DNA from: Schmidtea nova
Taxonomy: Eukaryota
DNA length: 64,000 nucleotides
Direction: 5' to 3'
NCBI GenBank assembly: GCA_044892505.1
Contig: CM097884.1
Location: 125,736,001 to 125,800,000, forward strand
In this document: positions 1 through 64,000 of the stretch, one piece after another
How positions within the stretch are numbered: the first letter of the stretch is position 1
Layout of the letters: the number at the start of each line of letters is the position of its first letter
Position numbers and translations under genes: made by a program
The notes under the pieces: generated by a model
What the model was told of the DNA's origin: nothing
Databases searched by the model: none
The model's input: the letters and a program-made list of their open reading frames with translations, nothing else

Positions 1-919
1 TTCTGGAGGTTGATTGTAGCATTGTCTGTTTTGACCGTCTGATGGTTGGTCTCTGTTGTAGTTGTATCTGTTGTAACTATCGTATGATTGGTTTGAGTTA
101 AGGTTTTGTTTGTTACATCGTTCTTTTATTTCGGCTAGTTCAGCTTTTATTTGTTTGTTTTCAACTATTATTTCGTCGAATTTGCCGATTAGGGTGTTCA
201 TTAGTTTTTTCATGTTTTCGTTTTGTTCGGTATTTTTGTTGTATGAAGGGTTATTGTACTTTGTTTTGTTTTTATTGTAGCTTTGAGTGCTACAGATTGA
301 AGGGTAGATTTCCTATTTGATCTTGTCAGCTATTTCGGCGAGCGTTTCCACATCCGCGTTGCTACTAGCTGCTAGGATCCGTCTTATTTCTGGTGGCATG
401 GCACGCATGAAAAATTCTTCCACCAATTCATTGGAGCCTGAATTTGTGATGTTGGGTTGGAGGTATTCCAAATTTTGCTTGAGTTGTCTGAGAAAATCTG
501 TTGGTTTGTTGTCGTCTAGTTGCGTGTTATTGAGGCATAACTCTAGCATTTGTCTCCTGTTGACTTTGTTTTTATTTGTTAATATGTTGCAGAGTTTGTC
601 GAACGGGTTATCGTCTTTCGATATTTCTTCTATTTGATCTGCAATCTCATTTAATTTGTTACTAAGGAGTGCGGCTATGATGTTGGAGCACAGGGTTTTT
701 GTGTATTTTATTCCTGTAAGGATTAGTGTTAGCTTGGCAAATTCCAGCCATTTTTGTGGAGTGCCATTTTCATCGGTAGTGTAGTTTGGTAGGTTAGGTT
801 TCGGGTTAATTTATGGTGTGTGTGTTTTCGGGGTTGTTATAATAATTGTTGTTTTGGTGTTGGGATTGTGCATTTTCGTTGTCAATTGGTGTTTGTGAAG
901 TGTTTGGGTTCGATGCCAT
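1..919 (-). pseudogene. gag: Degenerate Ty3/Gypsy-type Gag; the element continues off the left edge
   Basis: ATG at 919 (MASNPNT...). Reading has internal stops but contains KWLELAKL...RQMLELCLNNTQLDDNKPTDFLRQLK...FFMRAMPPEIRRILAAS...LAEIADKI, a typical Gag capsid-like motif of Gypsy elements. Confidence 0.7.
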
Positions 920-1163
920 TTGATTGTTTTGTTGTTGTTTGTTCTGTTGTTTTTTTTATGTGAGAAAAATGAGATTGACTGAAAGATATATCCTACTGTG
1001 TTCGGCTAAAAGTGACGTTAATCCTTATACCTCTANNNNNNNNNNNNNNNNNNNNNNNNNNNNNNNNNNNNNNNNNNNNNNNNNNNNNNNNNNNNNNNNN
1101 NNNNNNNNNNNNNNNNNNNNNNNNNNNNNNNNNNNNNNNNNNNNNNNNNNNNNNNNNNNNNNN

Positions 1164-1800
1164 ATCGGGTGTTTTGCCAAAAACATTGGAGAGACTGCCC
1201 CTCATCTCTGCAACTGAGTTCTTGAACATGGTCGACTGAAGGGAGTGTCCAATATAGTGATCATAATAAAATCTGTAACTTTAACATTGTTATATCTGAG
1301 TTTAAAATCTTTTCAAAAAATCTTAGTAATCATTATGAACGCTTTATATATGAAGCGTTCTTGATAAGATCGTTAAATCCTAAATATGATGTGCAAAATT
1401 CTGTGAACACGTGTATTTTGAATGTTTTTTAATAGTTTGTATGTTTTGTTGTATTTAATTGAATTAAAAATTAAAATTGAATTAATTAAATTGAATTGAT
1501 TTTGGTTAAAATTTATTAAATAAATTTTTTTAAATTTTATTTTTAAAATATTGTAAAAATTTTAAATAAAATTTGTTAATAATTAATCATTTAAAATTAA
1601 TTTGCAGTTTTGAAAAATTAAAATTATATTTTAAAATAAATATTTAGAAAAAAATTTTTAAAAAGTGAACATCTTTATCTAATTTTATTTTATAATTTGT
1701 TTATTTAGTACAGTTATATGGACACCTGATAAAGGCTGGCAGTCTGTCGAAATATATAATTCATTTGTTGTATAAATGACGTTTTACTTTATTTGAATCG
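1164..1800 (+). mobile_element. 5'-truncated Penelope-like element (family 2): GIY-YIG C-terminus plus 3' terminal repeat
   Basis: Frameshifted translation IGETA..RVLEHGRLK..SNI.DHNKICNFN..FKI..YEAFLIRSLNPKYDVQN..LNVF* matches the PLE endonuclease end. A hammerhead-like motif follows at 1721-1770. Confidence 0.7.
1721..1770 (+). ncRNA. Minimal hammerhead-ribozyme-like motif (Penelope family 2); second copy at about 15944-15992
   Basis: CTGATAA-A-GGC...GTC-GAAA-TATATA in the PLE 3' repeat. The C3/A8 mismatch and weak stem I suggest decay. Confidence 0.45.
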
Positions 1801-2094
1801 TTTTCATGTTTGTTTACACTCACACACGCATATACATATAGATATACAAAATACAAATACTCCTACATAAATCAAATAAAAGATTTATATTTGAGTAATT
1901 TCTTCTCTCTCGCATTTCCTTTTAATTTCAAAGTTCAATGTCAAAATTTTTTTCGGTACAATACTTTTTAGGTTTTTGGTTGTTAAGTACACGATATTTT
2001 GGTACAGCCTATACGAAGTGTGTATTAGATATGTATTGTGTACTTTACAACCAAGAAGCCCCAAAATTGTTTTGATCTATAATCATACAATTAT

Positions 2095-2520
2095 GAAGAT
2101 TAGTTCGAGGATTGGTACGAAACCTTGAAATCTCACGACTAAGGATTTCTATGAAAGAACGTATATCAAGTCATCGCACCGTTTGTAACATTTTACATTA
2201 ATAAGATTGGTATTCATACCCTATCCAATGTGATCAAGCACTTATTTATTTTGAGTATAAAACAACTGTTACGATTTGTCAATGGTTCAGTAAGTGTTGC
2301 ACTACAAATCCGTAGTTTATATTTACCGATGAATTAACTTTAACTAGGGTTGGCATCAATAATTGCACAAGTTTTCTTGTTTGGTCAAATGGCAGTCTCA
2401 GCGCAGTTTATGCATCGAGGCGCTAGTATCATTTTTATGTTAATATTTGTGCTGGAGCCTTCTTATATCAACTTTTACATTTATTCTTTCATGCACTGCA
2501 TATAAGGATAACAATAAAAA
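2095..2520 (+). pseudogene. Tc1/mariner-superfamily transposase remnant; duplicate at about 16310-16745
   Basis: Broken translation SHRTVCNILH...CQWFSKC..FIFTDE.TLTRVGINN...VNICAG resembles the DDD/E core (ILFTDEA.F.R.G..N..N...W; VNVWAG). Confidence 0.55.
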
Positions 2521-2612
2521 TACATTTGCATGGAGTTTGTCCTTCATTATCGCATTAATGAAATATCAAAATAAATTTTTAAAAATATAAAGATTATTCT
2601 TTTCTTTTTCAG

Positions 2613-2994
2613 AAATTTCATCTGGATTGCGATTTGTTGTTAGCGGTCTTGATGGGGATTCGAATTTCAATCCCAAGCAAGGCTCAGTCGACAGGAAACT
2701 GCAAGCTACGATAATAGGTTTATGAGTGCAATTGCATTTCTATATTAATTCGTCATTTGTCTTAAGACGCTCAAACTGGTAAAGACCTGAGTGGACAATT
2801 CAAATTTAAATGGTATTTCCTCCAGTCAAACAAAGAAGTATATCCAAACAGTAAGTTAGCCGAGAAAGTTGAGGAAAAAGGAGGAGAAATAAAATTCAAT
2901 TCAATGAAAAATCCACAACAAATTCTCACAGCTCAATGCTTCGCTACGAATGGAACGCATAACTTCACTTCACCAGCCATAACTGTCGATGTCA
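2613..2994 (+). CDS. Host multi-Ig gene, Ig-like domain type A copy 1 (exons 2613-2717 and 2767 to the gap)
   Basis: AG/GT boundaries and a 49-bp phase-1 intron. Spliced translation ISSGLRFVVSGLDG...KLQATIIDAQ...FKWYF...EIKF...LTAQCFATNG..FTSPAITVDV has the Ig W and C-x-A-x-N pattern. Confidence 0.75.
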
Positions 2995-3287
2995 ANNNNN
3001 NNNNNNNNNNNNNNNNNNNNNNNNNNNNNNNNNNNNNNNNNNNNNNNNNNNNNNNNNNNNNNNNNNNNNNNNNNNNNNNNNNNNNNNNNNNNNNNNNNNN
3101 NNNNNNNNNNNNNNNNNNNNNNNNNNNNNNNNNNNNNNNNNNNNNNNNNNNNNNNNNNNNNNNNNNNNNNNNNNNNNNNNNNNNNNNNNNNNNNNNNNNN
3201 NNNNNNNNNNNNNNNNNNNNNNNNNNNNNNNNNNNNNNNNNNNNNNNNNNNNNNNNNNNNNNNNNNNNNNNNNNNNNNNNNNNNNNA

Positions 3288-3520
3288 TAATGATGACTAT
3301 TTTTTTAAACAATACCACAATATTTCGGCACAGCTTTTATCAAGTGTGTAAAGGCTGTACCGAAATATTGTGGTATTGGTTAAAAAAAATTTTTATCTAT
3401 AGTCATCATTATGAGAATTATTGATAATAATAATAAAAAAAGATCAAAGGTGAAAAAAGATAATTATGATATTATTATTATTATCAATAATATTATTATT
3501 AATAGAAAAACGCCAGCTAA
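3288..3520. repeat. Head-to-head palindrome of Penelope family-1 terminal repeat containing hammerhead motifs
   Basis: ...TATTTCGGCACAGCTTTTATCAAGTGTGTA|AAGGCTGTACCGAAATATTGTG... Arms match the 3' UTR of the element at 20789-20951. Confidence 0.75.
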
Positions 3521-4217
3521 GTAAATTCAACATAAACGCGATTTATTTCGATTGTTTGACGATCTTCTTTAGGCAGCAATCATGATAATCAAGAATAAAT
3601 TGAAAATATGCAATATCTAAACAAAATAATCAATAATAATCATCCTTTAACTATATAAAAAATTTTATTTCTATTTTTAAAATAAAATTTTATTTAATTT
3701 TACACAAAATTTTAAAATAAAATAATAAAAAAAACAGAAGTAAAATTTTTTATATAAAATTTAACATGCAATTTAAAAATATTTTTAAAAAATGAAAATA
3801 TTCACAAGAACAAACATAATTATACCACAAATACAATTCACAGCATTCTACATCCAGTTACTTAAACACATTCAAAATATCTGTAAAACCGGTAACTTGA
3901 TCGTTAATATTTGGATATAAATATCTAATCAACAATGCCTCGCAAGTTACTCGTTCCCAATAATTACTTAAACCTTTTGAAATAATTTTAAATCATAGAT
4001 ACCTATATTATTATTGATACATTTCCTAAAATGATCACTAATCTTAGTCAGCCCTTTTNNNNNNNNNNNNNNNNNNNNNNNNNNNNNNNNNNNNNNNNNN
4101 NNNNNNNNNNNNNNNNNNNNNNNNNNNNNNNNNNNNNNNNNNNNNNNNNNNNNNNNNNNNNNNNNNNNNNNNNNNNNNNNNNNNNNNNNNNNNNNNNNNN
4201 NNNNNNNNNNNNNNNNC

Positions 4218-4620
4218 GCATAATGACTATAGATCAAAATTTTTTTATAAACAATAACACAATATTTCGGCACAGCCTTTATCAAGTGTGTATTTCTATC
4301 GTTATATTTACTTAATCCTAAATAGTAGCCTTAATTATTTTTTTAATATTTTATAATGATTTTATTGGATGAAAAAATTTATTTTAATTTTTTTGTGCGA
4401 ATTGAATGTTGATGGACGGTTTGTATTTTTTTATGAAAAAATTCTCGGAAGCTAATCTTTGTAATGAATTCATTAATACTATTAAGTAAATATAACGATA
4501 GAAATACACACTTGATAAAGGCTGTGCCGAAATATTGTGTTATTGTTTATAAAAAAATTTTGATCTAAAATCATTATGAGAATTATTGATAATTATAATA
4601 AAAAAAGATCAAAGGTGAAA
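4218..4620. repeat. Inverted-plus-direct Penelope family-1 3' end remnant
   Basis: 4218-4475 is the reverse complement of about 20715-20960 (ORF end and UTR), joined to a direct copy carrying the hammerhead motif (4503-4540). Confidence 0.75.
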
Positions 4621-4879
4621 NNNNNNNNNNNNNNNNNNNNNNNNNNNNNNNNNNNNNNNNNNNNNNNNNNNNNNNNNNNNNNNNNNNNNNNNNNNNNNNN
4701 NNNNNNNNNNNNNNNNNNNNNNNNNNNNNNNNNNNNNNNNNNNNNNNNNNNNNNNNNNNNNNNNNNNNNNNNNNNNNNNNNNNNNNNNNNNNNNNNNNTG
4801 TGTCAATATTAAAATAATAATATTGTTTTAATATTAATTATAAAAAAGTGAAGCATTGTTTTTAAATATAATTCACATT

Positions 4880-6089
4880 ATGAGTGAAGATACTTTTACT
4901 GGCGACCACGCCAAGGTGGAAACAATTCAAGCAGTTACAAGGCAACAACGGAAACTCATCTTAGAGTCACTTCCGAAACAAGCACGAGATATCCTGAATT
5001 TTAATGTCAGGAAATTCAATGGAAGAAATACAGCAGAAGCAGAACTGTGGATGAAAGATATCGAAGATTGGCTTATGATGAACGAGTTGAGTTTAATAAG
5101 CATTTTTGATTTATTATTGTCAGAAGAAGTTGGTATATTATGGAAGGATTACAAAATTCCAAATATTACCGATAAAGAGGCAAAAGAATGGTTCAGTGAC
5201 ACATTCACAAAGAAAAAGTCGATCACTGATAGAATATGTGATTTAGCAAGAGTTGAACAAGAAAAAAAATGAAAGATTTGCAACTTTTGAAATTAGAGTA
5301 AAAAAATTACTTGATGATATCTTTGATTGTGGATTATCCAGAGAAGAATTTGTGAGAAATATTGTTACCAATAGGGTCCACAATGAACGGTTAAAGGAGA
5401 ATTTTGTTTCTAATGACAAAATGTCAAGAGAAGAAATGCGAACATTAGCAAAGGTATTTGAATCAAACGATATCACGGAAAGAAACGTGCGTATTGAAGA
5501 AATTCAAGCAGTGGATAGAAGGTCATATGCAAATGCGGTTCGAGAACAAAATACTCAGTGGGAGCATAAAAACAAACCAAATGCAATAGTTCAAAAAAAC
5601 AGAGTATTTGAACCAAACCATCAGCGCATTATAACATATCAAGATAAGCAATTTAATAGTAGTAAACCTATATCAGAAAATCAGAGAGACAGGAAAACGA
5701 ATGAATATGAAGAAAGAAGACAATTACCAACCGTATCGATGAAGCATATTGCAAGGAGACTTTATAATACACTTTTTGGATTACCAGAGCCGAAAGAAGA
5801 GAAGTTGAAACCAGGCCAGTGTTTCTGTTGCGGGGAGAGCAATCATTTACGATTTCCGTGTCTTTTGAAAGATATATGCTTGATTTGTGGCAAAACTGGA
5901 CACACGTTTAGAGACTGCCATGTGATTAAGAAGAATTTCGAGAGGAAACAACACCAAGTATATTGTATACACGATGAAGAACAAGATGATTTAGAAATAA
6001 TCAATGAACCTCTTCTACATGATGAAGAGTATCAAAAAGACCAACGCGACCCTGTCGTACACATTTCGTCGGTGGGGTCGAGTCAATAG
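4880..6089 (+). pseudogene. gag: Gypsy-1 Gag with two CCHC knuckles; frameshift in the A-run near 5265
   Basis: ORFs 4856-5272 and 5253-6089 contain CFCCGESNHLRFPC and CLICGKTGHTFRDC. Confidence 0.85.
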
Positions 6090-9000
6090 GACAATCAAGA
6101 AATCGAAATGGAGTTATGAAGGATGTGATGTACATGAAGGAAGATGGTAGGAATTGGAGTAGAATTATTATAAATGAAGTAGAAGTTGATATGTTATGGG
6201 ATTCTGTTGTGTCAATTAGCGTAATAAGTGAAGATTATTGGAAATGTATTGGCTGTCCACCACTGATAAGTAGCAAAATAGTTTTGAGTGGTTTATTTTC
6301 GAAAGAAAACGAAATGCCATTAGGAAGTATAAAGGTTAATGCGAAATGGAACAAAAAGTCTAAACATCTTGATATTGTTGTTGTGAAGAAGATATGTCCA
6401 GATTTCATAGGCGGTGTTGACACCATGAAGCAGTTCGGTCTAGAATTGAAAGAGGTAAATAATATTGAAGCTTCATTAACAAAATTAACTTTCACAAATG
6501 AAGAGAGAAGAGCTAAGGCTCTACAATATATTAAATTCGAGAATAATTCATCACTAAGTAAAATTATTTCAGACTTTATCGATATTTTCATGGCATCGCG
6601 ATTCGATCTTGACCATACACGTTTAATAGAACACGAAATAAAAACAATAGGACCTCCGATATTACAGAATCCACGCAGACAACCAATGCACTTAGAAACG
6701 AAAATTGACGAATTAGTATCAAACTTATTGGAGGTAGGCGTTATTAGAAGATGCTAGAGTCCTTGGAATTCACCTTTAGTGATTGTTTGAAAGAAGGATG
6801 GTTCGACCCTCATGTGTTTGGATTTTTGAAGATTGAATTCAGTTACGGAAAAATTTTCGTTTCCAATGCCCGATATGCAGTTATTACTGGATTGTTTAAG
6901 TAAGTCAAAAATATTTACAGCAATTGATCTAGGACAAGCGTACTACCAAGTCGAATTGCAGAAGGATTCACAAAATAAGACGGCGTTTAGTACTAAGGAA
7001 GGACAATTCTGTTTTAATCGACTACCATTTGGATTATCGACGGCACCAGCAACTTTTCAAAGATTAATGCATAAAATACTGGAAGGGCTTATTTTCAAAG
7101 GAGTTGTTGTATATCTGGATGATATACTAGTTTACGCAGATAATCAAATTGATCACGATAAACTGTTGTTGGAGGTATTAACACGGATAAGAAACACAGG
7201 TTTGAGAATTAACCCGGAAAAGTGCTCGTTCAATAAGGCGGAAATCAACTTTATTGACCATACAGTAAGTGGTGAAGGTGTTCAGACAAATAAAAAAAAT
7301 AAGCGAAATTGAAAATGCAGCAGTACCAGAATGTGTATCACAACTCAGGGCGTTTTTAGGACTCACAAACTATTACCGTCGATTTATAAAAAATTATGCA
7401 AAATTTGTAGCACCGTTATACGCAGCAACATCAGGGGGTGAAAAGAAAGTTATATGGTCAGAAGAATGTAACATTAGTTTTAATAACTTAAAGAAGACGT
7501 TATGTGAAGCACCGATTTTAGAATTCCCGAGATCAGATCGAAAGTTTATCATTGATACAGATGCAAGTTTCGGAACTGTAGGAGCAGTATTAAGCCAGAT
7601 TAATGAAGAAGGCAGGGAAGTCATCATAGCATACGCATCAAGACATCTGACGACTCACGAAATGGGTTATTGTGTAACAAGAAAAGAATTATTAGCACTC
7701 CATGAGTTCATTGTATATTTCAAACAGTATTTATATGGTAAAGAATTCGTCGCAATAACCGACCACAAAGCTTTTACGTTCATGAAGGACACAAAGAAGC
7801 CAATTAGCCCTCAATTTCAAACTTGAATGGCTAATTTGTCAGAGTGTAATTTCGAGTTACAGTACAGAAAAGGAGAAGATCGTGGAAATGCTGATGGCTT
7901 ATCTAGAATAAAAAATAACTTGTGCAGTCAATGCCAAACGAAACATAATGACGCAAAGGAAAAGAAATCGAAGATAAGATATATAAAAAGTTTACAAGAA
8001 AATCCAAATATTTTAGAAATTTTCAGAGTTAAGCAAATGGAAGACGCAAATTTAAGAGAACTTATAAAATATTTGAAAGATGAGATTGGTCAGGTTCCAA
8101 ACTTTGTGGAACAAAGTTATTTTTTCAAACATATAAAAGAACTGCAAATAAACGAAGGGTTGTTATCAATGGAAATAGCTAACAAAATAGTTGTTATAGT
8201 TCCAGAGAAAATCAAGGAAACTTTGGTTAATTTTATGCATAAAGAATTATGTCATTTAGGTAGCAAGAAAACGGGAAGTTATATGAAAGATTTTTTTATT
8301 GGCCCAATATGAGGTTATTAAAGAGATTAGGTTATTAAAGAGATTATCAATAAATGCCAAATTTGTGCCAAGAGGAAAATAGAACAAGGAAGAACAAAGG
8401 AGATTTTATTAGCAAGAACATGGGAACGATTCCTTCAGCAGATCGTTGTTGACGTTACGTATATGGAAAAGACGAAAGGGAATAAGAAATATGTGATTGT
8501 AATTATAGATAGATTTAGTAAACTTGTGAGTTTAACGGCAACTTCAAAACAAGACGAAAACACAATCGTTAATGTAATTTTGAATAACTGGATATACCGA
8601 TATGGAAAGCCAGAAAGCATACTGACAGATAGAGGTCCGGTTTTTGAAGGAACAGTAATTCGAGAATGGATGAACAAGTTTGGGATAAAGCAAGAGTTTA
8701 GTTCACCTTACCAACATCAATCTAATGGTTTGGCAGAACGTACTATAAGAACAGTTAGAGATATGATGAGTACATCTTTGAAAGAGAACGTAATGAGAAT
8801 AACTGGGCCGAGATATTACCGAGAACTGAATTTTATCTCAATGCGACGAAACAAAGTACAACAAATTTCTCACCTTTTGAAATAGTCTACGGTAGGAAAA
8901 TTAATTTGTTTTCTAGTCCAGGATATGTACAGCAAATGAAAGATGAGGTACTACATACGAAAAAATCAATTTTAGATAAAGCCGCTACTTCTATGCAAGA

Positions 9001-9210
9001 AAGAGACATAAATAAACGAGGAACAAGGCTCTTCAATGTGTGAGAGAGAGAGAGAGTATTAGTAAGAATTTAGCCAAACAAAAGGAAAAAATGGCGAACA
9101 GTACGAAGGATTTTTTGAAATTTTAAAATTTCTGTCACCAAGACAAGTAGCACTACAATTCCAAAACTCAGTAAAGACGAGATGAATCGAATGGTTGAAG
9201 AGATGGAAAT
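6030..9210 (+). pseudogene. pol: Gypsy-1 Pol (protease, RT, RNase H, integrase) with multiple stops and frameshifts
   Basis: LWDSV (mutated DSG protease site), LPFGLSTAPATFQR, YLDD, FLGLTNYYRRFI, IDTDAS, VIIDRFSK, LTDRG, SNGLAER. Confidence 0.92.
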
Positions 9211-9881
9211 CAAATTGAAGAGGGGAAAGTTATGAAATGTGTCAATATTAAAATAGTAATATTGATTTAATATTAATTATAAAAAGTGAAGCATTGTTTT
9301 TAAATATAATTTACATTATGAGTGNNNNNNNNNNNNNNNNNNNNNNNNNNNNNNNNNNNNNNNNNNNNNNNNNNNNNNNNNNNNNNNNNNNNNNNNNNNN
9401 NNNNNNNNNNNNNNNNNNNNNNNNNNNNNNNNNNNNNNNNNNNNNNNNNNNNNNNNNNNNNNNNNNNNNNNNNNNNNNNNNNNNNNNNNNNNNNNNNNNN
9501 NNNNNNNNNNNNNNNNNNNNNNNNNNNNNNNNNNNNNNNNNNNNNNNNNNNNNNNNNNNNNNNNNNNNNNNNNNNNNNNNNNNNNNNNNNNNNNNNNNNN
9601 NNNNNNNNNNNNNNNNNNNNNNNNNNNNNNNNNNNNNNNNNNNNNNNNNNNNNNNNNNNNNNNNNNNNNNNNNNNNNNNNNNNNNNNNNNNNNNNNNNNN
9701 NNNNNNNNNNNNNNNNNNNNNNNNNNNNNNNNNNNNNNNNNNNNNNNNNNNNNNNNNNNNNNNNNNNNNNNNNNNNNNNNNNNNNNNNNNNNNNNNNNNN
9801 NNNNNNNNNNNNNNNNNNNNNNNNNNNNNNNNNNNNNNNNNTATAATAATTTATTTATTGAAAATAATTATTAAATTGCAG

Positions 9882-10270
9882 ACACTCAAAAAGAACCTTT
9901 CACTATTTGGGTTTCTGGTCTCTCAGGAGACTTTAACTTCTATCCGAAAGTCGGATCAGTTGATCAGAAATTAAAATGTTATCTTGAAGGTGAATGAGTT
10001 TATGATTGTTTTTGTTATTTATCAATTGTAATGAAGATGATAAGAAAATGGATGTCAGTAAAAACTTCAAGTTCACTTGGTATATCCTCAAGGCAGACAA
10101 ACAAGAATATCCCATCAACAATTTGGCAGACAAAGTCGTGATAAATGGAGGAGAAATCGCCTTCATGGGAATGAAGAATCCTCAACAAGTTCTTACAGCT
10201 CAATGTTTTGCCACCAATGGGGTTCACAACTACACCTCTCACTCATTCCTTGTCGATGTCAATAAAGCAG
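9882..10270 (+). CDS. Host multi-Ig gene, Ig-like domain type B copy 1 (exons 9882-9989 and 10037-10270)
   Basis: Phase-1 boundaries and a 47-bp intron. TQKEPFTIWVSGLSG...KLKCYLEDD...FTWYIL...EIAF...LTAQCFATNG..YTSHSFLVDVNKA shows the C...W...C Ig pattern. Confidence 0.8.
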
Positions 10271-11379
10271 GTAAATCATTTGAGTTATAAACTGGCATCA
10301 ATTATATTTAAATGTAAAATTGTGTTTCGGAGTTGTGGAAATATTTTTATTTATTTTTCATATTTCGGATTCTTTTATTTATTGCTAAACAAATATTACA
10401 CGGCTGACAAATAGTCAGTAGCTGCTTCAGCTTGTATCATTTCATTTCGATAAACATTATTTACAATATGAAAACTCAGAAGCTTTTGGGGAAAGTTAGA
10501 AGGAGATGCTATTAATTTTTTTTCTATTGGAACTACGAGTCTTCAAGAAACTTTGAATAAGTCATTTAACCATGTTTCGTAAATTATAATATTTTATCAT
10601 TATATACAAAACACAATTTATATTTTGTGTTCTGTATTAAAGAAGAGCCTGATTAAAAAGTTATTAAGCCTTTAGCACTTAAAAGATTTTTGTAACCGTA
10701 TATATATGGTTTATAATTGACATATATCGGGTGCATTGCCAAAAATATCTCTGCAACCGAGTTCTTGAAAAGGGTCGACTGAAGGAAGTGTCCAATATTA
10801 GTGATCATAATAAAATCTGTAACTTTAACATTGCTTTATCTGATTTTAAAATCTTAGCAAAAATCTCAATAACCATTATGAACGCATTATATATGAAGCG
10901 TTCTTGATAAGATCGTTAAATCCTAAATATAATGTGCAAAATGATGTGAACACATGTATTTTGAATGTTTTTTAATAGTTTGTATGTTTTGTTGTATTTA
11001 ATTGAATGATCAAATTTAATTTAATTAAAATTTAAAATTTAATTAAATTGAATTGGTTTTGGTTAAAATTTGAAAAATAAATTTTTTTTTAATTATATTT
11101 GTTATATGTGAATTAATAATATTAAAAATTCGTTTTAATATTATAAATTATAAAAATTGTTTGAATATTGTTTTGTATAATATAGATTTTTGAATTGTGT
11201 AATTTACTGATTTATTATTATTATTTCCGAATTGTGTAATTGGCTTATTTATTATTATTATTTCCGAATTGTGGTAATTTATTTATATAAATTGGTTAAT
11301 TCATTTAGAGATATAACATGCCGTCAGGAGCAGTTACGTTTGACAATTTTTTTGTCAAAAATTTATTGGCACAAGAGAT

Positions 11380-12229
11380 AGAGGGATCCCTATATCTATA
11401 CACAAGGAAGTGTAAAAGGGATGTGAGGACACATCTCGAGAATATAACATCCTTTTGGGCGATGTTTGAGATGTAAGAGGCATACAAAGTTCGATTATTA
11501 AGAAGATATTTCGATCCAGAAATTTTATTCGAGGTGGAATCAAAAAGTACGTATGGAGAAGAAAACAACACAGTAGAGTGGTACACAAAAACATTAACAG
11601 AAATGTTCCCAATTAAGGAGTCAAGAGCCAAGAAGGTTAAAATTTTCCTATCGACTAAACAGGACGAAGGAGAGACGATAGTAAATTTCAGTAGACGGGT
11701 AAAAAGAACGACTAAAGACACAAAAGAAGATGGAAACACAGTTCGTCGGAGGTAATGGCGACAAACCAAAGGAAAAAAATATAAAAAAGCCACAACAGTA
11801 ATATCGCAAAGACGATCGGAAAGGGCAACCAACAAGCCAATCATTTGTTGAAAAATCCAAGGAGAAGAAGTTAAAGCACTATTCGATACGGGAGCAGATC
11901 TGAATGTCATTAGCGAGGAACTGGCAGAGAAAATAATACAACGAGATTCGACAATAGAAGTCAGGGATTCAAACGTTAGAGTAGCGTACGCAGATGGAAG
12001 TAAAGGAAAAAGACGAGGACAATTAGTATTATCACTGAGTTTGGGTCCAATGACGACCAAACACATATTCGAAATAATGAACGGGGTATTCCCACATGCG
12101 TAGATCGGACTCAGATGCATGAAAGAACTGGGAGTAATAATGAAACCGTCAGAAGACTGTATCGAGGTAAAGGGTATTCAAATTCCATTTCTATCCAAGA
12201 CATCGATACCATCGTCTTTAAACTGTTAA
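11380..12229 (+). pseudogene. gag: Gypsy-2 ORF1: short (probably deleted) Gag fused to aspartic protease
   Basis: Same frame through internal stops: EILFEVESK...FLSTKQDEGETIVNFSRRV...VKALFDTGADLNVISEELA...IGLRCMKELG. Ends at TAA 12227-12229. Confidence 0.75.
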
Positions 12230-12256
12230 AGACCACTCCCAGGCGTCCAGGAGTGG
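12217..12256 (+). promoter_or_regulatory. -1 programmed ribosomal frameshift signal
   Basis: In-frame slippery heptamer T TTA AAC (12217-12223), 9-nt spacer, perfect 7-bp stem CCACTCC/GGAGTGG. The 0 frame stops two codons later and the -1 frame continues into pol. Confidence 0.75.
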
Positions 12257-15200
12257 GAAGACTAGTTAAAGGGACGGAAGAAGAAACGAGAAAAGTAATG
12301 GTAACAGAAAATGTGACATTGAAAGGAGAGGGAGAGTATTGGATCAAAGGGATGATAGTAGATAAGGAGAACGAGAGGATAAAGGAAGACGTAACTAATT
12401 GTTTATTTACAGGAAACAAGAACAAGATGGAGGAAAGAGGTAAACTGGTAGCAGACGGACTAGCAACATGTTCCGAGGGATTGATTTGGGTCTGAATTAA
12501 TATTCAGGAAGGAGGAGTGAAAAGTCTACATACAGGAATAACACTGGGAGAAGCGGAAGAATGGACAGACAAGGAGGGAAAAAATAACACATTGATGAAA
12601 TTGTCAACAATCGACCAAAACAAAGAAAAGAGAAGTATAGACAAAATTGTGAAAGGGTTGATAAACAAGCTAGACGATAGATTAACAATAACAGAAAAAC
12701 AGAAGATTTCACAAATTTTATGGCGGAACAAAGATGTATTCAGTAGTTACAAAATGGATTTTGGGAAGACAAATGTGGGACAACACACTATAGAAACGGG
12801 GAAAACAACACCGATAGCATTCAAACATAGAAGGATACCAAGGGGATTGGAGGAAGATGTGAGAAGATACATTACAGAATTGAAAGAAGCGGGAACTATT
12901 AGAGAAAGCAATTCACCATGGAACTTTCCCATAGTGGTAACAAAAAAAAGAATGGGGACATGAGAATGTGCATCGACTACAGAGCTTTAAATGCAAAAAC
13001 CGAAAGAGCAATATTTCCAATACCATCAGCAAACGAAGTCTTTGATACAATCGGAAACGCGAAATTCTTTTCCACATTAGATATGTTCAGTGGATACTAT
13101 CAAATTCCAATCGCAGAAGAGGATATAAGGAAAACAGCATTCAGCACGAGATTCGGCTAATACGAGTTCACAAGAATGCCATTCGGATTGTGTGCCGCGC
13201 CAGCAACATTTCAAAGAATAATGAACGTAGTCTTAAGGGGAGAGAGCTGGACTAACTGTGTGATATATTTTGACGATATTCTGGTATTCAGGAAAACAAT
13301 TGAAGAACACAACGAAAGATTAGATAGAGTACTACAGAAGATGAGAGAAGCGGGACTAAAATTATCACCGGAGAAATGCCACTTGCTAAAAAACGAGGTA
13401 AGATATTTGGGACACATTATAAACGAAGAAGGATTACAGACGGACCCAGACAAAACCAAAGCGATAAGAGAATATAAGAAGCCAATGTGTCAGAAAGAGC
13501 TAAGGACATTTCTAGGGATGACGGGATATTACAGAAACTTCATTAAAGGCTACGCTAAGACGACAGAACCTTTAAACGAAATGCTTCGAACAGAAAACAA
13601 ATTTGAATGGACGGAGGAAAGACAAGTCACGTTCGAGAGATTAAGACAGGCTTTACTATCACCGCCAATATTAGCATTATCAACTACAGATGGATACTAC
13701 GTTTTAGACACAGACGCGTCTAACGATTCAATAGGAGCCATCCTGTCTCAAATCCAAGATGAGAAGGAGAGAGTTATTGCGTATGGATCGAAGACTATGA
13801 CGAATACGCAGAGGAAATACTGTATCACACTCAAGGAACTTTTGGCAATTTACACATTTGTATTAAAATACAAGTATTATTTAGTAGGTAAAAAGTTCAC
13901 AGTAAGAACAGATCATCAAGCACTTAAATGGTTATTAGATTGGAGTAGTCGAAACACCTCTCAATATTGTGTATGGAAAGCAGAACTAGAAATATATGAC
14001 ATGAAAGTAGAATTTAGAAAAGGGAAAGACCATTGCAATGCGGATGCATTGTCAAGAATTACACCATGCGAACAATGCGGACTGAAACACGCGGACCCAA
14101 GAAAGAAACGAAATGTAAAAGTTTACGAGGAAGAAAACAATTCTACAGAAGAGAACAAGTCAGAAAGAATTATATGTCAAATAAATACGAAGACGGATTC
14201 AGAAGTTAGGCAAATAATCGATTGGATACAGCAAGGGAGAAAAGAACAAAACCGGAAACACTTAGAACTATGGAGAAAAGCGGAGCTTATGTGTGTCAGC
14301 GAAGGAAATCTTATGATTAAGAAAGCAGAAGGACATAGGAAAATACTACCAGAAGAAGAAAGAAATATATATATTGACGAGTTACATCAGGAATTGGGAC
14401 ATGTTGGCATTGAAAGAACCACGAGAGCAGCCAAAGAAAGACACTATTTACCAAATATCAACGAGAACGTTATAGATAGAGTAAACCGATGTATAGCCTG
14501 TCAACACAACAAGTATATAAACGGAAGAGTTAGAGCACCACTACAGAGTTTTATAAGCAGTAGACCTTTAGAAATTTTGGGAATAGACATTACGGGACCT
14601 TTTCCAATGACAAGAAAAGGAAATAGATACATTCTGGGATTAATTGACTACTTCACAAAATATCCATGTCTAATACCACTCCCAGAAATTACGACAGAAA
14701 CAGTGGCTAGAGCAATATTGGAAGAATGGATCACAAACTTCGGTATACCAGAAAGGATTCACTCAGATCATGGAAAGAATTTTGAGTCAAATATGTTTAA
14801 GGGTTTGTGCAGTCTGATAGGAACAAAGAAAACCTGTACATCACCGTACTACCCACAATCTGACGGCTTAATCGAAAGAATGTTCCAAACAGCAAAAGTA
14901 TGATGGCAGCGACCATGTTCGACAGAAAGACGAAGGAATGGGATTCAACAGTACACACGGTAGAATATGGAGTAAGGAACACAGTCCATAAAAGTACTGG
15001 ATATAAACCGATAGAATTAATGTTCGGCAGAACACCAAAAGTAAGAGAAGAAACAAGCGACATAATAGGACCACAAGACTACGGAGAATTCATGAGAAAA
15101 CTGAGAACAGAGTTAACGAACACAGAAGAGGAAGTAAAAAAGAGAACTGATAAAGTGAGAGTATATAACGAAAAGATTTACAATCGAAATAGATGGAATA

Positions 15201-15418
15201 AAGACGTTAAAATAGGAGATTCGGCATTAGTAAAAGTATTTCAGAAACAAGGATTTGGGGAGAAATACTGCGGCCCATATGAAATACTAGAGAAAGTAAA
15301 TGATTGGACTTTTAAATTAAGAAGCGAGGCTGATGGGAAGATAATACATCGTAATTATAACCAGATTAAGATTATCCCAGAAAGATCAGAAATAGCAAAG
15401 ATAGAGACGGACAGTTAG
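12230..15418 (+). pseudogene. pol: Gypsy-2 Pol: RT, RNase H, integrase with HHCC, DDE and GPY motifs; a few stops and frameshifts
   Basis: MCIDYRALN, MPFGLCAAPATFQR, YFDD, LDTDAS, TDHQAL, HQELGH...CIAC, GIDITGPF, HSDHGKNF, DGLIER, CGPYEI. Confidence 0.95.
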
Positions 15419-16837
15419 GGAACAAGTATATTGTCAAGAACAAAGGAATCGGAGAGATTGGAAGAGGTTAACGAAGCAACGTCGACGGGAGAGAATAAAG
15501 AGACCACAGGAAGATACCCGAAAAGACACAATAGAAATGTGAAGCCGAGATTATACGACGATTTCGAGTTGAGAGCCGAATAAGACGGGGGAATGTTATA
15601 TGTGAATTAATAATATTAAAAATTCGTTTCAATATTATAAATTATAAAAATTGTTTGAATATTGTTTTGTATAATATAGATTTTTAAATTGTGTAATTTA
15701 CTGATTTATTATTATTATTTCCGAATTGTGTAATTGGCTTATTTAGTATTATTATTTCCGAATTGTGGTAATTTATTTATATAAATTGGTTAATTCATTT
15801 AGAGATAACAATATTTTTTTAAATATTTTTTCTTGATAAATTAAAATTAGATTTTAAAATAAATATTTAGAAAAAAATTTTTAAAAAGTTAACATCTTTA
15901 TCTAATTTTATTTTATAATTTGTTTATTTAGTACAGTTATATGGACACCTGATAAAGGCTGGCAGTCTGTCGAAATATATAATTCATTTGTTGTATAAAT
16001 GGCGTTTTACTTTATTTGAATCGTTTCCATGTTTGTTTACACTCACACACGCATATACATATAGATATACAAAATACAAATAATCCTACATAAATCAAAT
16101 AAAAGATTTATATTTGAGTAATTTCTTCTCTCTCGCATTTCCTTTTAATTTCAAAATTCAATGTCAAAATTTTTTTTCGGTAAAATAATTTTAAGGTTTT
16201 TGGTTGTTAAGTACACGATATTTCGGTACAGCCTATACGAAGTGTGTATTAGATATGTATTGTGTACTTAGCAAACAAGAAGCCCTAAAATTGTTTCGAT
16301 CTTTAATCATACAATTATGAAGATTAGTTCGAGGATTGGAACGAAACTTTGAAGTCTCATGACTAAGGATTGCTATGAAAGAACGTATATCAAGTCATCG
16401 CACCGTTTGTAACATTTTACATTAATAAGATTGGTATTCATACCTTATCCAATGTGATCAAGCACTTATTTATTTTGAGTATAAAACAACTGTTACGATT
16501 TGTCAATGGTTCAGTAAGTGTTGCACTACAGATCCGTAGTTTATATTTACCGATGAATTAACTTTAACTAGGGTTGGCATCAATAATTGCACAAGTTTTC
16601 TTGTTTGGTCAAATGGCAGTCTCAGCGCAGTTTATGCATCGAGGCGCTAGTATCATTTTTATGTTAATATTTGTGCTGGAGCCTTCTTATATCAACTTTT
16701 ACATTTATTCTTTCATGCACTGCATATAAGGATAACAATAAAAATACATTTGCATGGAGTTTGTCCTTCATTACCGCATTAATCAAATATCAAAATTAAT
16801 TTTTAAAAAATATAAAGATTATTCTTTTCTTTTTCAG

Positions 16838-17219
16838 AAACTTCATCTGGATTGCGATTTGTTGTTAGCGGTCTTGATGGGGATTCGAATTTCAATCCCA
16901 AGCAAGGCTCAGTCGACAGGAAACTGCAAGCTACGATAATAGGTTAATGAGTGCAATTGCATTTCTATATTAATTCGTCATTTGTCTTAAGACGCTCAAA
17001 CTGGTAAAGACCTGAGTGGACAATTCAAATTTAAATGGTATTTCCTCCAGTCAAACAAAGAAGTATATCCAAACAGTAAGTTAGCCGAGAAAGTTGAGGA
17101 AAAAGGAGGAGAAATAAAATTCAATTCAATGAAAAATCCACAACAAATTCTCACAGCTCAATGCTTCGCTACGAATGGAACGCATAACTTCACTTCACCA
17201 GCAATAACTGTCGATGTCA
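16838..17219 (+). CDS. Host multi-Ig gene, Ig-like domain type A copy 2 (exons 16838-16942 and 16992 to the gap)
   Basis: Near-identical to 2613-2994, with the same splice sites. Confidence 0.75.
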
Positions 17220-17427
17220 NNNNNNNNNNNNNNNNNNNNNNNNNNNNNNNNNNNNNNNNNNNNNNNNNNNNNNNNNNNNNNNNNNNNNNNNNNNNNNNNN
17301 NNNNNNNNNNNNNNNNNNNNNNNNNNNNNNNNNNNNNNNNNNNNNNNNNNNNNNNNNNNNNNNNNNNNNNNNNNNNNNNNNNNNNNNNNNNNNNNNNNNN
17401 NNNNNNNNNNNNNNNNNNNNNNNNNNN

Positions 17428-17604
17428 TTTTCACCTTTGATCTTTTTTTATTATTATTATCAATAATTCTCATAATGACTATAGATCAAAATTTTTTTTT
17501 ATAAAAATAACACAATATTTCGGCACAGCCTTTATCAAGTGTGTATAAAGGCTGTGCCGAAATATTGTGTTATTGTTTATAAAAAAATTTTGATCTATAG
17601 TCAT
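17428..17604. repeat. Head-to-head palindrome of Penelope family-1 terminal repeat, paralogous to 3288-3520
   Basis: CGGCACAGCCTTTATCAAGTGTGTA-T-AAAGGCTGTGCCG centre with long inverted arms. Confidence 0.75.
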
Positions 17605-18868
17605 NNNNNNNNNNNNNNNNNNNNNNNNNNNNNNNNNNNNNNNNNNNNNNNNNNNNNNNNNNNNNNNNNNNNNNNNNNNNNNNNNNNNNNNNNNNNNNNN
17701 NNNNNNNNNNNNNNNNNNNNNNNNNNNNNNNNNNNNNNNNNNNNNNNNNNNNNNNNNNNNNNNNNNNNNNNNNNNNNNNNNNNNNNNNNNNNNNNNNNNN
17801 NNNNNNNNNNNNNNNNNNNNNNNNNNNNNNNNNNNNNNNNNNNNNNNNNNNNNNNNNNNNNNNNNNNNNNNNNNNNNNNNNNNNNNNNNNNNNNNNNNNN
17901 NNNNNNNNNNNNNNNNNNNNNNNNNNNNNNNNNNNNNNNNNNNNNNNNNNNNNNNNNNNNNNNNNNNNNNNNNNNNNNNNNNNNNNNNNNNNNNNNNNNN
18001 NNNNCACCTTTGATCTTTTTTTATTATTATTATCAATAATTCTCATAATGACTATAGATCAAAATTTTTTTTTATAAACAATAACACAATATTTCGGCAC
18101 AGCCTTTATCAAGTGTGTATTTCTATCGTTATATTTACTTAATCCTAAATAGTAGCCTTAATTATTTTTTTAATATTTTATAATGATTTTATTGGATGAA
18201 AAAATTTATTTTAATTTTTTTGTGCGAATTGAATGTTGATGGACGGTTTGTATTTTTTTATGAAAAAAGTCTCGGAAGCTAATCTTTGTATTGAATTTTT
18301 GAATCCCTCTTGTAGGATCTGGCATTTTGTTTCTTCTATAGATGGAGTTGTTTTATGTACTTTTTCCCAGTGTTCGTAATAATTACTGGTTTTGATTTTA
18401 GTATGTTCATTAAGTCGGGTGCGAAAAGTTCTATGTGTTTCTCCTATGTAAGTAGCGTCACATTTTTGACAAGAAAGTTTATATACTATATTTTTGGAAA
18501 AGCAAAAGCATCGGGTTGTGGAACGGCAAAGACATTTATGTTTGGAGATGTTGGAAATTGGTGGCTTTCGGAGTTGTGATTTTAACGGTGCGGAGGTTAT
18601 GAATGTTGGACGGATGTGGATAGGCAAATCTGTTTGATTAAAAATGTTGGTGATTTTGTTGGCTGTAGTGTCATTTAGGAAAGGTAATCTTAGATATGTT
18701 GTGTGTTTGTTATTGTTATTGTGTTTCTGGCGTTTTCTATTGTTGCGTTTATTGTGGTATGGTTCGTTAAGGAAGTGTTTCTTTACAAAGTCTTCAGGGT
18801 ATCCATTTTGGAGGAATCGTATTTTGAAGTTTTCTAATGTTTCTTGTATTTTGTTTGCGTCTGAACAG

Positions 18869-20788
18869 CACAATCATCTTCTGGATCCAAATCGTAGAAC
18901 ATATCCAAATATGCCTGTCTTTTCGACTGAACTTGAAGAAAAAATCAGCTGTTTAGAAACTAAAGTCAAAACTTTAGTCAGAGAACAAATTATCTTTCTT
19001 GAAAAACATTGCTCAACACAAAATTCTTCCACTTCAAACATAAAGAAAATTAAGAATTCTAAAGACTTCACAATTCTTCCATCAGATAAAACAAATCGAC
19101 TAATTGCCCTTGACACAGAACAATACAATACTCTATTTGAAGAACATCTCTCGAACTATGAACCAATAAACAAAATAATCTTACCTGCATCGACTCAGAT
19201 TTTATACAATAAGAAACTTTCAACACTTGCAAATAAACAAATTAACCTTCAAATCAAAGATTTACTTTTAAAATGCAACTGCAGTGAGCCTTTACCTAGT
19301 AATATGACTATGTTACCTAAAGATCACAAAAGTCCTTTAAAAGGTAGACCTCTTGTATCTGCAGTTGACACTCCTTCCACAACACTTTCTAAAGTTCTTT
19401 CAGAAATTCTAAAAACACTTTTGCCTTTGGTTCCTTCTCATCTTAAAAACACAACTGAATTCGTCTCCGAAATTACAAATACGTCTCTTCCGTTAAACTC
19501 AGGACAACAGTACTTCTGGGGATCTCTTGACGTTTCCAATCTTTACGGATCTATTCCTCTTCACGGAGAGAATAACATTTTCGATATCGCAGCTTCTTTC
19601 TTTGAAACTCATAAAGCCAATACTGACCTCGCAGACTTAACTAAACAAGACTTTATAGAACTTCTAAAATTAGCAATAAATTCAGATACTGTCATAATTA
19701 AAGAAAAACCATTCAAACAAATTCATGGATTAGCCATGGGTAATAACCTTTCTCCCATCTTAGCCATCTTCTACATGAACTTTATAGAATCTAAGATCAT
19801 ATCTTTTTTTGGGGACAAAATACTTTTCTGGAAACGATACATCGACGACATCTTCATAGTCTCCACAATCCCTCTCAATCAAATCCTATCACACGCAAAT
19901 TCTACTAACACCAACATACAATTCACTTTTGAAACACCGAACACAGAAGGTAAAATACCGTTTTTAGATACCATGGTAAGTTTCACAAAAGGCCAAGATA
20001 CACTAAATGCAAACACCGAGCTATATTCTAAAAGTTTACATAGCGGTCATATCCTCCCATGGAAAAGCCACGTTCCACTTCAACGCAAAATCGCATTACT
20101 AATAGGAGAAAGAAAAAGAGCCATAAGAAACTGTTCAGACGCAAACAAAATACAAGAAACATTAGAAAACTTCAAAATACGATTCCTCCAAAATGGATAC
20201 CCTGAAGACTTTGTAAAGAAACACTTCCTTAACGAACCATACCACAATAAACGCAACAATAGAAAACGCCAGAAACACAATAACAATAACAAACACACAA
20301 CATATCTAAGATTACCTTTCCTAAATGACACTACAGCCAACAAAATCACCAACATTTTTAATCAAACAGATTTGCCTATCCACATCCGTCCAACATTCAT
20401 AACCTCCGCACCGTTAAAATCACAACTCCGAAAGCCACCAATTTCCAACATCTCCAAACATAAATGTCTTTGCCGTTCCACAACCCGATGCTTTTGCTTT
20501 TCCAAAAATATAGTATATAAACTTTCTTGTCAAAAATGTGACGCTACTTACATAGGAGAAACACATAGAACTTTTCGCACCCGACTTAATGAACATACTA
20601 AAATCAAAACCAGTAATTATTACGAACACTGGGAAAAAGTACATAAAACAACTCCATCTATAGAAGAAACAAAATGCCAGATCCTACAAGAGGGATTCAA
20701 AAATTCAATACAAAGATTAGCTTCCGAGACTTTTTTCATAAAAAAATACAAACCGTCCATCAACATTCAATTCGCACAAAAAAATTAA
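18869..20788 (+). CDS. Penelope-like RT plus GIY-YIG endonuclease, 5'-truncated, no internal stops
   Basis: ILPSDKT, SLDVSNLYGSIP, GLAMGNNLSP, RYIDDIF, PFLDTMV, NGYP, Cys-rich linker CLCRSTTRCFC, IVYKLSCQKCDATYIGETHRTFRTRLNEH. Confidence 0.93.
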   Translation, partial: HNHLLDPNRRTYPNMPVFSTELEEKISCLETKVKTLVREQIIFLEKHCSTQNSSTSNIKKIKNSKDFTILPSDKTNRLIALDTEQYNTLFEEHLSNYEPINKIILPASTQILYNKKLSTLANKQINLQIKDLLLKCNCSEPLPSNMTMLPKDHKSPLKGRPLVSAVDTPSTTLSKVLSEILKTLLPLVPSHLKNTTEFVSEITNTSLPLNSGQQYFWGSLDVSNLYGSIPLHGENNIFDIAASFFETHKANTDLADLTKQDFIELLKLAINSDTVIIKEKPFKQIHGLAMGNNLSPILAIFYMNFIESKIISFFGDKILFWKRYIDDIFIVSTIPLNQILSHANSTNTNIQFTFETPNTEGKIPFLDTMVSFTKGQDTLNANTELYSKSLHSGHILPWKSHVPLQRKIALLIGERKRAIRNCSDANKIQETLENFKIRFLQNGYPEDFVKKHFLNEPYHNKRNNRKRQKHNNNNKHTTYLRLPFLNDTTANKITNIFNQTDLPIHIRPTFITSAPLKSQLRKPPISNISKHKCLCRSTTRCFCFSKNIVYKLSCQKCDATYIGETHRTFRTRLNEHTKIKTSNYYEHWEKVHKTTPSIEETKCQILQEGFKNSIQRLASETFFIKKYKPSINIQFAQKN

Positions 20789-20880
20789 AATAAATTTTTT
20801 CATCCAATAAAATCATTATAAAATATTAAAAAAATAATTAAGGCTACTATTTAGGATTAAGTAAATATAACGATAGAAAT

Positions 20881-20915
20881 ACACACTTGATAAAGGCTGT
20901 GCCGAAATATTGTGT
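20881..20915 (+). ncRNA. Minimal type-I hammerhead ribozyme, U3:A8 core variant
   Basis: ACAC-TTGATAA-A-GGC-TGT-GCC-GAAA-TA-TT-GTGT: stem I, stem II and palindromic minimal stem III. Copies near 3320, 4260, 4505, 17515, 17545, 18090, 21368, 21651, 26151 and 30878. Confidence 0.7.
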
Positions 20916-21291
20916 TATTGTTTATAAAAAAAAATTTTGATCTATAGTCATNNNNNNNNNNNNNNNNNNNNNNNNNNNNNNNNNNNNNNNNNNNNNNNNN
21001 NNNNNNNNNNNNNNNNNNNNNNNNNNNNNNNNNNNNNNNNNNNNNNNNNNNNNNNNNNNNNNNNNNNNNNNNNNNNNNNNNNNNNNNNNNNNNNNNNNNN
21101 NNNNNNNNNNNNNNNNNNNNNNNNNNNNNNNNNNNNNNNNNNNNNNNNNNNNNNNNNNNNNNNNNNNNNNNNNNNNNNNNNNNNNNNNNNNNNNNNNNNN
21201 NNNNNNNNNNNNNNNNNNNNNNNNNNNNNNNNNNNNNNNNNNNNNNNNNNNNNNNNNNNNNNNNNNNNNNNNNNNNNNNNNNNNNNNNNNN

Positions 21292-21720
21292 NGATCTTTT
21301 TTTATTATTATTATCAATAATTCTCATAATGACTATAGATCAAAATTTTTTTTTATAAACAATAACACAATATTTCGGCACAGCCTTTATCAAGTGTGTA
21401 TTTCTATCGTTATATTTACTTAATCCTAAATAGTAGCCTTAATTATTTTTTTAATATTTTATAATGATTTTATTGGATGAAAAAATTTATTTTATTTTAA
21501 TTTTTTTGTGCGAATTGAATGTTGATCAATTCGCACAAAAAAAATTAAAATAAAATAAAATAAATTTTTTCATCCAATAAAATCATTATAAAATATTAAA
21601 AAAATAATTAAGGCTACTATTTAGGATTAAGTAAATATAACGATAGAAATACACACTTGATAAAGGCTGTGCCGAAATATTGTGTTATTGTTTATAAAAA
21701 AAAATTTTGATCTATAGTCA
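21292..21720. repeat. Perfect inverted repeat of the Penelope family-1 3' UTR centred near 21525
   Basis: Arms fold about TTGATCAA; each arm carries the hammerhead motif. Confidence 0.75.
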
Positions 21721-21953
21721 NNNNNNNNNNNNNNNNNNNNNNNNNNNNNNNNNNNNNNNNNNNNNNNNNNNNNNNNNNNNNNNNNNNNNNNNNNNNNNNN
21801 NNNNNNNNNNNNNNNNNNNNNNNNNNNNNNNNNNNNNNNNNNNNNNNNNNNNNNNNNNNNNNNNNNNNNNNNNNNNNNNNNNNNNNNNNNNNNNNNNNNN
21901 NNNNNNNNNNNNNNNNNNNNNNNNNNNNNNNNNAAATAATCATTATATTGCAG

Positions 21954-22342
21954 ACACTCAAACAGGACCTCTCACTATTTGGGTTTCTGGTCTCTCAGGA
22001 GATTTCAATTTCTATCCGAAAGTCGGATCAGTTGATCAGAAATTAAAATGTTATCTTGAAGGTGAATGAGTTTATGATTGTTTATATTATTTATCAATTG
22101 TAATGAAGATGATAAGAAAATGGATGTCAGTAAAAACTTCAAGTTCACGTGGTATTTCCTCAAGGCAAACAAACAAGAATATCCCATCAACAATTTGGCA
22201 GACAAAGTCGTGATAAATGGAGGAGAAATCGCCTTCATGGGAATGAAGAATCCTCAACAAGTTCTCACAGCTCAATGTTTTGCCACCAATGGAGTTCACA
22301 ACTACACATCACATATGATATCTGTACATACCGAACAAGATG
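21954..22342 (+). CDS. Host multi-Ig gene, Ig-like domain type B copy 2 (exons 21954-22061 and 22109-22342)
   Basis: Paralogue of 9882-10270 with identical exon lengths (108 and 234) and a divergent last strand (SHMISVHTEQD). Confidence 0.8.
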
Positions 22343-23213
22343 GTAGCGTTAAATTCATTTTAATTTTTGTATTGTATTTTAAATATTTGTTTAGAAATTT
22401 ATTTAATAATAATTTTCTTATTTTAAAGCAAAGTTTTCTTTTGAATTTGATAAAATTATTTAATAATTTGCTATTCGATTCTACATATTAACTCTAAAAT
22501 GATATTTTACATTACAATTTGTAATTACAATTTTGTAATTTACAAAATATTTGAAATTATTTCAATTAAAAAAGTTATTTGCAAAAACTAGCCTCTGAAA
22601 CTATTTTTATAAACATTACTAAAATTAATTTAATATTAATTTATAGAAAATTGCAAAACAATATTTAAAAATAACTTTGATAAATATTCCAGTAGATACA
22701 TTTTGCTACCCGCAAAGTATTCATGGGTTTAAAACAAATTTCAAATCTTTGGAATACCATGAAAAATTTAAAAAACACAAGAAAAATATGTTCTAAGCTC
22801 GCGTTTAAAATGAAAATGTTTAAACTGTTCTGTATTCGATCTTATTATAGCATATATTTGTACATTCAATACAAATGTTGTCATTTATTACCGAGGCATA
22901 CAAAATAAGCTCTAATTCTCATGTCTTCGTTAAATTTTAAGCGTGATAGTGATAATTTCGTGCTTTTCCTTACTAAGAATATTTTTTATTTTTTATTATA
23001 TATTGATTTAAAATATATAATTTTGATTGATTTAAATTTTAATTACATATTTTTTTACCTATTAATAATACGATTAACAAAAATTACCGGTAATATTAGA
23101 ATTGTTTTTGTTTTACTGTACTGATTCAAATTCTTACAAAAATTATAGGAAAATTGTAATTCAAAAGATTTAATTATAAATTAGTAAATTAATTAGTTTG
23201 TATTTTGAATTTA

Positions 23214-23789
23214 GGGTAAACTCGGCTAACTTCGTGATATTAAGGAATTCTCTTAATATTTTAAAAAAAACCATAGATATCTGACAAATATAATATCTGA
23301 CAACTATGTATGTTCCGGTATATGATTCGTCTACTAATTTTTCATTTCAAATTTTGAAATCTGTTTGTGAGTTCAAACTTATAAACGTTTAAACCAACCA
23401 TGTTCTTTTTGTGTAACTTCGTGATGCTTCCTGGGAGCCATTTGTTGGGTTTAAAATTTAGTAAATGTTTATTATGTTATTACAAACATATTTTTAATAA
23501 ATTAAATGTCAATATTTTCGTAGCATACTAGTATTTGAATTCAATACTTTAAAAAAATACATTATATTAACAAAAAAGGTTATATTAACAAGCAAAATTG
23601 TAAAGATTCTACACAAATTAATATCTATTATATATAAATGGAACCAGCCAGTCCCTTAGGCTGCGGAATAGTTTAATCTTATAGTTTGATGGATAAACAT
23701 TTACATAAAACCGTATGTAAACCTCAATGGTGCATTTTTACTTTGATATCACGAATTTAGCCGTGTCACGGAGAAAGCCGAGTTTACCC
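23214..23789. mobile_element. MITE, Tc1/mariner-pogo type
   Basis: TIR GGGTAAACTCGGCT / AGCCGAGTTTACCC, flanked by TA on both sides. Confidence 0.8.
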
Positions 23790-24192
23790 TATTGCTTTCT
23801 AGAGACCCTTATCGATTTTAATTGATTATATTCTTTTTATTTTCATTTTGAAATTTTATTTCCCGAAAAATATTGACTTTTAAATTTTTAATTATTTTTA
23901 CTAGTGCTTAATATAATTGCAACAGGTTTTATATTTTGTATTTTCTTGATAATATTGTGTTATTTCAACATTTCTTTAATCATCTGTTCGCTTGCAACTA
24001 AATGTTTTTGTATCACAGTTGCTTATTTTCAATAAGCATTTTTCCATTGATCCAATAAATACATTTTCAGTTAGGGAGCACCCTATTTACACTTCTGCAT
24101 CTATAATTGAATTTTATAGGTTCACTAGATTTTGAAGCGCCTAGATTTGTATTACAAATAATTAGTGTTTTTAGAATACTTTTGGAACACAC

Positions 24193-24196
<4 letters not shown>

Positions 24197-24241
<45 letters not shown>
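24197..24241. repeat. (TA)n microsatellite; others near 30243, 31161-31232 and 39408-39462
   Basis: Direct observation. Confidence 0.95.
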
Positions 24242-24245
<4 letters not shown>

Positions 24246-24908
24246 GGTGGCCCTTAGCACATAGCAAAAAAATGGAAGTCATAATTTCAACTCTGGCACC
24301 AATCCAATCTGTGCCAAATATAAAAATAATGAATTGTGCAAAACATCATTACGATTGGACAATATTTAGAGGTGGCCCTCGAGTGTTTAAGTTTTGTAAG
24401 TACCACTATTTGAAGCTTGCAATGTTAAATTGCCACAGTTTTCTTGTTTAGTTCACATTTATTCCACACACAGTCACACACAACAGCTTGTAAAAGTTCA
24501 GTTTACTGTAATATCACTTATTCAGAAATAACTCAAACTGCAAAGTGCAAATTTTAAGAATTATGTCTCTGCCAGACTGCCAACTGTTCATCCATATTAC
24601 TGTTATATTGCAGTGTCCAATTGTTTACCAGTACTAGTACGATTCGCTAGGATTCGTTTGGGTCAGTCAAGGAACTGTGCAGATTTTTTGTGCATAATTT
24701 TATTTCTGTAAGTGGAATACATTGGAGAGGTGCCAGAAGATGATTTCAAACTTTAANNNNNNNNNNNNNNNNNNNNNNNNNNNNNNNNNNNNNNNNNNNN
24801 NNNNNNNNNNNNNNNNNNNNNNNNNNNNNNNNNNNNNNNNNNNNNNNNNNNNNNNNNNNNNNNNNNNNNNNNNNNNNNNNNNNNNNNNNNNNNNNNNNNN
24901 NNNNNTTA

Positions 24909-25094
24909 TGTTATGAAAATGGGTTTATGGATATATATATGTTATGTATGTAATTGTTTAGATATTTGTTTATACCCTGATCCACTGCGATAGAAGAGTG
25001 TAAGGGCCCGAGAGAGTCTGGCGTTAGTAGTGTACCGACACTCGGGGTGAATGTTTTGTAGTGTTCGAGTGTATACAATAAAAACAAAACAACA
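24909..25094 (+). mobile_element. Possible solo LTR
   Basis: TGTTATG...ACAACA, locally GC-rich, AATAAA near the end. The TSD is not verifiable because of the adjacent gap. Confidence 0.35.
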
Positions 25095-26899
25095 AAATAA
25101 TGAAATTAAATTAATATCACAATATAAAGTTCTTAATAACTCAACTATACAAAATTACTTTAACTTTTTGGAGGGATATCAAATGTCTTTTGTTTATTGA
25201 AGTACTTGGAGGAAATGGCAATCCTCTAACTCAGATTTAATGTCTTTTATTTGCTAAAGTATTTGGAGGAAATGGATTTTGACAAACTTCTAACTCTAAT
25301 CTTTGGATATCTCTCGGATATTTCTGTATCTGTAATCTTAGAACTTTTTAATTTTTCTATTTCTTTAGGCTATTAACCACTTGTTTGGAAAATCAATTTT
25401 CTTTATTTTCTTTATTATCTTTTCTTCAAATACTCAACAATTCAGTTTAACTTCAAAATTGTAATTGTTTAATATTTCCTAAATTAGATTTTCCACGTTA
25501 CTCGGCTTATTCGCGTTGAGAGATTGAATTTGGGATTTTGTAGATAATTTTTAGTAGTTTCAATATTATATTTTTTTAATCAATTTTTCAAATTCTGAAT
25601 TTAGCTTACTATAGTTTCCTATAGTAAGCTATTTGAATTTGATAATTCAAATTTAACTTAAATTATTTTATTATTTTTAACCTAATAATAAAAGTGAGCG
25701 TTATAAAAAAAATAATGGGGGGTCCCTGGTGACCACAAAGGCACCGTCCATAACAATGACGGCGCTTACTACAACGTACTAGAATAACATTCACTATATA
25801 TATATATATATAGTATTTAATTTTCTATAGTTATTTATTTATTCATGGATATAGATTTTATTTTAAATTTTTAAATTTTGTTTTTCATAATTATTATTAC
25901 AAGTATAATATTAATATATATTAATATAATATTTACAAGTATAATATTAACAATAAAAATAACAATACACACAAGCACCACACATACGTGGACACAAATA
26001 ATTTACAACAAAAGGGGTCACTACCTGCCCAAAACACAATGTATCATAAAATATGACATTTACACCTACCTTAGAAAAGGTGCCGATTATTTGCAATTTT
26101 ACTTTATTAATATCAATAATTCCCATAATGGTAAGACTATAGATCAAATAAACACTTGATAAAGGCTGTGCCGAAATATTGTGTACGTATTTAAAAAAAC
26201 TTTGATCTATAGTCATCATTATGGGAATTATTGATATTAATAATAAAAAAAGATCAAAGGTGAAACAAAAAGATAATTATGATAATTTTTACTTTCTTTA
26301 ATTAGTGAAATAATTCTTTACCTTAACTTATTTTGAACCAAATCACATCAGTTTGACGATCCTTCGACAACGTTTTCTTTGAGGCTTTCTTGTATATCGT
26401 TTAGAAAATAATAATGATTAATTGTTTTTTTGTTCTTTCCTCATGGTTATCTTTCCTACTTACTGCTATTGATCAAATTGCCATGATGATTATTCCCAGA
26501 TGTTTACCAAACTCGGGATTTCTTTAATTAATTAATTTATTAGTGGTTTTATGTTTTAGCATATATTTGGTTTTTCGTGTTCTTCTGTGCTTTTTTAAAG
26601 GAAACCATTCACGTTACACTGTTCCCTGTTATCAATTCCATTCCTGGATCTATTTTTGATCATTAATAATTTATCAATTTTCGAATGTTTGATCTTTGCA
26701 TACAGTCTCATGCACTTTTCATGAATTTATGCGTGCTAAATTATTTATTAATAATGATTTTGTTCCGGGTCAGCTTTACAGTTTCCATTTCAAAATATTT
26801 CTCTTGTAATCAACTTATTTATTTTATGACATTACAAAAATATTATCCCCTTTAATGTTTATACTGACTAAAGTCGACTTGAACTTTTGAAAATTCTAC

Positions 26900-27503
26900 A
26901 GTAGACCCAAATAAAATCGTTTAAATGATATTGTAGTTACAGTGCACCGCTAAGCCGATTATTCTCGTCCAAAATGTTAAGATATCGTTACCATGTATGT
27001 ACCTGGTTGAAATAGTATCTTTTTTATGATACAACACACAAAATAACACTGCAAATGTCTTGCATTTCGAGAGGCCTACAAAAAAGCAAATGTCTCAGAC
27101 CTTTTGGTTTTCGACTCGCCTCACACAAAAAATAATTTATAGATAATTTTTATATTTCTTTTTGATATTATGCGAAGAACCTTTTCAAAATTATGATTAC
27201 TTCGATCACCCATATTTTGGTTTTCTATTTCTGTATTACTTTCCAATCTTGGTTTTCGAATAAAACTATTGGAGGGAATCATTGAAAACCCCCACAATGG
27301 GAGTGAAGCTAGTATGGGAGAAGCAGACCCTCATTAGACAAAACCAACCCATTGCGTATGACAGGATGACACTTCCCCAAATTCATTCTGTCAAATCCGG
27401 GTAAAAGAAACCCGATACGGCGATGCAAAAAGACGAGCTACATTTGTGAAGAATGCAATGTTGCGCTCTTTTCGGCTTTTGTTTTGAAAAATATCATGTC
27501 ATA
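26900..27503 (+). pseudogene. piggyBac transposase C-terminal remnant
   Basis: FRIKLLEGII...PLRMTG*HFPKFI...NPIRRC...CEECNVAL...CFEKYHV* matches the piggyBac Cys-rich C-terminus. Confidence 0.6.
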
Positions 27504-27710
27504 AAAAGACTTTAGAATAGTATTAGGAGAGACATGTTGAAGACAATGTCACGGACAATGATTAAAGACTAAATAATTTGTTGAAATTTATTTCCCAAAA
27601 AAAGGTTTGCTTAAAGACTTTTAATAAGCAGTAAAGATGTTAAAACAATTTCATAAATTTCATGTCAAAGAATGAATATTTTTCTCAACGTTAATATTCA
27701 AATTTTCTAG

Positions 27711-29051
27711 TTAATAATCGTCCAAAAGTGCATTTCAATAAAACAATTGGAAAAATGTCAGATTTCCCCGAGAAATTATTTTGCATGAATGAACGACCAG
27801 AAACGACTGAAATAGAGATTGGTAACATTAATGGGAAATCAATTCCACAGGTAAGGAGCACCATTTTATAAATGTTAATTAATGAACACTTCAGGAATGG
27901 ATTGTAAAAAGCAAAAATTCGGTCACCATTATGTTTCCAATAGAGCAAAGTTCTATTTCGGAATATCTTGGAACCTATTACTGTTTCGCAAGGAATAAAT
28001 ACGGAACCGATAACACGACACTGAAAGTCAAAAGTTTTGAATCTCTCAGTATAAATGTCAACTCAACCATCAACAAGATCGACAAAAATCCAGGAAGAGC
28101 TGATTTACTTTCCACTCTTGTAAGAAGTAACCGAAAATTACAAGTGAGCGTCATTGAATTTTAAAGGTTTACCTATCAACTGACACTGATTAGTTGGATT
28201 GTTATGCAACAGGAGAACCAAACGTTCAAATCCAGTGGTATATTTTCACGGAAAAGTACGTTCCAGATGTACCAATACCGGCGAGAAAAATACCCCTAAA
28301 TCCCAATGAAAAATCTCAGAATGTAATTGAAAGAATCACAAACAAACATTATCGCCTGACTCGGGATTATTACTCGCAAGATACTGTCGATTCTTTTCAA
28401 TGCGAGGCGACCTTGAAAGGCAAAACAGTGAGGAAGAACATTAAAATCCAAGGTAAATTCCATTATTTAAACACGCTTCTTCATTGGTTTGGGTAATAGA
28501 AATTAAAGACATTTTCAAAGTAAACTATGAAACTGACAAAGGAAATTCTTTACGTCAACAAGTTTTTGTTGACAAACCATTTCAAGCCTGGTGCAAAATG
28601 GAGAATGACAAGAAGGAGCCTGTTCCGATCAAGAAAGTTGAATGGATATTTAAAGAATCTAATGGCGGTTTGATTCCTCTTCTGAAATTTGCCCAGGTCG
28701 TACGTCCTACAGAAAATAAATTATATTTGTTGAACATTAGCCTAACATTTGGAACTTATGTTCGCAGTCAATGTATTGCCTATTATAATGACTCATATGA
28801 TGTCATTAGTGCTGAGGTTTCTTTGAATTTACAAGGTTTTTTCTCATGATTTTTACTTCATTAACATTTTTAAAATTCCCTTTGTAGAATCACCGAAGAT
28901 CTATTCAATTTATTTCAAACAAAACTCTCCTCAAAAGAAATTGCATATACCAGCGCCTTATAATTTAACGTACGATGCTTTGAAGAAAACTCAAATCGAG
29001 TGTATCGCTAATACTAGCACAAATGCAGTATCAAAAATTACTTGGTTGAAG
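27711..29051 (+). CDS. Host multi-Ig gene, exon cluster 27711-27850, 27895-28143, 28194-28452, 28500-28835, 28888-29051 (Ig domains 5-8)
   Basis: All GT-AG introns of 44-52 bp that preserve the frame. Motifs GTYYCFARNKYG, LDCYATGEPNVQIQWY, FQCEATL, WCKME..VEWIF, SQCIAYY, IECIAN..ITWLK. Confidence 0.88.
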
Positions 29052-30240
29052 GTAAGAATGGATAGCTTTCTATATATTCCACACCAGCGGTTTTCAATAT
29101 CCATAGCGCTGTGATCCCTTGATAACATTTGCCTAGTTGAGGTAACTGAAGTATGCACTAAACCTTGGGCCTTGGGATTGTTCATCACGATTCATATTAA
29201 TCTCTTCATTAAGATTGCCTTCCGGAACTTTTCCTATTTAGCGCGTCTTTATCAGCAAACAACTTACAATCTCCCAATGGCTTGTCTAGTTAAATCTTGT
29301 AAATTTAGTTCATACGCTTATTTACTGTATTTATTTTAAGTTTAATTTTCTCGTGTATGAGAAATATTCGATGATAAAATAAAGCGATTGAGTTTTACAT
29401 CACTCAAATTTCGTTTCCTTCATTTTTAAAGTTTCTTCTCTAACTTCACTATTCAAATTCATTAATACTGTAGACCAATGATTCTCAATCTTGGGTAAGT
29501 GGGCAAGCAGCTACCGGTATNNNNNNNNNNNNNNNNNNNNNNNNNNNNNNNNNNNNNNNNNNNNNNNNNNNNNNNNNNNNNNNNNNNNNNNNNNNNNNNN
29601 NNNNNNNNNNNNNNNNNNNNNNNNNNNNNNNNNNNNNNNNNNNNNNNNNNNNNNNNNNNNNNNNNNNNNNNNNNNNNNNNNNNNNNNNNNNNNNNNNNNN
29701 NNNNNNNNNNNNNNNNNNNNNNNNNNNNNNNNNNNNNNNNNNNNNNNNNNNNNNNNNNNNNNNNNNNNNNNNNNNNNNNNNNNNNNNNNNNNNNNNNNNN
29801 NNNNNNNNNNNNNNNNNNNNNNNNNNNNNNNNNNNNNNNNNNNNNNNNNNNNNNCAAGCATGAAAAAATAAATTATCGTGAAACTCGTGGGAAGATGGAA
29901 AAACTCGAGCAATGAAGGGAACCTGAACCTAAATTAAATCTTTTGAATAGTTTATCAAGAGGCACTTACCGATAATTCAATCAAAAAATACTTTAAAGAG
30001 AGGGAGAATTTAGTATTCTTATAAGTTTGTAGAAGATAGTTTCTTAAGTTATTCGAAAGGTTAGCTACAGATTTTCACTTCAAATCAAATATCTCACATT
30101 GGAAGATCTACCCTTATCGCTGGAAAGTACAGACTGGGTAACAAGTGTTAACGACTTTGTAATTGTGTATTGAAATTAAATAAAAGATTTTGTGTTGCGT
30201 GGCACGAGGAGTTTTTTTACCGACTTAACTATAAAACCCA

Positions 30241-30282
<42 letters not shown>

Positions 30283-31155
30283 TTATTTATATCCAAAGTT
30301 ACTTGCTTTTATTACAAATATTCCCCATTTAAAACTTTTTGGTCTACCGATATGTCTTCAAATTTTTTACTATAAAATTTTTGGAACTCCTAATGTAGAC
30401 TTAAAATGTATCGGAATACAAATTATTTGTTCAAAGATTTTTTCGTTTTGCATTGTTTTCGTTTTTCATTGTTTTTCTGATCCCAATTAATCACTCAAAC
30501 GAATGTATTTGTGCATTATTAAATACAGTATAAAATAATTGTCAAATTTGTACATTTTAAAGGCAATAATAATTTGTGTTAAAAGACCCAATAATTAAAT
30601 TAAAAATTAAACATTATAAAAACAAAGATTTTGTTAATTTTATCTTTTAATTAATAAAAATTTTGTTTGAAAAAAACCATAAATAATTAATTGGCATACA
30701 ATCAAATTTTATTGAGAATTTATATTAAATATTTAACATTAAAAGATAAAATTAACATAATCAAATTAGTAAAATAATAATTATCTTTTTGTTTCACCTT
30801 TGATCTCTTTTAATTTATATCAATAATTTCCATAATTGTATGACTATAGATTAAAGTTTTTTTGGTTTTTAAATACACAATATTTCGGCACAGCCTTTGT
30901 CAAGTTTGTATTTTTAAATACTCACAATCATTTCAACCTATTCTTTTGGCATGTGACAATGCTTTTCTCCTTCAACACCCAAATATTTGTACTTGGAACA
31001 AATTTGACTTCCTAATTTTACGTTTTTTTATCGCTAACCATTTATACTGCATTTTAAAATGTGATACTTGCTTCTCATTCCAACAATCAGGCAAACCATT
31101 TCCTTTTTCTTTTCCAACTGATTGAATGTCCACTAAATTAATCTTTTTGTTTTGA

Positions 31156-31237
<82 letters not shown>

Positions 31238-32016
31238 TATATATATACATTATTTCACTATAATCATTAATCTTTTATGCAATGTCAATTGTAAATGTAA
31301 TCAGTTTATAAACAATCAATATAAACATTAAAATGATAATGAAAGGACGTTGCTACATAAAATTAAATTTTATAATAAATTATATAAAGAAAATCCTGAA
31401 ATAACAAGGGGCTCACAAGTTATCAAAAAATTTAGCAGAGGGCTCGAGCGAACCCCTTAATAGCTCATCACTGGTCATATACAAGCTGAATGGAGGAAGT
31501 TGAAACAATATAAACTTTAGGACGAATTTTGAATAAAGGTTGAAATATGTTAGAGTAATAAAATACAATAGTTTACAAGTCGAATTAAAGTGAAAATATT
31601 GAAATGGAAGCTGTAAAACTGAGCAGAAAGAAACATGTATCAATAAACAGTGTAATGGGCTTAAGTCCATATGAAGATCATATGAGATGAAGCGCAAAAT
31701 ATGAAAAATTGATAAATTATTATTAATCAGATTTTGATTTTAAGAGTCAAGAATAGAGTAAATAAAGCGGAGTTATATGACGTAAAAATCAGACTATCGG
31801 TTATTATTTGTTATGGTTGAAATATTGCAATTGTAAAATTTTCTAATTAATATCCTTTGGGAATTGTTATCTATTTATAAAATAACACAATGAGTCAGAA
31901 AAACCGATTGCTTTTTATTTATTTAATAACAACTCAACAAATAGAACGCTCGTTATTTATTAAAGTTTACTAATAAATGTTTTAATTAACCTGTTATTTA
32001 TTTTGCATAATATTAG

Positions 32017-32191
32017 TGCACGGACAAGGACTGCAAGACTATGCCTGAAACCAGTCCGACACCATTCTTGTCATTCCCTATCAGCACTACAAAATATTTA
32101 GATGTTGGTCAGTACAGATGTCTGGTAAAATTGCAAATAGATTTCAAGGAAGTCCTTAATCAGACCGTCTCACTTTATGTCGATAGATTCG
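32017..32191 (+). CDS. Host multi-Ig gene exon (second half of Ig domain 8)
   Basis: Phase-0 acceptor matches the 29051 donor. CTDKD...TKYLDVGQYRCLVKL...VSLYV (D-x-G-x-Y-x-C); donor GTAAG at 32192. Confidence 0.85.
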
Positions 32192-33683
32192 GTAAGTTTT
32201 TAGTTAAATAACATTTTATAAGAATTATATATTTTGTATTTCACTTTAATTTACAGTTAAAATATTAGGTATTAGATGACACTAGAACATCTTATAGATA
32301 AAATTCATTGGCGTGGTCGCCATGTTAGATGTTGTTAGAACATCTTCGGTTAATTCAAATTCTAAAGCCATCCAAAATATTTATTTAAATAAAGAAAATG
32401 TTTGTCTCTTTGAAGATATTTAAACAAATTTAAAAACGAGCATTTTTTATTTAAAATACTTAAAAATTTCATTCACAAAAAAAAAGATAAAACTATTTAA
32501 ATTAAATTAAACTATTTTAATGTAAAATTATTTTATAAAATTTACTTAAAATATTATTTTATTTAATATAAAATTTTTAATAAAACATTTAAAACTTATT
32601 TTAACTATCTCCAAATAAGTATTAAATTTTAATTTTAATGCTCGCTAATAACCATGTCTAAATATCCTCACAGTCTTAATTCAAAAAATTTATGGATGAG
32701 GGACAACTCGCTTGGAAAGTAAAAATTAAAAAAAATATTAATATGTTTGAATTTAATTCTTACAGCGTAATATTAAAAGTTTGTTATGTTTTTAAATTCT
32801 TAATAAAATATTTTTAAAATTCAATACTGATTATGACGTAATATTTTAAATATCCTCACAAAATGTCTTCAAACTATAGTTTGATAACATAAAAATACAT
32901 AGAAAATCATCAAAAAACACACAAAATATCAAAAATACATCAAAATTATACATGAAATATCTACATAATATTTGTCATTGAAAGTGTATTAGTAAATGTA
33001 AGACGTTTTCACAATTTGTGCCTGTTACTGTATAAAATTAATCGAAGCTCATAAAGGATTATGCTAATAATTGTTATTGTAGTATATGTGTGATTAATAA
33101 GCTTTGGCAGAAAAAAATCGTCACAAAAGAGGTTTTGATACTAGGGTTTTGCTAGCAATGTTCTGCTACTGAATAAAATTGATGAAAATGTAACAATAAT
33201 GAATTATGAGTGAAAATAAATCTTTCAAATATTACAGTAAATTCTACTTTAAAATGTGGAAAACCAATAGATATTTTAAAAACAATAGAGAAAACAATTG
33301 ATGATGAATGAAGTTGAATTTTAACAGTAATAAATGATCGAGTAATGAGCTTTAGAAGATAAAAACCATCAAAAAAGAGGCTCCGCTATTAAAAAAAATT
33401 GATAAATATTTTGGTGAACCCTTTATTCCAGGCGAGTTGTCCTATTTTTTCTCCCTATGGTTAAAATATTAAGTATTAGATGTCACTAGAACATATTATA
33501 GATAAAATTCATTGGATGTCTTTATTCAAACAAATTATTATTCCAAATATTTATTAATATCACTATATCGTTGAATTTTTAAACAAACTTTTGTAACGAA
33601 TTTTCAGCTTTGAACCAAATATATTTTTAAATTAAATTTGCAAAAGAATTTAGTAGTTATTAATTTCCATTTAATTTTACATT

Positions 33684-34372
33684 TGTTATAAAATTCAAAA
33701 ATAAAGATTCAACTGGGGAAACTGGTATGGGAGGATGCCAAATGATGAGACGAATTCAAATATGGGTATATAAAATTAAAAAGGAGTCCCAGAAAGAAAT
33801 ATTAAGAAAATACAAATTAATTAAAATAATTAATATATGAAAACAATAATTATATGAAACCCGATTGATGAGGGAAACCCAAGGAATCAACAAATCTATT
33901 AATTAGGAAAATTAAATTGACGAATTCAAGGGTGCCCCGGGGAAAAGCCGCAAACCCGCTTATCGGAAACTCCCATTTTAATTAATCATATGAAAGATCC
34001 ATTAAGGCGCAACAGGACTGATGGATAAGGCACTATATAAACTGAGAGCAATTTGCCGACATGGCAAAAGTGTCTAAGACAAATTTTGAAATTGTAAGTC
34101 GAGCGAACTATTAGTAACGAAAGGAAACTCTTAGAGAAAACTAAAGGTAGAATTCAGATTTACTCAATCTTCTTGCGTATCAGAAACGGAGATTTCCTGT
34201 TGGGACACCTACCCTAACGTAGAAGAGTGCAGATCGAACTTGTGTTTGTATTGTTGTTTGTATTGGAATCCAATTTAAAGAATAAAGATTATTGGGTTGG
34301 GTTTTATTCATTGTTATTAAAGAAAGGACACGGGAGTCAGGTATCAACCGATTATTTTTTAATAACCCAACA
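33684..34372 (+). mobile_element. Probable solo LTR
   Basis: TGTT...AACA termini, 4-bp direct repeat CATT on both sides, internal TATATAAA and AATAAA. Confidence 0.55.
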
Positions 34373-34959
34373 CATTTAAATTTAAAAATATTTTTTTAAT
34401 TTTACTACTTTGCATTAGAAAATTACATATTTCAATTTTATCTTACAATAAGCAATGGAAATCTTTTATTAATTTTGTTTGGAATAATTTATTTTTGTTT
34501 TTAAAAAATAATGCACCGAATGATTCAGCTTGTTATGCTTGGCTTTTATGATTAATGAATAAAAACAATTATTGTTTTTTATTGTTAATATATTTAGATT
34601 AACCCTTAATGACCTGAATTAATTTTTTTTTAATTTTAAAAAATAAAAAGAACTAAAATAAACCAACCACAATTTCTCACCGAATTGCATTAGAACCTTA
34701 CAAACTGCTTATGTCGGCTCGACTGAGGTTTCATATACATGCGCAAACACTTCCCGGCACGATTCGCTTGCACAAACAAGTACAGTCTTGCAAATAAAAA
34801 GTTATTGCGCGGCATTGCCATATGGCAACGCTAGGTTAATATGGGTTAAATATAAAATACTAAAGTTCTGGCCATTCACTATATGTAACCTGCTAAGAGG
34901 AAACGTACTAAAAGTATAAATTGGAAAAATTTTATAAATTTTAAAAATTTACGCATTAG

Positions 34960-35270
34960 ACAAATTTTTCACGCGTCTTTTTGAAAAGACTCTGAATTCA
35001 CTGTAAAAAGAATGATTATAGATCTTTTCCATATCATCCCAATCGGTAACGATATCGTGTTCGGTTGTCTTATTCAAAATAAGAATATTTCTCTTCAATT
35101 GAGCTTCATAAATGACATAATTATCTTTGTCACATGCCAACTATAACACCTTGATAACGAGGTAAACCAACGATAGATGTAAACATGCCCCATAGAACAT
35201 CGTCTCCAGTAAAACCTGCTTTGTACGTGTCATGCTCATTGCCAATTACTATTTTTTCAATAATTTGATT
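34960..35270 (-). pseudogene. Actin pseudogene fragment (N-terminal about 90 residues, frameshifted)
   Basis: YKAGFTGDD....[17 protein letters not shown] / [14 protein letters not shown]....[25 protein letters not shown] aligns to the actin N-terminus. Confidence 0.85.
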
Positions 35271-35724
35271 TGAAAATAAAACTCTTGTCATCAAAGTAAT
35301 GATCAAATAATACATATTTATTTATCACTAGAAAATCTTTTCAAAAATTTCAAATCAAAAACAAAATAAAAACGTTTATTCCATTTCCAAGAACAAAAAC
35401 TATAAATCCTACTCAAATTTCATTTAAAACTTTCTCTCATACACAACAAAAACCATAAATTCATTTAAATAAACAAGAACCTAATTAAGTAATAATTAAG
35501 TTCCAAATTTTAAAAATTACAAAAACTTCAAAAGATTTTATTTTAACTCAAATCTTAATTTTTGGATTGACCACTAAGTTTGGAAATTTGTTATTAGATA
35601 TTGTTGAAATAATTTTTGTTTCCTACTTCCAAAGCAATTTCATGTCAGATATCAAAGTGAAACTTCCAGAATACCTAAGGTACCTTTCACCTGTTATGCA
35701 ATTAGTTAACAATCTTATACTAAA

Positions 35725-36080
35725 CTAGCTGGGGTACCCCGCGTTGCACGATTTAAAAAATAGTAAACAGATTCAAAAAAAAATTTATTTCAATACATCC
35801 AATTAAATAAAATAATCTAAAAAATACACTAAAATTTAATTAAAAAAAGTACATGTAATTTATATATCACTTATGATAAAGCTTGTCAATAGACTATATT
35901 TTTGGTTTTTCTTTCTGGTTCAAAAATGAAAAGAATTCTTGGCGACCCAACTCTAGGACATGCCACATATAGCTGTCCATGGGCAAAGCAAAATTTCAGC
36001 ACCCTAGGTCCAACGTTGTGGAATTCTATGAGTAACAAACATACAAACAAACGCACAAACTTTCAACTTTATATATTAGA
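35725..36080 (-). mobile_element. Non-autonomous Helitron
   Basis: On the minus strand: 5'-TC start, (TTTG)-like microsatellite near the 5' end, GC-rich subterminal hairpin, 3'-CTAG end, inserted between A and T. Confidence 0.75.
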
Positions 36081-36421
36081 TAAAGTGAAATATGAATAAA
36101 ATTATAGTGAGACTAATCACGGAGGGGATTGCCTGTAATTTATCTGTGTTTGTCTCTTCCACATTGCCGGATACCGATAAAACCATAACAACCAAATGTA
36201 AAAGGCGTTATGGAATAATAATAATAATGTTACGCTTCTGTTAGAGATATTTTTCATATGCTTATTCACAGTTATTTTATCAGAACTTCTGAATTACTTC
36301 CGGTAGCTTAATTTAATGTGTGAATTGCAATTATCATAGAATTTGTAGATTAATAGACATTTTGATAATTATTATAATTATTATAATTGACAATTGTTAT
36401 GAGATTCATATTGTATTTTAG

Positions 36422-36595
36422 CACCTCCGACACAAACTCCTATACAATCAGTCCAGGTTACTCTAACAAATAACCTTAATCTGCCTTGTTTCTCTGATTT
36501 TAACAGTCCAGAAGGTAATATCACATGGTCATTCGTACCTCGTGGCAAATCAGCAGAGGAAAGTATTCCAAAAAATGCTATTTTAAATGCATTAG
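36422..36595 (+). CDS. Host multi-Ig gene exon (first half of Ig domain 9); 3' boundary uncertain
   Basis: Phase-1 acceptor fits 32191. APPTQTPIQSVQVTLTNNLNLPCFSDFNSPEGNITWSF. Confidence 0.7.
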
Positions 36596-37105
36596 GCAGA
36601 TTATATAGTTTAGTGTAAGATAATTACTATTTGTTGTTTTATTTATACATTTTTCCACACTCGTGTTAAGGTCGATGGGGGTTGATTGTCTTAATGCACG
36701 TTTACTGACAACAATAAAACATACAAAAATAAAGCAAGTGTGTGTGGGGGACCTGGTGGAAGATATAAGTGATAAATGCTCACCAAGACCTCGGAGGCTC
36801 CTAGTTTTGTATTCCGCGTATGACTAAATGAGAAATAAAAAAGTAAATTGTAGTTTGGGGCTAATCTGATACGGTTTTGGGTTGAATTTGTTTTATCACA
36901 ATGAACAGACCAGTGAAGTACCTCACTGTTTTGTTGAACTGGAAACAAAAAGCTTTCATTTATTCAATAGTAATCAACGGCCCTTTTCGATAGACTACAA
37001 ACATAATTTTCTGTAAGATTTGTTTCATTTCCAAGCAAGAAATTTCTATTTTTTATAAAATTAGAGGTAACTAATAGAAGCTTTCTCCTTTTAAAACCTT
37101 CTAAT

Positions 37106-37817
37106 CAGTCGCATAACTATGCAGGTGCAACAGGCGCACCCGCTCAGGGTCCGATAGACACAGAGATCTGAGGGGCTCGTGAAATGGTAAATCGAAAATA
37201 ATTAATCGAAAATAAAAATTCAGATCTCGGGGAAATTTACACTCTAGGCGAGCCGAAAATTCTTCTAGTGCTGCAGATTTTGCATTAAGTATAATAAAAA
37301 TTTGAATATGTACGAGTTCACCTGTGAGATTCAAAGCTTTAAATTTTGAAGCATCGACGCTCATACATAACATTAAAACTGTAACTCCACTTGAAATTTC
37401 GCAGGAACTTCATGGCTTTGGCTTAATTGAGTCTTATCCAAACATTTGTGTTGCTCTACGAATATTTCTCACTGTTCCAGTTTCTACTACATCGTGTGAA
37501 AGAAGTTTTAGCAAGCTGAAATTAATCAAGAATTATTTAAGATCCACTATAGGACACTTTATATCCAATCTTTCAATAATATCTGTTGAATATAAGATTG
37601 TAAAAAATATTAGTTATGACGATGTTATAAACGAATTCGCGGAAATGAAAGCCAGAAAAGTGCAATTCAAATAAAAACATTTATAAGAAATATAATATAT
37701 AAATATTTCTTTACATTTGAAGTACTATGTTCATTTCTTTTGATTAATTTTCCAAAATAAATCAGAATTAGGTTAGGGCCCAAAAATGAAATCTTGCACA
37801 GGGCACTAGAAAAGCTA
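37106..37817 (+). mobile_element. Internally deleted hAT transposon retaining the C-terminal dimerisation domain
   Basis: YPNICVALRIFLTVPVSTTSCERSFSKLKLIKNYLRSTI...FAEMKARK; near 8-bp flanking repeat (C/G)TTCTAAT. Confidence 0.75.
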
Positions 37818-38179
37818 GTTCTAATAGGCACAAAACCACACTGCTTATATACTAAATCCGAAAATAATAACATACAATTTCAATATTCGGTCACAATCTC
37901 TGTTCATTTACAAGTTGACATATTCAGTCATTTGTATTAAACATTTTGAGACAACTAATTTATTTTATTTTAAAGACTATAGATCAAACTATTTTTATAA
38001 AAGTACATGAATTTTCGGCGCAGACTTTTTAAAGTATGTAATTTACTTGATATTCCGCAAATATACCCACGAAAGGTAAATCATTCTGTTAACTTTAAAT
38101 AAACTCCTGAAACTTGCACAAGTGAAATAGTCGGCAGCGAAGATCTTAATAAGACAATGTAATCTGACTCAACACCTTT

Positions 38180-38450
38180 TTTCAAAAAAAATGCTTTATT
38201 AATCTACATGAGATGAATGAAATATAACATGAAAGAGGAGAAAAACAGAATCTGATAATGAATTCATGACCAAAGCCTTTATGCAACTTGACAATTATTT
38301 GACCATTATAGAAAAGTGTGATCCCAATGAAAAGCATATATTTCATGTACAAAAAATAAGGGTGAAAGACACAGCGTGTTACAAGACTCTTTGTCGAGAA
38401 AGAAGCGAAGAGTACAATTCTACTATCTCTTGATAAATGATAATTATCAA
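38180..38450 (+). pseudogene. pogo/Tigger transposase C-terminal remnant
   Basis: Broken translation ...KCDPNEK...TACYKTL.REKKRRVQ...SLDK. Confidence 0.45.
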
Positions 38451-39404
38451 GGAAACACCAGACAAAAAGTTATTTGTTACTACAACTCATTATAAAATAA
38501 ATATTTTAAAAACCTTCATGTTTTTTAACACTGATTTAAATTTCGTGCGCATTTCTAGAAACAAATATGTACGTATATCAAGAACCATTTATATATTTAT
38601 ATTAAATTAAACTTATTTTCGGGTTTTTTGGTTGTTAATCGTACAAAAATGAAAATTATTGATATAAATAAAAAAAGATCAAAGGCAAAACCAAAAGATA
38701 ATTATGATAATTTATACTATTTATTAAAAGATTTGTAGGGCAAATTATTTAATATCATAATTATCTTTTTTTTTCACCTTTGATCTTTTTTTAATATTAA
38801 TATCAATAATTCTCATAATGTTGATCTATAGTCTTACATTATGGGAATTATTGATAAGTTATTTAATATCATTATAATCACTTAACGCTTTTGACTTTTT
38901 CATTTCTATTTTAGAAATTTGATTTTTTATAGAGTAGATCAAGATCAAGTTTTTGGTACAGCATTTTTTAAATATATATTGAAAAAGACCGTGCCGAAAA
39001 ATTGTGTACTTTTTAAAATGAAATTTGATCTATATTCTTTATAAAAGAAATGAATATTTAACAGATTAAGTATAACCCATTAAAAATGATAGACATTTGT
39101 TTAAATATCAATTAAAATACAATTCTCTGATGCAGTTAATTTCAATTTTTCTTCTTCTATTGTTCTAACTAATATCCAACAACTACTAATAGCAATATTA
39201 ATATCGGTCACAAAGAGTCTGTACGAAGAGTTTTATATTTTGAGCCATTGGAGCAGCAATTTCAACGTTAGATATAAATTAATTATTTTTTCTAATTTAT
39301 TATAATATTAAATCATTTTTATAAAATTTATTTATTACTTATTATAATCAGTAGATAATCTTCAGCATTACAGAGCCACTCACATACATGCTCATATTCT
39401 AGTG

Positions 39405-39472
<68 letters not shown>

Positions 39473-39657
39473 GCTACAACAAAATTTATAATTTGCAGGA
39501 AAGAAATTAAGTAAATACCTCGAGCAGATATACACATTCATTTATTACGTACTTTTGTCATTCAGGCAATCATTAGAGAACATTCAGTCATACAATTTAG
39601 CATAAATATAATTTGCTTTTTAACTCATTCTACATATTCATGTTAATTATGTTGTAG

Positions 39658-39787
39658 AATCAAAAAACCTTTAAAACCAGAATACGGTGGAATTTATACA
39701 TGCAGAATCGAAAATGAATATGGATCTGGGGGATGCAGATTTGATGTCACAATTTCTGGGAGAACCAATAGATGGCTTCGGTTTTAA
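39658..39787 (+). CDS. Host multi-Ig gene exon (end of Ig domain 9), possibly terminal
   Basis: IKKPLKPEYGGIYTCRIENEYGSGGCRFDVTIS; stop at 39785-39787 and AATAAA near 39854. Confidence 0.7.
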
Positions 39788-39898
39788 ACTTTAAAATTTC
39801 TGATTGGATAATTATTTTTAGTAAATAGTTGTTTACATAGGTTTTTACTATTGAATAAAGTTTTATTAATATTCTTTTTCTTTAATTGTGAAAATAAA

Positions 39899-40542
39899 CT
39901 GGGTCGGCTTTAGCTGGAAGCGGTGGATGAAAAGAATCCGGGTGCCTCTTGTAAAGGATCATTAAAAATAGAATTTCAGTATCTATTTAATATGTCAAAA
40001 AAAATTTTTAAAAATTTTTTTAAAGAAAATAAATAAATTTTTTTGGAAAAACTACAATCCCACTAGTTTTCAAAGTGTTTAAGAATTGTTTAGTTATTTC
40101 GCAAAAAATATCAATTATTCATGTACAAATTTACTTTGAAATAACGTACTATATTCAGTTTAGTTATTTCGATTAAAAAATTAATGCTATACAAATTTCC
40201 TAAAAATTATTTTAAAAGTCTACCAATTATATTCAGTTTTCAATCTGTTCAATAAGTAGAAACATATTTCGCTAATTAAAAACAACTTAATATTAAAATT
40301 TTATAATAATAAAGTGTTCAGTACATGTTTAGTTATTTTGCATCATTGTACGGTAGGTATTATTTAATTATTTTTATCTTTACTTCTGATTTAGAAGTAA
40401 TTTTTAAAAGTTTTTATTTAAATTTAACATTGCCAATTGAATTACGTTAAGTCCAAATAAACCAATAAAATAATACTCCTACAAAATTGGCGTCTAAAAT
40501 GAGTTTCACACCGGGGCGTTATTATTGCTAGAGCCGGCCCTG
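39899..40542. mobile_element. hAT-type MITE
   Basis: Imperfect 16-bp TIR (CTGGGTCGGCTTTAGC / GCTAGAGCCGGCCCTG) and exact 8-bp TSD AAAATAAA. Confidence 0.85.
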
Positions 40543-40745
40543 AAAATAAATTATAATTATCAGATGAAAACAATTTGTACTCACTATCAGTCTTATTTGG
40601 AAATTTGTAAAATTATTTATTTTAAAATTTATTTTGTATTTTATTCTCATCATCAATTGAAAATTAGTTTTGTCTATAGATGTGGATTTTATTTTATCAA
40701 TTAGTGGTCTTCTCTTTTAATGAGAAGTAATAATATAAATGCATA

Positions 40746-42370
40746 TGTAGTGCCTCCGATAATAAATATTTATAACAATATTTAATTATTTAAATAAGAA
40801 GATTGTTATATAATCGAAATATATCGCGTTTATGTTGAATTTACTGAGTTGGCGTTTTTCTATAATTTAATTATTTATTAAAATAAAATAACTTGTTTCA
40901 ATAACAAGTTATTTTAGAAAGAGATTTTTTCAAAATGCAAGATAATAAAAAGTGGATTTTGAAAAAGCAACAAAATGATAAATAATTTGTATTTTAATAT
41001 AAATATATTTTATCTAATTATTGTAGTTTTTTCAATAACGCTACAATTGGTGTCAGAAGTGGGATAATTGTAGCGTTATTGAAAAAACTACAATAATTAG
41101 ATAAAATAAATTTATATTAAAATACAAATTATTTATCATTTTGTTGCTTTTTGAAAATCCACTTTTTATTATCTTGCATTTTGAAAAAATCTCTTTCTAA
41201 AATAACTTGTTATTAAAACAAGTTATTTAGTTTAATAAATAATTAAATATTGTGATAAATATTTATTATCGGAGGCTCTACAATGGCCCCCGCCGAAGTA
41301 AGCGGAGCGAATGGGGTACTATTGGTGCTGGATGCTGTTGATGTTGGTGCTGTAGATTTTGGGGCTGTAGACTTTGGTGCTATAGATGCGGATGCTGTAA
41401 ATGCTGGTGCTGTAGATTTTGGTGCTGCAGATACTGGTGCAATAGATGCTGGTGCTGTAGATTCTGGTGCAATAGATGCTGGTGCTGCAGATACTGATGC
41501 TGTAAATGCTGGTGCTGTAGATTCTGGTGCAATAGATACTTATGCTGTAAATGCTGGTGCTGTAGATTCTGGTGCTGTTGGTGCTGCAGATACTGGTGCA
41601 ATAGATGCTGGTGCAATAGATGCTGGTGCTGTAGATTCTGGTGCAATAGATGCTGGTGCTGTAGATTCTGGTGCAATAGATGTTGGTGCTGTAGATTCTG
41701 GTGCAATAGATGCTGGTGCAATAGATGCTGGTGCTGATGGTGTTGGTGCTGTAGATTCTGGTGCAATAGATGCTGGTGCTGTTGGTGCTGCAGATACTGA
41801 TGCTGTAAATGCTGGTGCTGTAGATTCTGGTGCAATAGATGCTGGTGATGTTGGTGTTGGTGCTGCAAATACTGGTGCAATAGATGCTGGTGCTGTTGGT
41901 GCTGCAGATACTGGTGCTGTAGATTCTGGTGCAATAGATGCTGTTGCTGTAGATTCTGTTGCAATAGATGCTGTTACTGTAGATTCTGGTGCAATAGATT
42001 CTGGTGCAATAGATGCTGGTGCTGCAGATACTGATGCTGTAAATGCTGGTGCTGTGGATGTAAATGTTAGTGCTGTTGGTGCTGTAGGTACTAGTGCTGT
42101 TGGTATTATTTCAGTAGATGCTGGTGCTGTTGGTGTTGATACTGGTGCTGTCACTTCTAACACCAATTGTAGCATTATTGAAAAAACTACAATAATTAGA
42201 TAAAATATATTTATATTAAAATACAAATTATTTTTCATTTTTGTTGCTTTTTGAAAATCTACTTTTCATTATCTTGCATTTTGAAAATATTTCTTTCTAA
42301 AATAACAAGTTATTTTATTTTAATAAATAATTAAAAATTGTGATAAATATTTATTATCGGAGGCACTACA
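40746..42370. mobile_element. Composite LTR insertion: LTR(+)+PBS joined tail-to-tail to a complete non-autonomous LTR element(-)
   Basis: LTR(+) 40746-41045, PBS TGGTGTCAGAAGTGGGAT 41048-41065, LTR(-) 41069-41282, repeat interior, PBS(-) near 42150-42165, LTR(-) 42168-42370. GCATA flanks both outer ends. Confidence 0.85.
41300..42150 (-). repeat. Codon-periodic tandem-repeat interior encoding an Ala/Pro/Ser/Thr-rich ORF (starts 42238, premature stop near 41540)
   Basis: Units such as GCACCAGCATCTATT / GCACCAGAATCTACA translate as APASIAPESTAP. Confidence 0.8.
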
Positions 42371-42749
42371 GCATATAATAATGTTTTTCCAAAATCTCTT
42401 TTAAAAAAACTTTTAAAAAAATGTTTTCCATAAAACTTTATTTTAATATATAAAATTAGCAAGAATAGTTATAAAATATATGCTATGAATTTGGTGTTAT
42501 ATTTTTATGGTTATATCAGAAATCTATAACTGATTAAAAATATAATAATAATACCTTTATGTGATTCCATCGATTAAATAAATAATAATTAAATAAGATG
42601 AAAATAATTATGCCAAAACTTTATTAAATTAAATTAAATACTTCTCTCAATTCTTAATATTTAAACAACATATATTTTCAAATATAATTAATGCATATAA
42701 TCAATTCATTAATTATATCACATCCTTCTCGCTGGCAACCGAACGGTAC

Positions 42750-45700
42750 TTAGGTTTCTGATTTCTCGTCGTCCGTAATGGGTACCTTCTCATCGGTTTT
42801 AAATTGGTCTTCGGTTCCAAATACTAGTGTTGGTGTTAGCTTTTCTCTATAGGAACCTACCTCGTCATTTACTGCTTTTATTTGATTATAATTTCTTCTT
42901 ATTCTTTTTTTAGCTTTGTCACTATATAATACACAGGTCCATTTATCCATTATTTATTCTATTATGAATGGCCCTATATACTTCTTCTCGAAACCCCTTC
43001 TGTCTTCATTCTTTATCATTACCTTATCTCCTACTATCAATTCTTTGTGACATCGATTCTGATTATATCTTGCGACGATACACTCTCTTTGTCTATCCAT
43101 ATTTTCCCTTACTTTCTTGTGAATATCTGATAAATTTAGTTGCAGCTGTTGGACGTAATCGTTAGTCTTGAAAATGTCTCGTATTAACCTTTATTGCTGA
43201 TATGGGTAATCTTACTTGATTTCCAAATGCTATTTCATATGGTGAATAATTCGTTGACTTTTGCATTGTAGTTCTTAATCCGAACTCTATTACCGGTAAT
43301 ACTACACTCCAGTCTTTGCTCTTCTTCTCTTCTAACACCGCTGCAATCATACTTTTTGCAGTTTCAAATAGTCCTTCTACCAGTCCATCACTCTGTGGGT
43401 AGTAAAGTGAGGTAAATGTCTTCCTAATTCCTAATACTTTACAGTATTCGGCAAACAATCTTGATTGGAAATTACTTCCACAATCTGAGTGTATTTGTTC
43501 TGGTGCTCCAAACTTTGAAATCCACTGCGACCACACCGCTTCTGCAATATTCTCTGTCTCGATATTTCTCATTGGTATTAAACTTATATATTTCGAAAAT
43601 TAATCGATTATATCCAGTATATACCTAAATCCTTTCTGTGTTGTCTTGAACAGTCCTGTTATGTCGATTGCTATTATCTGAAAAGGTTTTTCTCTAATTA
43701 TGCTTTGAAATGCTGCCCTTGTTCTACCGTTTCTGTTTTTGTTATGTGCGCATTCTTGACATTTTCCTATTACTTCTGATATATCAGACTCCATATTAGG
43801 CCAATAATATTCATTCTTTATTATTCGATAAGTTTTTTCAATTCCGGAATGTCCTAGAAAACTGTGAAATTGTATTATTAATTTCTTCCTCTTTAATTTC
43901 GGGAGTATCAATCTGTATTCGTTATCCTCCTGGATATAAAGTAGATCACCCTTTATCCTTAGTATTTTTCTGTGTGCCCATATTGTTTGTAATTCTCTGA
44001 TGCCTCTTCTTATCTCTTCTACGTTTCTGTCATTTTTAGAATCTGAACTTTTCATCCTTTTAATTATGGTTTGTATGTCGACATCATCGTCTTGTCCCCA
44101 ATCATGTTCATGTACTTTCACATAACATCGTCGTTTTCTGTCCTTTTTACATCTATTAATTCATCGTATACTTTTACGTTTCGACACTTCATCGGTTCTT
44201 TATGCTTAAGTAAGCATTGTTCACATGGAGGTAACCTGGAAATCGCATCAGCATTTATGTGTTCTTCGCCCTTTCTATATTCGACAACCATGTCGTAGAC
44301 TTCTAGTTCAGCTCTCCAAACACAGTATTGTGATGTGTTTGGATTATCCCATTTCAATAACCATTTCAGCGCTTGGTGGTCCGTTCTCACTAAAAACTTT
44401 GATCCCATCAAATAATGTTTTAATTTCAGCACAAACGTATATATTGCCAATAGCTCTTTTCTTGTTATACAATATTTTCTCTGACTCTTACTCATGGTTT
44501 TTGAGGCATAACACAAAACTCTTTCTTCTCCATTTTGTCTCTGTGACAAAACGGCTCCCATATTATTGTACGAAGCGTCCGTGTCCAGTATATATTCGCC
44601 TTTCTTATTTGGCAAGGCCAACACTGGTGGTGTTGACAGTCTGCTTTTAAGTTCGTAAAATGCTCCTTTTCTATCTTCATTCCACACAAAATTATTTTCA
44701 CTCTTTAACATTGAACTCAATTTTTCTGATGTCGCTGCATAATTTTTTATAAATCTACTGTAATAATTGCAAAATCCTAAGAAGGTCTGCAATTCTTTTT
44801 TACATGTTGGCATTGTCCATGATCGTATACTCTCAATTTTCTCTGGGTCAGTTTTTACCCCATTCTCATTGATGACATGTCCTAAATAATTAACTTCTGT
44901 TTTTAAAAATGAACACTTAGCTGGTGATAATTTCAGTCCTGACTCTTTAATTCGGCGTAATACAGTGTTCAATCTTTGATTATGTTCTTCGATGGTTCTC
45001 CCAAATATAAGAACATCATCAAAATATACGACACACTTAATCCAATTTTCATTTCTCAAGACCATGTTCATAAGCTTCTGAAAAGTGGCTGGTGCGGAAC
45101 ACAATCCAAATGGCATTCGTGTAAATTCGAATTGTCCATACTTTGTGCTAAAAGCTGCCTTCTCTATGTCACCTTCTTTTATTGGTACTTGGTAGTAACC
45201 ACTTGTTAGATCTAATGTAGAGAAAACCTTTGCTCCTCCAAGTGTATCATAAAGATCTTTCACAGCTGGTATTGGAAAAATTGGTCTTGCCGTCTTTGCT
45301 TTCAGTGCCCTATAATCGACACACATTCTAATATCACTATTCTTTTTTCTTACGACTACAATCGGAAAATTCCACGCTGACTTGCTCGGTCTCACAATTC
45401 CAGCTCTTAATAAATCTTGTACCATGTGGTCAACCTCTTCCTCCATACCTAATGGTATCTTTCTCGGTTTAAAAGCAATTGGCCGGGCGTTTCCAGTGTC
45501 AATTTCATGATGTACTGATGTAATTTTCCCAATATCCATTTTATATTTACTAAAAACATCCTTATTTTCTTCTATTGTTTTCATTAACTATTTTCTTTCG
45601 CTATATTTAATAGTACGATCTAAAGAATCTTCTATACTTTGTAAAATATTATCGACTGCGGTGATTTCTCTTCGCTGTTCTGATGATGACATACTTTCAA

Positions 45701-45941
45701 TAGTAGCCTTTTCTGCCGTTTCATCGTAAAATCTTTCTAAAAAACCTAAAGTTATTCCTGCATGCAACTGTTTAATACCATCATCCATCATATCGATTTT
45801 TACTATTACAAATCCTTCATCAACTTTAAGCACGTAATCACTTATCAAAATTTCCCTCTCTGCCATTTTGACTCTTTCACCATTAAACACACAACTTTGA
45901 TTAAGATTCTCTAATCTATTTTTCTGCTTATCTATTGACAT
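42750..45941 (-). pseudogene. pol: Gypsy-3 Pol (RT, RNase H, integrase); no protease motif found
   Basis: MCVDYRAL, MPFGLCSAPATFQK, YFDD, LDTDAS, HSFLGH...CQEC, AIDITG, HSDCGSNF, DGLVE. Closely related to Gypsy-2 Pol. Confidence 0.92.
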
Positions 45942-46377
45942 TTCTGATAAAATACTCTCCTACTTTTTCAATCTGTACTTTACTTGATACAATAACTCTA
46001 ATAATCCTGATAACCGTCTCCCCAAGTCTCGTCTCTCCCTTCAACCGTATTACGACTCTCTAATACAGTTGGGATAAAATCGATCATGATAAATGATTTT
46101 CTATTGAAAAACGCCAATTTTTTTTTCATCCAAACTTTTTCATGCCACATCAGAGTTTCCGTTGAAGTCATTTGAGATTTTTCATTAGCTGATACGATTA
46201 CATTTGATGGAAAGGAACCTGATGGAATTGTTTTTCGTCGAAAAATCACATAAGCTGGTAATTTGCCGCTATTTGTTTGCCGTAGTATTTACATGCTTGT
46301 CACCTTCAGAATCGGTCTTTGATCCTCTCGTTGAACCTTCTTCTTCCTCTTTATCTTGTTCTTGAAAATATCTGAAT

Positions 46378-47302
46378 TTATTCCTCGTGTAAATATCTAG
46401 CGAAATGACCAACACCACATTCGTAACATTTAATCGCATTCATCCTATTTGTACCTATTCTGCAATTCGCTGCTATATGTCTCCTTTTTCCACATTTATA
46501 GCACGTCCTTGTATCAATGTTTCCACTGTCATCTTTTTTGAGGCAAAATCTTGCTATATGCCCTTCGTTGTTACATTTAAAACATGTAACCTTTTGCTGA
46601 TAGGAAGAAATGTCTTCTCTTACTTCTCTCTGATTTTTATTCGGTTTTCTCAATTGTTCTTTCCTTAATTCTTCAATAATCTTGTTCAACCTGTCAATTT
46701 CTCTTTTTAAGAAATTTATTGTCCTTTCGTCCGTTGTAGCCAGTTTCCTAACTTGATTATACTCGTTTTCCTTTTCTTTTACGCCCACGTGCTCCATTTT
46801 AATCTCTTCTATAGCTTCTTCCAACGTTTTTTGCTCTCTGATCTTCAAGGCTACCGAGAGAGTTTGGTTTCTCACACCTTCTATAAAGGCATGTATCATA
46901 ATTTTTTCTTTTTCTCCTTCGTAACTTAGACATCGCATTCTTACTCTTTGCAAAATCTACCACAGTCTCATCTCTTTCCTGTCTGGTGTCGTCGAGGATA
47001 TCTATAATTATTGAGGTCTTTGACCTTTTAACTTCTACGATTTTGATAATCTTTTCTTCGTATCAGTCTATAGTTCTGGTTGTGCTAATGTCTCCTAAGC
47101 ATTCGATCTCTTTTACTATTTCTTCGTCAAAGTATTTTAAAAATACTTTAATTTTTTCTTCTTCCGTTACCAAGTTGTGTTTGGCAAACTGATCAATAAA
47201 ACTTTTGACGAGAATTAAATGATCTTCAATTTTAACGCTGGTTCCTCGCTTCTTAAATGTAATCAATTTTGATAACTTATCTTTAAATAAGTATTCCTGC
47301 AA
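46378..47302 (-). pseudogene. gag: Gypsy-3 Gag with three CCHC knuckles, frameshifted
   Basis: CFKCNNEGHIARFC, CYKCGKRRHIAANC, CYECGVGH. Confidence 0.85.
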
Positions 47303-47976
47303 GCATTCTTTTTCAGTTCGTAACGCAATGTTATATTTTTATGGTTATATCTGAAATCTATAACTGATTAAAAATATAATAATAATACCTTTATGTGATT
47401 CCAACGATTAAATAAATAATAATTAAATAAGATAACAATAATTATTCCAAAACTTTATTAAATTAAATTCAATTAAATACTTCTCTCAACTCTTAATATT
47501 TAAACAACATATATTTTCAAATATAATTAATGCATATAATCAATTCATTAATTATATCACACAGAGGGCCTGGTTTCCAAGTTTAATAAATTGATCCAAA
47601 ATATTTTTGTGAAAAGTTTGAGAACCACTGCATTAATACGTGTATAATTATCTTATTTTTATTTAAAAACAATGTGAATGTATTTGATAAATAATAATTA
47701 TAAATTTTATTTTTCAAACTATGGAAAAAAGCCTGAAATAATATATTTAATTTTATATTCATTTTTATTTTTAATTTTTGTAGTGCCTCCGTCATATATA
47801 TAATTATTTATATTTTAAATAATTTAATATATTATATATACATATGTATATTAAATTAAATTATTGAGATATATAGAAAGGTTGTTTTAATTAACAAGAG
47901 AGATAGAAAAGGAGTTTTTTGAAAATTAAATAACAAGTAGAATTATAATCGATAACGCAGAAGAATTCGAATTTTT

Positions 47977-48060
47977 AGCCAAGAAGCATTTTAACCAAGA
48001 AGCATTTTAACCAAGAAGCATTTTTAACCAAGAAGCATTTTAACCAAGAAGCATTTAACC
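47977..48060. repeat. About 17-bp tandem repeat (AACCAAGAAGCATTTT) x5, downstream of an LTR-like start TGTAGTGCCTCCG at 47779
   Basis: Direct observation. Confidence 0.85.
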
Positions 48061-48588
48061 TGGAAGATATCTTTTGAATAAATATTTATTCCTTACTTCG
48101 TTTTATTAACTTTTGTTTTAGGGGTATCGACAACGAAAGTCGCAACCCCAATGATTTTAATTTATTTATCTTGACTCGTATTTGAAAATGTTTATTATAG
48201 AAAAATATATCAAACTAAAACGATATGTTTAAATGTATAAATTATGGCGACTCTAGACTTTCTTTTTCTAAATAATTTAAAATTAATTAATTTATTTTAA
48301 TTTTATAATATGTTAATAATTTTTAATTTTATTTACAAAAAGTTGAAGAACCTCTGGCCTCGTGTATGTGTACAATTTTTTCATTTTTTATTTTATAATT
48401 CAGTTCACCATTTTTACTCTAAATAATTTATATTACTAAAAGTAATTAATGAATTCAATTAATTCTAAAAAATAGAAAAATCTTGCATAAATTAAGCTTC
48501 AGCGAAACGACCTGAAAGGTTAGAATACATCCACAAAATGATATAAAACCAAAGACGAAATAAGACTTCCATTAAAAATATGAATTTA

Positions 48589-48927
48589 TTAGTAGCTATT
48601 TAAATTCAATGGTGGCACATCGCTTCCATCTGTGTCTGAATTCAATGAATCCCCTAAACTTTCAGTAACTTCGATTCCCTTGCTGACACTCATTACAACT
48701 TTCTGTCTTTCGTTTGGCGATGAAGTCTGCTCATATATTACATAGAAATCATCATTGGGATTGCCGGAAATCTCATTTTCTGCAACTGTTTCCCCAAGAA
48801 TCCCAGAGAAAAGTATTGGATGTTGACAACAGAAACAGCATCGTTGGATATAATAGGAAATGTTATAACAACAAATACGATTGACGCATGGTAACACGTT
48901 ACAAAAATTATAGAATTCTAGCCACAT
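48589..48927 (-). CDS. Hypothetical terminal exon, Cys-rich then acidic/Ser-rich
   Basis: Open 112-codon frame after a TTGCAG acceptor, elevated GC. No recognisable domain. Confidence 0.3.
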   Translation of the reverse strand: MWLEFYNFCNVLPCVNRICCYNISYYIQRCCFCCQHPILFSGILGETVAENEISGNPNDDFYVIYEQTSSPNERQKVVMSVSKGIEVTESLGDSLNSDTDGSDVPPLNLNSY

Positions 48928-50789
48928 CTGCAATAATTTTGAAATATGCGATAAAGCTATTGAAAATGTGTTATGATGAACTTGAACCGTTTAATATACC
49001 AAATTGAGCTCAAATGTATTTTTTTAATAATGATTAGCATGTTGAGATCTAAAATATAAATACTCTTGAACTGATTACGTGATTAAACGATTCAACTATC
49101 AGTTGCAATTGCAATTTATTTTTATCTTAATTTTACAATGTCTTATAAAAAGTTATTAAATGAAAAGACAAGTTGTTTTTGCAATCTTTATTTGGTGAAA
49201 ATTTTCGTTTATAAAAAAATTCTACCCCAAAGCGCATAAATTACGGGCAAGGTAGACAACAATTAGGTTTACCTATAATAACATTCTAGACTATATATAT
49301 AGAAAAAATGCATATTTACTTTCAGATAAGGACAAAAATTAGGTGTATAGTGAAAATTTACGTATGGAAGAGCAGTAAAATAAATTAGGTAAAAAACACA
49401 TACAAAACACACAAGAACCCTATAATAAAGAATACATACATTTGAACATAAATTAAGTACAAATCTGCATATTACAAGAATTTAAAATTTTTAAAAAATG
49501 ATTTTTGAAATTATTTCGAATGTTATTAACGATCCAACATGCAGAAGAATCTTATTGAAAGACATAAATTATCATTTAAATAAAATTTACACTAAAACAA
49601 ATATTTTCAAAATATTTCCCTTTTAAAAAAGTTCTCAAATTTTTATAAAAAAGCATAATTTTATTTAATTTAAAAATTAAAATACCATTATAATATTTAA
49701 ATATTTAAAATATAACAAAATCTTACTAAATTACTGCCAATTGCACTTAATATATGTTTCATTCGAATGTAATAAGCGACAGCTGGTAAATTCAATCTAA
49801 TGCAGAAATCAATAGAAATATTCTCTGTGTTCTTCTGTTTTGTATAAAATAAATGATCTGTTTTTTTCGTTTAAAGTAAATCTGGTTTTAAAAGAAATAT
49901 AAATTCTATAATATATAATATAAAACATTACTATCGTCTATTTTCCGTGAACCTGAATTAACTTAGAGGTTTTGTAAGCGAATAAATGAAGATTTGCTGA
50001 AGGAAGCAATTGTAAAATTATAGCAAAAATTTATCGACGAAAAAAATAAAACGAATATATACCAAGGTTTTTCAATTATATTTACTGAAGAACTAGAATG
50101 TATAAAATGGAAATCGTCAAGGGCTCGTGATCCTATTCCCAGCTTGGAAGATCATCAATATCTATACAATACGTTTCCTTGTAGTAACTTTAATAACCCG
50201 GAGAACTTTTTATTCTAGGTCCTAACCTATGTCAATATAGACGAAACGGTGTTATAAACATTATCATTTAAACTTTTGCAATAAATAATTATGATTGGTT
50301 TTCTGAGTGAAATACACACATTTCAAAAAGTTCCGATGACCACAAGCATTGTAACTTCAGCTACCTTATCCCATCATATTCAACAAGTTAACATCATGTT
50401 ATTAGTAACTGTTATTGGATATTTTGTTACGGCATTTATGCAAATAAACAGAAAAGTTATAACACTGCAAAATTTAATTAATGAAAACATTTATATTTCT
50501 TTTATCATTGTTCAGTAAGCCTTAACTGTTTGTCTTGATGACATTCATACTTGAAAGCCAGAATCACAAGTGAAAATCAAACCGGACATGGTGAGTATAA
50601 ATGTTTCAACTTTTATAGCATTCAGGAACTGCTCTTGTTGAATAATTTGGGCCAAACCTTGATAGTACTACCTTCATGGAAATCTATCTTCAGAAATGGA
50701 ATCAAAATTTTTGTATTAGTCATGTCTTTGTTCTATTATGACTCATAATTTTTTTCGAAAATATTTCTAAGCCTGTTTAAGAAAGACAT

Positions 50790-51440
50790 TTGTGTTCGCT
50801 AGCGTCTACACCCATCAAAATTATGTTAGCTAGTGTCTACACCCATTAAACACTATGTTAGCTAGCGTTTACTCCCATCAAAAAAAATATTTTATGTACG
50901 TTTAACAAAGATTATTTTCGAAAAATTTTCAATGTTGAAACAACAAAGAAACTAACAAAGAAATTTTTCAAAGATTTTCTATGTCTGTTTAACAAAGACA
51001 TGTTTTGCATTTGCATTGCATTTCCATTACACNNNNNNNNNNNNNNNNNNNNNNNNNNNNNNNNNNNNNNNNNNNNNNNNNNNNNNNNNNNNNNNNNNNN
51101 NNNNNNNNNNNNNNNNNNNNNNNNNNNNNNNNNNNNNNNNNNNNNNNNNNNNNNNNNNNNNNNNGTTAATCGGGCTTGCAATGTCTTTGTTAACTTGCAT
51201 CTACATTGAAATGTCTTTGTTAACTTGTACATGGATTGAATTGTCTTTTTTAATATTGTACATGGATTACATTGTCAAAATTATTATTATTATTGTTATT
51301 ATTTTTACCTTGCATGTATGTCTTTGTTAATTTGACTTGTAGCTGCAATGTCTTTGTTAATTTATCTTGTCTTCTTTGTTAAGTTGCATTGACATTGCAA
51401 TGTATTTGTTAACTTGCATCTGCATTGCAATGTCTTTGAT
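50790..51440. repeat. Minisatellites (about 32-bp TGTTAGCTAG... unit and about 30-bp AATGTCTTTGTTAACTTGCATCTGCATTGC unit)
   Basis: Direct observation; orientation flips across the gap at 51033-51164. Confidence 0.85.
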
Positions 51441-52379
51441 GTAAGTAGAGTAGGGGGAGCGCCCAAGAACAGGAACAGACCCCCTCCCTCCCCCCCAAAA
51501 AAAAATTTTTTTTGTTTAAATGAAGTGAATTTTTAAAAAATTTTTATTTTGTTTAAATTAAGTGAATTTTTAATTTTTAATTTTGTTTAAATGAAGTGAA
51601 TTTTTTAATTTTAATTTTTTGTTTAAATGAAGTCAATTTAATTTATTATTTTGTTTAAATGAAGTCTTTATTTTATTTTTATTTATTTTTATTTATTTTT
51701 ATTTATTTTTATTTTATTTTTATTTATTTTTATTTATTTTTATTTATTTTTAATTTATATTTAATTATTTTAATAATTTATTTTTAATAATTTATTTTAA
51801 TAATTTATTTTAATTTATATTTATTTTAATTAATATTTATTTTTTATTTATTTTAATTAATTAATATTTATTTTTAATTTATTTTTAATAATTTATATTT
51901 ATTTATTTTAATTAATTAATATTTATTTAAATTTATTTTTGGTTCAGTTTGAATAATAATAATAATAATAATAATAAAAACTTAGAAAAATTTTTAAAAT
52001 AATAATANNNNNNNNNNNNNNNNNNNNNNNNNNNNNNNNNNNNNNNNNNNNNNNNNNNNNNNNNNNNNNNNNNNNNNNNNNNNNNNNNNNNNNNNNNNNN
52101 NNNNNNNNNNNNNNNNNNNNNNNNNNNNNNNNNNNNNNNNNNNNNNNNNNNNNNNNNNNNNNNNNNNNNNNNNNNNNNNNNNNNNNNNNNNNNNNNNNNN
52201 NNNNNNNNNNNNNNNNNNNNNNNNNNNNNNNNNNNNNNNNNNNNNNNNNNNNNNNNNNNNNNNNNNNNNNNNNAATAACACTAATATTTCATCACAGTGT
52301 AAATAATACAATAAAATAGTAAATTATTAAGAAAAAACTTTGAAATAAAAATAAAGAACAACTAAATCACAAAACTTTA

Positions 52380-52765
52380 TTATAAATTATAAATGTCGTT
52401 ATAATATGCTTTACGCATTTCTGACATTAAGATATGCACCGAATGATCTCTTTTAAAATCATGACAGCATGCACATCCGTTTACGCAGGATACTCTCAGT
52501 GAGTCTTCGCAAACAATGCAATTTTCAATGCACTTGACTCCAGCTCCTAGCACCATATCGTAATGAATCTCGAGCAATTGTTCGATATTGATCCCAGTAA
52601 GTTTGTATATCTTATGAACCAATAACTCTGGCGCACAGTAATCCAATGAATCTTTTATTTTTGGATATAATTCTTGAATTTTCTTCAGGACCACTTCAAA
52701 TAAATAAGCTATATTAAAAATATTAATAATACAGTTAATTAAAAATAATACTTACTTTTAGACAT
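52380..52765 (-). CDS. Polinton spliced Cys/His-rich protein (exons 52765-52756 and 52708-52380)
   Basis: ATG TCT AAA A|GTAAG...ATAG|CT joins in frame (47-bp intron). C-terminal cluster CIENCIVC..CVNGCACCH..H. Confidence 0.65.
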
Positions 52766-52800
52766 TTTCAAAAATATGGATTTGTAAAATAACAATGTAT

Positions 52801-53283
52801 TTAAACAAAATTAAATAATAAATCGAGATATTTTTCATCAATTAATTCATTATTAATTAATGAATTAATATAATTTTTAATTTCATTTACTTGATTAAAA
52901 TAATCCAATGTTTTAATTCCTAATATTACAACTTTTCCACTTGAAAAAATATTAATACAAATAGGGTTATAATTTATTAATCTTAAAGCTGGAAATATTT
53001 CGGGTTCGTACCAGCACTCTGTTTTATTTTGCAATTCGTATAAATTTATGGATTTACCCATATCCAATGTTATAGTGATCGATTGAATTTTTAAATCTGA
53101 AATTTTATATTTCAAATCATCTGGTTTTAACGGTTGCTTACAACCCATTACACGACATTTTCCCGATCTGAAAAATAAAATAGGGTACTTTCCACTCCTA
53201 TCTATAACTTGCTGGGGTTTCCCAACAGGAAATAACATGTTTGGAACTAAACACTTGCCCATATAATTAATATTACTTATCAT
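52801..53283 (-). CDS. Polinton-encoded divergent TATA-binding-protein (TBP)-like protein, about 160 aa
   Basis: Both TBP repeats are visible: ILFFRSGKCRVMGCK, LKIQSIT, YEPEIFPAL and INIFSSGKVVILGIK versus TBP ALIFSSGKMVCTGAK, FKIQNMV, YEPELFPGL and LIFVSGKVVLTGAK. Confidence 0.85.
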   Translation of the reverse strand: MISNINYMGKCLVPNMLFPVGKPQQVIDRSGKYPILFFRSGKCRVMGCKQPLKPDDLKYKISDLKIQSITITLDMGKSINLYELQNKTECWYEPEIFPALRLINYNPICINIFSSGKVVILGIKTLDYFNQVNEIKNYINSLINNELIDEKYLDLLFNFV

Positions 53284-53339
53284 TTTTATAAATTGAATAA
53301 ATATAAACAATATTAAATTAATTAATTAATTAATTAAAA

Positions 53340-53963
53340 ATGGAATTAAGAAATGATGCAGTTTATCAAATAGTGGGCCCAAGTGGTAGTGGAAAAACAT
53401 TATTTGTATGTAAATTGTTGCAATCAAAAATGTTTAAATCAAAATTCAATAAAATTTACTGGCATCGGGGAGCTGATGAAGAACATGGACTGACTCAAGA
53501 TCAATTCTGCAAATTAAAAATGACAATTATAAAAGGGTTTGATAAAAACTGGTCATCTAGATTACGACAAGGCGATGTTATAATTATCGATGATTTGTAC
53601 CAAGAAGCAAATAAAGAAAAAGATTTTAATAATTTATTCACAAAAATTAGTAGACATTTAGGAGTTACTGTAATTTTCATTACTCAAAATTTATTTCATC
53701 AAGGTGGTAGTCACAGAACTCGTAATCTAAATGTTCAATACTTGGTTATATTCAAAAACCCAAGAGATGCTACAATTATTGATTTTCTAGCAAGACAAGC
53801 TTACCCTAATGATAGGAAATTCTTAATTAATTCATTTCAAGATGCTACTAAAGTTCCTCATGGATATTTATTCTTTGATTTTACTCAACAATGTCCTGAT
53901 GATTTACGTATCCGAACGGATATATTTAACGAAAATGGAGTCACGGTTTATAAACAAAATTGA
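53340..53963 (+). CDS. A32/FtsK-like genome-packaging ATPase
   Basis: Walker A GPSGSGKT, Walker B IIIDD, SRH motif, ITQNLF. Confidence 0.95.
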   Translation: MELRNDAVYQIVGPSGSGKTLFVCKLLQSKMFKSKFNKIYWHRGADEEHGLTQDQFCKLKMTIIKGFDKNWSSRLRQGDVIIIDDLYQEANKEKDFNNLFTKISRHLGVTVIFITQNLFHQGGSHRTRNLNVQYLVIFKNPRDATIIDFLARQAYPNDRKFLINSFQDATKVPHGYLFFDFTQQCPDDLRIRTDIFNENGVTVYKQN

Positions 53964-53984
53964 AAATAAATAAAAGAAATAATA

Positions 53985-54170
53985 ATGTCATTTAAAAAAG
54001 TAATTGACAAGTTAAATAAAGAAGCTATTCAAAAAGCTGATCAAAAACTACTTAAAAAAGTTGATCAAAAACTTCTTAAAAAAGTTGATCGAAAATCTAA
54101 ATTAGTTAAAAAAGTTACCAAAAAGATTGGTAAAAGAAAGAAACAAGTAAAGAAGTGGATAAAATTATAA
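53985..54170 (+). CDS. Small Lys-rich protein, possible DNA-condensing core protein
   Basis: 61 aa, very basic, with KKVDQKLL repeats, in tight gene spacing. Confidence 0.6.
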   Translation: MSFKKVIDKLNKEAIQKADQKLLKKVDQKLLKKVDRKSKLVKKVTKKIGKRKKQVKKWIKL

Positions 54171-54200
54171 GCGAAATAAATATACACAAAAATTTTAATC

Positions 54201-54530
54201 ATGAAATTTGAACGTAGTTTACCGTATTTTAATGCTTTGGTTAAAGCTCCAACAAATAAGCGAATGATAATTTTACAAGCTTTCCCACCCTTTGTTATTG
54301 ATGATTTACTTGAAATCGTTTTTAATATTGTTCATGGTAATGTAAATATTAGTAGATCAAAGAAAATTGAACTACAAAAACATAAAAATTCGCTTTTATC
54401 ATTAGTGAATACCAAAAATAGAAATCTTATGCGAAAAATAATATATAAACAAAAGGGTGGGTTTCTCGGTACATTAATTCCAATAGTATTATCAGCAATA
54501 AGCGCAATCTCATCTTTAAGAAATGGGTAA
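54201..54530 (+). CDS. Conserved Polinton protein with a C-terminal amphipathic (cupiennin-like) peptide
   Basis: EIVFNIVHGNV...QKGG|FLGTLIPIVLSAISAISSLRNG. Confidence 0.8.
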   Translation: MKFERSLPYFNALVKAPTNKRMIILQAFPPFVIDDLLEIVFNIVHGNVNISRSKKIELQKHKNSLLSLVNTKNRNLMRKIIYKQKGGFLGTLIPIVLSAISAISSLRNG

Positions 54531-54592
54531 TAAAATGTCTGAACCGAATAAACATAATATAGATTTAAATATTCTAACAAATTGTTGTATTA

Positions 54593-55678
54593 ATGAAGAA
54601 AATCATGAAGAATATAAAAACGATATGGACAAACCCAAAAGATCCCGATGGTTTTGGTTCAGTCAAAAAATTGGCAAAAAGAATAAAAAGTTCAAAGAAT
54701 GAAACTCAGAAATGGTTATCTGATCAATTGGCATATAGTTTAAATAAACCAATGTTGAAAAGATTTCCTACACGCAAATATAAAACTTTTGGGGGTAACG
54801 ATTTATGGCAAATGGATTTGATGGAAATGATTCCTTATTCTAAAATTAACAAGGGTTACAAATATATTTTGACTTGTATTGATGTTTTTAGCCGTTATGC
54901 ACGAGCTATTCCAACAAAAACTAAATCTGCTAATGAAATGGCTGAGGCTATTGAATCTTTATTTAAAGATGGGAAGCCACGTAATTTACAAACTGATTTG
55001 GGTAAGAAATTAAATTTTTAAAAATTAATTAATTTTAATTTAGGAAAAGAGTTTTATAACAGCAAAGTAAAAGAAGTGATCAAAGGAATCAATCATTATT
55101 CTGTATTTTCTCAATTCAAAGCTGCTCATGTTGAAAGATTTAATAGAACTTTAAGAGATCGTTTGAAAAAGTATTTTGTGTATCAAGGTAACAAAACGTG
55201 GATAAATGTTTTACCGAAAATTATTTCCAGTTACAATCGATCACCGCATTCGGGATTAAATAGAATGAAACCTGTCGATGTATATTCAAATAATAATTTT
55301 GACGGATGGATAAAAGATAGATTAAAATCAATTAATAAAAAACCGAAATATAAAGTAGGCGATTATGTGAGAATGAGTAAAATCAGTGCTTCTCCCTTCA
55401 TCAAAAATTTTGATAGTAATTGGAGTGATGAAGTATATCAAATCTCAAATGTTGATACTAATCAAAATCCTGTCATGTATACTATTTCCGATCATGAAAA
55501 CAATGTAATCGAGGGTAAATTCTACGAACAAGAACTTCAAGTTATTCCAGCTCCCACAGTTTTTAGAATTCAAAAGATTTTAAAAACCAAAACTGATGGG
55601 AAATATAAACAATATTACGTTAAATGGCATGGCTATGAAACTCCAAGTTGGATATCTGAAAAACAATTGATTAAATAA
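54593..55678 (+). CDS. int: Polinton retroviral-type integrase with C-terminal chromodomain; spliced (intron 55002-55043)
   Basis: WQMDL, CIDVFSRY, LQTDLG|KEFYN restored by splicing, VERFNRTL, YYVKWHGY..SWI. Confidence 0.93.
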
Positions 55679-55683
55679 ATATT

Positions 55684-56721
55684 ATGAAAGAAAACCAGTT
55701 TTATATGATTTTGCCTAGCAATGCATGTCCTCTTATTTATCCTAATAATGAAGCTAGTAATTTTAATGTAGAATTTCAAAATCCGATTTATTTAAATAGT
55801 AATGACGATTGGGAAGTTGCTTTGATTGATTTTACTTTTGTGTATAATTTGTTCCCGTATTATAGTAATTCTTTTATTCAAATTGAAACTAAAAGAGAAA
55901 TTCAAGAAATTAGTTATTTGAGAATTAATAATCAAAATAAAACAATTCAAGTTATAGTTTCTCAACCTAGTTCAGACACTGATGTATTTATTGAAAAATA
56001 TAATTATTTAGTGATTGTTTGCCCACATGTTCCATTTAAAATTACATTTCCAGATCTTGAACATGCAAAAAGTTTTGGATTGGAAAATATATCAATTACA
56101 AGTGAAAATGACCATTGTCGTTTAAAATTACCAAAATTCACGAATGATAATAGTCTTGAACAATTTGGAATTTTAATAAATTATGACATTAAAACTGTTA
56201 ATGATTATTATTTTCAAGATGAATTATTCATAACGTCATTACCGGAATTGCAAGGATATTTAATGAAAATTAATCCATCTCCATTTAAAGAATTGAAACT
56301 TGTCAATAATGAATTGGTTAAAATTATTCTTCAGGATAATATTTCAAAAATTACTTTTGATTCAAATTTAACCAAATCTCTGGGTCTACAGAAACAAACA
56401 TATACTGATACAGAAATAATTGGTGTAAAAATCCCCAAAATTTTACAACTTCATCAGCAAATGTTCATTTACAGCAACATTATTGAACCAGTAACTGTTG
56501 GAGATGTACGAGTTCCCCTCCTTAAATCAATTTGGATCAAGAAATATGACCAAGGCGAAGTTGTACAAATTGAAATAAAGAATCCAATGTATTTGCCGAT
56601 TTCAACATCAACTATAAACAACATTGAAATCAATATTCGTGATGACAGTGGAAAATTAATTAAATTTTCAAAAGATACAAAGACTCATTTGACTCTACAT
56701 TTTCGTAAAATAAATGAATAA
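55684..56721 (+). CDS. Minor capsid protein (penton/PX)
   Basis: FYMILPSNA...WEVAL at the N-terminus; FIYSNIIEP..VGDVRVPLL...INIRDDSG...LHFRK at the C-terminus. Confidence 0.88.
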   Translation: MKENQFYMILPSNACPLIYPNNEASNFNVEFQNPIYLNSNDDWEVALIDFTFVYNLFPYYSNSFIQIETKREIQEISYLRINNQNKTIQVIVSQPSSDTDVFIEKYNYLVIVCPHVPFKITFPDLEHAKSFGLENISITSENDHCRLKLPKFTNDNSLEQFGILINYDIKTVNDYYFQDELFITSLPELQGYLMKINPSPFKELKLVNNELVKIILQDNISKITFDSNLTKSLGLQKQTYTDTEIIGVKIPKILQLHQQMFIYSNIIEPVTVGDVRVPLLKSIWIKKYDQGEVVQIEIKNPMYLPISTSTINNIEINIRDDSGKLIKFSKDTKTHLTLHFRKINE

Positions 56722-57121
56722 TCCAGATATTATCAGTTTCTATAGCAACAGCCAATCAGGTGGAGAATTACCGTATTTTGTAGGTAAACAATATGGAACT
56801 GGTTGGTTGAAAACGATAGGTAGATTTGCATTACCAATTCTAAGACGTATTGGAAATTTTGGTATGAAAACTGCCAATGACGTGTTAAATAATAATTCAA
56901 AGATTTTACCTGCACTAAAATCCAATGCTATTTCTGAAATTAAAGACTCATTGCCCGATGTGATTCATCATTTGCCACAAGTAATTAGTAAAGTGACTGA
57001 TGTGTTTAACGAAAATAAAACTGAAAATAAACAAAATGGCGGAATTCTTAAACGAAAAAGAAATATGAAGAAACATATAAACAAAAGAATGAAAGGATAT
57101 GGAACAATTTTTGAAAAATGA
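56714..57121 (+). CDS. Conserved Polinton virion accessory protein (PZ-like) with an amphipathic helix
   Basis: FYSNSQSGGELPYFVGKQYGTG-WLKTIGRFALPILRRIG; lies between the penton and hexon genes. Confidence 0.75.
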   Translation: MNNPDIISFYSNSQSGGELPYFVGKQYGTGWLKTIGRFALPILRRIGNFGMKTANDVLNNNSKILPALKSNAISEIKDSLPDVIHHLPQVISKVTDVFNENKTENKQNGGILKRKRNMKKHINKRMKGYGTIFEK

Positions 57122-58344
57122 TTAGTGCAAAATCTGAATTATGTCTTTTTGATAGACCATCTCCACAAGCAGTAATTGAACATGGTGCATTTGAAGATAT
57201 TTACCCAACAAATTCAATTACAGATGCTGGGACATCATCTATTCAATTTTACATCAATGGATCTCAAACTGAATATTTAGATTTGAACGATACTTTACTA
57301 TCTCTTCAGGTCAAAGTTGTAAACAAATCGGGTGAAAATTTAGGATTGGATGCTGATGTTACTCCCAACAATTTCTTTTTCCAAACTCTTTTTAAAGAAG
57401 CCGAATTAATTTTCAATTCTACTAAAGTTGAAGGGGGAAATGATACATTTACACACAAAGCCATGATTGAAACTATTCTCAACTACAATAGTGATACAAA
57501 ACACACATCTTTAACTCCAATGGGATACAATGACCATGATCTTACTAGAAAAGCATGGATTGCAAAATCAAAACCATTTTCAATTTGTTCTCCATTACAT
57601 TTCGATTTCATGGAACAACCCAAGTATTTATTACCAGGTGTTAGTGTTCAAATTAAATTGACGAGATCAAATTCATCCAATAGTTTAACATGTACAAAAA
57701 TTGAGCCTATAATTGAATTATTAGAGGCAAAATTAATGGTTAGAAGAGTTCGAGTAGAACCATCAGTTTATGCTGGTCATCAAATTGGACTTGGTACAAG
57801 AAATGCAATTTATCCAATAAGAAATAAGGAAGTTGTAGAATTTTCATTGCCAATGGGTTCTTCTTCATTTTATAAGGAACAAATCTTTGGAGATAGACGA
57901 TTACCAAACTTTATTCTTGTAGCATTTCAAGGAAATAAAAAACATAGTGGTTCTTTTACTGAAACTTATTCTATTTACGATCATTTTAATGTCAAATCAT
58001 TAACTTTATCGAAAGGAAGTGATTATCGTGAAAAATATTCTCAAGATTTTGAAAATGATATTTGTAGTACTAGTTATATGCAATCTATTGTCCGTAACCT
58101 TGGTTACCTGAATAAGAGTATGAATTGCGGTATTACTTTATCAGATTGGAAAAGCAAATATCCTTTTTTCACCTTCGTTTTGGCTCCAGATTTTGACCTA
58201 AATCAAAGTCAATTACCTCAACAAGGTAATCTAAGACTTGATATTAAATTTGGTACACCATTGACTGAATCAGTTTCTGTAATTGTATATGGAGTTTTTG
58301 AAAAGGAATTACAAATTACAGCTAATCGAACAATACTGGTTTGA
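57118..58344 (+). CDS. Major capsid protein (double jelly-roll, hexon/PY)
   Basis: KSELCLF..P.PQ..IE, IQFYI.G..EYLDL..T.L, QPKYLLPGV...IKLTR, FDL..., GNLRLDIKF. 408 aa, intact. Confidence 0.93.
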   Translation: MISAKSELCLFDRPSPQAVIEHGAFEDIYPTNSITDAGTSSIQFYINGSQTEYLDLNDTLLSLQVKVVNKSGENLGLDADVTPNNFFFQTLFKEAELIFNSTKVEGGNDTFTHKAMIETILNYNSDTKHTSLTPMGYNDHDLTRKAWIAKSKPFSICSPLHFDFMEQPKYLLPGVSVQIKLTRSNSSNSLTCTKIEPIIELLEAKLMVRRVRVEPSVYAGHQIGLGTRNAIYPIRNKEVVEFSLPMGSSSFYKEQIFGDRRLPNFILVAFQGNKKHSGSFTETYSIYDHFNVKSLTLSKGSDYREKYSQDFENDICSTSYMQSIVRNLGYLNKSMNCGITLSDWKSKYPFFTFVLAPDFDLNQSQLPQQGNLRLDIKFGTPLTESVSVIVYGVFEKELQITANRTILV

Positions 58345-58385
58345 TTAAATGGTTATAAACTAATTTGACAAAAATTTATCATCAA

Positions 58386-58764
58386 ATGAAGTAAGATTTA
58401 TTTTTAATAATTAAATTTTATTGATTTTAGTTCAATTCAGGTAGATCAGATTGCTAGAAAATTGATTGGATCGGAATTTCTAGGAGTTTTTCCTCTAGAT
58501 AAAATACCGTATATAGATGTGAATAAAGCATTGATTGTCAATACTCAATCATCAAACCTCAAAGGTGAACATTGGCTTGCAATTTATAATAAACCCGATA
58601 AAATATACGTGTTTGATCCAATGGGATTTTATTATCCACCGATATTATTGAAAAAATTATCGTCAATGTTAAAACCAATAGAATATAACAGAATTCGATA
58701 TCAAAATCCAATGACAAAAACCTGTGGGCAACATTGTTTAGCTTGGCTAAAATATATGAAATAA
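58386..58764 (+). CDS. Adenain-like cysteine protease; spliced (intron 58391-58430)
   Basis: ATG AA|GTAAG...TTAG|T gives MNSIQVDQI...FLGVFPLD, with GEHW, FDPMG and QNPMTKTCGQHC catalytic motifs. Confidence 0.92.
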
Positions 58765-59115
58765 AATTTTTATTATAAAACGACTTTTATTATAAAACGA
58801 CTTTTTCTATTTATGGAATTTTTATGTTTGAATTTGTTAAATTATAGTTGAAAATAATATTGTAAAAATATTTAATTAATTTTAATATTGTAAAAATATT
58901 TAATTAATTACATATTGTAAAATATTTAATTTTAAATTACATTAATTTAAAATATTTAATTAAATTACATTAATTTAAAATATTTAATTAAATTACATTA
59001 ATTTAAAAATAATTTCGTTTAAATAAACGACATTTTTAACAACACGCAAACTTAAGTAAGTAAGTTTAATTTTTTATGAATATTTATTAATTTTTCTTTT
59101 CAGATTTTTGAAATA

Positions 59116-59361
59116 ATGCCAATGAAATTTATATCAAATAATATTATGAAAAAGGAAATTATACCAAGCAATATTATGACAAAGGAGATTATACCAAGCA
59201 ATATTATGACAATGACAAAGGAAATTATACCAAGCAATATTATGACAAAGGAGATTATACCAAGCAATATTATGACAATGACAAAGAAATTATACCAAGC
59301 AATATTATGACAATGACAAAGAAAATTATACCAAGAAATATTATGACAACGAAACTTAAAT
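59116..59361 (+). other. Exon-like tandem repeat encoding (KEIIPSNIMT[MT])n, with one frameshift
   Basis: 30/36-bp units between the acceptor at 59102-59103 and donor GTAAG at 59362. Confidence 0.4.
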
Positions 59362-59439
59362 GTAAGTATTTATATATTGATGAAACTATTATTATCAATT
59401 AGATTTTTTATATAATTAATAGATTTTTATAAGAATTTA

Positions 59440-59700
59440 ATTAATTTTTATAATAAATATATTTTTACATTTTATGAACTTAATTAATTTTTATAATAAA
59501 TATATTTTTACATTTTATGAACTTAATTAATTTTTATAATAAATATATTTTTACATTTTATGAACTTAATTAATTTTTATAATAAATATATTTTTACATT
59601 ATATGATTTTAATTAATTTTTATAATAAATATATTTTTACATTTTATGAATTTAATTAATTTTTATAATAAATATATTTTATAAATTTATATATTTTAAA
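59440..59700. repeat. About 45-bp almost pure-AT tandem array; shorter AT array at 58860-59010
   Basis: TTAATTAATTTTTATAATAAATATATTTTTACATTTTATGAAC repeated 5-6 times. Confidence 0.85.
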
Positions 59701-59763
59701 ATATATTTAATGTAAAAATCAATTATTAAAAATAAATAAAGAACAAATAAATTAAACAAGAGT

Positions 59764-60292
59764 TTATTCATGAAAATCAGTAATTTTCCATATAGGCTTT
59801 ATCACGTTTTCTGTTTGTTTAAATCCTTGTAAGATAATTTGAATTTGATACATTGAATTATCATCTAATTTGCCTAAATCTGTTTCTTTTTTGCAGTTCA
59901 TATATGTGAATTCCTCGTTGAATTGAATATCTTTATTTATTAGCATTAAAATTTCAGATAGATTCTTTCTATCAGTTTCCCCGATTTTTCCAACCTGAAT
60001 ATTGAATTGACATTGTTTCAATGTAACAGGTTCCTGTAAATAATATTAATTAGATTTTAATAATTTTTAATTAATTACTTTAAATGAATATTTGATTGGA
60101 TATTTCAAATACTCCATCGAGTATTGCATGAATTGAACTGGTGAATTCAATGCCAAATTAGATGAAGAAATAGGATTTTCCTCAAGTATAATCTTCATTA
60201 TTTCTTGTTTTGTCATTCTTTTCGATTCTAGAAAAAATAAATTAAAAAATAATCATTTAAAATTAATTAATCTTACTTTTCAGTTGATACAT
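59764..60292 (-). CDS. Three-exon Polinton protein (144 aa), putative OB-fold ssDNA-binding protein
   Basis: Exons 60292-60277, 60227-60079 and 60033-59764 splice in frame (49- and 45-bp GT-AG introns). C-terminus YQIQIILQGF...IKPIWKI. Confidence 0.65.
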
Positions 60293-60601
60293 TTTTTAAT
60301 GATTATTTTAATTTTATAAGTCGTTTATATAGTAATTTTTAAATTATTTTGACCAATCATAATCAATAAATATATATTACGATATTTTGAATGTGTGTAT
60401 ACACACTTGATATACATCATTGTTATTTTATCATAATTTTTATCATAATATTTTTATCATAATTTTTATCATAATATTTTTATCATAATTTTTTATCATT
60501 ATTTTGATCATTATTTTTTTATATTATTTTTAAAATTTATAGGCAATTTATATCAAAAATATTGCAACTCCACAATTCATGATGTAAAATGCCATGAAAA
60601 A

Positions 60602-63600
60602 ATGGAAAAATATTATGCATACCCTCATAACTGTAAAACCTACTACATTTGTCCTTTTTGCAAATCTACTTCGTCCTCTTCGTATATTGACTTTTACAAT
60701 ACTCATTGCGATCATTTAGATCAATTTAAAACATCTAAAAAATCAATTTTTAAATTACCGATTAAAAGAAAATGTAATGTAAATAGTCCAATCCCAATCA
60801 AAATTAACAAGTCAGTTCTTTCTGATGATATTTCTTCAGTTGTTCCTCCAATTGTTCTTTCTGATGATATTTCTTCGATTGTTCCTTCAGATATAGTTGT
60901 AATTTCTGATGATGATGATGATAATGATACCATTCCTGTTGATAACATTCTTGATAATGATACCATTCCTGTTGATAACATTCTTGATACCATTCTTGAT
61001 AATGATATCATTCCTGATAACATTCTTGATTTAAATAATCTTTCTGATTTTGTGGTTGTAGACTCTTTTGATCCTATCGATAATATTCAAATTGGTGGTT
61101 CTTTTGATAAAATTTCTGACGAAAAATACTCTTTAGTTCCTGAAGTACAGGTTGGTGGCTCCATTTTACCTGTTGTTAAATTTGATTTAAATAAATCACA
61201 TGCTATAGTGAAAATGATTGTAACTAACTTTAATTTAAAAAGCATGTTTGTACCTGATAATTTAATTAATAAATTAAATAATGTAATTGAAACCATGGGA
61301 ACGGTTAAAATTCAATTTTGCATCGAAGTTGAGTTTGAAAAAGATGGTGCTTTTCAAACTATAGTTATTTCTAACTCTGCAAAACCTGTCACAGATACCT
61401 TTATAGACGATGGCATTAATATTCTTAATGAAAAAATTACATTAATTAATAATAGAGGCAGTAACTGGATAATTAATAAAATTAATGAAATTCATTTCAT
61501 CTTAACCAAATTTTCTGAGATAAGTAGGTTGATAGGTTACGGTGGTATTGACACTCCTGAATCTTTAAAGTCAAAACATTGTGTTGTAAATGTTCAGAAT
61601 TCTGATGACTTGTGCTTTATCTATTCTGTTTTAGTAATTATTAAATATGATGAGATATCTGGCCGTAAAAATAAACATAGGATCAGTAATTACAATCTTT
61701 CTGATGTTAACTTTAGTCCTTCTGATTTGCCTATGCGTCTTTGCAATATCCCAAAGTTTGAAGCTAAAAACCCGGGATATGCGATTAATGTACTTTCATA
61801 TGATGAATCTGGAATTCTAGACACTAAGCCTGAAGTTTTCAAACATCCGTGTATTGACATAATTCATAGATCGAAAGTAGTAGACGGAATTCCTATTAAC
61901 TTGATTCTTTTACAAAATGGTGACTCTTTTCATTATATAGCAGTAACCAATCTTGATAGGCTTTTAAATCTTGACAATAAATCGATATCTGGTACTCGTA
62001 TTCAAAGTATATGGTGCCATCGATGCTTAAATGGGTTTAGATATCAAGATTCATTTGAACGTCATCAAGAGTTGTGTTCTAAAAATCAATTAGGCACAAC
62101 TCTATATACTTTGCCTAAAAATCCTTATTTGACATTTAGTAATTGGGGCAAAACAATTACTCCACCTTTTGTTGTTTACGCCGATTTTGAGGCAATCTTA
62201 CCTACTGATGATAAGTACTTTCAAAGACATGTCCCAATATCTGCCGGTCTTTTACTTGTAAATAATTTCACTGGAGAAAAGATTTACAGGAGTTTCTTGG
62301 GTCTTGATTGCGTTACTAATTTTCTTGCTGAAATTAATAATATAGGTGAAGAAATTGTTTTTCCTTTTTATAAAAACAATTACAAAAAACCACTTATTAT
62401 GACATTTGAAAATAAAATATTTTTTGCCTCATCTACAAATTGTTATCTTTGTAAAAATCGTTTAGTTAATCCGGTTAGAGACCATGATCACTACACTGGT
62501 GAATATTTGGGAGCTGCTTGCTTAAAATGTAATCTTACTAGACAGATTCGTAAGGAACTACCGGTTGTGTTTCATAATTTAAAAGGGTATGACATGCACC
62601 ATATTCTTAAATATGGATTGGCAAACTTTTCAAATTGGAAAATCTCATGTATTCCAACTACGAGTGAAAAATTCTTAACTTTATCTGCAAGAGTCGGTGA
62701 TTTAACAATTAAATTCATCGATTCTTGTCAATTTATTAACTCCAGTTTAAATGATGCGGTTAAAACATTGACTTCATTACCTTTGACTAGATCTGAATTC
62801 ACCGGGACTATTGTTGACTGTAAGGGTATTTTTCCTTATGATTTTGCAACATCGTTAGAAGTCTTGAATGAAACATATGAATTACCACCAATCTGGGAGG
62901 GTGTTAAGCAGGCTGAATACGACAAGGCATTAGTTATTTGGAGGGAAACTAATTGTCAAACTCTTTGTGACTATATGATGATATACTTAAAACTTGACGT
63001 CTTTCTTCTTGCTGACTTTTTCCAACAGTTTAGAGCCAAGTCAATTTCTCATAATAGGTTAGAACCGTTGAATTTCTTGGGTATTCCAGGTATGTCGTGG
63101 GCTTCTGCGCTTCTTACCTTGGAAGAACCTATTGAGTTGCTCCAGGATATGGAGATGTATAATTTTTTCGAAGGGGGGGATCCGTGATGGTTTGACATTT
63201 GTCAACAAGCATCACGTAGTATCCTCCGAAACGACTGAACTACTTTACATCGACATTAATAATTTGTACGGTTGGGCCTTAAGCCAAAAATTACCTTGTG
63301 GTAAATTTAAATGGATTAATGATGAGAAAAAATTAAATAAATTAATTAATTTGATGGATGCTGACTTGGAACTTTTAACAATCGGTGTAACATTTGAAGT
63401 TGACTTGGTAATCCCAGTTGAAATTCACGATAAATTAAATGACTTTCCGGTTGCAGCAGAGAAAATGTGTGCTCCCAATTCTAAAGTTGAGAAGTTAATG
63501 TTAACACATTATCCAAAGTTCAACTATGTTGTTCATTGGAGGCTTTTAAAATTATTTGTTTTCTTTGGATGTTAAAATAACACGAGTTCATCGGGCTGTT

Positions 63601-64000
63601 CAGTACAAACAGAAACCCATCTTTAAAAAATATATTGATACGAACACTGAACTTAGGGCAGCTTCATCGTTTGTTTTAGATAAAAACTATTACAAACTTT
63701 TAAATAATAGTCTTTATGGAAAAACTGTCGAAAATCTTAAGAAAAGACTCAATTTACGACTTTGTAATTCAGCATCAAAACTGATTACATATACATCAAA
63801 ACCTACCTTTAGAAAAACTTATAGGATTGATGATGATCTAATTTCTGTCTTGCTTAATAAGGACTCTGTGTGTTTAGATAGACCCAGCTACATTGGCCAA
63901 AGTGTACTGGATTTATCTAAACTTAGAATGTATCAACTCCAGTATGAAGAATTGCAAAAATATCGCAATGAATTCAACTGTGAGATTAATATAGTTGCAG
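60602..64000 (+). CDS. polB: Protein-primed family B DNA polymerase with N-terminal terminal-protein region; two +1 homopolymer frameshifts; runs off the window
   Basis: Exo motifs VYADFE, FHNLKGYD and YLKLDV; endonuclease-VII-like insert CYLC...RDHDHYTG...CLKCN; DINNLYGWA; KLLNNSLYGKT. Frameshifts at G7 near 63173-63179 and the T-run near 63560. Confidence 0.95.

Follow-up and report, generated by a model that had tools for sequence, protein, structure and literature searches.

How does an LTR retrotransposon come to leave an insertion with three LTRs, two of which face each other U5 to U5 across a PBS and three further bases, inside a single target-site duplication? Such an insertion lies at 40746-42370 of the 64,000-nucleotide stretch of Schmidtea nova DNA analysed here, which we call the window. 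To judge from its sequence, an origin from reverse-transcription intermediates is quite probable, and the reading that we favour, with a probability of roughly 0.58, is that within a single reverse-transcription complex a dead-end plus-strand strong-stop DNA was joined to the complex's own cDNA at its unprocessed right end. The element would, on balance, be a small non-autonomous LTR retrotransposon with a tRNA-Leu primer, and the insertion a one-off product of it.

Three LTRs share one target-site duplication

Along the plus strand, the insertion consists of GCATA, LTR-A in plus orientation, AT, an 18-mer, AAT, a minus-strand unit, and GCATA again. Read in its own sense, the minus-strand unit runs from LTR-C through AT, a PBS-like 14-mer and an interior of 885 bp, the last part of which is a G-rich tract, to LTR-B. 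The individual features are as follows.

40741-40745, plus strand: left copy of the target-site duplication, GCATA (0.28% by chance)
40746-41045, plus strand: LTR-A, 300 bp, TG...CA, U3 end outward; 97.2% identical to LTR-B outside the extra block
40781-40877, plus strand: A-specific block, 73 bp flanked by a 12-bp direct repeat with copies at 40781 and 40866
41046-41047, plus strand: AT spacer from LTR-A to the PBS; the same spacer is found after LTR-C
41048-41065, plus strand: 18-nt complement of a tRNA-Leu 3' end including CCA, TGGTGTCAGAAGTGGGAT
41066-41068, plus strand: AAT junction, the reverse complement of the spacer AT followed by a T (about 4% by chance for the three bases)
41069-41282, minus strand: LTR-B, 214 bp; 3' LTR of the unit, U5 end toward the junction
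41283-41298, minus strand: short G-rich polypurine tract (PPT), 4 nt before LTR-B
41283-42167, minus strand: internal region of the unit, 885 bp
41315-42151, minus strand: 15-bp tandem array of the interior, GC 47% against 18% in the LTR
42152-42165, minus strand: the unit's own PBS, 14 nt with one mismatch, followed by the array and without the last 4 nt of the 18-mer
42168-42370, minus strand: LTR-C, 203 bp; 5' LTR of the unit, U3 end outward
42371-42375, plus strand: right copy of the target-site duplication, GCATA

This anatomy and its coordinates, first given in a preliminary description of the locus, hold on re-examination of the sequence. LTR-A had been called about 86 bp longer than both other LTRs, which is right for LTR-B (86 bp) but not for LTR-C (97 bp). 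The minus-strand element had also been called complete; its LTRs, PPT and interior are present, but its own PBS is limited to 14 nt with one mismatch.

The polarity of the LTRs can be read from the tract preceding LTR-B and from the PBS following LTR-A and LTR-C; accordingly, both outer ends of the insertion are U3 ends. LTR-A starts with TGTAG at 40746, as does the PPT-proximal end of LTR-B, and CTACA is common to the U3 and U5 ends of the LTRs. GCATA adjoins LTR-A and LTR-C, not LTR-B, and the left and right flanks are unrelated sequences joined by this exact 5-bp duplication; among 200,000 random position pairs in this window, 5-mers matched in 0.28%. The clean ends and the one 5-bp duplication point to concerted integration, and together with the exact TG termini they bear out the earlier proposal that the whole was inserted in one integrase-type event, by way of its two U3 ends. 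LTR-A and LTR-B form arms of 168 nt at 97% identity around a 17-nt loop, and the junction folds with a z-score of -13.9 relative to 200 shuffles. Rfam returned four matches over 40746-42400, all below the gathering score, the best of them being the hairpin itself. A BLAST search of the window with 1 kb from either flank turned up no uninterrupted copy of the empty site.

Several known arrangements were tried and rejected. Nesting of the unit from LTR-C to LTR-B within an A-type element would be at odds with the absence of a duplication around that unit and of any plus-strand remainder to its right. DIRS-like elements have inverted terminal repeats, a tyrosine recombinase and an internal complementary region, and make no target-site duplication; assignment to them was rejected on the 5-bp duplication, the TG...CA LTRs, the tRNA PBS, the PPT and the absence of a coding domain. 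The 47-bp terminal inverted match that might suggest a MITE is simply the two U3 ends.

The position of the break at the PBS, not the length of the PBS, is informative

The 18-mer occurs once in the window, where 0.01 occurrences are expected, and a published capture probe for tRNA-Leu(CAA) begins with the same 18 nt, base 19 being the first to differ (PMC7997516). The matching tRNA end was found in metagenome contigs, at a minimum of at least 119 loci; ARAGORN called tRNAs in 101 of the loci listed, and among these listed matches 81 of 106 calls were Leu (67 CAG, 12 CAA and 2 AAG). The probe identity and the Leu majority of the ARAGORN calls point to a tRNA-Leu of isoacceptor CAA or CAG as the primer. 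The next tRNA base beyond the end of the 18-mer is presumably the T-loop A at position 58. The window holds no tRNA genes, and a tRNA T-loop pattern had no matches in viral contigs.

The preliminary description had leaned on the match being exactly 18 nt long. That length is true here (18/18), yet it is not specific. As a control we examined every exact occurrence of the 18-mer in viral and prokaryotic-genome contigs, 36 in number. CA lay at most 4 nt upstream in 26 of the 36, as expected for an LTR end, and none of the 36 continued into tRNA sequence, the next base being C in 12, A in 11, T in 7 and G in 6. An 18-nt match followed by a stop is thus normal for ordinary elements with this PBS and its length is not diagnostic; by the same token, an ordinary copy could have supplied LTR-A and its PBS as its 5' end. 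Fold-back was seen in none of the 36, in which the longest stem was 5 compared with 42 here. LTR-end plus tRNA-Leu PBS sequences occur in many prokaryotic genome bins (loci L123-L155), where they are likely eukaryotic host contamination; the U5 end of one of them (L137) looks similar to ours, in an alignment over 40 AT-rich bases only.

The informative fact is the position of the break. It falls exactly at the U5 end of LTR-B and within 3 nt of the PBS end, which has a probability of 0.45% if breaks are uniform over the 885-bp interior and of 0.08% over 5 kb, and the three expected bases AAT would be found there by chance at about 4%; these are rough figures, calculated after the structure was seen. 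In HIV-1, plus-strand synthesis is reported to end once 18 tRNA bases have been copied, and a ribo-A to be left on the minus strand (PMC11241228). An 18-nt stop combined with a retained ribo-A predicts CA-AT-T at an unprocessed right end, and LTR-B shows exactly that. The earlier suggestion that the junction fits the meeting of an unprocessed right end with the end of a plus-strand strong-stop DNA is therefore upheld, or else AAT arose from an untemplated A plus fold-back.

The two PBSs differ. The one after LTR-A matches at 18 of 18 positions; the one after LTR-C matches at 13 of 14 and then diverges, so the last 4 nt after LTR-A cannot have been copied from LTR-C as it stands. The short PBS after LTR-C may have arisen after insertion.

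The extra block of LTR-A is likely a later insertion

With the LTR-A block left aside, LTR-A and LTR-B differ at 6 of 214 positions (97.2% identity), LTR-A and LTR-C at 9 of 202 (95.5%), and LTR-B and LTR-C at 10 of 201 (95.0%) as well as by 3 indels. LTR-A is thus closest to LTR-B outside the block, a closeness that gene conversion between the two arms could have caused. Private substitutions number 2 in A, 3 in B and 7 in C, which fits equal ages (P = 0.20); LTR-C holds 7 of the 12, plus 2 indels.

The extra 85 bp of LTR-A consists of 73 bp bounded by a 12-bp direct repeat, and a stretch similar to the block lies at 3502-3569 on the minus strand (90% over 68 bp, 94% over 52 bp). This look-alike lacks LTR sequence to its left, abuts another repeat to its right, and is bounded near the block's own ends. 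With no LTR beside it, it is not a long-LTR remnant, as far as one copy shows. The simpler reading of the sequence is that the block is likely a later insertion with a 12-bp duplication; its loss between the 12-bp direct repeats in the lineage of B and C is possible, as both lack the 85-bp extra and share two substitutions relative to A. The preliminary description had concluded from its length that LTR-A came from another template. This conclusion is not supported, in view of the 12-bp repeat bounds, the non-LTR look-alike and the small number of private substitutions in A, the fewest of the three, and once the block is read as a later insertion, co-packaged different RNAs are no longer needed. 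If any of the LTRs came from a second template, LTR-C may be a more likely candidate than LTR-A, on these substitution counts.

The unit has features of a small non-autonomous element

The unit from LTR-C to LTR-B has the features of TRIMs and other non-autonomous elements: two direct TG...CA LTRs, a short PBS, a PPT with a short G-run, and an 885-bp interior without gag or pol. A target-site duplication does not lie directly outside its two LTRs. The interior is a 15-bp array of about 50 units, in which 42 of 43 copies of a GCACCA motif lie in one frame. The element-sense frame is rich in Pro, Thr, Ser and Ala and has one stop; one antisense frame has none. Antisense to the interior, on the plus strand (41283-42203), an ATG beside LTR-B begins an open frame of 306 codons with Gly/Ala/Val/Asp repeats, which is probably a by-product of the codon-phased array.

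Pfam gave no family for the 208-aa sense frame of the interior, and the Atlas search with the interior frame gave 0.83 at best, with none at 0.9 or more; neither resource yielded a parent gene. Speculatively, and by analogy with the LTR-mediated retrocopies described in PMC5131818, the interior may be a captured piece of a mucin-like mRNA. Capture of an mRNA with a switch back inside the PBS would explain the short PBS. The frame-keeping of the array would also be explicable by slippage of an NCA-type repeat.

As to relatives, two family patterns had 0 and 0 matches in viral contigs. Neither the start of this LTR nor the 18-mer was found, by eye, in any of three coding gypsy elements that might act as helpers (about 4.8-9.3, 11-15.8 and 42.5-47.6 kb). 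A diverged relative of the same LTR family lies at 47779-48060 on the plus strand, with 13 identical terminal bases and an alignment score of 76 compared with 40 +/- 7 for shuffles. It is cut off by a 16-bp tandem array (47973-48060), and no U5 end or PBS was seen in it.

A single reverse-transcription complex could yield the structure

We propose the following course of events. A tRNA-Leu would prime the minus strand, and the first plus strand, begun at the PPT, would copy the LTR, AT and 18 nt of the primer and then stop, giving LTR-A and its PBS. Removal of the primer would leave its terminal A on the minus strand. The strong-stop DNA would then pair over 14 nt only; with its four 3' bases unpaired it could template LTR-C, yet would not be extended, and would become a dead-end strand. 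It is the short PBS of the unit, in this account, that would leave the strong-stop DNA stranded. Its 3' end would become linked to the same cDNA at the right end, still unprocessed, so that the plus strand of the window would read as the strong-stop strand followed by the minus strand. The resulting duplex would have a U3 end on each side, both ending in CTACA as U5 does, and integrase would insert it in the normal way. Later drift would account for 1-3.5% change per LTR and for the short insertion into LTR-A. Derivation from one complex requires that AATTGTAG not be the natural sequence that follows a full 18-nt PBS in copies of the family.

In Ty1 and Ty3, the tRNA-extended first plus strand is described as displaced and accumulating as a dead-end product (PMC5371799), and by analogy such a strand would be the source of a free LTR plus PBS in the same particle. 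The preliminary description had the two DNAs ligated or end-joined. A joined junction does fit, but ligation is one of three routes that give identical letters: run-off of reverse transcriptase at CA-AT-T followed by a jump, ligation into a hairpin, or fold-back priming. Because all three yield the same sequence, we do not rank them firmly. Reverse transcriptases, that of Tf1 included, are reported to be able to move in vitro to the 3' ends of acceptors once they have made an untemplated addition, and the clamp activity reported there requires C or G in the 2-nt overlap (PMC3035444). A clamp-type jump is not favoured because the junction is all A/T, so a blunt jump or ligation would be needed; for either within a particle, we found no paper. 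Self-priming of strong-stop DNA has been documented for the minus strand (PMC6088434).

Alternative explanations

A related account would draw the strong-stop DNA from a second, long-LTR template, a co-packaged RNA or second cDNA, and have it end-joined to a full cDNA. Intermolecular second-strand transfer has been argued for in HIV-1 (PMC5651808), LTR-B and LTR-C do share the lack of the 85-bp block and two substitutions, and the block may have been lost in their lineage between its direct repeats. We nevertheless consider a second template unlikely, since private substitutions are fewest in LTR-A (2, compared with 3 and 7) and the look-alike at 3502-3569, bounded near the block ends and with LTR-free flanks, fits an insertion into LTR-A. 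Rearrangement after insertion, in which a two-LTR insertion acquires its own 5' LTR and PBS a second time, inverted, or in which opposite insertions lose their middle, has in its favour that TGTAG at both LTR ends offers 5 nt of microhomology for template switching in replication or repair, that the GCATA duplication would be kept, and that the three LTRs are nearly equidistant, as if LTR-A had been copied locally; double insertions at one site are known (10.1101/158386). It is distinctly unlikely all the same: the PBS of LTR-C must then have had 18 nt and been shortened later, nothing would explain a turn-round so close to the PBS end, at most 3 nt away (0.45% or less), AAT before LTR-B is not flank sequence, and LTR-A is closer to LTR-B than to LTR-C, its supposed template.

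An error of assembly or library, by a fold-back chimera or a mis-join in a gapped short-read assembly, is a concern in a window with 13 N-gaps, many of them adjoining repeats, since palindromes are difficult to assemble. The arms, however, differ at 6 of 214 positions as well as by indels, where a fold-back chimera would give identical arms; the unrelated flanks share the exact 5-bp duplication (0.28% by chance); and the sequence is gap-free from 29854 to 51033, with the nearest gaps more than 8 kb away. We hold such an error to be very unlikely. A fraction of 0.36-0.45 of 318 words sampled from 39800-43200 occurred in four sequencing runs of one study, as word matches that say nothing on the junction. 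Scarcely to be credited is a course in which integrase joined the processed U5 end of LTR-B into another cDNA 3 nt past its PBS, leaving free U3 ends to insert later. Autointegration with inversion is described as abundant for some elements (PMC7197481), and joining of this kind leaves CA directly on target DNA, so that AAT could be target; but AAT is just what the unprocessed end of the element itself reads (4% by chance), a target next to the PBS end is a further coincidence, and concerted autointegration consumes both ends.

Comparison with known systems

The dead-end product of Ty1 and Ty3 and the plus-strand strong-stop DNA of retroviruses resemble the left part of the insertion, each being described as an LTR plus a copy of the primer tRNA 3' end, with a fixed stop and as a free displaced strand (PMC5371799, PMC11241228). 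In the same sources they are unintegrated intermediates, with 12 nt of tRNA in the Ty model and 18 nt in HIV-1, whereas here the strand is apparently fused to cDNA and chromosomal. Junctions of 2-LTR circles in FIV and HIV-1 likewise keep an unprocessed U5 end with primer-derived bases, but they are U5-to-U3, unintegrated and furnished with a sense PBS from the same LTR, as opposed to U5-to-U5 and integrated here (PMC3292463). In aberrant one-ended integration of HIV-1, an LTR end is also joined to further viral DNA in either orientation, and the aberrant end usually has long host duplications or deletions, in contrast to the two clean ends and 5-bp duplication of our insertion (PMC5041404). 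One-ended integration is marked by one end without a short duplication; here both TG termini are intact and duplication-flanked.

Cassandra TRIMs offer three LTRs in one 5-bp target-site duplication with a short non-coding interior, as here; their internal LTRs each lie between PPT and PBS, head-to-tail, while our insertion has one inverted LTR, no second interior and U3 outer ends (PMC4079214). Looking for a Cassandra-type arrangement, we found LTR-B followed by ATT, an antisense PBS and inverted LTR-A, and no LTR with a PPT upstream and a sense PBS downstream. Template-switch complexes of Triticeae, reportedly treated by Sabot and Schulman in 2007, are likewise three-LTR elements. The ta-TRIMs of taeniid cestodes have TG...CA LTRs of about 200 bp, a tRNA-Leu PBS, a PPT, a short gene-free interior and a 4-5-bp duplication, as here, a likeness of features alone and not of sequence, and the interior here is a codon-phased tandem array (PMC4558846). 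LTR-mediated retrocopies share with the insertion the layout of LTR, PBS, PPT and gene-free interior (PMC5131818); they are defined by an interior that stems from a host mRNA and by microsimilarity at the two switch points. For the integrated U5-PBS-U5 form itself, a full-text search whose coverage left most subscription and older virology outside found no paper. Abnormal strand-transfer products of retroviruses are described in the older virology literature.

The surrounding window

The window is AT-rich (GC 21-39% per 2 kb) and crowded with mobile elements, with RT-RNase H and RT-RNase H-integrase frames among them, and its repeats are plainly of eukaryotic character. In a homologue search with the RT next to the insertion, the best match reached 69%. 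A gypsy-type element at 42495-47561 on the minus strand, 124 bp from the insertion, has LTRs of about 230 bp at 95% identity; the 5-mers outside its two ends differ from each other, and its 5' LTR is followed by a motif other than the tRNA-Leu PBS. The right flank of the insertion enters its 3' LTR at 42495. A G-run like that before LTR-B precedes the 3' LTR of the gypsy element at about 15.6 kb.

Further away, a 716-aa RT frame (18638-20788) is Penelope-like by reading of its translation. A dispersed palindromic repeat family, found beside many gaps (3300-3500, 4219-4620, 17428-18300, 20700-21720, 26146-26300, 30738-30916 and 38636-38831), flanks this frame, which suggests hairpin-type terminal repeats. 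A Polinton/Maverick-like cluster at 52801-63575 has packaging ATPase, integrase, capsid-like and DNA polymerase B frames by reading of translations, and a TBP-like gene (52801-53325, PF00352) that is its sole confirmed domain. A 1.39-kb direct duplication at 97.7% identity (1610-2994 and 15833-17219), which includes a host-like exon and ends at gaps in both copies, is either a segmental duplication or an uncollapsed haplotype.

Implications

If real, this one genomic copy keeps three steps known mainly from retroviruses and yeast Ty particles, in heritable form: the stop after 18 tRNA bases, the retention of the last primer base, and the acceptance of two U3 ends by integrase. Its weight is modest, as a single dead copy known from assembled sequence alone. 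It supplies a signature that can be mined in any assembled genome, namely an LTR, a PBS, 0-3 nt and an inverted LTR within an outer 4-6-bp duplication. LTR finders would miss or misdate copies of the U5-PBS-U5 type.

It is conceivable, though doubtful, that U3/U3 insertions with an inverted LTR and PBS form a recurrent class of by-products, favoured wherever the PBS is too short for strong-stop extension. Were this so, copies of the class would be misfiled as terminal-inverted-repeat DNA transposons, and would amount to a family-by-family record of where the plus strand stops on its tRNA and how the primer is cleaved. An LTR promoter placed before a long hairpin, here with 168-bp arms, would then make each such copy a self-generated small-RNA trigger against its own family.

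Follow-up and report, generated by a model that had tools for sequence, protein, structure and literature searches.

Vertebrate and nematode Mavericks (Polintons) are described in the accessible text of PMC8097293 and of bioRxiv 10.1101/2022.07.12.499685, respectively, as elements whose core genes are intronless, and in the nematode elements introns were reported only in captured cargo genes. In the accessible part of the vertebrate study an element had to have frames free of introns to be scored as intact, PMC10120064 states outright that such elements have no introns and bioRxiv 10.1101/2025.04.19.649669 disregards introns by design. Introns are known in related systems, as far as the accessible portions of the following papers go. 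The spliceosomal-type introns of integrated dinoflagellate Maverick-Polinton-like elements (PMC11957031) are introners, repeated mobile sequences that were mostly inserted after integration. Ginger1 DNA transposons (PMC2836005) have a related DDE integrase/transposase with one to four canonical introns, some of which are kept between families, but they are single-gene cut-and-paste elements without capsid, protease or polymerase. Cryptophyte Polinton-like viruses (PMC12220804) likewise have introns within their genomes, but these are self-splicing group I introns, 309-376 bp long and located in a small gene that precedes the capsid gene, and are not spliceosomal.

The window (the whole 64,000-nucleotide stretch of DNA that was analysed) holds GT-AG inserts inside a virus-like Polinton (Maverick) transposon of very high abundance, whose termini are intact and which is flanked by a 6-bp target duplication (Table 1). 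Compared with the accessible text of PMC8097293 and bioRxiv 10.1101/2022.07.12.499685, this element shares with animal Mavericks the core gene set, AG-type termini, the 6-bp target duplication, a length of 14-17 kb and the gene order, namely integrase, minor capsid, PW-position gene, major capsid and protease; ATPase and PZ; and polymerase. It differs from the vertebrate and nematode elements in carrying introns within the integrase and protease genes themselves, in having a TBP-like gene and, in family A, in having two minor-capsid-like genes. Unlike the dinoflagellate introners, the inserts are non-repetitive, clade-fixed and position-conserved, and they reside in an animal element. A literature search, with Repbase, supplements and most subscription papers outside its scope, returned no report of conserved spliceosomal introns in a Polinton integrase or protease. 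Judging from the sequences, position-conserved introns in these two genes are likely to run counter to the common assumption of intronless Polinton core genes.

The element and its gene map

The element is a recently mobile, very high-copy Polinton. Its termini read AGTAGA...TCTACT with long imperfect inverted repeats, and AG...CT terminal inverted repeats together with 6-bp target duplications were observed in all six full-length copies. In each of the five full-length copies other than that in the window, all five coding introns are present. The integrase is of the rve type with a chromodomain (Pfam rve above and Chromo below cut-off; 505 homologues), the family B polymerase is of the protein-primed type as judged by a match of its C-terminal frame to Pfam DNA_pol_B_2 (E 2e-7), and both the packaging ATPase and the adenain-type cysteine protease score above cut-off with Pox_A32 and Peptidase_C5. 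A double jelly-roll fold was found for the major capsid protein on a predicted model (pLDDT 72.5), which matched an iridovirus capsid (Foldseek E 4e-14) as well as the PBCV-1 and mavirus capsids, with a TM of about 0.6. The name PZ was taken from the gene order in the accessible text of PMC8097293.

The window copy itself is defective. Its polymerase gene is broken, while a single open frame of 1,172-1,362 codons was observed in five of five other copies. Introns or programmed frameshifts were ruled out as the source of these breaks because the five other copies are continuous. For the products of the accessory genes g1 and g3 there was no Pfam match, Atlas scores stayed below 0.9 and one homologue search was empty; a model of a g3 homologue had a pLDDT of 47 and a best Z of 3.6. 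The idea of an OB-fold found no support.

Table 1. Positions of the element, its genes and the candidate introns in the window
Feature	Position	Strand	Remarks
Target-site duplication GATGTA, left copy	51438..51443	+	identical six letters after the right end, 1.8 kb past the window (L031)
Polinton/Maverick element, family A	51444..64000	.	14,336 bp in total, continues into L031
g1 exon 2	52380..52708	-	no Pfam match
g1 intron	52709..52755	-	47 nt, phase 1
g1 (accessory, Cys-rich) exon 1	52756..52765	-	ATG, three codons plus one base
TBP-like gene	52801..53283	-	Pfam TBP, E 9.5e-17; no intron seen; head to head with ATPase gene
Packaging ATPase (A32-like)	53340..53963	+	Pfam Pox_A32, E 1e-6
PZ-position gene (adenovirus protein X-like motif)	54201..54530	+	Pfam Adeno_PX, E 1.2e-5
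Integrase exon 1 (rve core)	54593..55001	+	Pfam rve, E 1.9e-9
Integrase intron	55002..55043	+	42 nt, phase 1, in-frame stop
Integrase exon 2 (rest of core, chromodomain)	55044..55678	+	Pfam rve_3 and Chromo, both below curated cut-off
Probable minor capsid gene	55684..56721	+	from position and size only, no Pfam match; no intron seen
Major capsid protein	57118..58344	+	predicted double jelly-roll; no intron seen
Protease exon 1	58386..58390	+	ATG plus two bases
Protease intron	58391..58430	+	40 nt, codon 2, phase 2
Protease exon 2 (adenain type)	58431..58764	+	Pfam Peptidase_C5, E 1.9e-5
Candidate intron	59056..59103	+	48 nt; probably 5' untranslated leader of repeat-rich frame; weaker
Further candidate GT..AG interval	59362..59402	+	41 nt, after repeat frame; weak; fails strict scan
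g3 (accessory) exon 3	59764..60033	-	aligns with unbroken homologues in L149, L099
g3 intron 2	60034..60078	-	45 nt, phase 0, in-frame stop
g3 exon 2	60079..60227	-	
g3 intron 1	60228..60276	-	49 nt, codon 6, phase 1
g3 exon 1	60277..60292	-	divergent families have a comparable 16-nt exon with ATG
Family B DNA polymerase gene	60449..64000	+	broken into three frames in window copy; no intron seen

GT-AG intervals and reading frames

An earlier note on this DNA had listed six GT-AG intervals, and the letters of the window bear this out: all six start with GT(AA), end with (T/C)AG and have an A+T content of 85-93%, with the consensus donor and T-rich acceptor of U2-type spliceosomal introns. When both strands of the 12.3-kb element body were scanned under strict settings, eight donor starts on six acceptors were obtained, which are exactly these intervals, and no intron was placed in the capsid, ATPase and polymerase genes. 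Shuffled element bodies gave a mean of 1.87 donors (maximum 7) against the eight observed, and GTAAG donors numbered six against a mean of 0.1 and a maximum of 1 in 200 block shuffles; this control flatters the introns because the scan thresholds were chosen after the introns were known. GTAAG was found as the donor in all 33 distinct protease variants and in 22 of 25 integrase variants, sets that were partly selected by pattern. YTRAY-like words, candidate branch-point motifs of a kind that is common in A+T-rich DNA, are located 9-20 nt from each acceptor. The note had also likened the intervals in size to the short introns of the host Ig gene. This holds, as four GT..AG intervals identified by eye in that gene measure 44, 50, 47 and 52 nt, but the Polinton introns have 7-15% G+C compared with 23-36% in these four.

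The claim that each interval restores the frame was found to hold in part. Five of them interrupt coding genes, three within the first six codons as the note had stated (codon 4 in g1, codon 2 in the protease and codon 6 in g3). The integrase insert splits a Gly codon behind the second catalytic Asp motif, and its removal restores the motif as proposed; no insert was observed at this junction in 113 of 116 motif-bearing homologues (120 examined). Removal of the protease insert likewise restores the MNSIQ start, and the natural homologue P0123 begins MNSVQ. However, g3 intron 1 is dispensable for the frame because a separate ATG lies four codons into exon 2, and the sixth, weaker candidate at 59056-59103 has no ATG-bearing exon closely upstream. 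The repeat-rich frame downstream of this candidate varies among copies, and the interval was found in three of ten other copies when searched by its upstream motif. The further interval that follows the repeat frame was absent from the earlier list and is present too in copies c2, c4 and L143.

Conservation, spread and age

Among families that are 60-78% identical in protein, intron position and splice ends were observed to be fixed while the interiors are at shuffle-level identity. The interiors are 59-80% identical to those of the window, compared with shuffle means of 68-69% (95th percentile 77-78%), and no conserved motif above shuffle level was found in them. Lengths vary between 37 and 48 nt and fall in all three frames, yet the ends stay GT and AG. 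This combination of a conserved position and phase with a diverged interior was found for the integrase, protease and g1 introns and for g3 intron 2, and is weaker for g3 intron 1. Intronless natural homologues read straight across the integrase and g3 junctions. In pairwise comparisons of the six window introns, three of 15 pairs scored above mononucleotide shuffles (p <= 0.01) and the other 12 at or near chance.

All 30 near-identical loci examined, including that of the window, carry the integrase intron. The pattern of this intron has 9,581 matches genome-wide (control 0) against 164 for the intronless junction, so that 9,581 of 9,745 counted junctions (98%) carry the intron. Nearly all of the first 100 intronless junctions listed belong to family B, which has near-identical copies with open frames, and five odd intronless loci that were fetched are decayed, divergent copies too broken for the tree. 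If the intron is retained, 24 of 25 distinct variants run into a stop or shift frame; the L117 copy has a 42-nt insert without a stop. On the integrase tree a single change is seen, and it falls on the branch that leads to the genome's dominant clade (SH-aLRT 96 and 99). Both trees are quick searches with midpoint rooting, where change counts alone cannot separate gain from loss, and most of the protein database stems from gene calling that ignores introns, which biases it towards intronless outgroups.

For the protease intron there were 11,036 pattern matches genome-wide (control 148). It was found in all 14 genome rows fetched without selection for the intron and in 50 of 50 rows overall, a count that is partly circular because the intron pattern had served to select 40 of the 77 loci. 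Retention breaks 33 of 33 distinct variants by a stop or frameshift. Of 41 matches to an intronless start, 24 were inspected for precise intron loss or retroprocessing and none lies at a protease gene. The intron is also common to three of seven metagenome relatives at 49-54% protein identity. Among IMG/VR viral contigs no relatives of integrase exon 2 or of the capsid were found, and the protease gave eight weak matches (22-23%).

In g1, the first exon ahead of the intron contains an ATG across families and differs in length among them, and the exon-edge AG with an upstream GTA was observed in 33 of 37 homologous rows, with four failing. Intron 1 of g3 is canonical in seven of 12 rows and has a variant donor or shifted acceptor in five. 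Intron 2 of g3 (3,229 matches genome-wide, control 0) is present in 12 of 13 rows, the remaining one being the intronless homologue L149. Among the joints in contigs of unrecorded kind from four runs, none of the 15 listed, with 222 more beyond the listing, has GT..AG ends; these joints concern the left 7.1 kb of the element, with the g3 introns outside, and have no bearing on expression.

The introns differ in age and reflect several gains, because the protease intron also occurs in the metagenome relatives, and this intron is older than that of the integrase. The lineage-specific gain suggested earlier therefore stands for the integrase and g3 introns but not for the protease intron. Comparison of intron positions across copies, which the earlier note had called for, shows them fixed in mobile, target-duplicated copies, and the five coding inserts are very likely spliceosomal introns rather than post-insertion indels.

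Probable constitutive splicing and its rivals

The explanation we favour, with good confidence, is that the element inherits these A+T-rich inserts and that the host spliceosome removes them as ordinary constitutive introns; splicing itself is likely on the sequence evidence. Transcription of the integrated element would take place in the nucleus by host RNA polymerase II, and the Polinton introns would be spliced like the host's own 44-52 nt introns. The element replicates as DNA by means of its polymerase and integrase, and since no reverse transcription is involved nothing strips the introns and each gain is passed on. The gains appear to be layered: the protease intron is the oldest, the g1 intron is found in most families of the genome, the integrase intron originated a single time, at a G|GTAA proto-splice site on the stem of the dominant clade, and the g3 introns are confined to a subclade. 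As likely spliceosomal introns in mobile copies, they would make splicing a requirement for the integrase and protease, in agreement with the earlier proposal that integration and maturation depend on splicing, but as a housekeeping step and not a switch.

That proposal went on to a regulatory switch, where germline- or stage-specific splicing would control integration and virion maturation. The third intron of the P element is an example of such splicing, retention would inactivate nearly all integrase and all protease variants, and the two enzymes have introns whereas the capsid genes have none. However, a stop upon retention is expected for any A+T-rich intron, the interiors show no motif above shuffle level, and the consensus-type donors and host-typical lengths fit constitutive splicing; we therefore consider a switch improbable. 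It is rather unlikely that the spliced introns serve the element beyond housekeeping, by boosting expression or by host-like marking against silencing, with the integrase intron having aided the expansion of its clade. The early location of three of the five coding introns, the near-universal integrase intron and the persistence of the protease intron over about 50% protein divergence would agree with such a role, and HUSH silences intronless mobile elements in human cells (accessible text of PMC8770142). Nevertheless, a single gain on a single branch cannot tie the intron to the expansion, family B has near-identical open-frame copies with an intronless integrase, the capsid, ATPase and polymerase genes lack introns in the scan, and an element that replicates as DNA retains introns even without benefit.

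An invasion of the element by an introner, an intron-generating transposon, has a precedent in the dinoflagellate elements (accessible text of PMC11957031), and the three intron pairs above shuffle level could point the same way. The other 12 pairs are at chance level or close to it, and these positives are plausibly shared A/T runs. The introns are moreover of different ages and fixed throughout whole clades, with no copy-to-copy variation, which makes this origin quite unlikely; since old introners may have decayed past recognition, the question is one of origin alone. The defective state of the window copy would suit intervals that are never spliced, either GT..AG pairs that arose by chance or A+T-rich indels of dead copies. 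This we regard as extremely improbable, since position and ends are identical across divergent families and thousands of copies, the introns also occur in copies whose polymerase frame is intact and which have target duplications, and a stop in the integrase core would have prevented the spread of the dominant clade unless the rare family B had complemented it.

Spliced introns in this Polinton would mean that host machinery transcribes the element in the nucleus. Surveys of endogenous DNA viruses rest on the premise of no introns, and mobile elements that carry them would be called broken or be given wrong N-termini. The introns would also provide an uncommon case of a mapped intron gain: a sister family without the intron is found in the same genome, and copies by the thousand lie on either side of older gains. 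Further, and doubtfully, this branch of the animal Polintoviruses may be a spliced, nucleus-adapted lineage that gains adaptive introns stepwise in its core enzymes, with a possible role in expression, in escape from the silencing of intronless DNA or in gating of the integrase, and the integrase intron may have helped one clade to reach about 10,000 copies. If this is true, intron-blind virus surveys would systematically miss or miscall such elements, and the lineage would make a dated, high-copy system in which intron gain could be followed.

The Polinton element and its GT-AG intervals

The region is a Polinton on the basis of its Pfam gene set (A32-like ATPase, rve integrase with a chromodomain, adenain protease and family B polymerase) together with a capsid whose predicted fold is a double jelly-roll. 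Five other full-length copies (15.1-16.6 kb) are each flanked by a 6-bp target duplication of their own. Among 1,779 candidate matches for the integrase region, 40 were scored and all 40 are 99-100% identical. In the window copy a second minor-capsid-like gene, present in all five of these copies, is missing and the polymerase, continuous in 5/5 other copies, is broken over three frames; the window copy is either defective or affected by assembly errors. Most families, and metagenome relatives as well (L098, L099 and L104), also have a TBP-like gene head to head with the ATPase; a shared A+T-rich TATA-like word lies in the interval that separates the pair. For adinto-like viruses from hosts other than animals, TBP appears in a figure legend (PMC8502044).

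The six intervals proposed as introns by the earlier note each start with GT and end with AG exactly where it had placed them, and all are 85-93% A+T. A strict splice-site scan of the 12.3-kb element body on both strands returned eight donor starts that pair with six acceptors and mark out exactly the six intervals. Donors in 200 local shuffles averaged 1.87 (maximum 7) and GTAAG donors, of which six were observed, averaged 0.1 (maximum 1); the thresholds were chosen with the introns already in view and this control is therefore generous. The similarity in size to host Ig-gene introns was also borne out, with four host intervals placed by eye measuring 44, 50, 47 and 52 nt; these are higher in G+C than the Polinton introns. 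Intron 1 of the accessory gene g3 is backed by a conserved 16-nt first exon, with the caveats that an ATG also stands in exon 2 and that the donor varies. The interval in no assigned gene has good splice signals but lacks a coding exon upstream and is a weaker candidate; the tandem-repeat frame 3' of it differs between copies.

Features of the window and of related loci
Feature	Coordinates	Remark
Polinton element	51444 to 1.8 kb beyond window	14,336 bp; ends AGTAGA...TCTACT; target duplication GATGTA
g1 intron	52709-52755	accessory gene
Integrase intron	55002-55043
Protease intron	58391-58430
g3 intron 2	60034-60078	accessory gene
g3 intron 1	60228-60276
Weaker candidate	59056-59103
Further GT..AG candidate	59362-59402	41 nt; after tandem-repeat frame
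TBP-like gene	52801-53283 (-)	head to head with ATPase
59-codon frame	54523-54702 (+)	Met-Gly start; overlaps integrase start; similar frame 5' of integrase in L099
Region of missing minor-capsid-like gene	56431-56721
Broken polymerase	63072-63575 area
Host Ig-domain exons	27695-29114 (+)	by eye; introns 44-52 nt; partly in duplicated blocks, amid Gypsy-like and other retroelements (by eye)
Repeats	2568-2867/16793-17092
Integrase intron variant, L117	near 2610-2651	42 nt; no in-frame stop; retention would insert 14 residues beside catalytic Asp
Ubiquitin-conjugating (E2) gene, L099	222-722 (-)	metagenome Polinton relative; Pfam UQ_con, E 1.7e-12
g3-like inverted pair, L083	5362-7275	adjoins neither protease nor polymerase gene

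Conservation of the inserts among copies and families

The inserts belong to the mobile element itself. Active copies without them, which the earlier note had set against its own reading, were not found: the integrase insert is present in 30/30 near-identical loci and all five coding introns in each of the five other copies. Genome-wide, with the reversed pattern as control, the protease-intron pattern gave 11,036 matches (control 148), the integrase-intron pattern 9,581 (control 0) and the g3 intron 2 pattern 3,229 (control 0). Polintons would make up as much as ~13% of the 1.25 Gb assembly if every one of the ~11,000 protease or ~9,600 integrase matches were a 15-kb element, which is not the case for many, and they are frequently nested within each other.

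The inserts evolve as introns do. Families of this genome that have diverged to protein identities of ~72-80% (integrase), 60-67% (protease) and 28-51% (g1) carry them at the identical codon and phase, while interior identity to the window introns is 59-80% between families, close to that of shuffles (means 68-69%, 95th percentile 77-78%). Lengths are 37-48 nt, in all three frames. Splice ends were counted in 77 loci anchored on exon 2 by tblastn. For the protease, 50/50 rows show AG at the exon edge, with GTA 35-56 nt 5' of it, a set partly selected in that 40 loci were chosen by intron pattern; the intron is present in 14/14 rows not so chosen. Of the 59 integrase rows, 39 are canonical, 2 have GTT donors, 1 is decayed and 17 are intronless, most of the last chosen for being so. 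The g1 intron passes in 33/37 rows, g3 intron 2 in 12/13 and g3 intron 1 in 7/12. Natural homologues that lack the insert align collinearly at the integrase Asp motif (113/116), at the protease start (P0123) and over the g3 junction (L149 and L099). Three database protease homologues (P0122, P0124 and P0125) have a MISSIQ start or a long odd N-terminus, as expected if an intron-blind caller had read into the protease intron.

Age and origin of the introns

Querying with a natural homologue that has no intron exposed a second Polinton family of the same genome, family B, whose integrase is unbroken. The intronless junction pattern gave 164 matches (1.7% of counted junctions), and the integrase intron is absent in 20/20 metagenome loci covering the junction (22 loci in the set). 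In an exon 2 tree of 106 rows, the 35 intron-bearing rows lie on one side of one branch (SH-aLRT 96); L116 and L145 are among the integrase rows that carry the intron. A 75-row tree without 11 long-branch rows and without database proteins beyond P0027 gave one change with support 99. We infer a gain because all outer rows lack the intron, under a midpoint root and with database proteins biased towards intronless genes. The site in intronless relatives is mostly TT(A/G)GG(T/A)AA, and in several families with the intron both it and exon 2 begin with GTAA, sequences that would fit insertion at a proto-splice site.

The protease intron predates that of the integrase. It is also present in family B and in 3/7 protease-bearing metagenome loci (L099, L100 and L107; two distinct elements, 49-54% identity); in L104, L106, L112 and L113, which are more distant, the ATG stands directly in frame. 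The g3 introns are confined to family A, that of the window copy, and near kin. The lineage-specific gain proposed in the earlier note fits the integrase and g3 introns but not that of the protease, and there were several gains of different age.

In family B loci (L077-L079, L080-L081 and L082-L084), two ATPase-to-capsid modules often stand in inverted orientation, ~7 kb apart and flanking a single protease. No polymerase belonging to the family was seen in the stretch, and the arrangement may be a non-autonomous fold-back derivative. Close inverted pairs of a g3-like gene carrying both introns, with a spacing of 1.3-2.6 kb, are also found in many places genome-wide, which suggests a small separate element.

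Probable splicing and the intronless rule of Polintons

The most likely course is nuclear transcription of the integrated element, followed by constitutive removal of the introns by the host spliceosome. The life cycle runs from DNA to DNA, with no reverse-transcription step to purge introns, so that each gain is kept. Retention leads to a stop or frameshift in 33/33 protease and 24/25 integrase variants, and these enzymes would indeed depend on splicing as had been proposed. The possible regulatory switch of that proposal is not supported: donors are of consensus type, interiors have no conserved signal and nothing points to regulation. The introns may have an adaptive role, through 5'-proximal enhancement or escape from silencing.

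Intact vertebrate Mavericks are reported to be without introns (PMC8097293, citing Kapitonov and Jurka 2006), nematode Mavericks have them in cargo and not in core genes (10.1101/2022.07.12.499685) and endogenous viruses of the Polinton kind are stated to contain none (PMC10120064); other papers describe introners in dinoflagellate elements (PMC11957031), Ginger transposases with introns (PMC2836005) and group I introns in cryptophyte elements (PMC12220804). Conserved introns of Polinton integrase or protease were not found in a literature search with subscription papers and Repbase outside its scope, nor reported in passages of PMC10748475, PMC6431247, PMC11296320, PMC5718144, PMC8502044, PMC11410931, 10.64898/2026.07.28.741278, 10.64898/2025.12.11.693146 and 10.1101/2025.04.19.649669. 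The S. nova Polinton departs from the intronless rule of its family in two core enzymes, integrase and protease, and its intron gains are layered and mappable.

Follow-up and report, generated by a model that had tools for sequence, protein, structure and literature searches.

A TBP-fold protein encoded by a Polinton of Schmidtea nova and a promoter-like box at virion-module genes

A Polinton with a TBP-like gene

The window (the whole 64,000-nucleotide stretch of DNA analysed) contains a 14,336-bp element, which runs from window position 51444 to 1.8 kb past the window end. Its genes and features are as follows; the box named here is (T/C)ATAAAC(A/G), described below.

51438..52007, no strand: 6-bp target-site duplication (51438-51443) and left terminal inverted repeat from 51444 (copy comparison)
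52389..52760, minus strand: Cys-rich gene 3' of the TBP-like gene, putatively spliced
52801..53283, minus strand: TBP-like gene, short form, 160 aa, product P0001 (ORF, Pfam, AlphaFold2 model, structure alignment)
53284..53339, no strand: AT-rich spacer between the TBP-like and ATPase starts, 56 bp, 96.4% A+T
53340..53963, plus strand: A32-like packaging ATPase (Pfam Pox_A32)
53985-54170: basic 61-aa ORF
54201..54530, plus strand: 109-aa gene with an adenovirus pX-like C-terminus (Pfam Adeno_PX)
54593..55678, plus strand: rve integrase with chromodomain, two ORFs in the window copy (Pfam)
55684..56721, plus strand: 345-aa gene, likely minor capsid protein (from position; no Pfam match)
56714..57121, plus strand: conserved 135-aa gene
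57118..58344, plus strand: major capsid protein, double jelly roll (hhalign 96.7%, E 4e-10, to a PF21738 protein)
58354..58743, plus strand: box variant TATAAACT, then adenain-type protease gene with a short putative intron (Pfam Peptidase_C5)
60602..63187, plus strand: protein-primed DNA polymerase B, first ORF, box-free upstream (Pfam)

The gene order starts with the Cys-rich gene, the TBP-like gene, the ATPase, the basic 61-aa ORF, the pX-like gene, and the integrase, and continues with the likely minor capsid gene, the 135-aa gene, the major capsid gene, the protease, small genes, and the polymerase. The protein-primed polymerase (pPolB), rve integrase, packaging ATPase, protease, and double-jelly-roll capsid make up the Polinton/Maverick set. 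In the window copy, the polymerase gene is broken and extends beyond the window, and the integrase is broken too. The Cys-rich gene had no Pfam or Atlas match and no match in 59 metagenome loci, and the major capsid protein had no PDB sequence match. The PF03175 match of the polymerase was weak (E 4e-8, versus 8e-28 for a second Polinton lineage of this genome). The divergent polymerase and the absence of a PLA2 domain suggest that the element may belong to the Beta class of adintoviruses. A single likely minor capsid gene (ending at window 56721) is present in the window copy; five other copies of this subfamily (L106-L120) have two in tandem, ~46% identical.

Terminal inverted repeats, which are very AT-rich, and the 6-bp target duplication were present in all five copies whose ends were read. 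A 20-mer of the TBP-like gene gave 1,432 exact genome matches (control, 0), and the ATPase adjoins the TBP-like gene in 39 of the first 40 copies along contig 1. When the ATPase was searched for with an outgroup query, the best 30 loci all had a TBP-like neighbour, 47-70% identical to P0001. A family-level search for TFIIB found only 6 matches in this genome, so TFIIB is absent from the multicopy element at that sensitivity.

Fold, surfaces, and family of the TBP-like protein

An earlier sequence-only reading had described an intact 160-aa ORF with both TBP repeats, transcribed divergently from the packaging ATPase across a 56-bp, almost pure AT spacer. The ORF at 52801-53283 (minus strand) is indeed stop-free over 160 aa, and its structural model aligns with TBP over both lobes. 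The divergent arrangement and the spacer also stand, with "transcribed" to be read as gene orientation only.

The Pfam PF00352 match covers the C-lobe only (residues 64-130, E 7e-17), and PDB sequence matches span approximately residues 48-140 of P0001. The AlphaFold2 model, built from 27 aligned relatives, has a mean pLDDT of 91. Human TBP aligned with it (VIA) over 144 residues in both lobes (Z 12.9, rmsd 2.6 Å), and human, yeast, plant, and archaeal TBPs superposed on residues 1-145 with Z of 12-12.9 and rmsd of 2.5-3.0, versus a Z of 6.8 at most for unrelated folds. Foldseek against TBP structures returned an E of ~1e-8. The model shows the pseudo-symmetric, two-lobed saddle of the TBP family, and the fold check proposed with the earlier reading therefore yielded a TBP fold. 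On the predicted structure, P0001 is confirmed as a two-lobed TBP-fold protein encoded by a Polinton.

DSSP assigned four strands and no helix to residues 1-60 of the model, and helices 81-85 and 129-144 to the C-lobe. Each lobe of a TBP typically carries helices H1 and H2; the modelled short-form N-lobe is helix-free, where the earlier reading had proposed the loss of most of H1 and H2. Its description of the C-lobe was likewise borne out: P0001 contains the YEPEIFP stirrup, the IFSSGKVV strand, and the helices. P0001 begins at the equivalent of yeast residue 66, and its final 15 residues form a low-confidence tail, largely missing from 26 relatives.

Surface residues are given in yeast numbering, transferred via plant TBP in a sequence alignment that was anchored by the structural range, rather than by model coordinates. 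The frequencies refer to 144 short and 63 long rows; P0170 and P0057, both family rows, were excluded from the frequency table, and P0101 and six partial or misread loci from the alignment. Kept in the family are N69, F116, S118, K120, Q158, E186, P187, E188, F190, P191, F207, and K211. In both short and long forms, F99 is replaced by P in 83-86% of rows (the remainder mostly gaps), V122 by R in 89-92%, T124 by M in 99-100%, and L205 by N in 96-100%, and N159 is changed to S/T and V161 to T/S. I194 is replaced by R in 91% of short and 62% of long rows. Position 203, a gap in the alignment, is Cys in P0001 by manual reading. The sequence-only reading had noted one lost intercalating Phe (KRF to GKP). 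G21-K22-P23 of P0001 does align with yeast K97-R98-F99, but about seven DNA-facing positions are changed: among the intercalating Phe and paired Asn residues, F99 is Pro and N159 is Ser/Thr, with F116, F190, F207, and N69 kept.

In view of the yeast V122R phenotype, the Arg and Met at 122 and 124 could reflect loss rather than retuning of DNA binding. The altered-specificity yeast mutant TBPm3 carries changes at I194, V203, and L205 (excerpts of PMC1636458), and the I194 and L205 changes of the Polinton family coincide with these specificity positions.

Two stirrup glutamates have been assigned to TFIIB/TFB/Brf binding, and an N-lobe patch to TFIIA, TAF1, Mot1, and Brf1/2 (Ravarani et al., excerpts of PMC7221094). 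In the Polinton family, 94% of short and 83% of long rows retain E186, and 95% and 100% retain E188; E93 and E95 of P0001 correspond to these residues, giving an acidic C-lobe stirrup. The basic patch (133-145), which in eukaryotic TBPs serves TFIIA, TAF1, Mot1, and Brf1, is deleted from short rows and lacks conservation in long ones. This residue table supports the earlier proposal that the TFIIB stirrup was kept and the N-lobe regulator surface lost. According to the same excerpts, other viral TBPs mostly lose the glutamates, the first being ~40% kept, and carry their own TFIIB.

A word search returned 26 relatives, and a profile search 55 clusters at E <=1e-30 and 764 at E <=1e-10, the latter set including cellular TBPs. 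The family comprises more than 150 distinct rows, often Polinton-linked. Among 64 metagenome loci, 59 belong to the family and five (L090-L094) are divergent cellular-type TBPs, which were excluded from family counts. A Polinton core gene was seen at 28 of the 59, including eight of the ten contigs longer than 5 kb, and the position of the TBP-like gene differs among elements. The linkage of homologues to Polintons, one of the suggested checks, was thereby found, and the neighbouring genes in the own genome and in metagenome loci agree with a virus-encoded, Polinton-linked TBP.

A tree built on 175 rows and 146 columns places all 159 family rows in a single clade with a stem of 0.60 (SH-aLRT 29.5; 98.5 once one long-branch cellular-type row is included). 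Two host TBP-type genes fall far outside this clade, as expected if the gene is not a host pseudogene copy. Within it, 86 of 87 short forms nest within long forms (support 87.6), and the model of a long form from a Polinton contig has both N-lobe helices (H19-25 and H63-77). These placements indicate that helix loss is a derived state within a larger family. The longer Polinton-linked forms keep the helices, have already lost the basic patch, and share the same box. Apart from the family, the genome holds a single canonical TBP along with several divergent paralogues; of these, one seems to lack introns and another has a nearby duplicate (L095-L101; G000:C1:389.09 Mb, C1:277.6 Mb, C1:473.8 Mb, C2:358.7 Mb).

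Median dN/dS was 0.135 over 266 non-independent pairs from 30 intact loci of 34 in the own genome, and 0.20 over 38 non-independent pairs from 53 of 55 metagenome loci. Among sampled copies, pN/pS was 0.29 for the TBP-like gene versus 0.40 for the ATPase. These ratios, the last of the checks proposed earlier to be mentioned here, indicate purifying selection on the TBP-like gene. They speak against a captured, decaying host TBP copy hitchhiking in the transposon, as do the distant host genes in the tree and the conservation of the family across metagenomic Polintons. A stop or indel interrupts the gene in nine of the 39 full-length copies sampled, as decay would predict, and 30 are intact; we find such a hitchhiker scarcely credible.

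A promoter-like box at virion-module gene starts

Alignment of the 100 nt upstream of gene starts revealed the box (T/C)ATAAAC(A/G). It is present at 73 of 83 virion-module gene starts at loci that are related by descent, versus ~5.5 in dinucleotide shuffles, and the antisense box occurs at 0/83. By gene, it was counted at 21/22 ATPase, 12/15 integrase, 10/10 major capsid, 11/12 pX-like, 8/9 135-aa, 2/2 basic ORF, and 9/13 minor capsid starts. The occurrences in the window are as follows.

53302..53309, plus strand: box TATAAACA, 38 nt upstream of the ATPase ATG
53949..53956, plus strand: box TATAAACA within the C-terminal ATPase codons (YKQ), 36 nt before the 61-aa ORF
54166..54173, plus strand: one-base box variant TATAAGCG before the 109-aa pX-like gene; full box in another copy
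54444-54451: box inside the 109-aa pX-like gene
54547-54554: box variant near the integrase start
55604-55611: box within the integrase span
56613-56620: box in ATA AAC codons of the 345-aa gene
57076-57083: box in ATA AAC codons of the 135-aa gene, 42 nt upstream of the capsid ATG
60322..60329, minus strand: box TATAAACG, 37 nt upstream of an ATG of a small minus-strand gene

The box at 53302..53309 is found in all 38 readable spacers among 40 unselected copies. It lies 31-49 nt upstream of the ATPase ATG in 21/22 loci, irrespective of the upstream gene, and is retained in 28/30 diverged ATPase loci of the own genome; certain boxes lie 70-100 nt upstream of the ATG. Elsewhere it is embedded in upstream coding sequence, in various frames, via otherwise uncommon codons. 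ATA AAC occurs in 13/13 complete minor-capsid C-termini and 9/9 135-aa genes, the background codon shares being 0.30 and 0.22.

The box is nearly missing upstream of TBP-like starts (2/50) and was found at none of three polymerase starts. Of the 50 TBP-like starts, 22-25 have an ordinary TATA-type word upstream. A CCAAT box upstream of the TBP-like gene was considered and proved unsupported (6/50 versus 3/83). The promoter-like box is restricted to virion-module genes of TBP-bearing elements. The earlier reading had envisaged generic AT-rich promoters as the target of the protein; this specific box is the likelier one.

The identity of the reader has to be weighed against these counts. We take box position 7 to be the C(-25) of entry 1qn3. 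By its title, that PDB entry holds wild-type TBP crystallised on the C(-25) variant box, so host TBP may itself read the box, as a weak TATA variant, the Polinton protein then acting as a decoy or repressor, either by competing for TFIIB or by blocking promoters. The commonest box form does start with TATAAA, and a decoy would fit a protein that retains the TFIIB surface on a heavily altered DNA face. Against this, C is fixed at position 7, and TATAAA[AT] is rare in the same windows (11/83, antisense 9). Long-form elements mostly have CATAAAC (11/14), and several accessory genes of TBP-bearing elements have ordinary TATA words in place of the box. We judge this alternative unlikely. Short-form elements mostly have TATAAAC, and from this division the box appears to track the DNA-face changes, not the helix loss.

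A different reader altogether seems quite unlikely. The Forkhead consensus is RYAAAYA, which ATAAACA fits, and TATAAA and CATAAA are variants of the poly(A) signal; the box might thus serve a host Forkhead protein, the poly(A) machinery, or another element protein, with the TBP-like protein bending DNA elsewhere, for example at the AT-rich terminal repeats. GTAAACA, however, occurs at 0/83 starts, antisense copies are nil, and G is tolerated at the last position, unlike what a Forkhead site would lead one to expect. The box precedes the ATPase even where, as in the window, there is no same-strand upstream gene, and A is mostly avoided at position 1 (4/65). A role in replication would leave the kept TFIIB glutamates unexplained.

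The same genome holds a second, TBP-less Polinton lineage with a PF21738 capsid and a PLA2 domain, and its 65 gene starts in 10 regions contain no box. TBP matches in these regions adjoin a window-type ATPase, i.e., they belong to neighbouring elements; the one exception is a broken TBP fragment abutting a truncated TBP-less control element. This control is a single contrast between two Polinton classes, and the box might instead be a property of the class with no connection to the TBP-like protein. We found no TBP-less member of the window element's own class, and IMG/VR scans with the TBP alignment, capsid, and ATPase gave no match, hence no outside TBP-less control.

Nearly all gene starts of the TBP-less lineage (L175-L194) read TAAAATG, AAAATG, or TAAATG, and ATTACAAC recurs upstream of its capsid gene. 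TAAATG is the poxvirus late initiator. Such starts could point to helper-virus dependence, or may reflect an A-rich start context alone. Two of five repeat-bounded TBP-less Polintons are inserted within TBP-bearing Polintons (G000:C3:34362501-34382500, L187-L188; G000:C1:249314001-249334000, L189-L190), one interrupting the integrase gene, the other lying between this gene and the pX-like gene, possibly through target preference or mere density.

Proposed mechanism and related systems

Fold, Polinton linkage, purifying selection, residue changes, and the position, strand, and gene-class specificity of the box are directly supported. From co-occurrence and the residue changes, we infer the link between protein and box; binding, orientation on the box, TFIIB recruitment, and early/late timing are further deductions. 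We consider it probable that P0001 is a viral TBP of altered specificity, dedicated to late promoters and relying on host TFIIB, in a parallel to herpesvirus ORF24 and its TATT promoters. Host TBP would initially express the TBP-like gene via the ordinary TATA-type words found upstream of about half of such genes. The box upstream of the packaging and virion genes would next be bound by the Polinton protein, which would bring in host TFIIB and RNA polymerase II and so act as a late-gene switch.

Seated on the box, the viral TBP would have its C-lobe upstream. The rebuilt N-lobe (F99P, V122R, T124M) may accept the C at position 7 that is disfavoured by host-type TBP, and the invariant A at position 2 may be read by I194R/L205N. 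In the 3' half of the box, which the N-lobe contacts, C is discriminated against in TBPm3 selections (excerpts of PMC1636458). The intact E186/E188 stirrup would dock host TFIIB, and without the N-lobe basic patch TFIIA, TAF1, Mot1, and Brf1 would have no docking site; in the short form the helices that bear the patch are missing altogether. The same glutamates contact the cyclin folds of Brf1/Brf2 (excerpts of PMC7221094), and the partner might conceivably be Brf1 or Brf2 with RNA polymerase III, not TFIIB. The targets are protein-coding genes, some with putative GT-AG introns, and the N-lobe surface used by Brf1 is lost, which makes a polymerase III route very improbable.

Compared with cellular TBP (PF00352) and TRF2/TBPL1, the Polinton protein has the same two-lobed saddle and keeps N69, F116, F190, P191, F207, E186, and E188; TRF2 also lacks an intercalating Phe (excerpts of PMC10005294). 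In contrast to cellular TBP, the short form is ~30 residues shorter, has lost the N-lobe helices and the basic regulator patch, carries fixed changes at 99, 122, 124, 159, 161, 194, and 205, and is encoded by a mobile element.

The herpesvirus mimics (KSHV ORF24, EBV BcRF1, HCMV UL87) likewise pair a viral TBP-like protein with a modified late TATA word and host Pol II, KSHV ORF24 acting at TATT promoters ~30 bp upstream of late starts (excerpts of PMC6541308). The beta/gamma-herpesvirus mimics contact Pol II themselves, as part of a viral complex of six proteins, and the Polinton route is predicted to differ: its TBP has 160 aa, is close to cellular TBP, and keeps the TFIIB surface. BcRF1 is only a distant fold match to P0001 (E 0.01). 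No herpesvirus-type preinitiation partners were recognised among recurrent neighbours, and 160 aa leaves little room for a Pol II-binding domain.

The TBP-like proteins of NCLDVs share the viral TBP fold through BFVD matches, and according to the excerpts of PMC7221094 they too have lost the N-lobe regulator signature; unlike the Polinton family, they mostly have their own TFIIB and a diverged stirrup. BFVD matches (E <=0.001) are 9-21% identical to P0001, versus 24-28% for cellular TBPs. The earlier statement that viral TBP homologues are known from NCLDVs holds but is too narrow, herpesviruses and a MELD-virus legend label having to be added.

Adintoviruses, Mavericks, and Polintons share pPolB, rve integrase, ATPase, adenain, capsid, and terminal repeats (Starrett et al. 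2021, excerpts of PMC8502044). The legend of a MELD-virus map of that work (preprint 10.1101/697771) carries a "TBP" gene label, which may or may not denote the present family. The excerpted text on adintoviruses gives no TBP family, structure, or promoter motif, and one supplement contained no match. The terms TBP and TATA are missing from the main texts of PMC11161782, PMC10748475, PMC8097293, and 10.64898/2026.06.19.733378, and Polinton and Maverick from the excerpts of PMC7221094. A description of the Polinton TBP family or the box was not found in the literature searches or in the texts named here. New relative to the earlier reading are the family-wide DNA-face changes and the strand-specific box at virion-module starts.

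If the proposed switch is real, endogenous elements would run an early-to-late programme and, unlike virophages, express virion genes without a helper virus. The protein would then be a natural example of a minimal TBP with altered specificity and no regulator surface. A broader claim, on which we are evenly divided, is that a self-contained late switch belongs to one of the two main Polinton classes, in the form of an approximately 145-residue TBP that works with host TFIIB at a TATAAAC box of its own. For Polinton autonomy and capsid-gene expression, a promoter word with its cognate initiation factor would be a concrete, testable answer, and box and TBP-like gene together could serve as a sequence marker to sort autonomous from helper-dependent elements. 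The family also offers a natural experiment, in which a TBP keeps its TFIIB contact, sheds the regulator surface, and apparently switches its box.

Several neighbouring genes recur. Long-form metagenomic TBP elements (L079:8993-9394, L077, L080, L081, L089) encode a PLA2-like gene, which in L079 has a box 35 nt upstream, even though PLA2 is usually ascribed to the other virion module. On several metagenomic TBP-bearing contigs (L053:1897-3327, L055, L058, L061, L064), the early-type genes are adjoined by one for a protein with leucine-rich repeats and a hydrophobic N-terminus. Two neighbour families have no Pfam match: one ends in IIQGYK...PIW (21 loci), a motif whose like also ends a small minus-strand ORF at window 59764-60292, and the other has an exonuclease-like DxE start (19 loci); examples of the two are L040:1256-1882 and L054:56-646.

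Elsewhere, the window contains gypsy-type LTR retrotransposons in three broken copies, together with a reverse transcriptase ORF that ends in a GIY-YIG-like tail and that we take to be Penelope-like (4880-8885, 12115-15418, 43162-46938, 18644-20788). A low-complexity pentapeptide repeat at 41283-42238 is open on both strands (306 and 232 aa), with Pfam Pentapeptide_2 on the plus strand. Exon-sized frames at 27931-28849 resemble pieces of a host cell-surface gene with what are presumably Ig domains.
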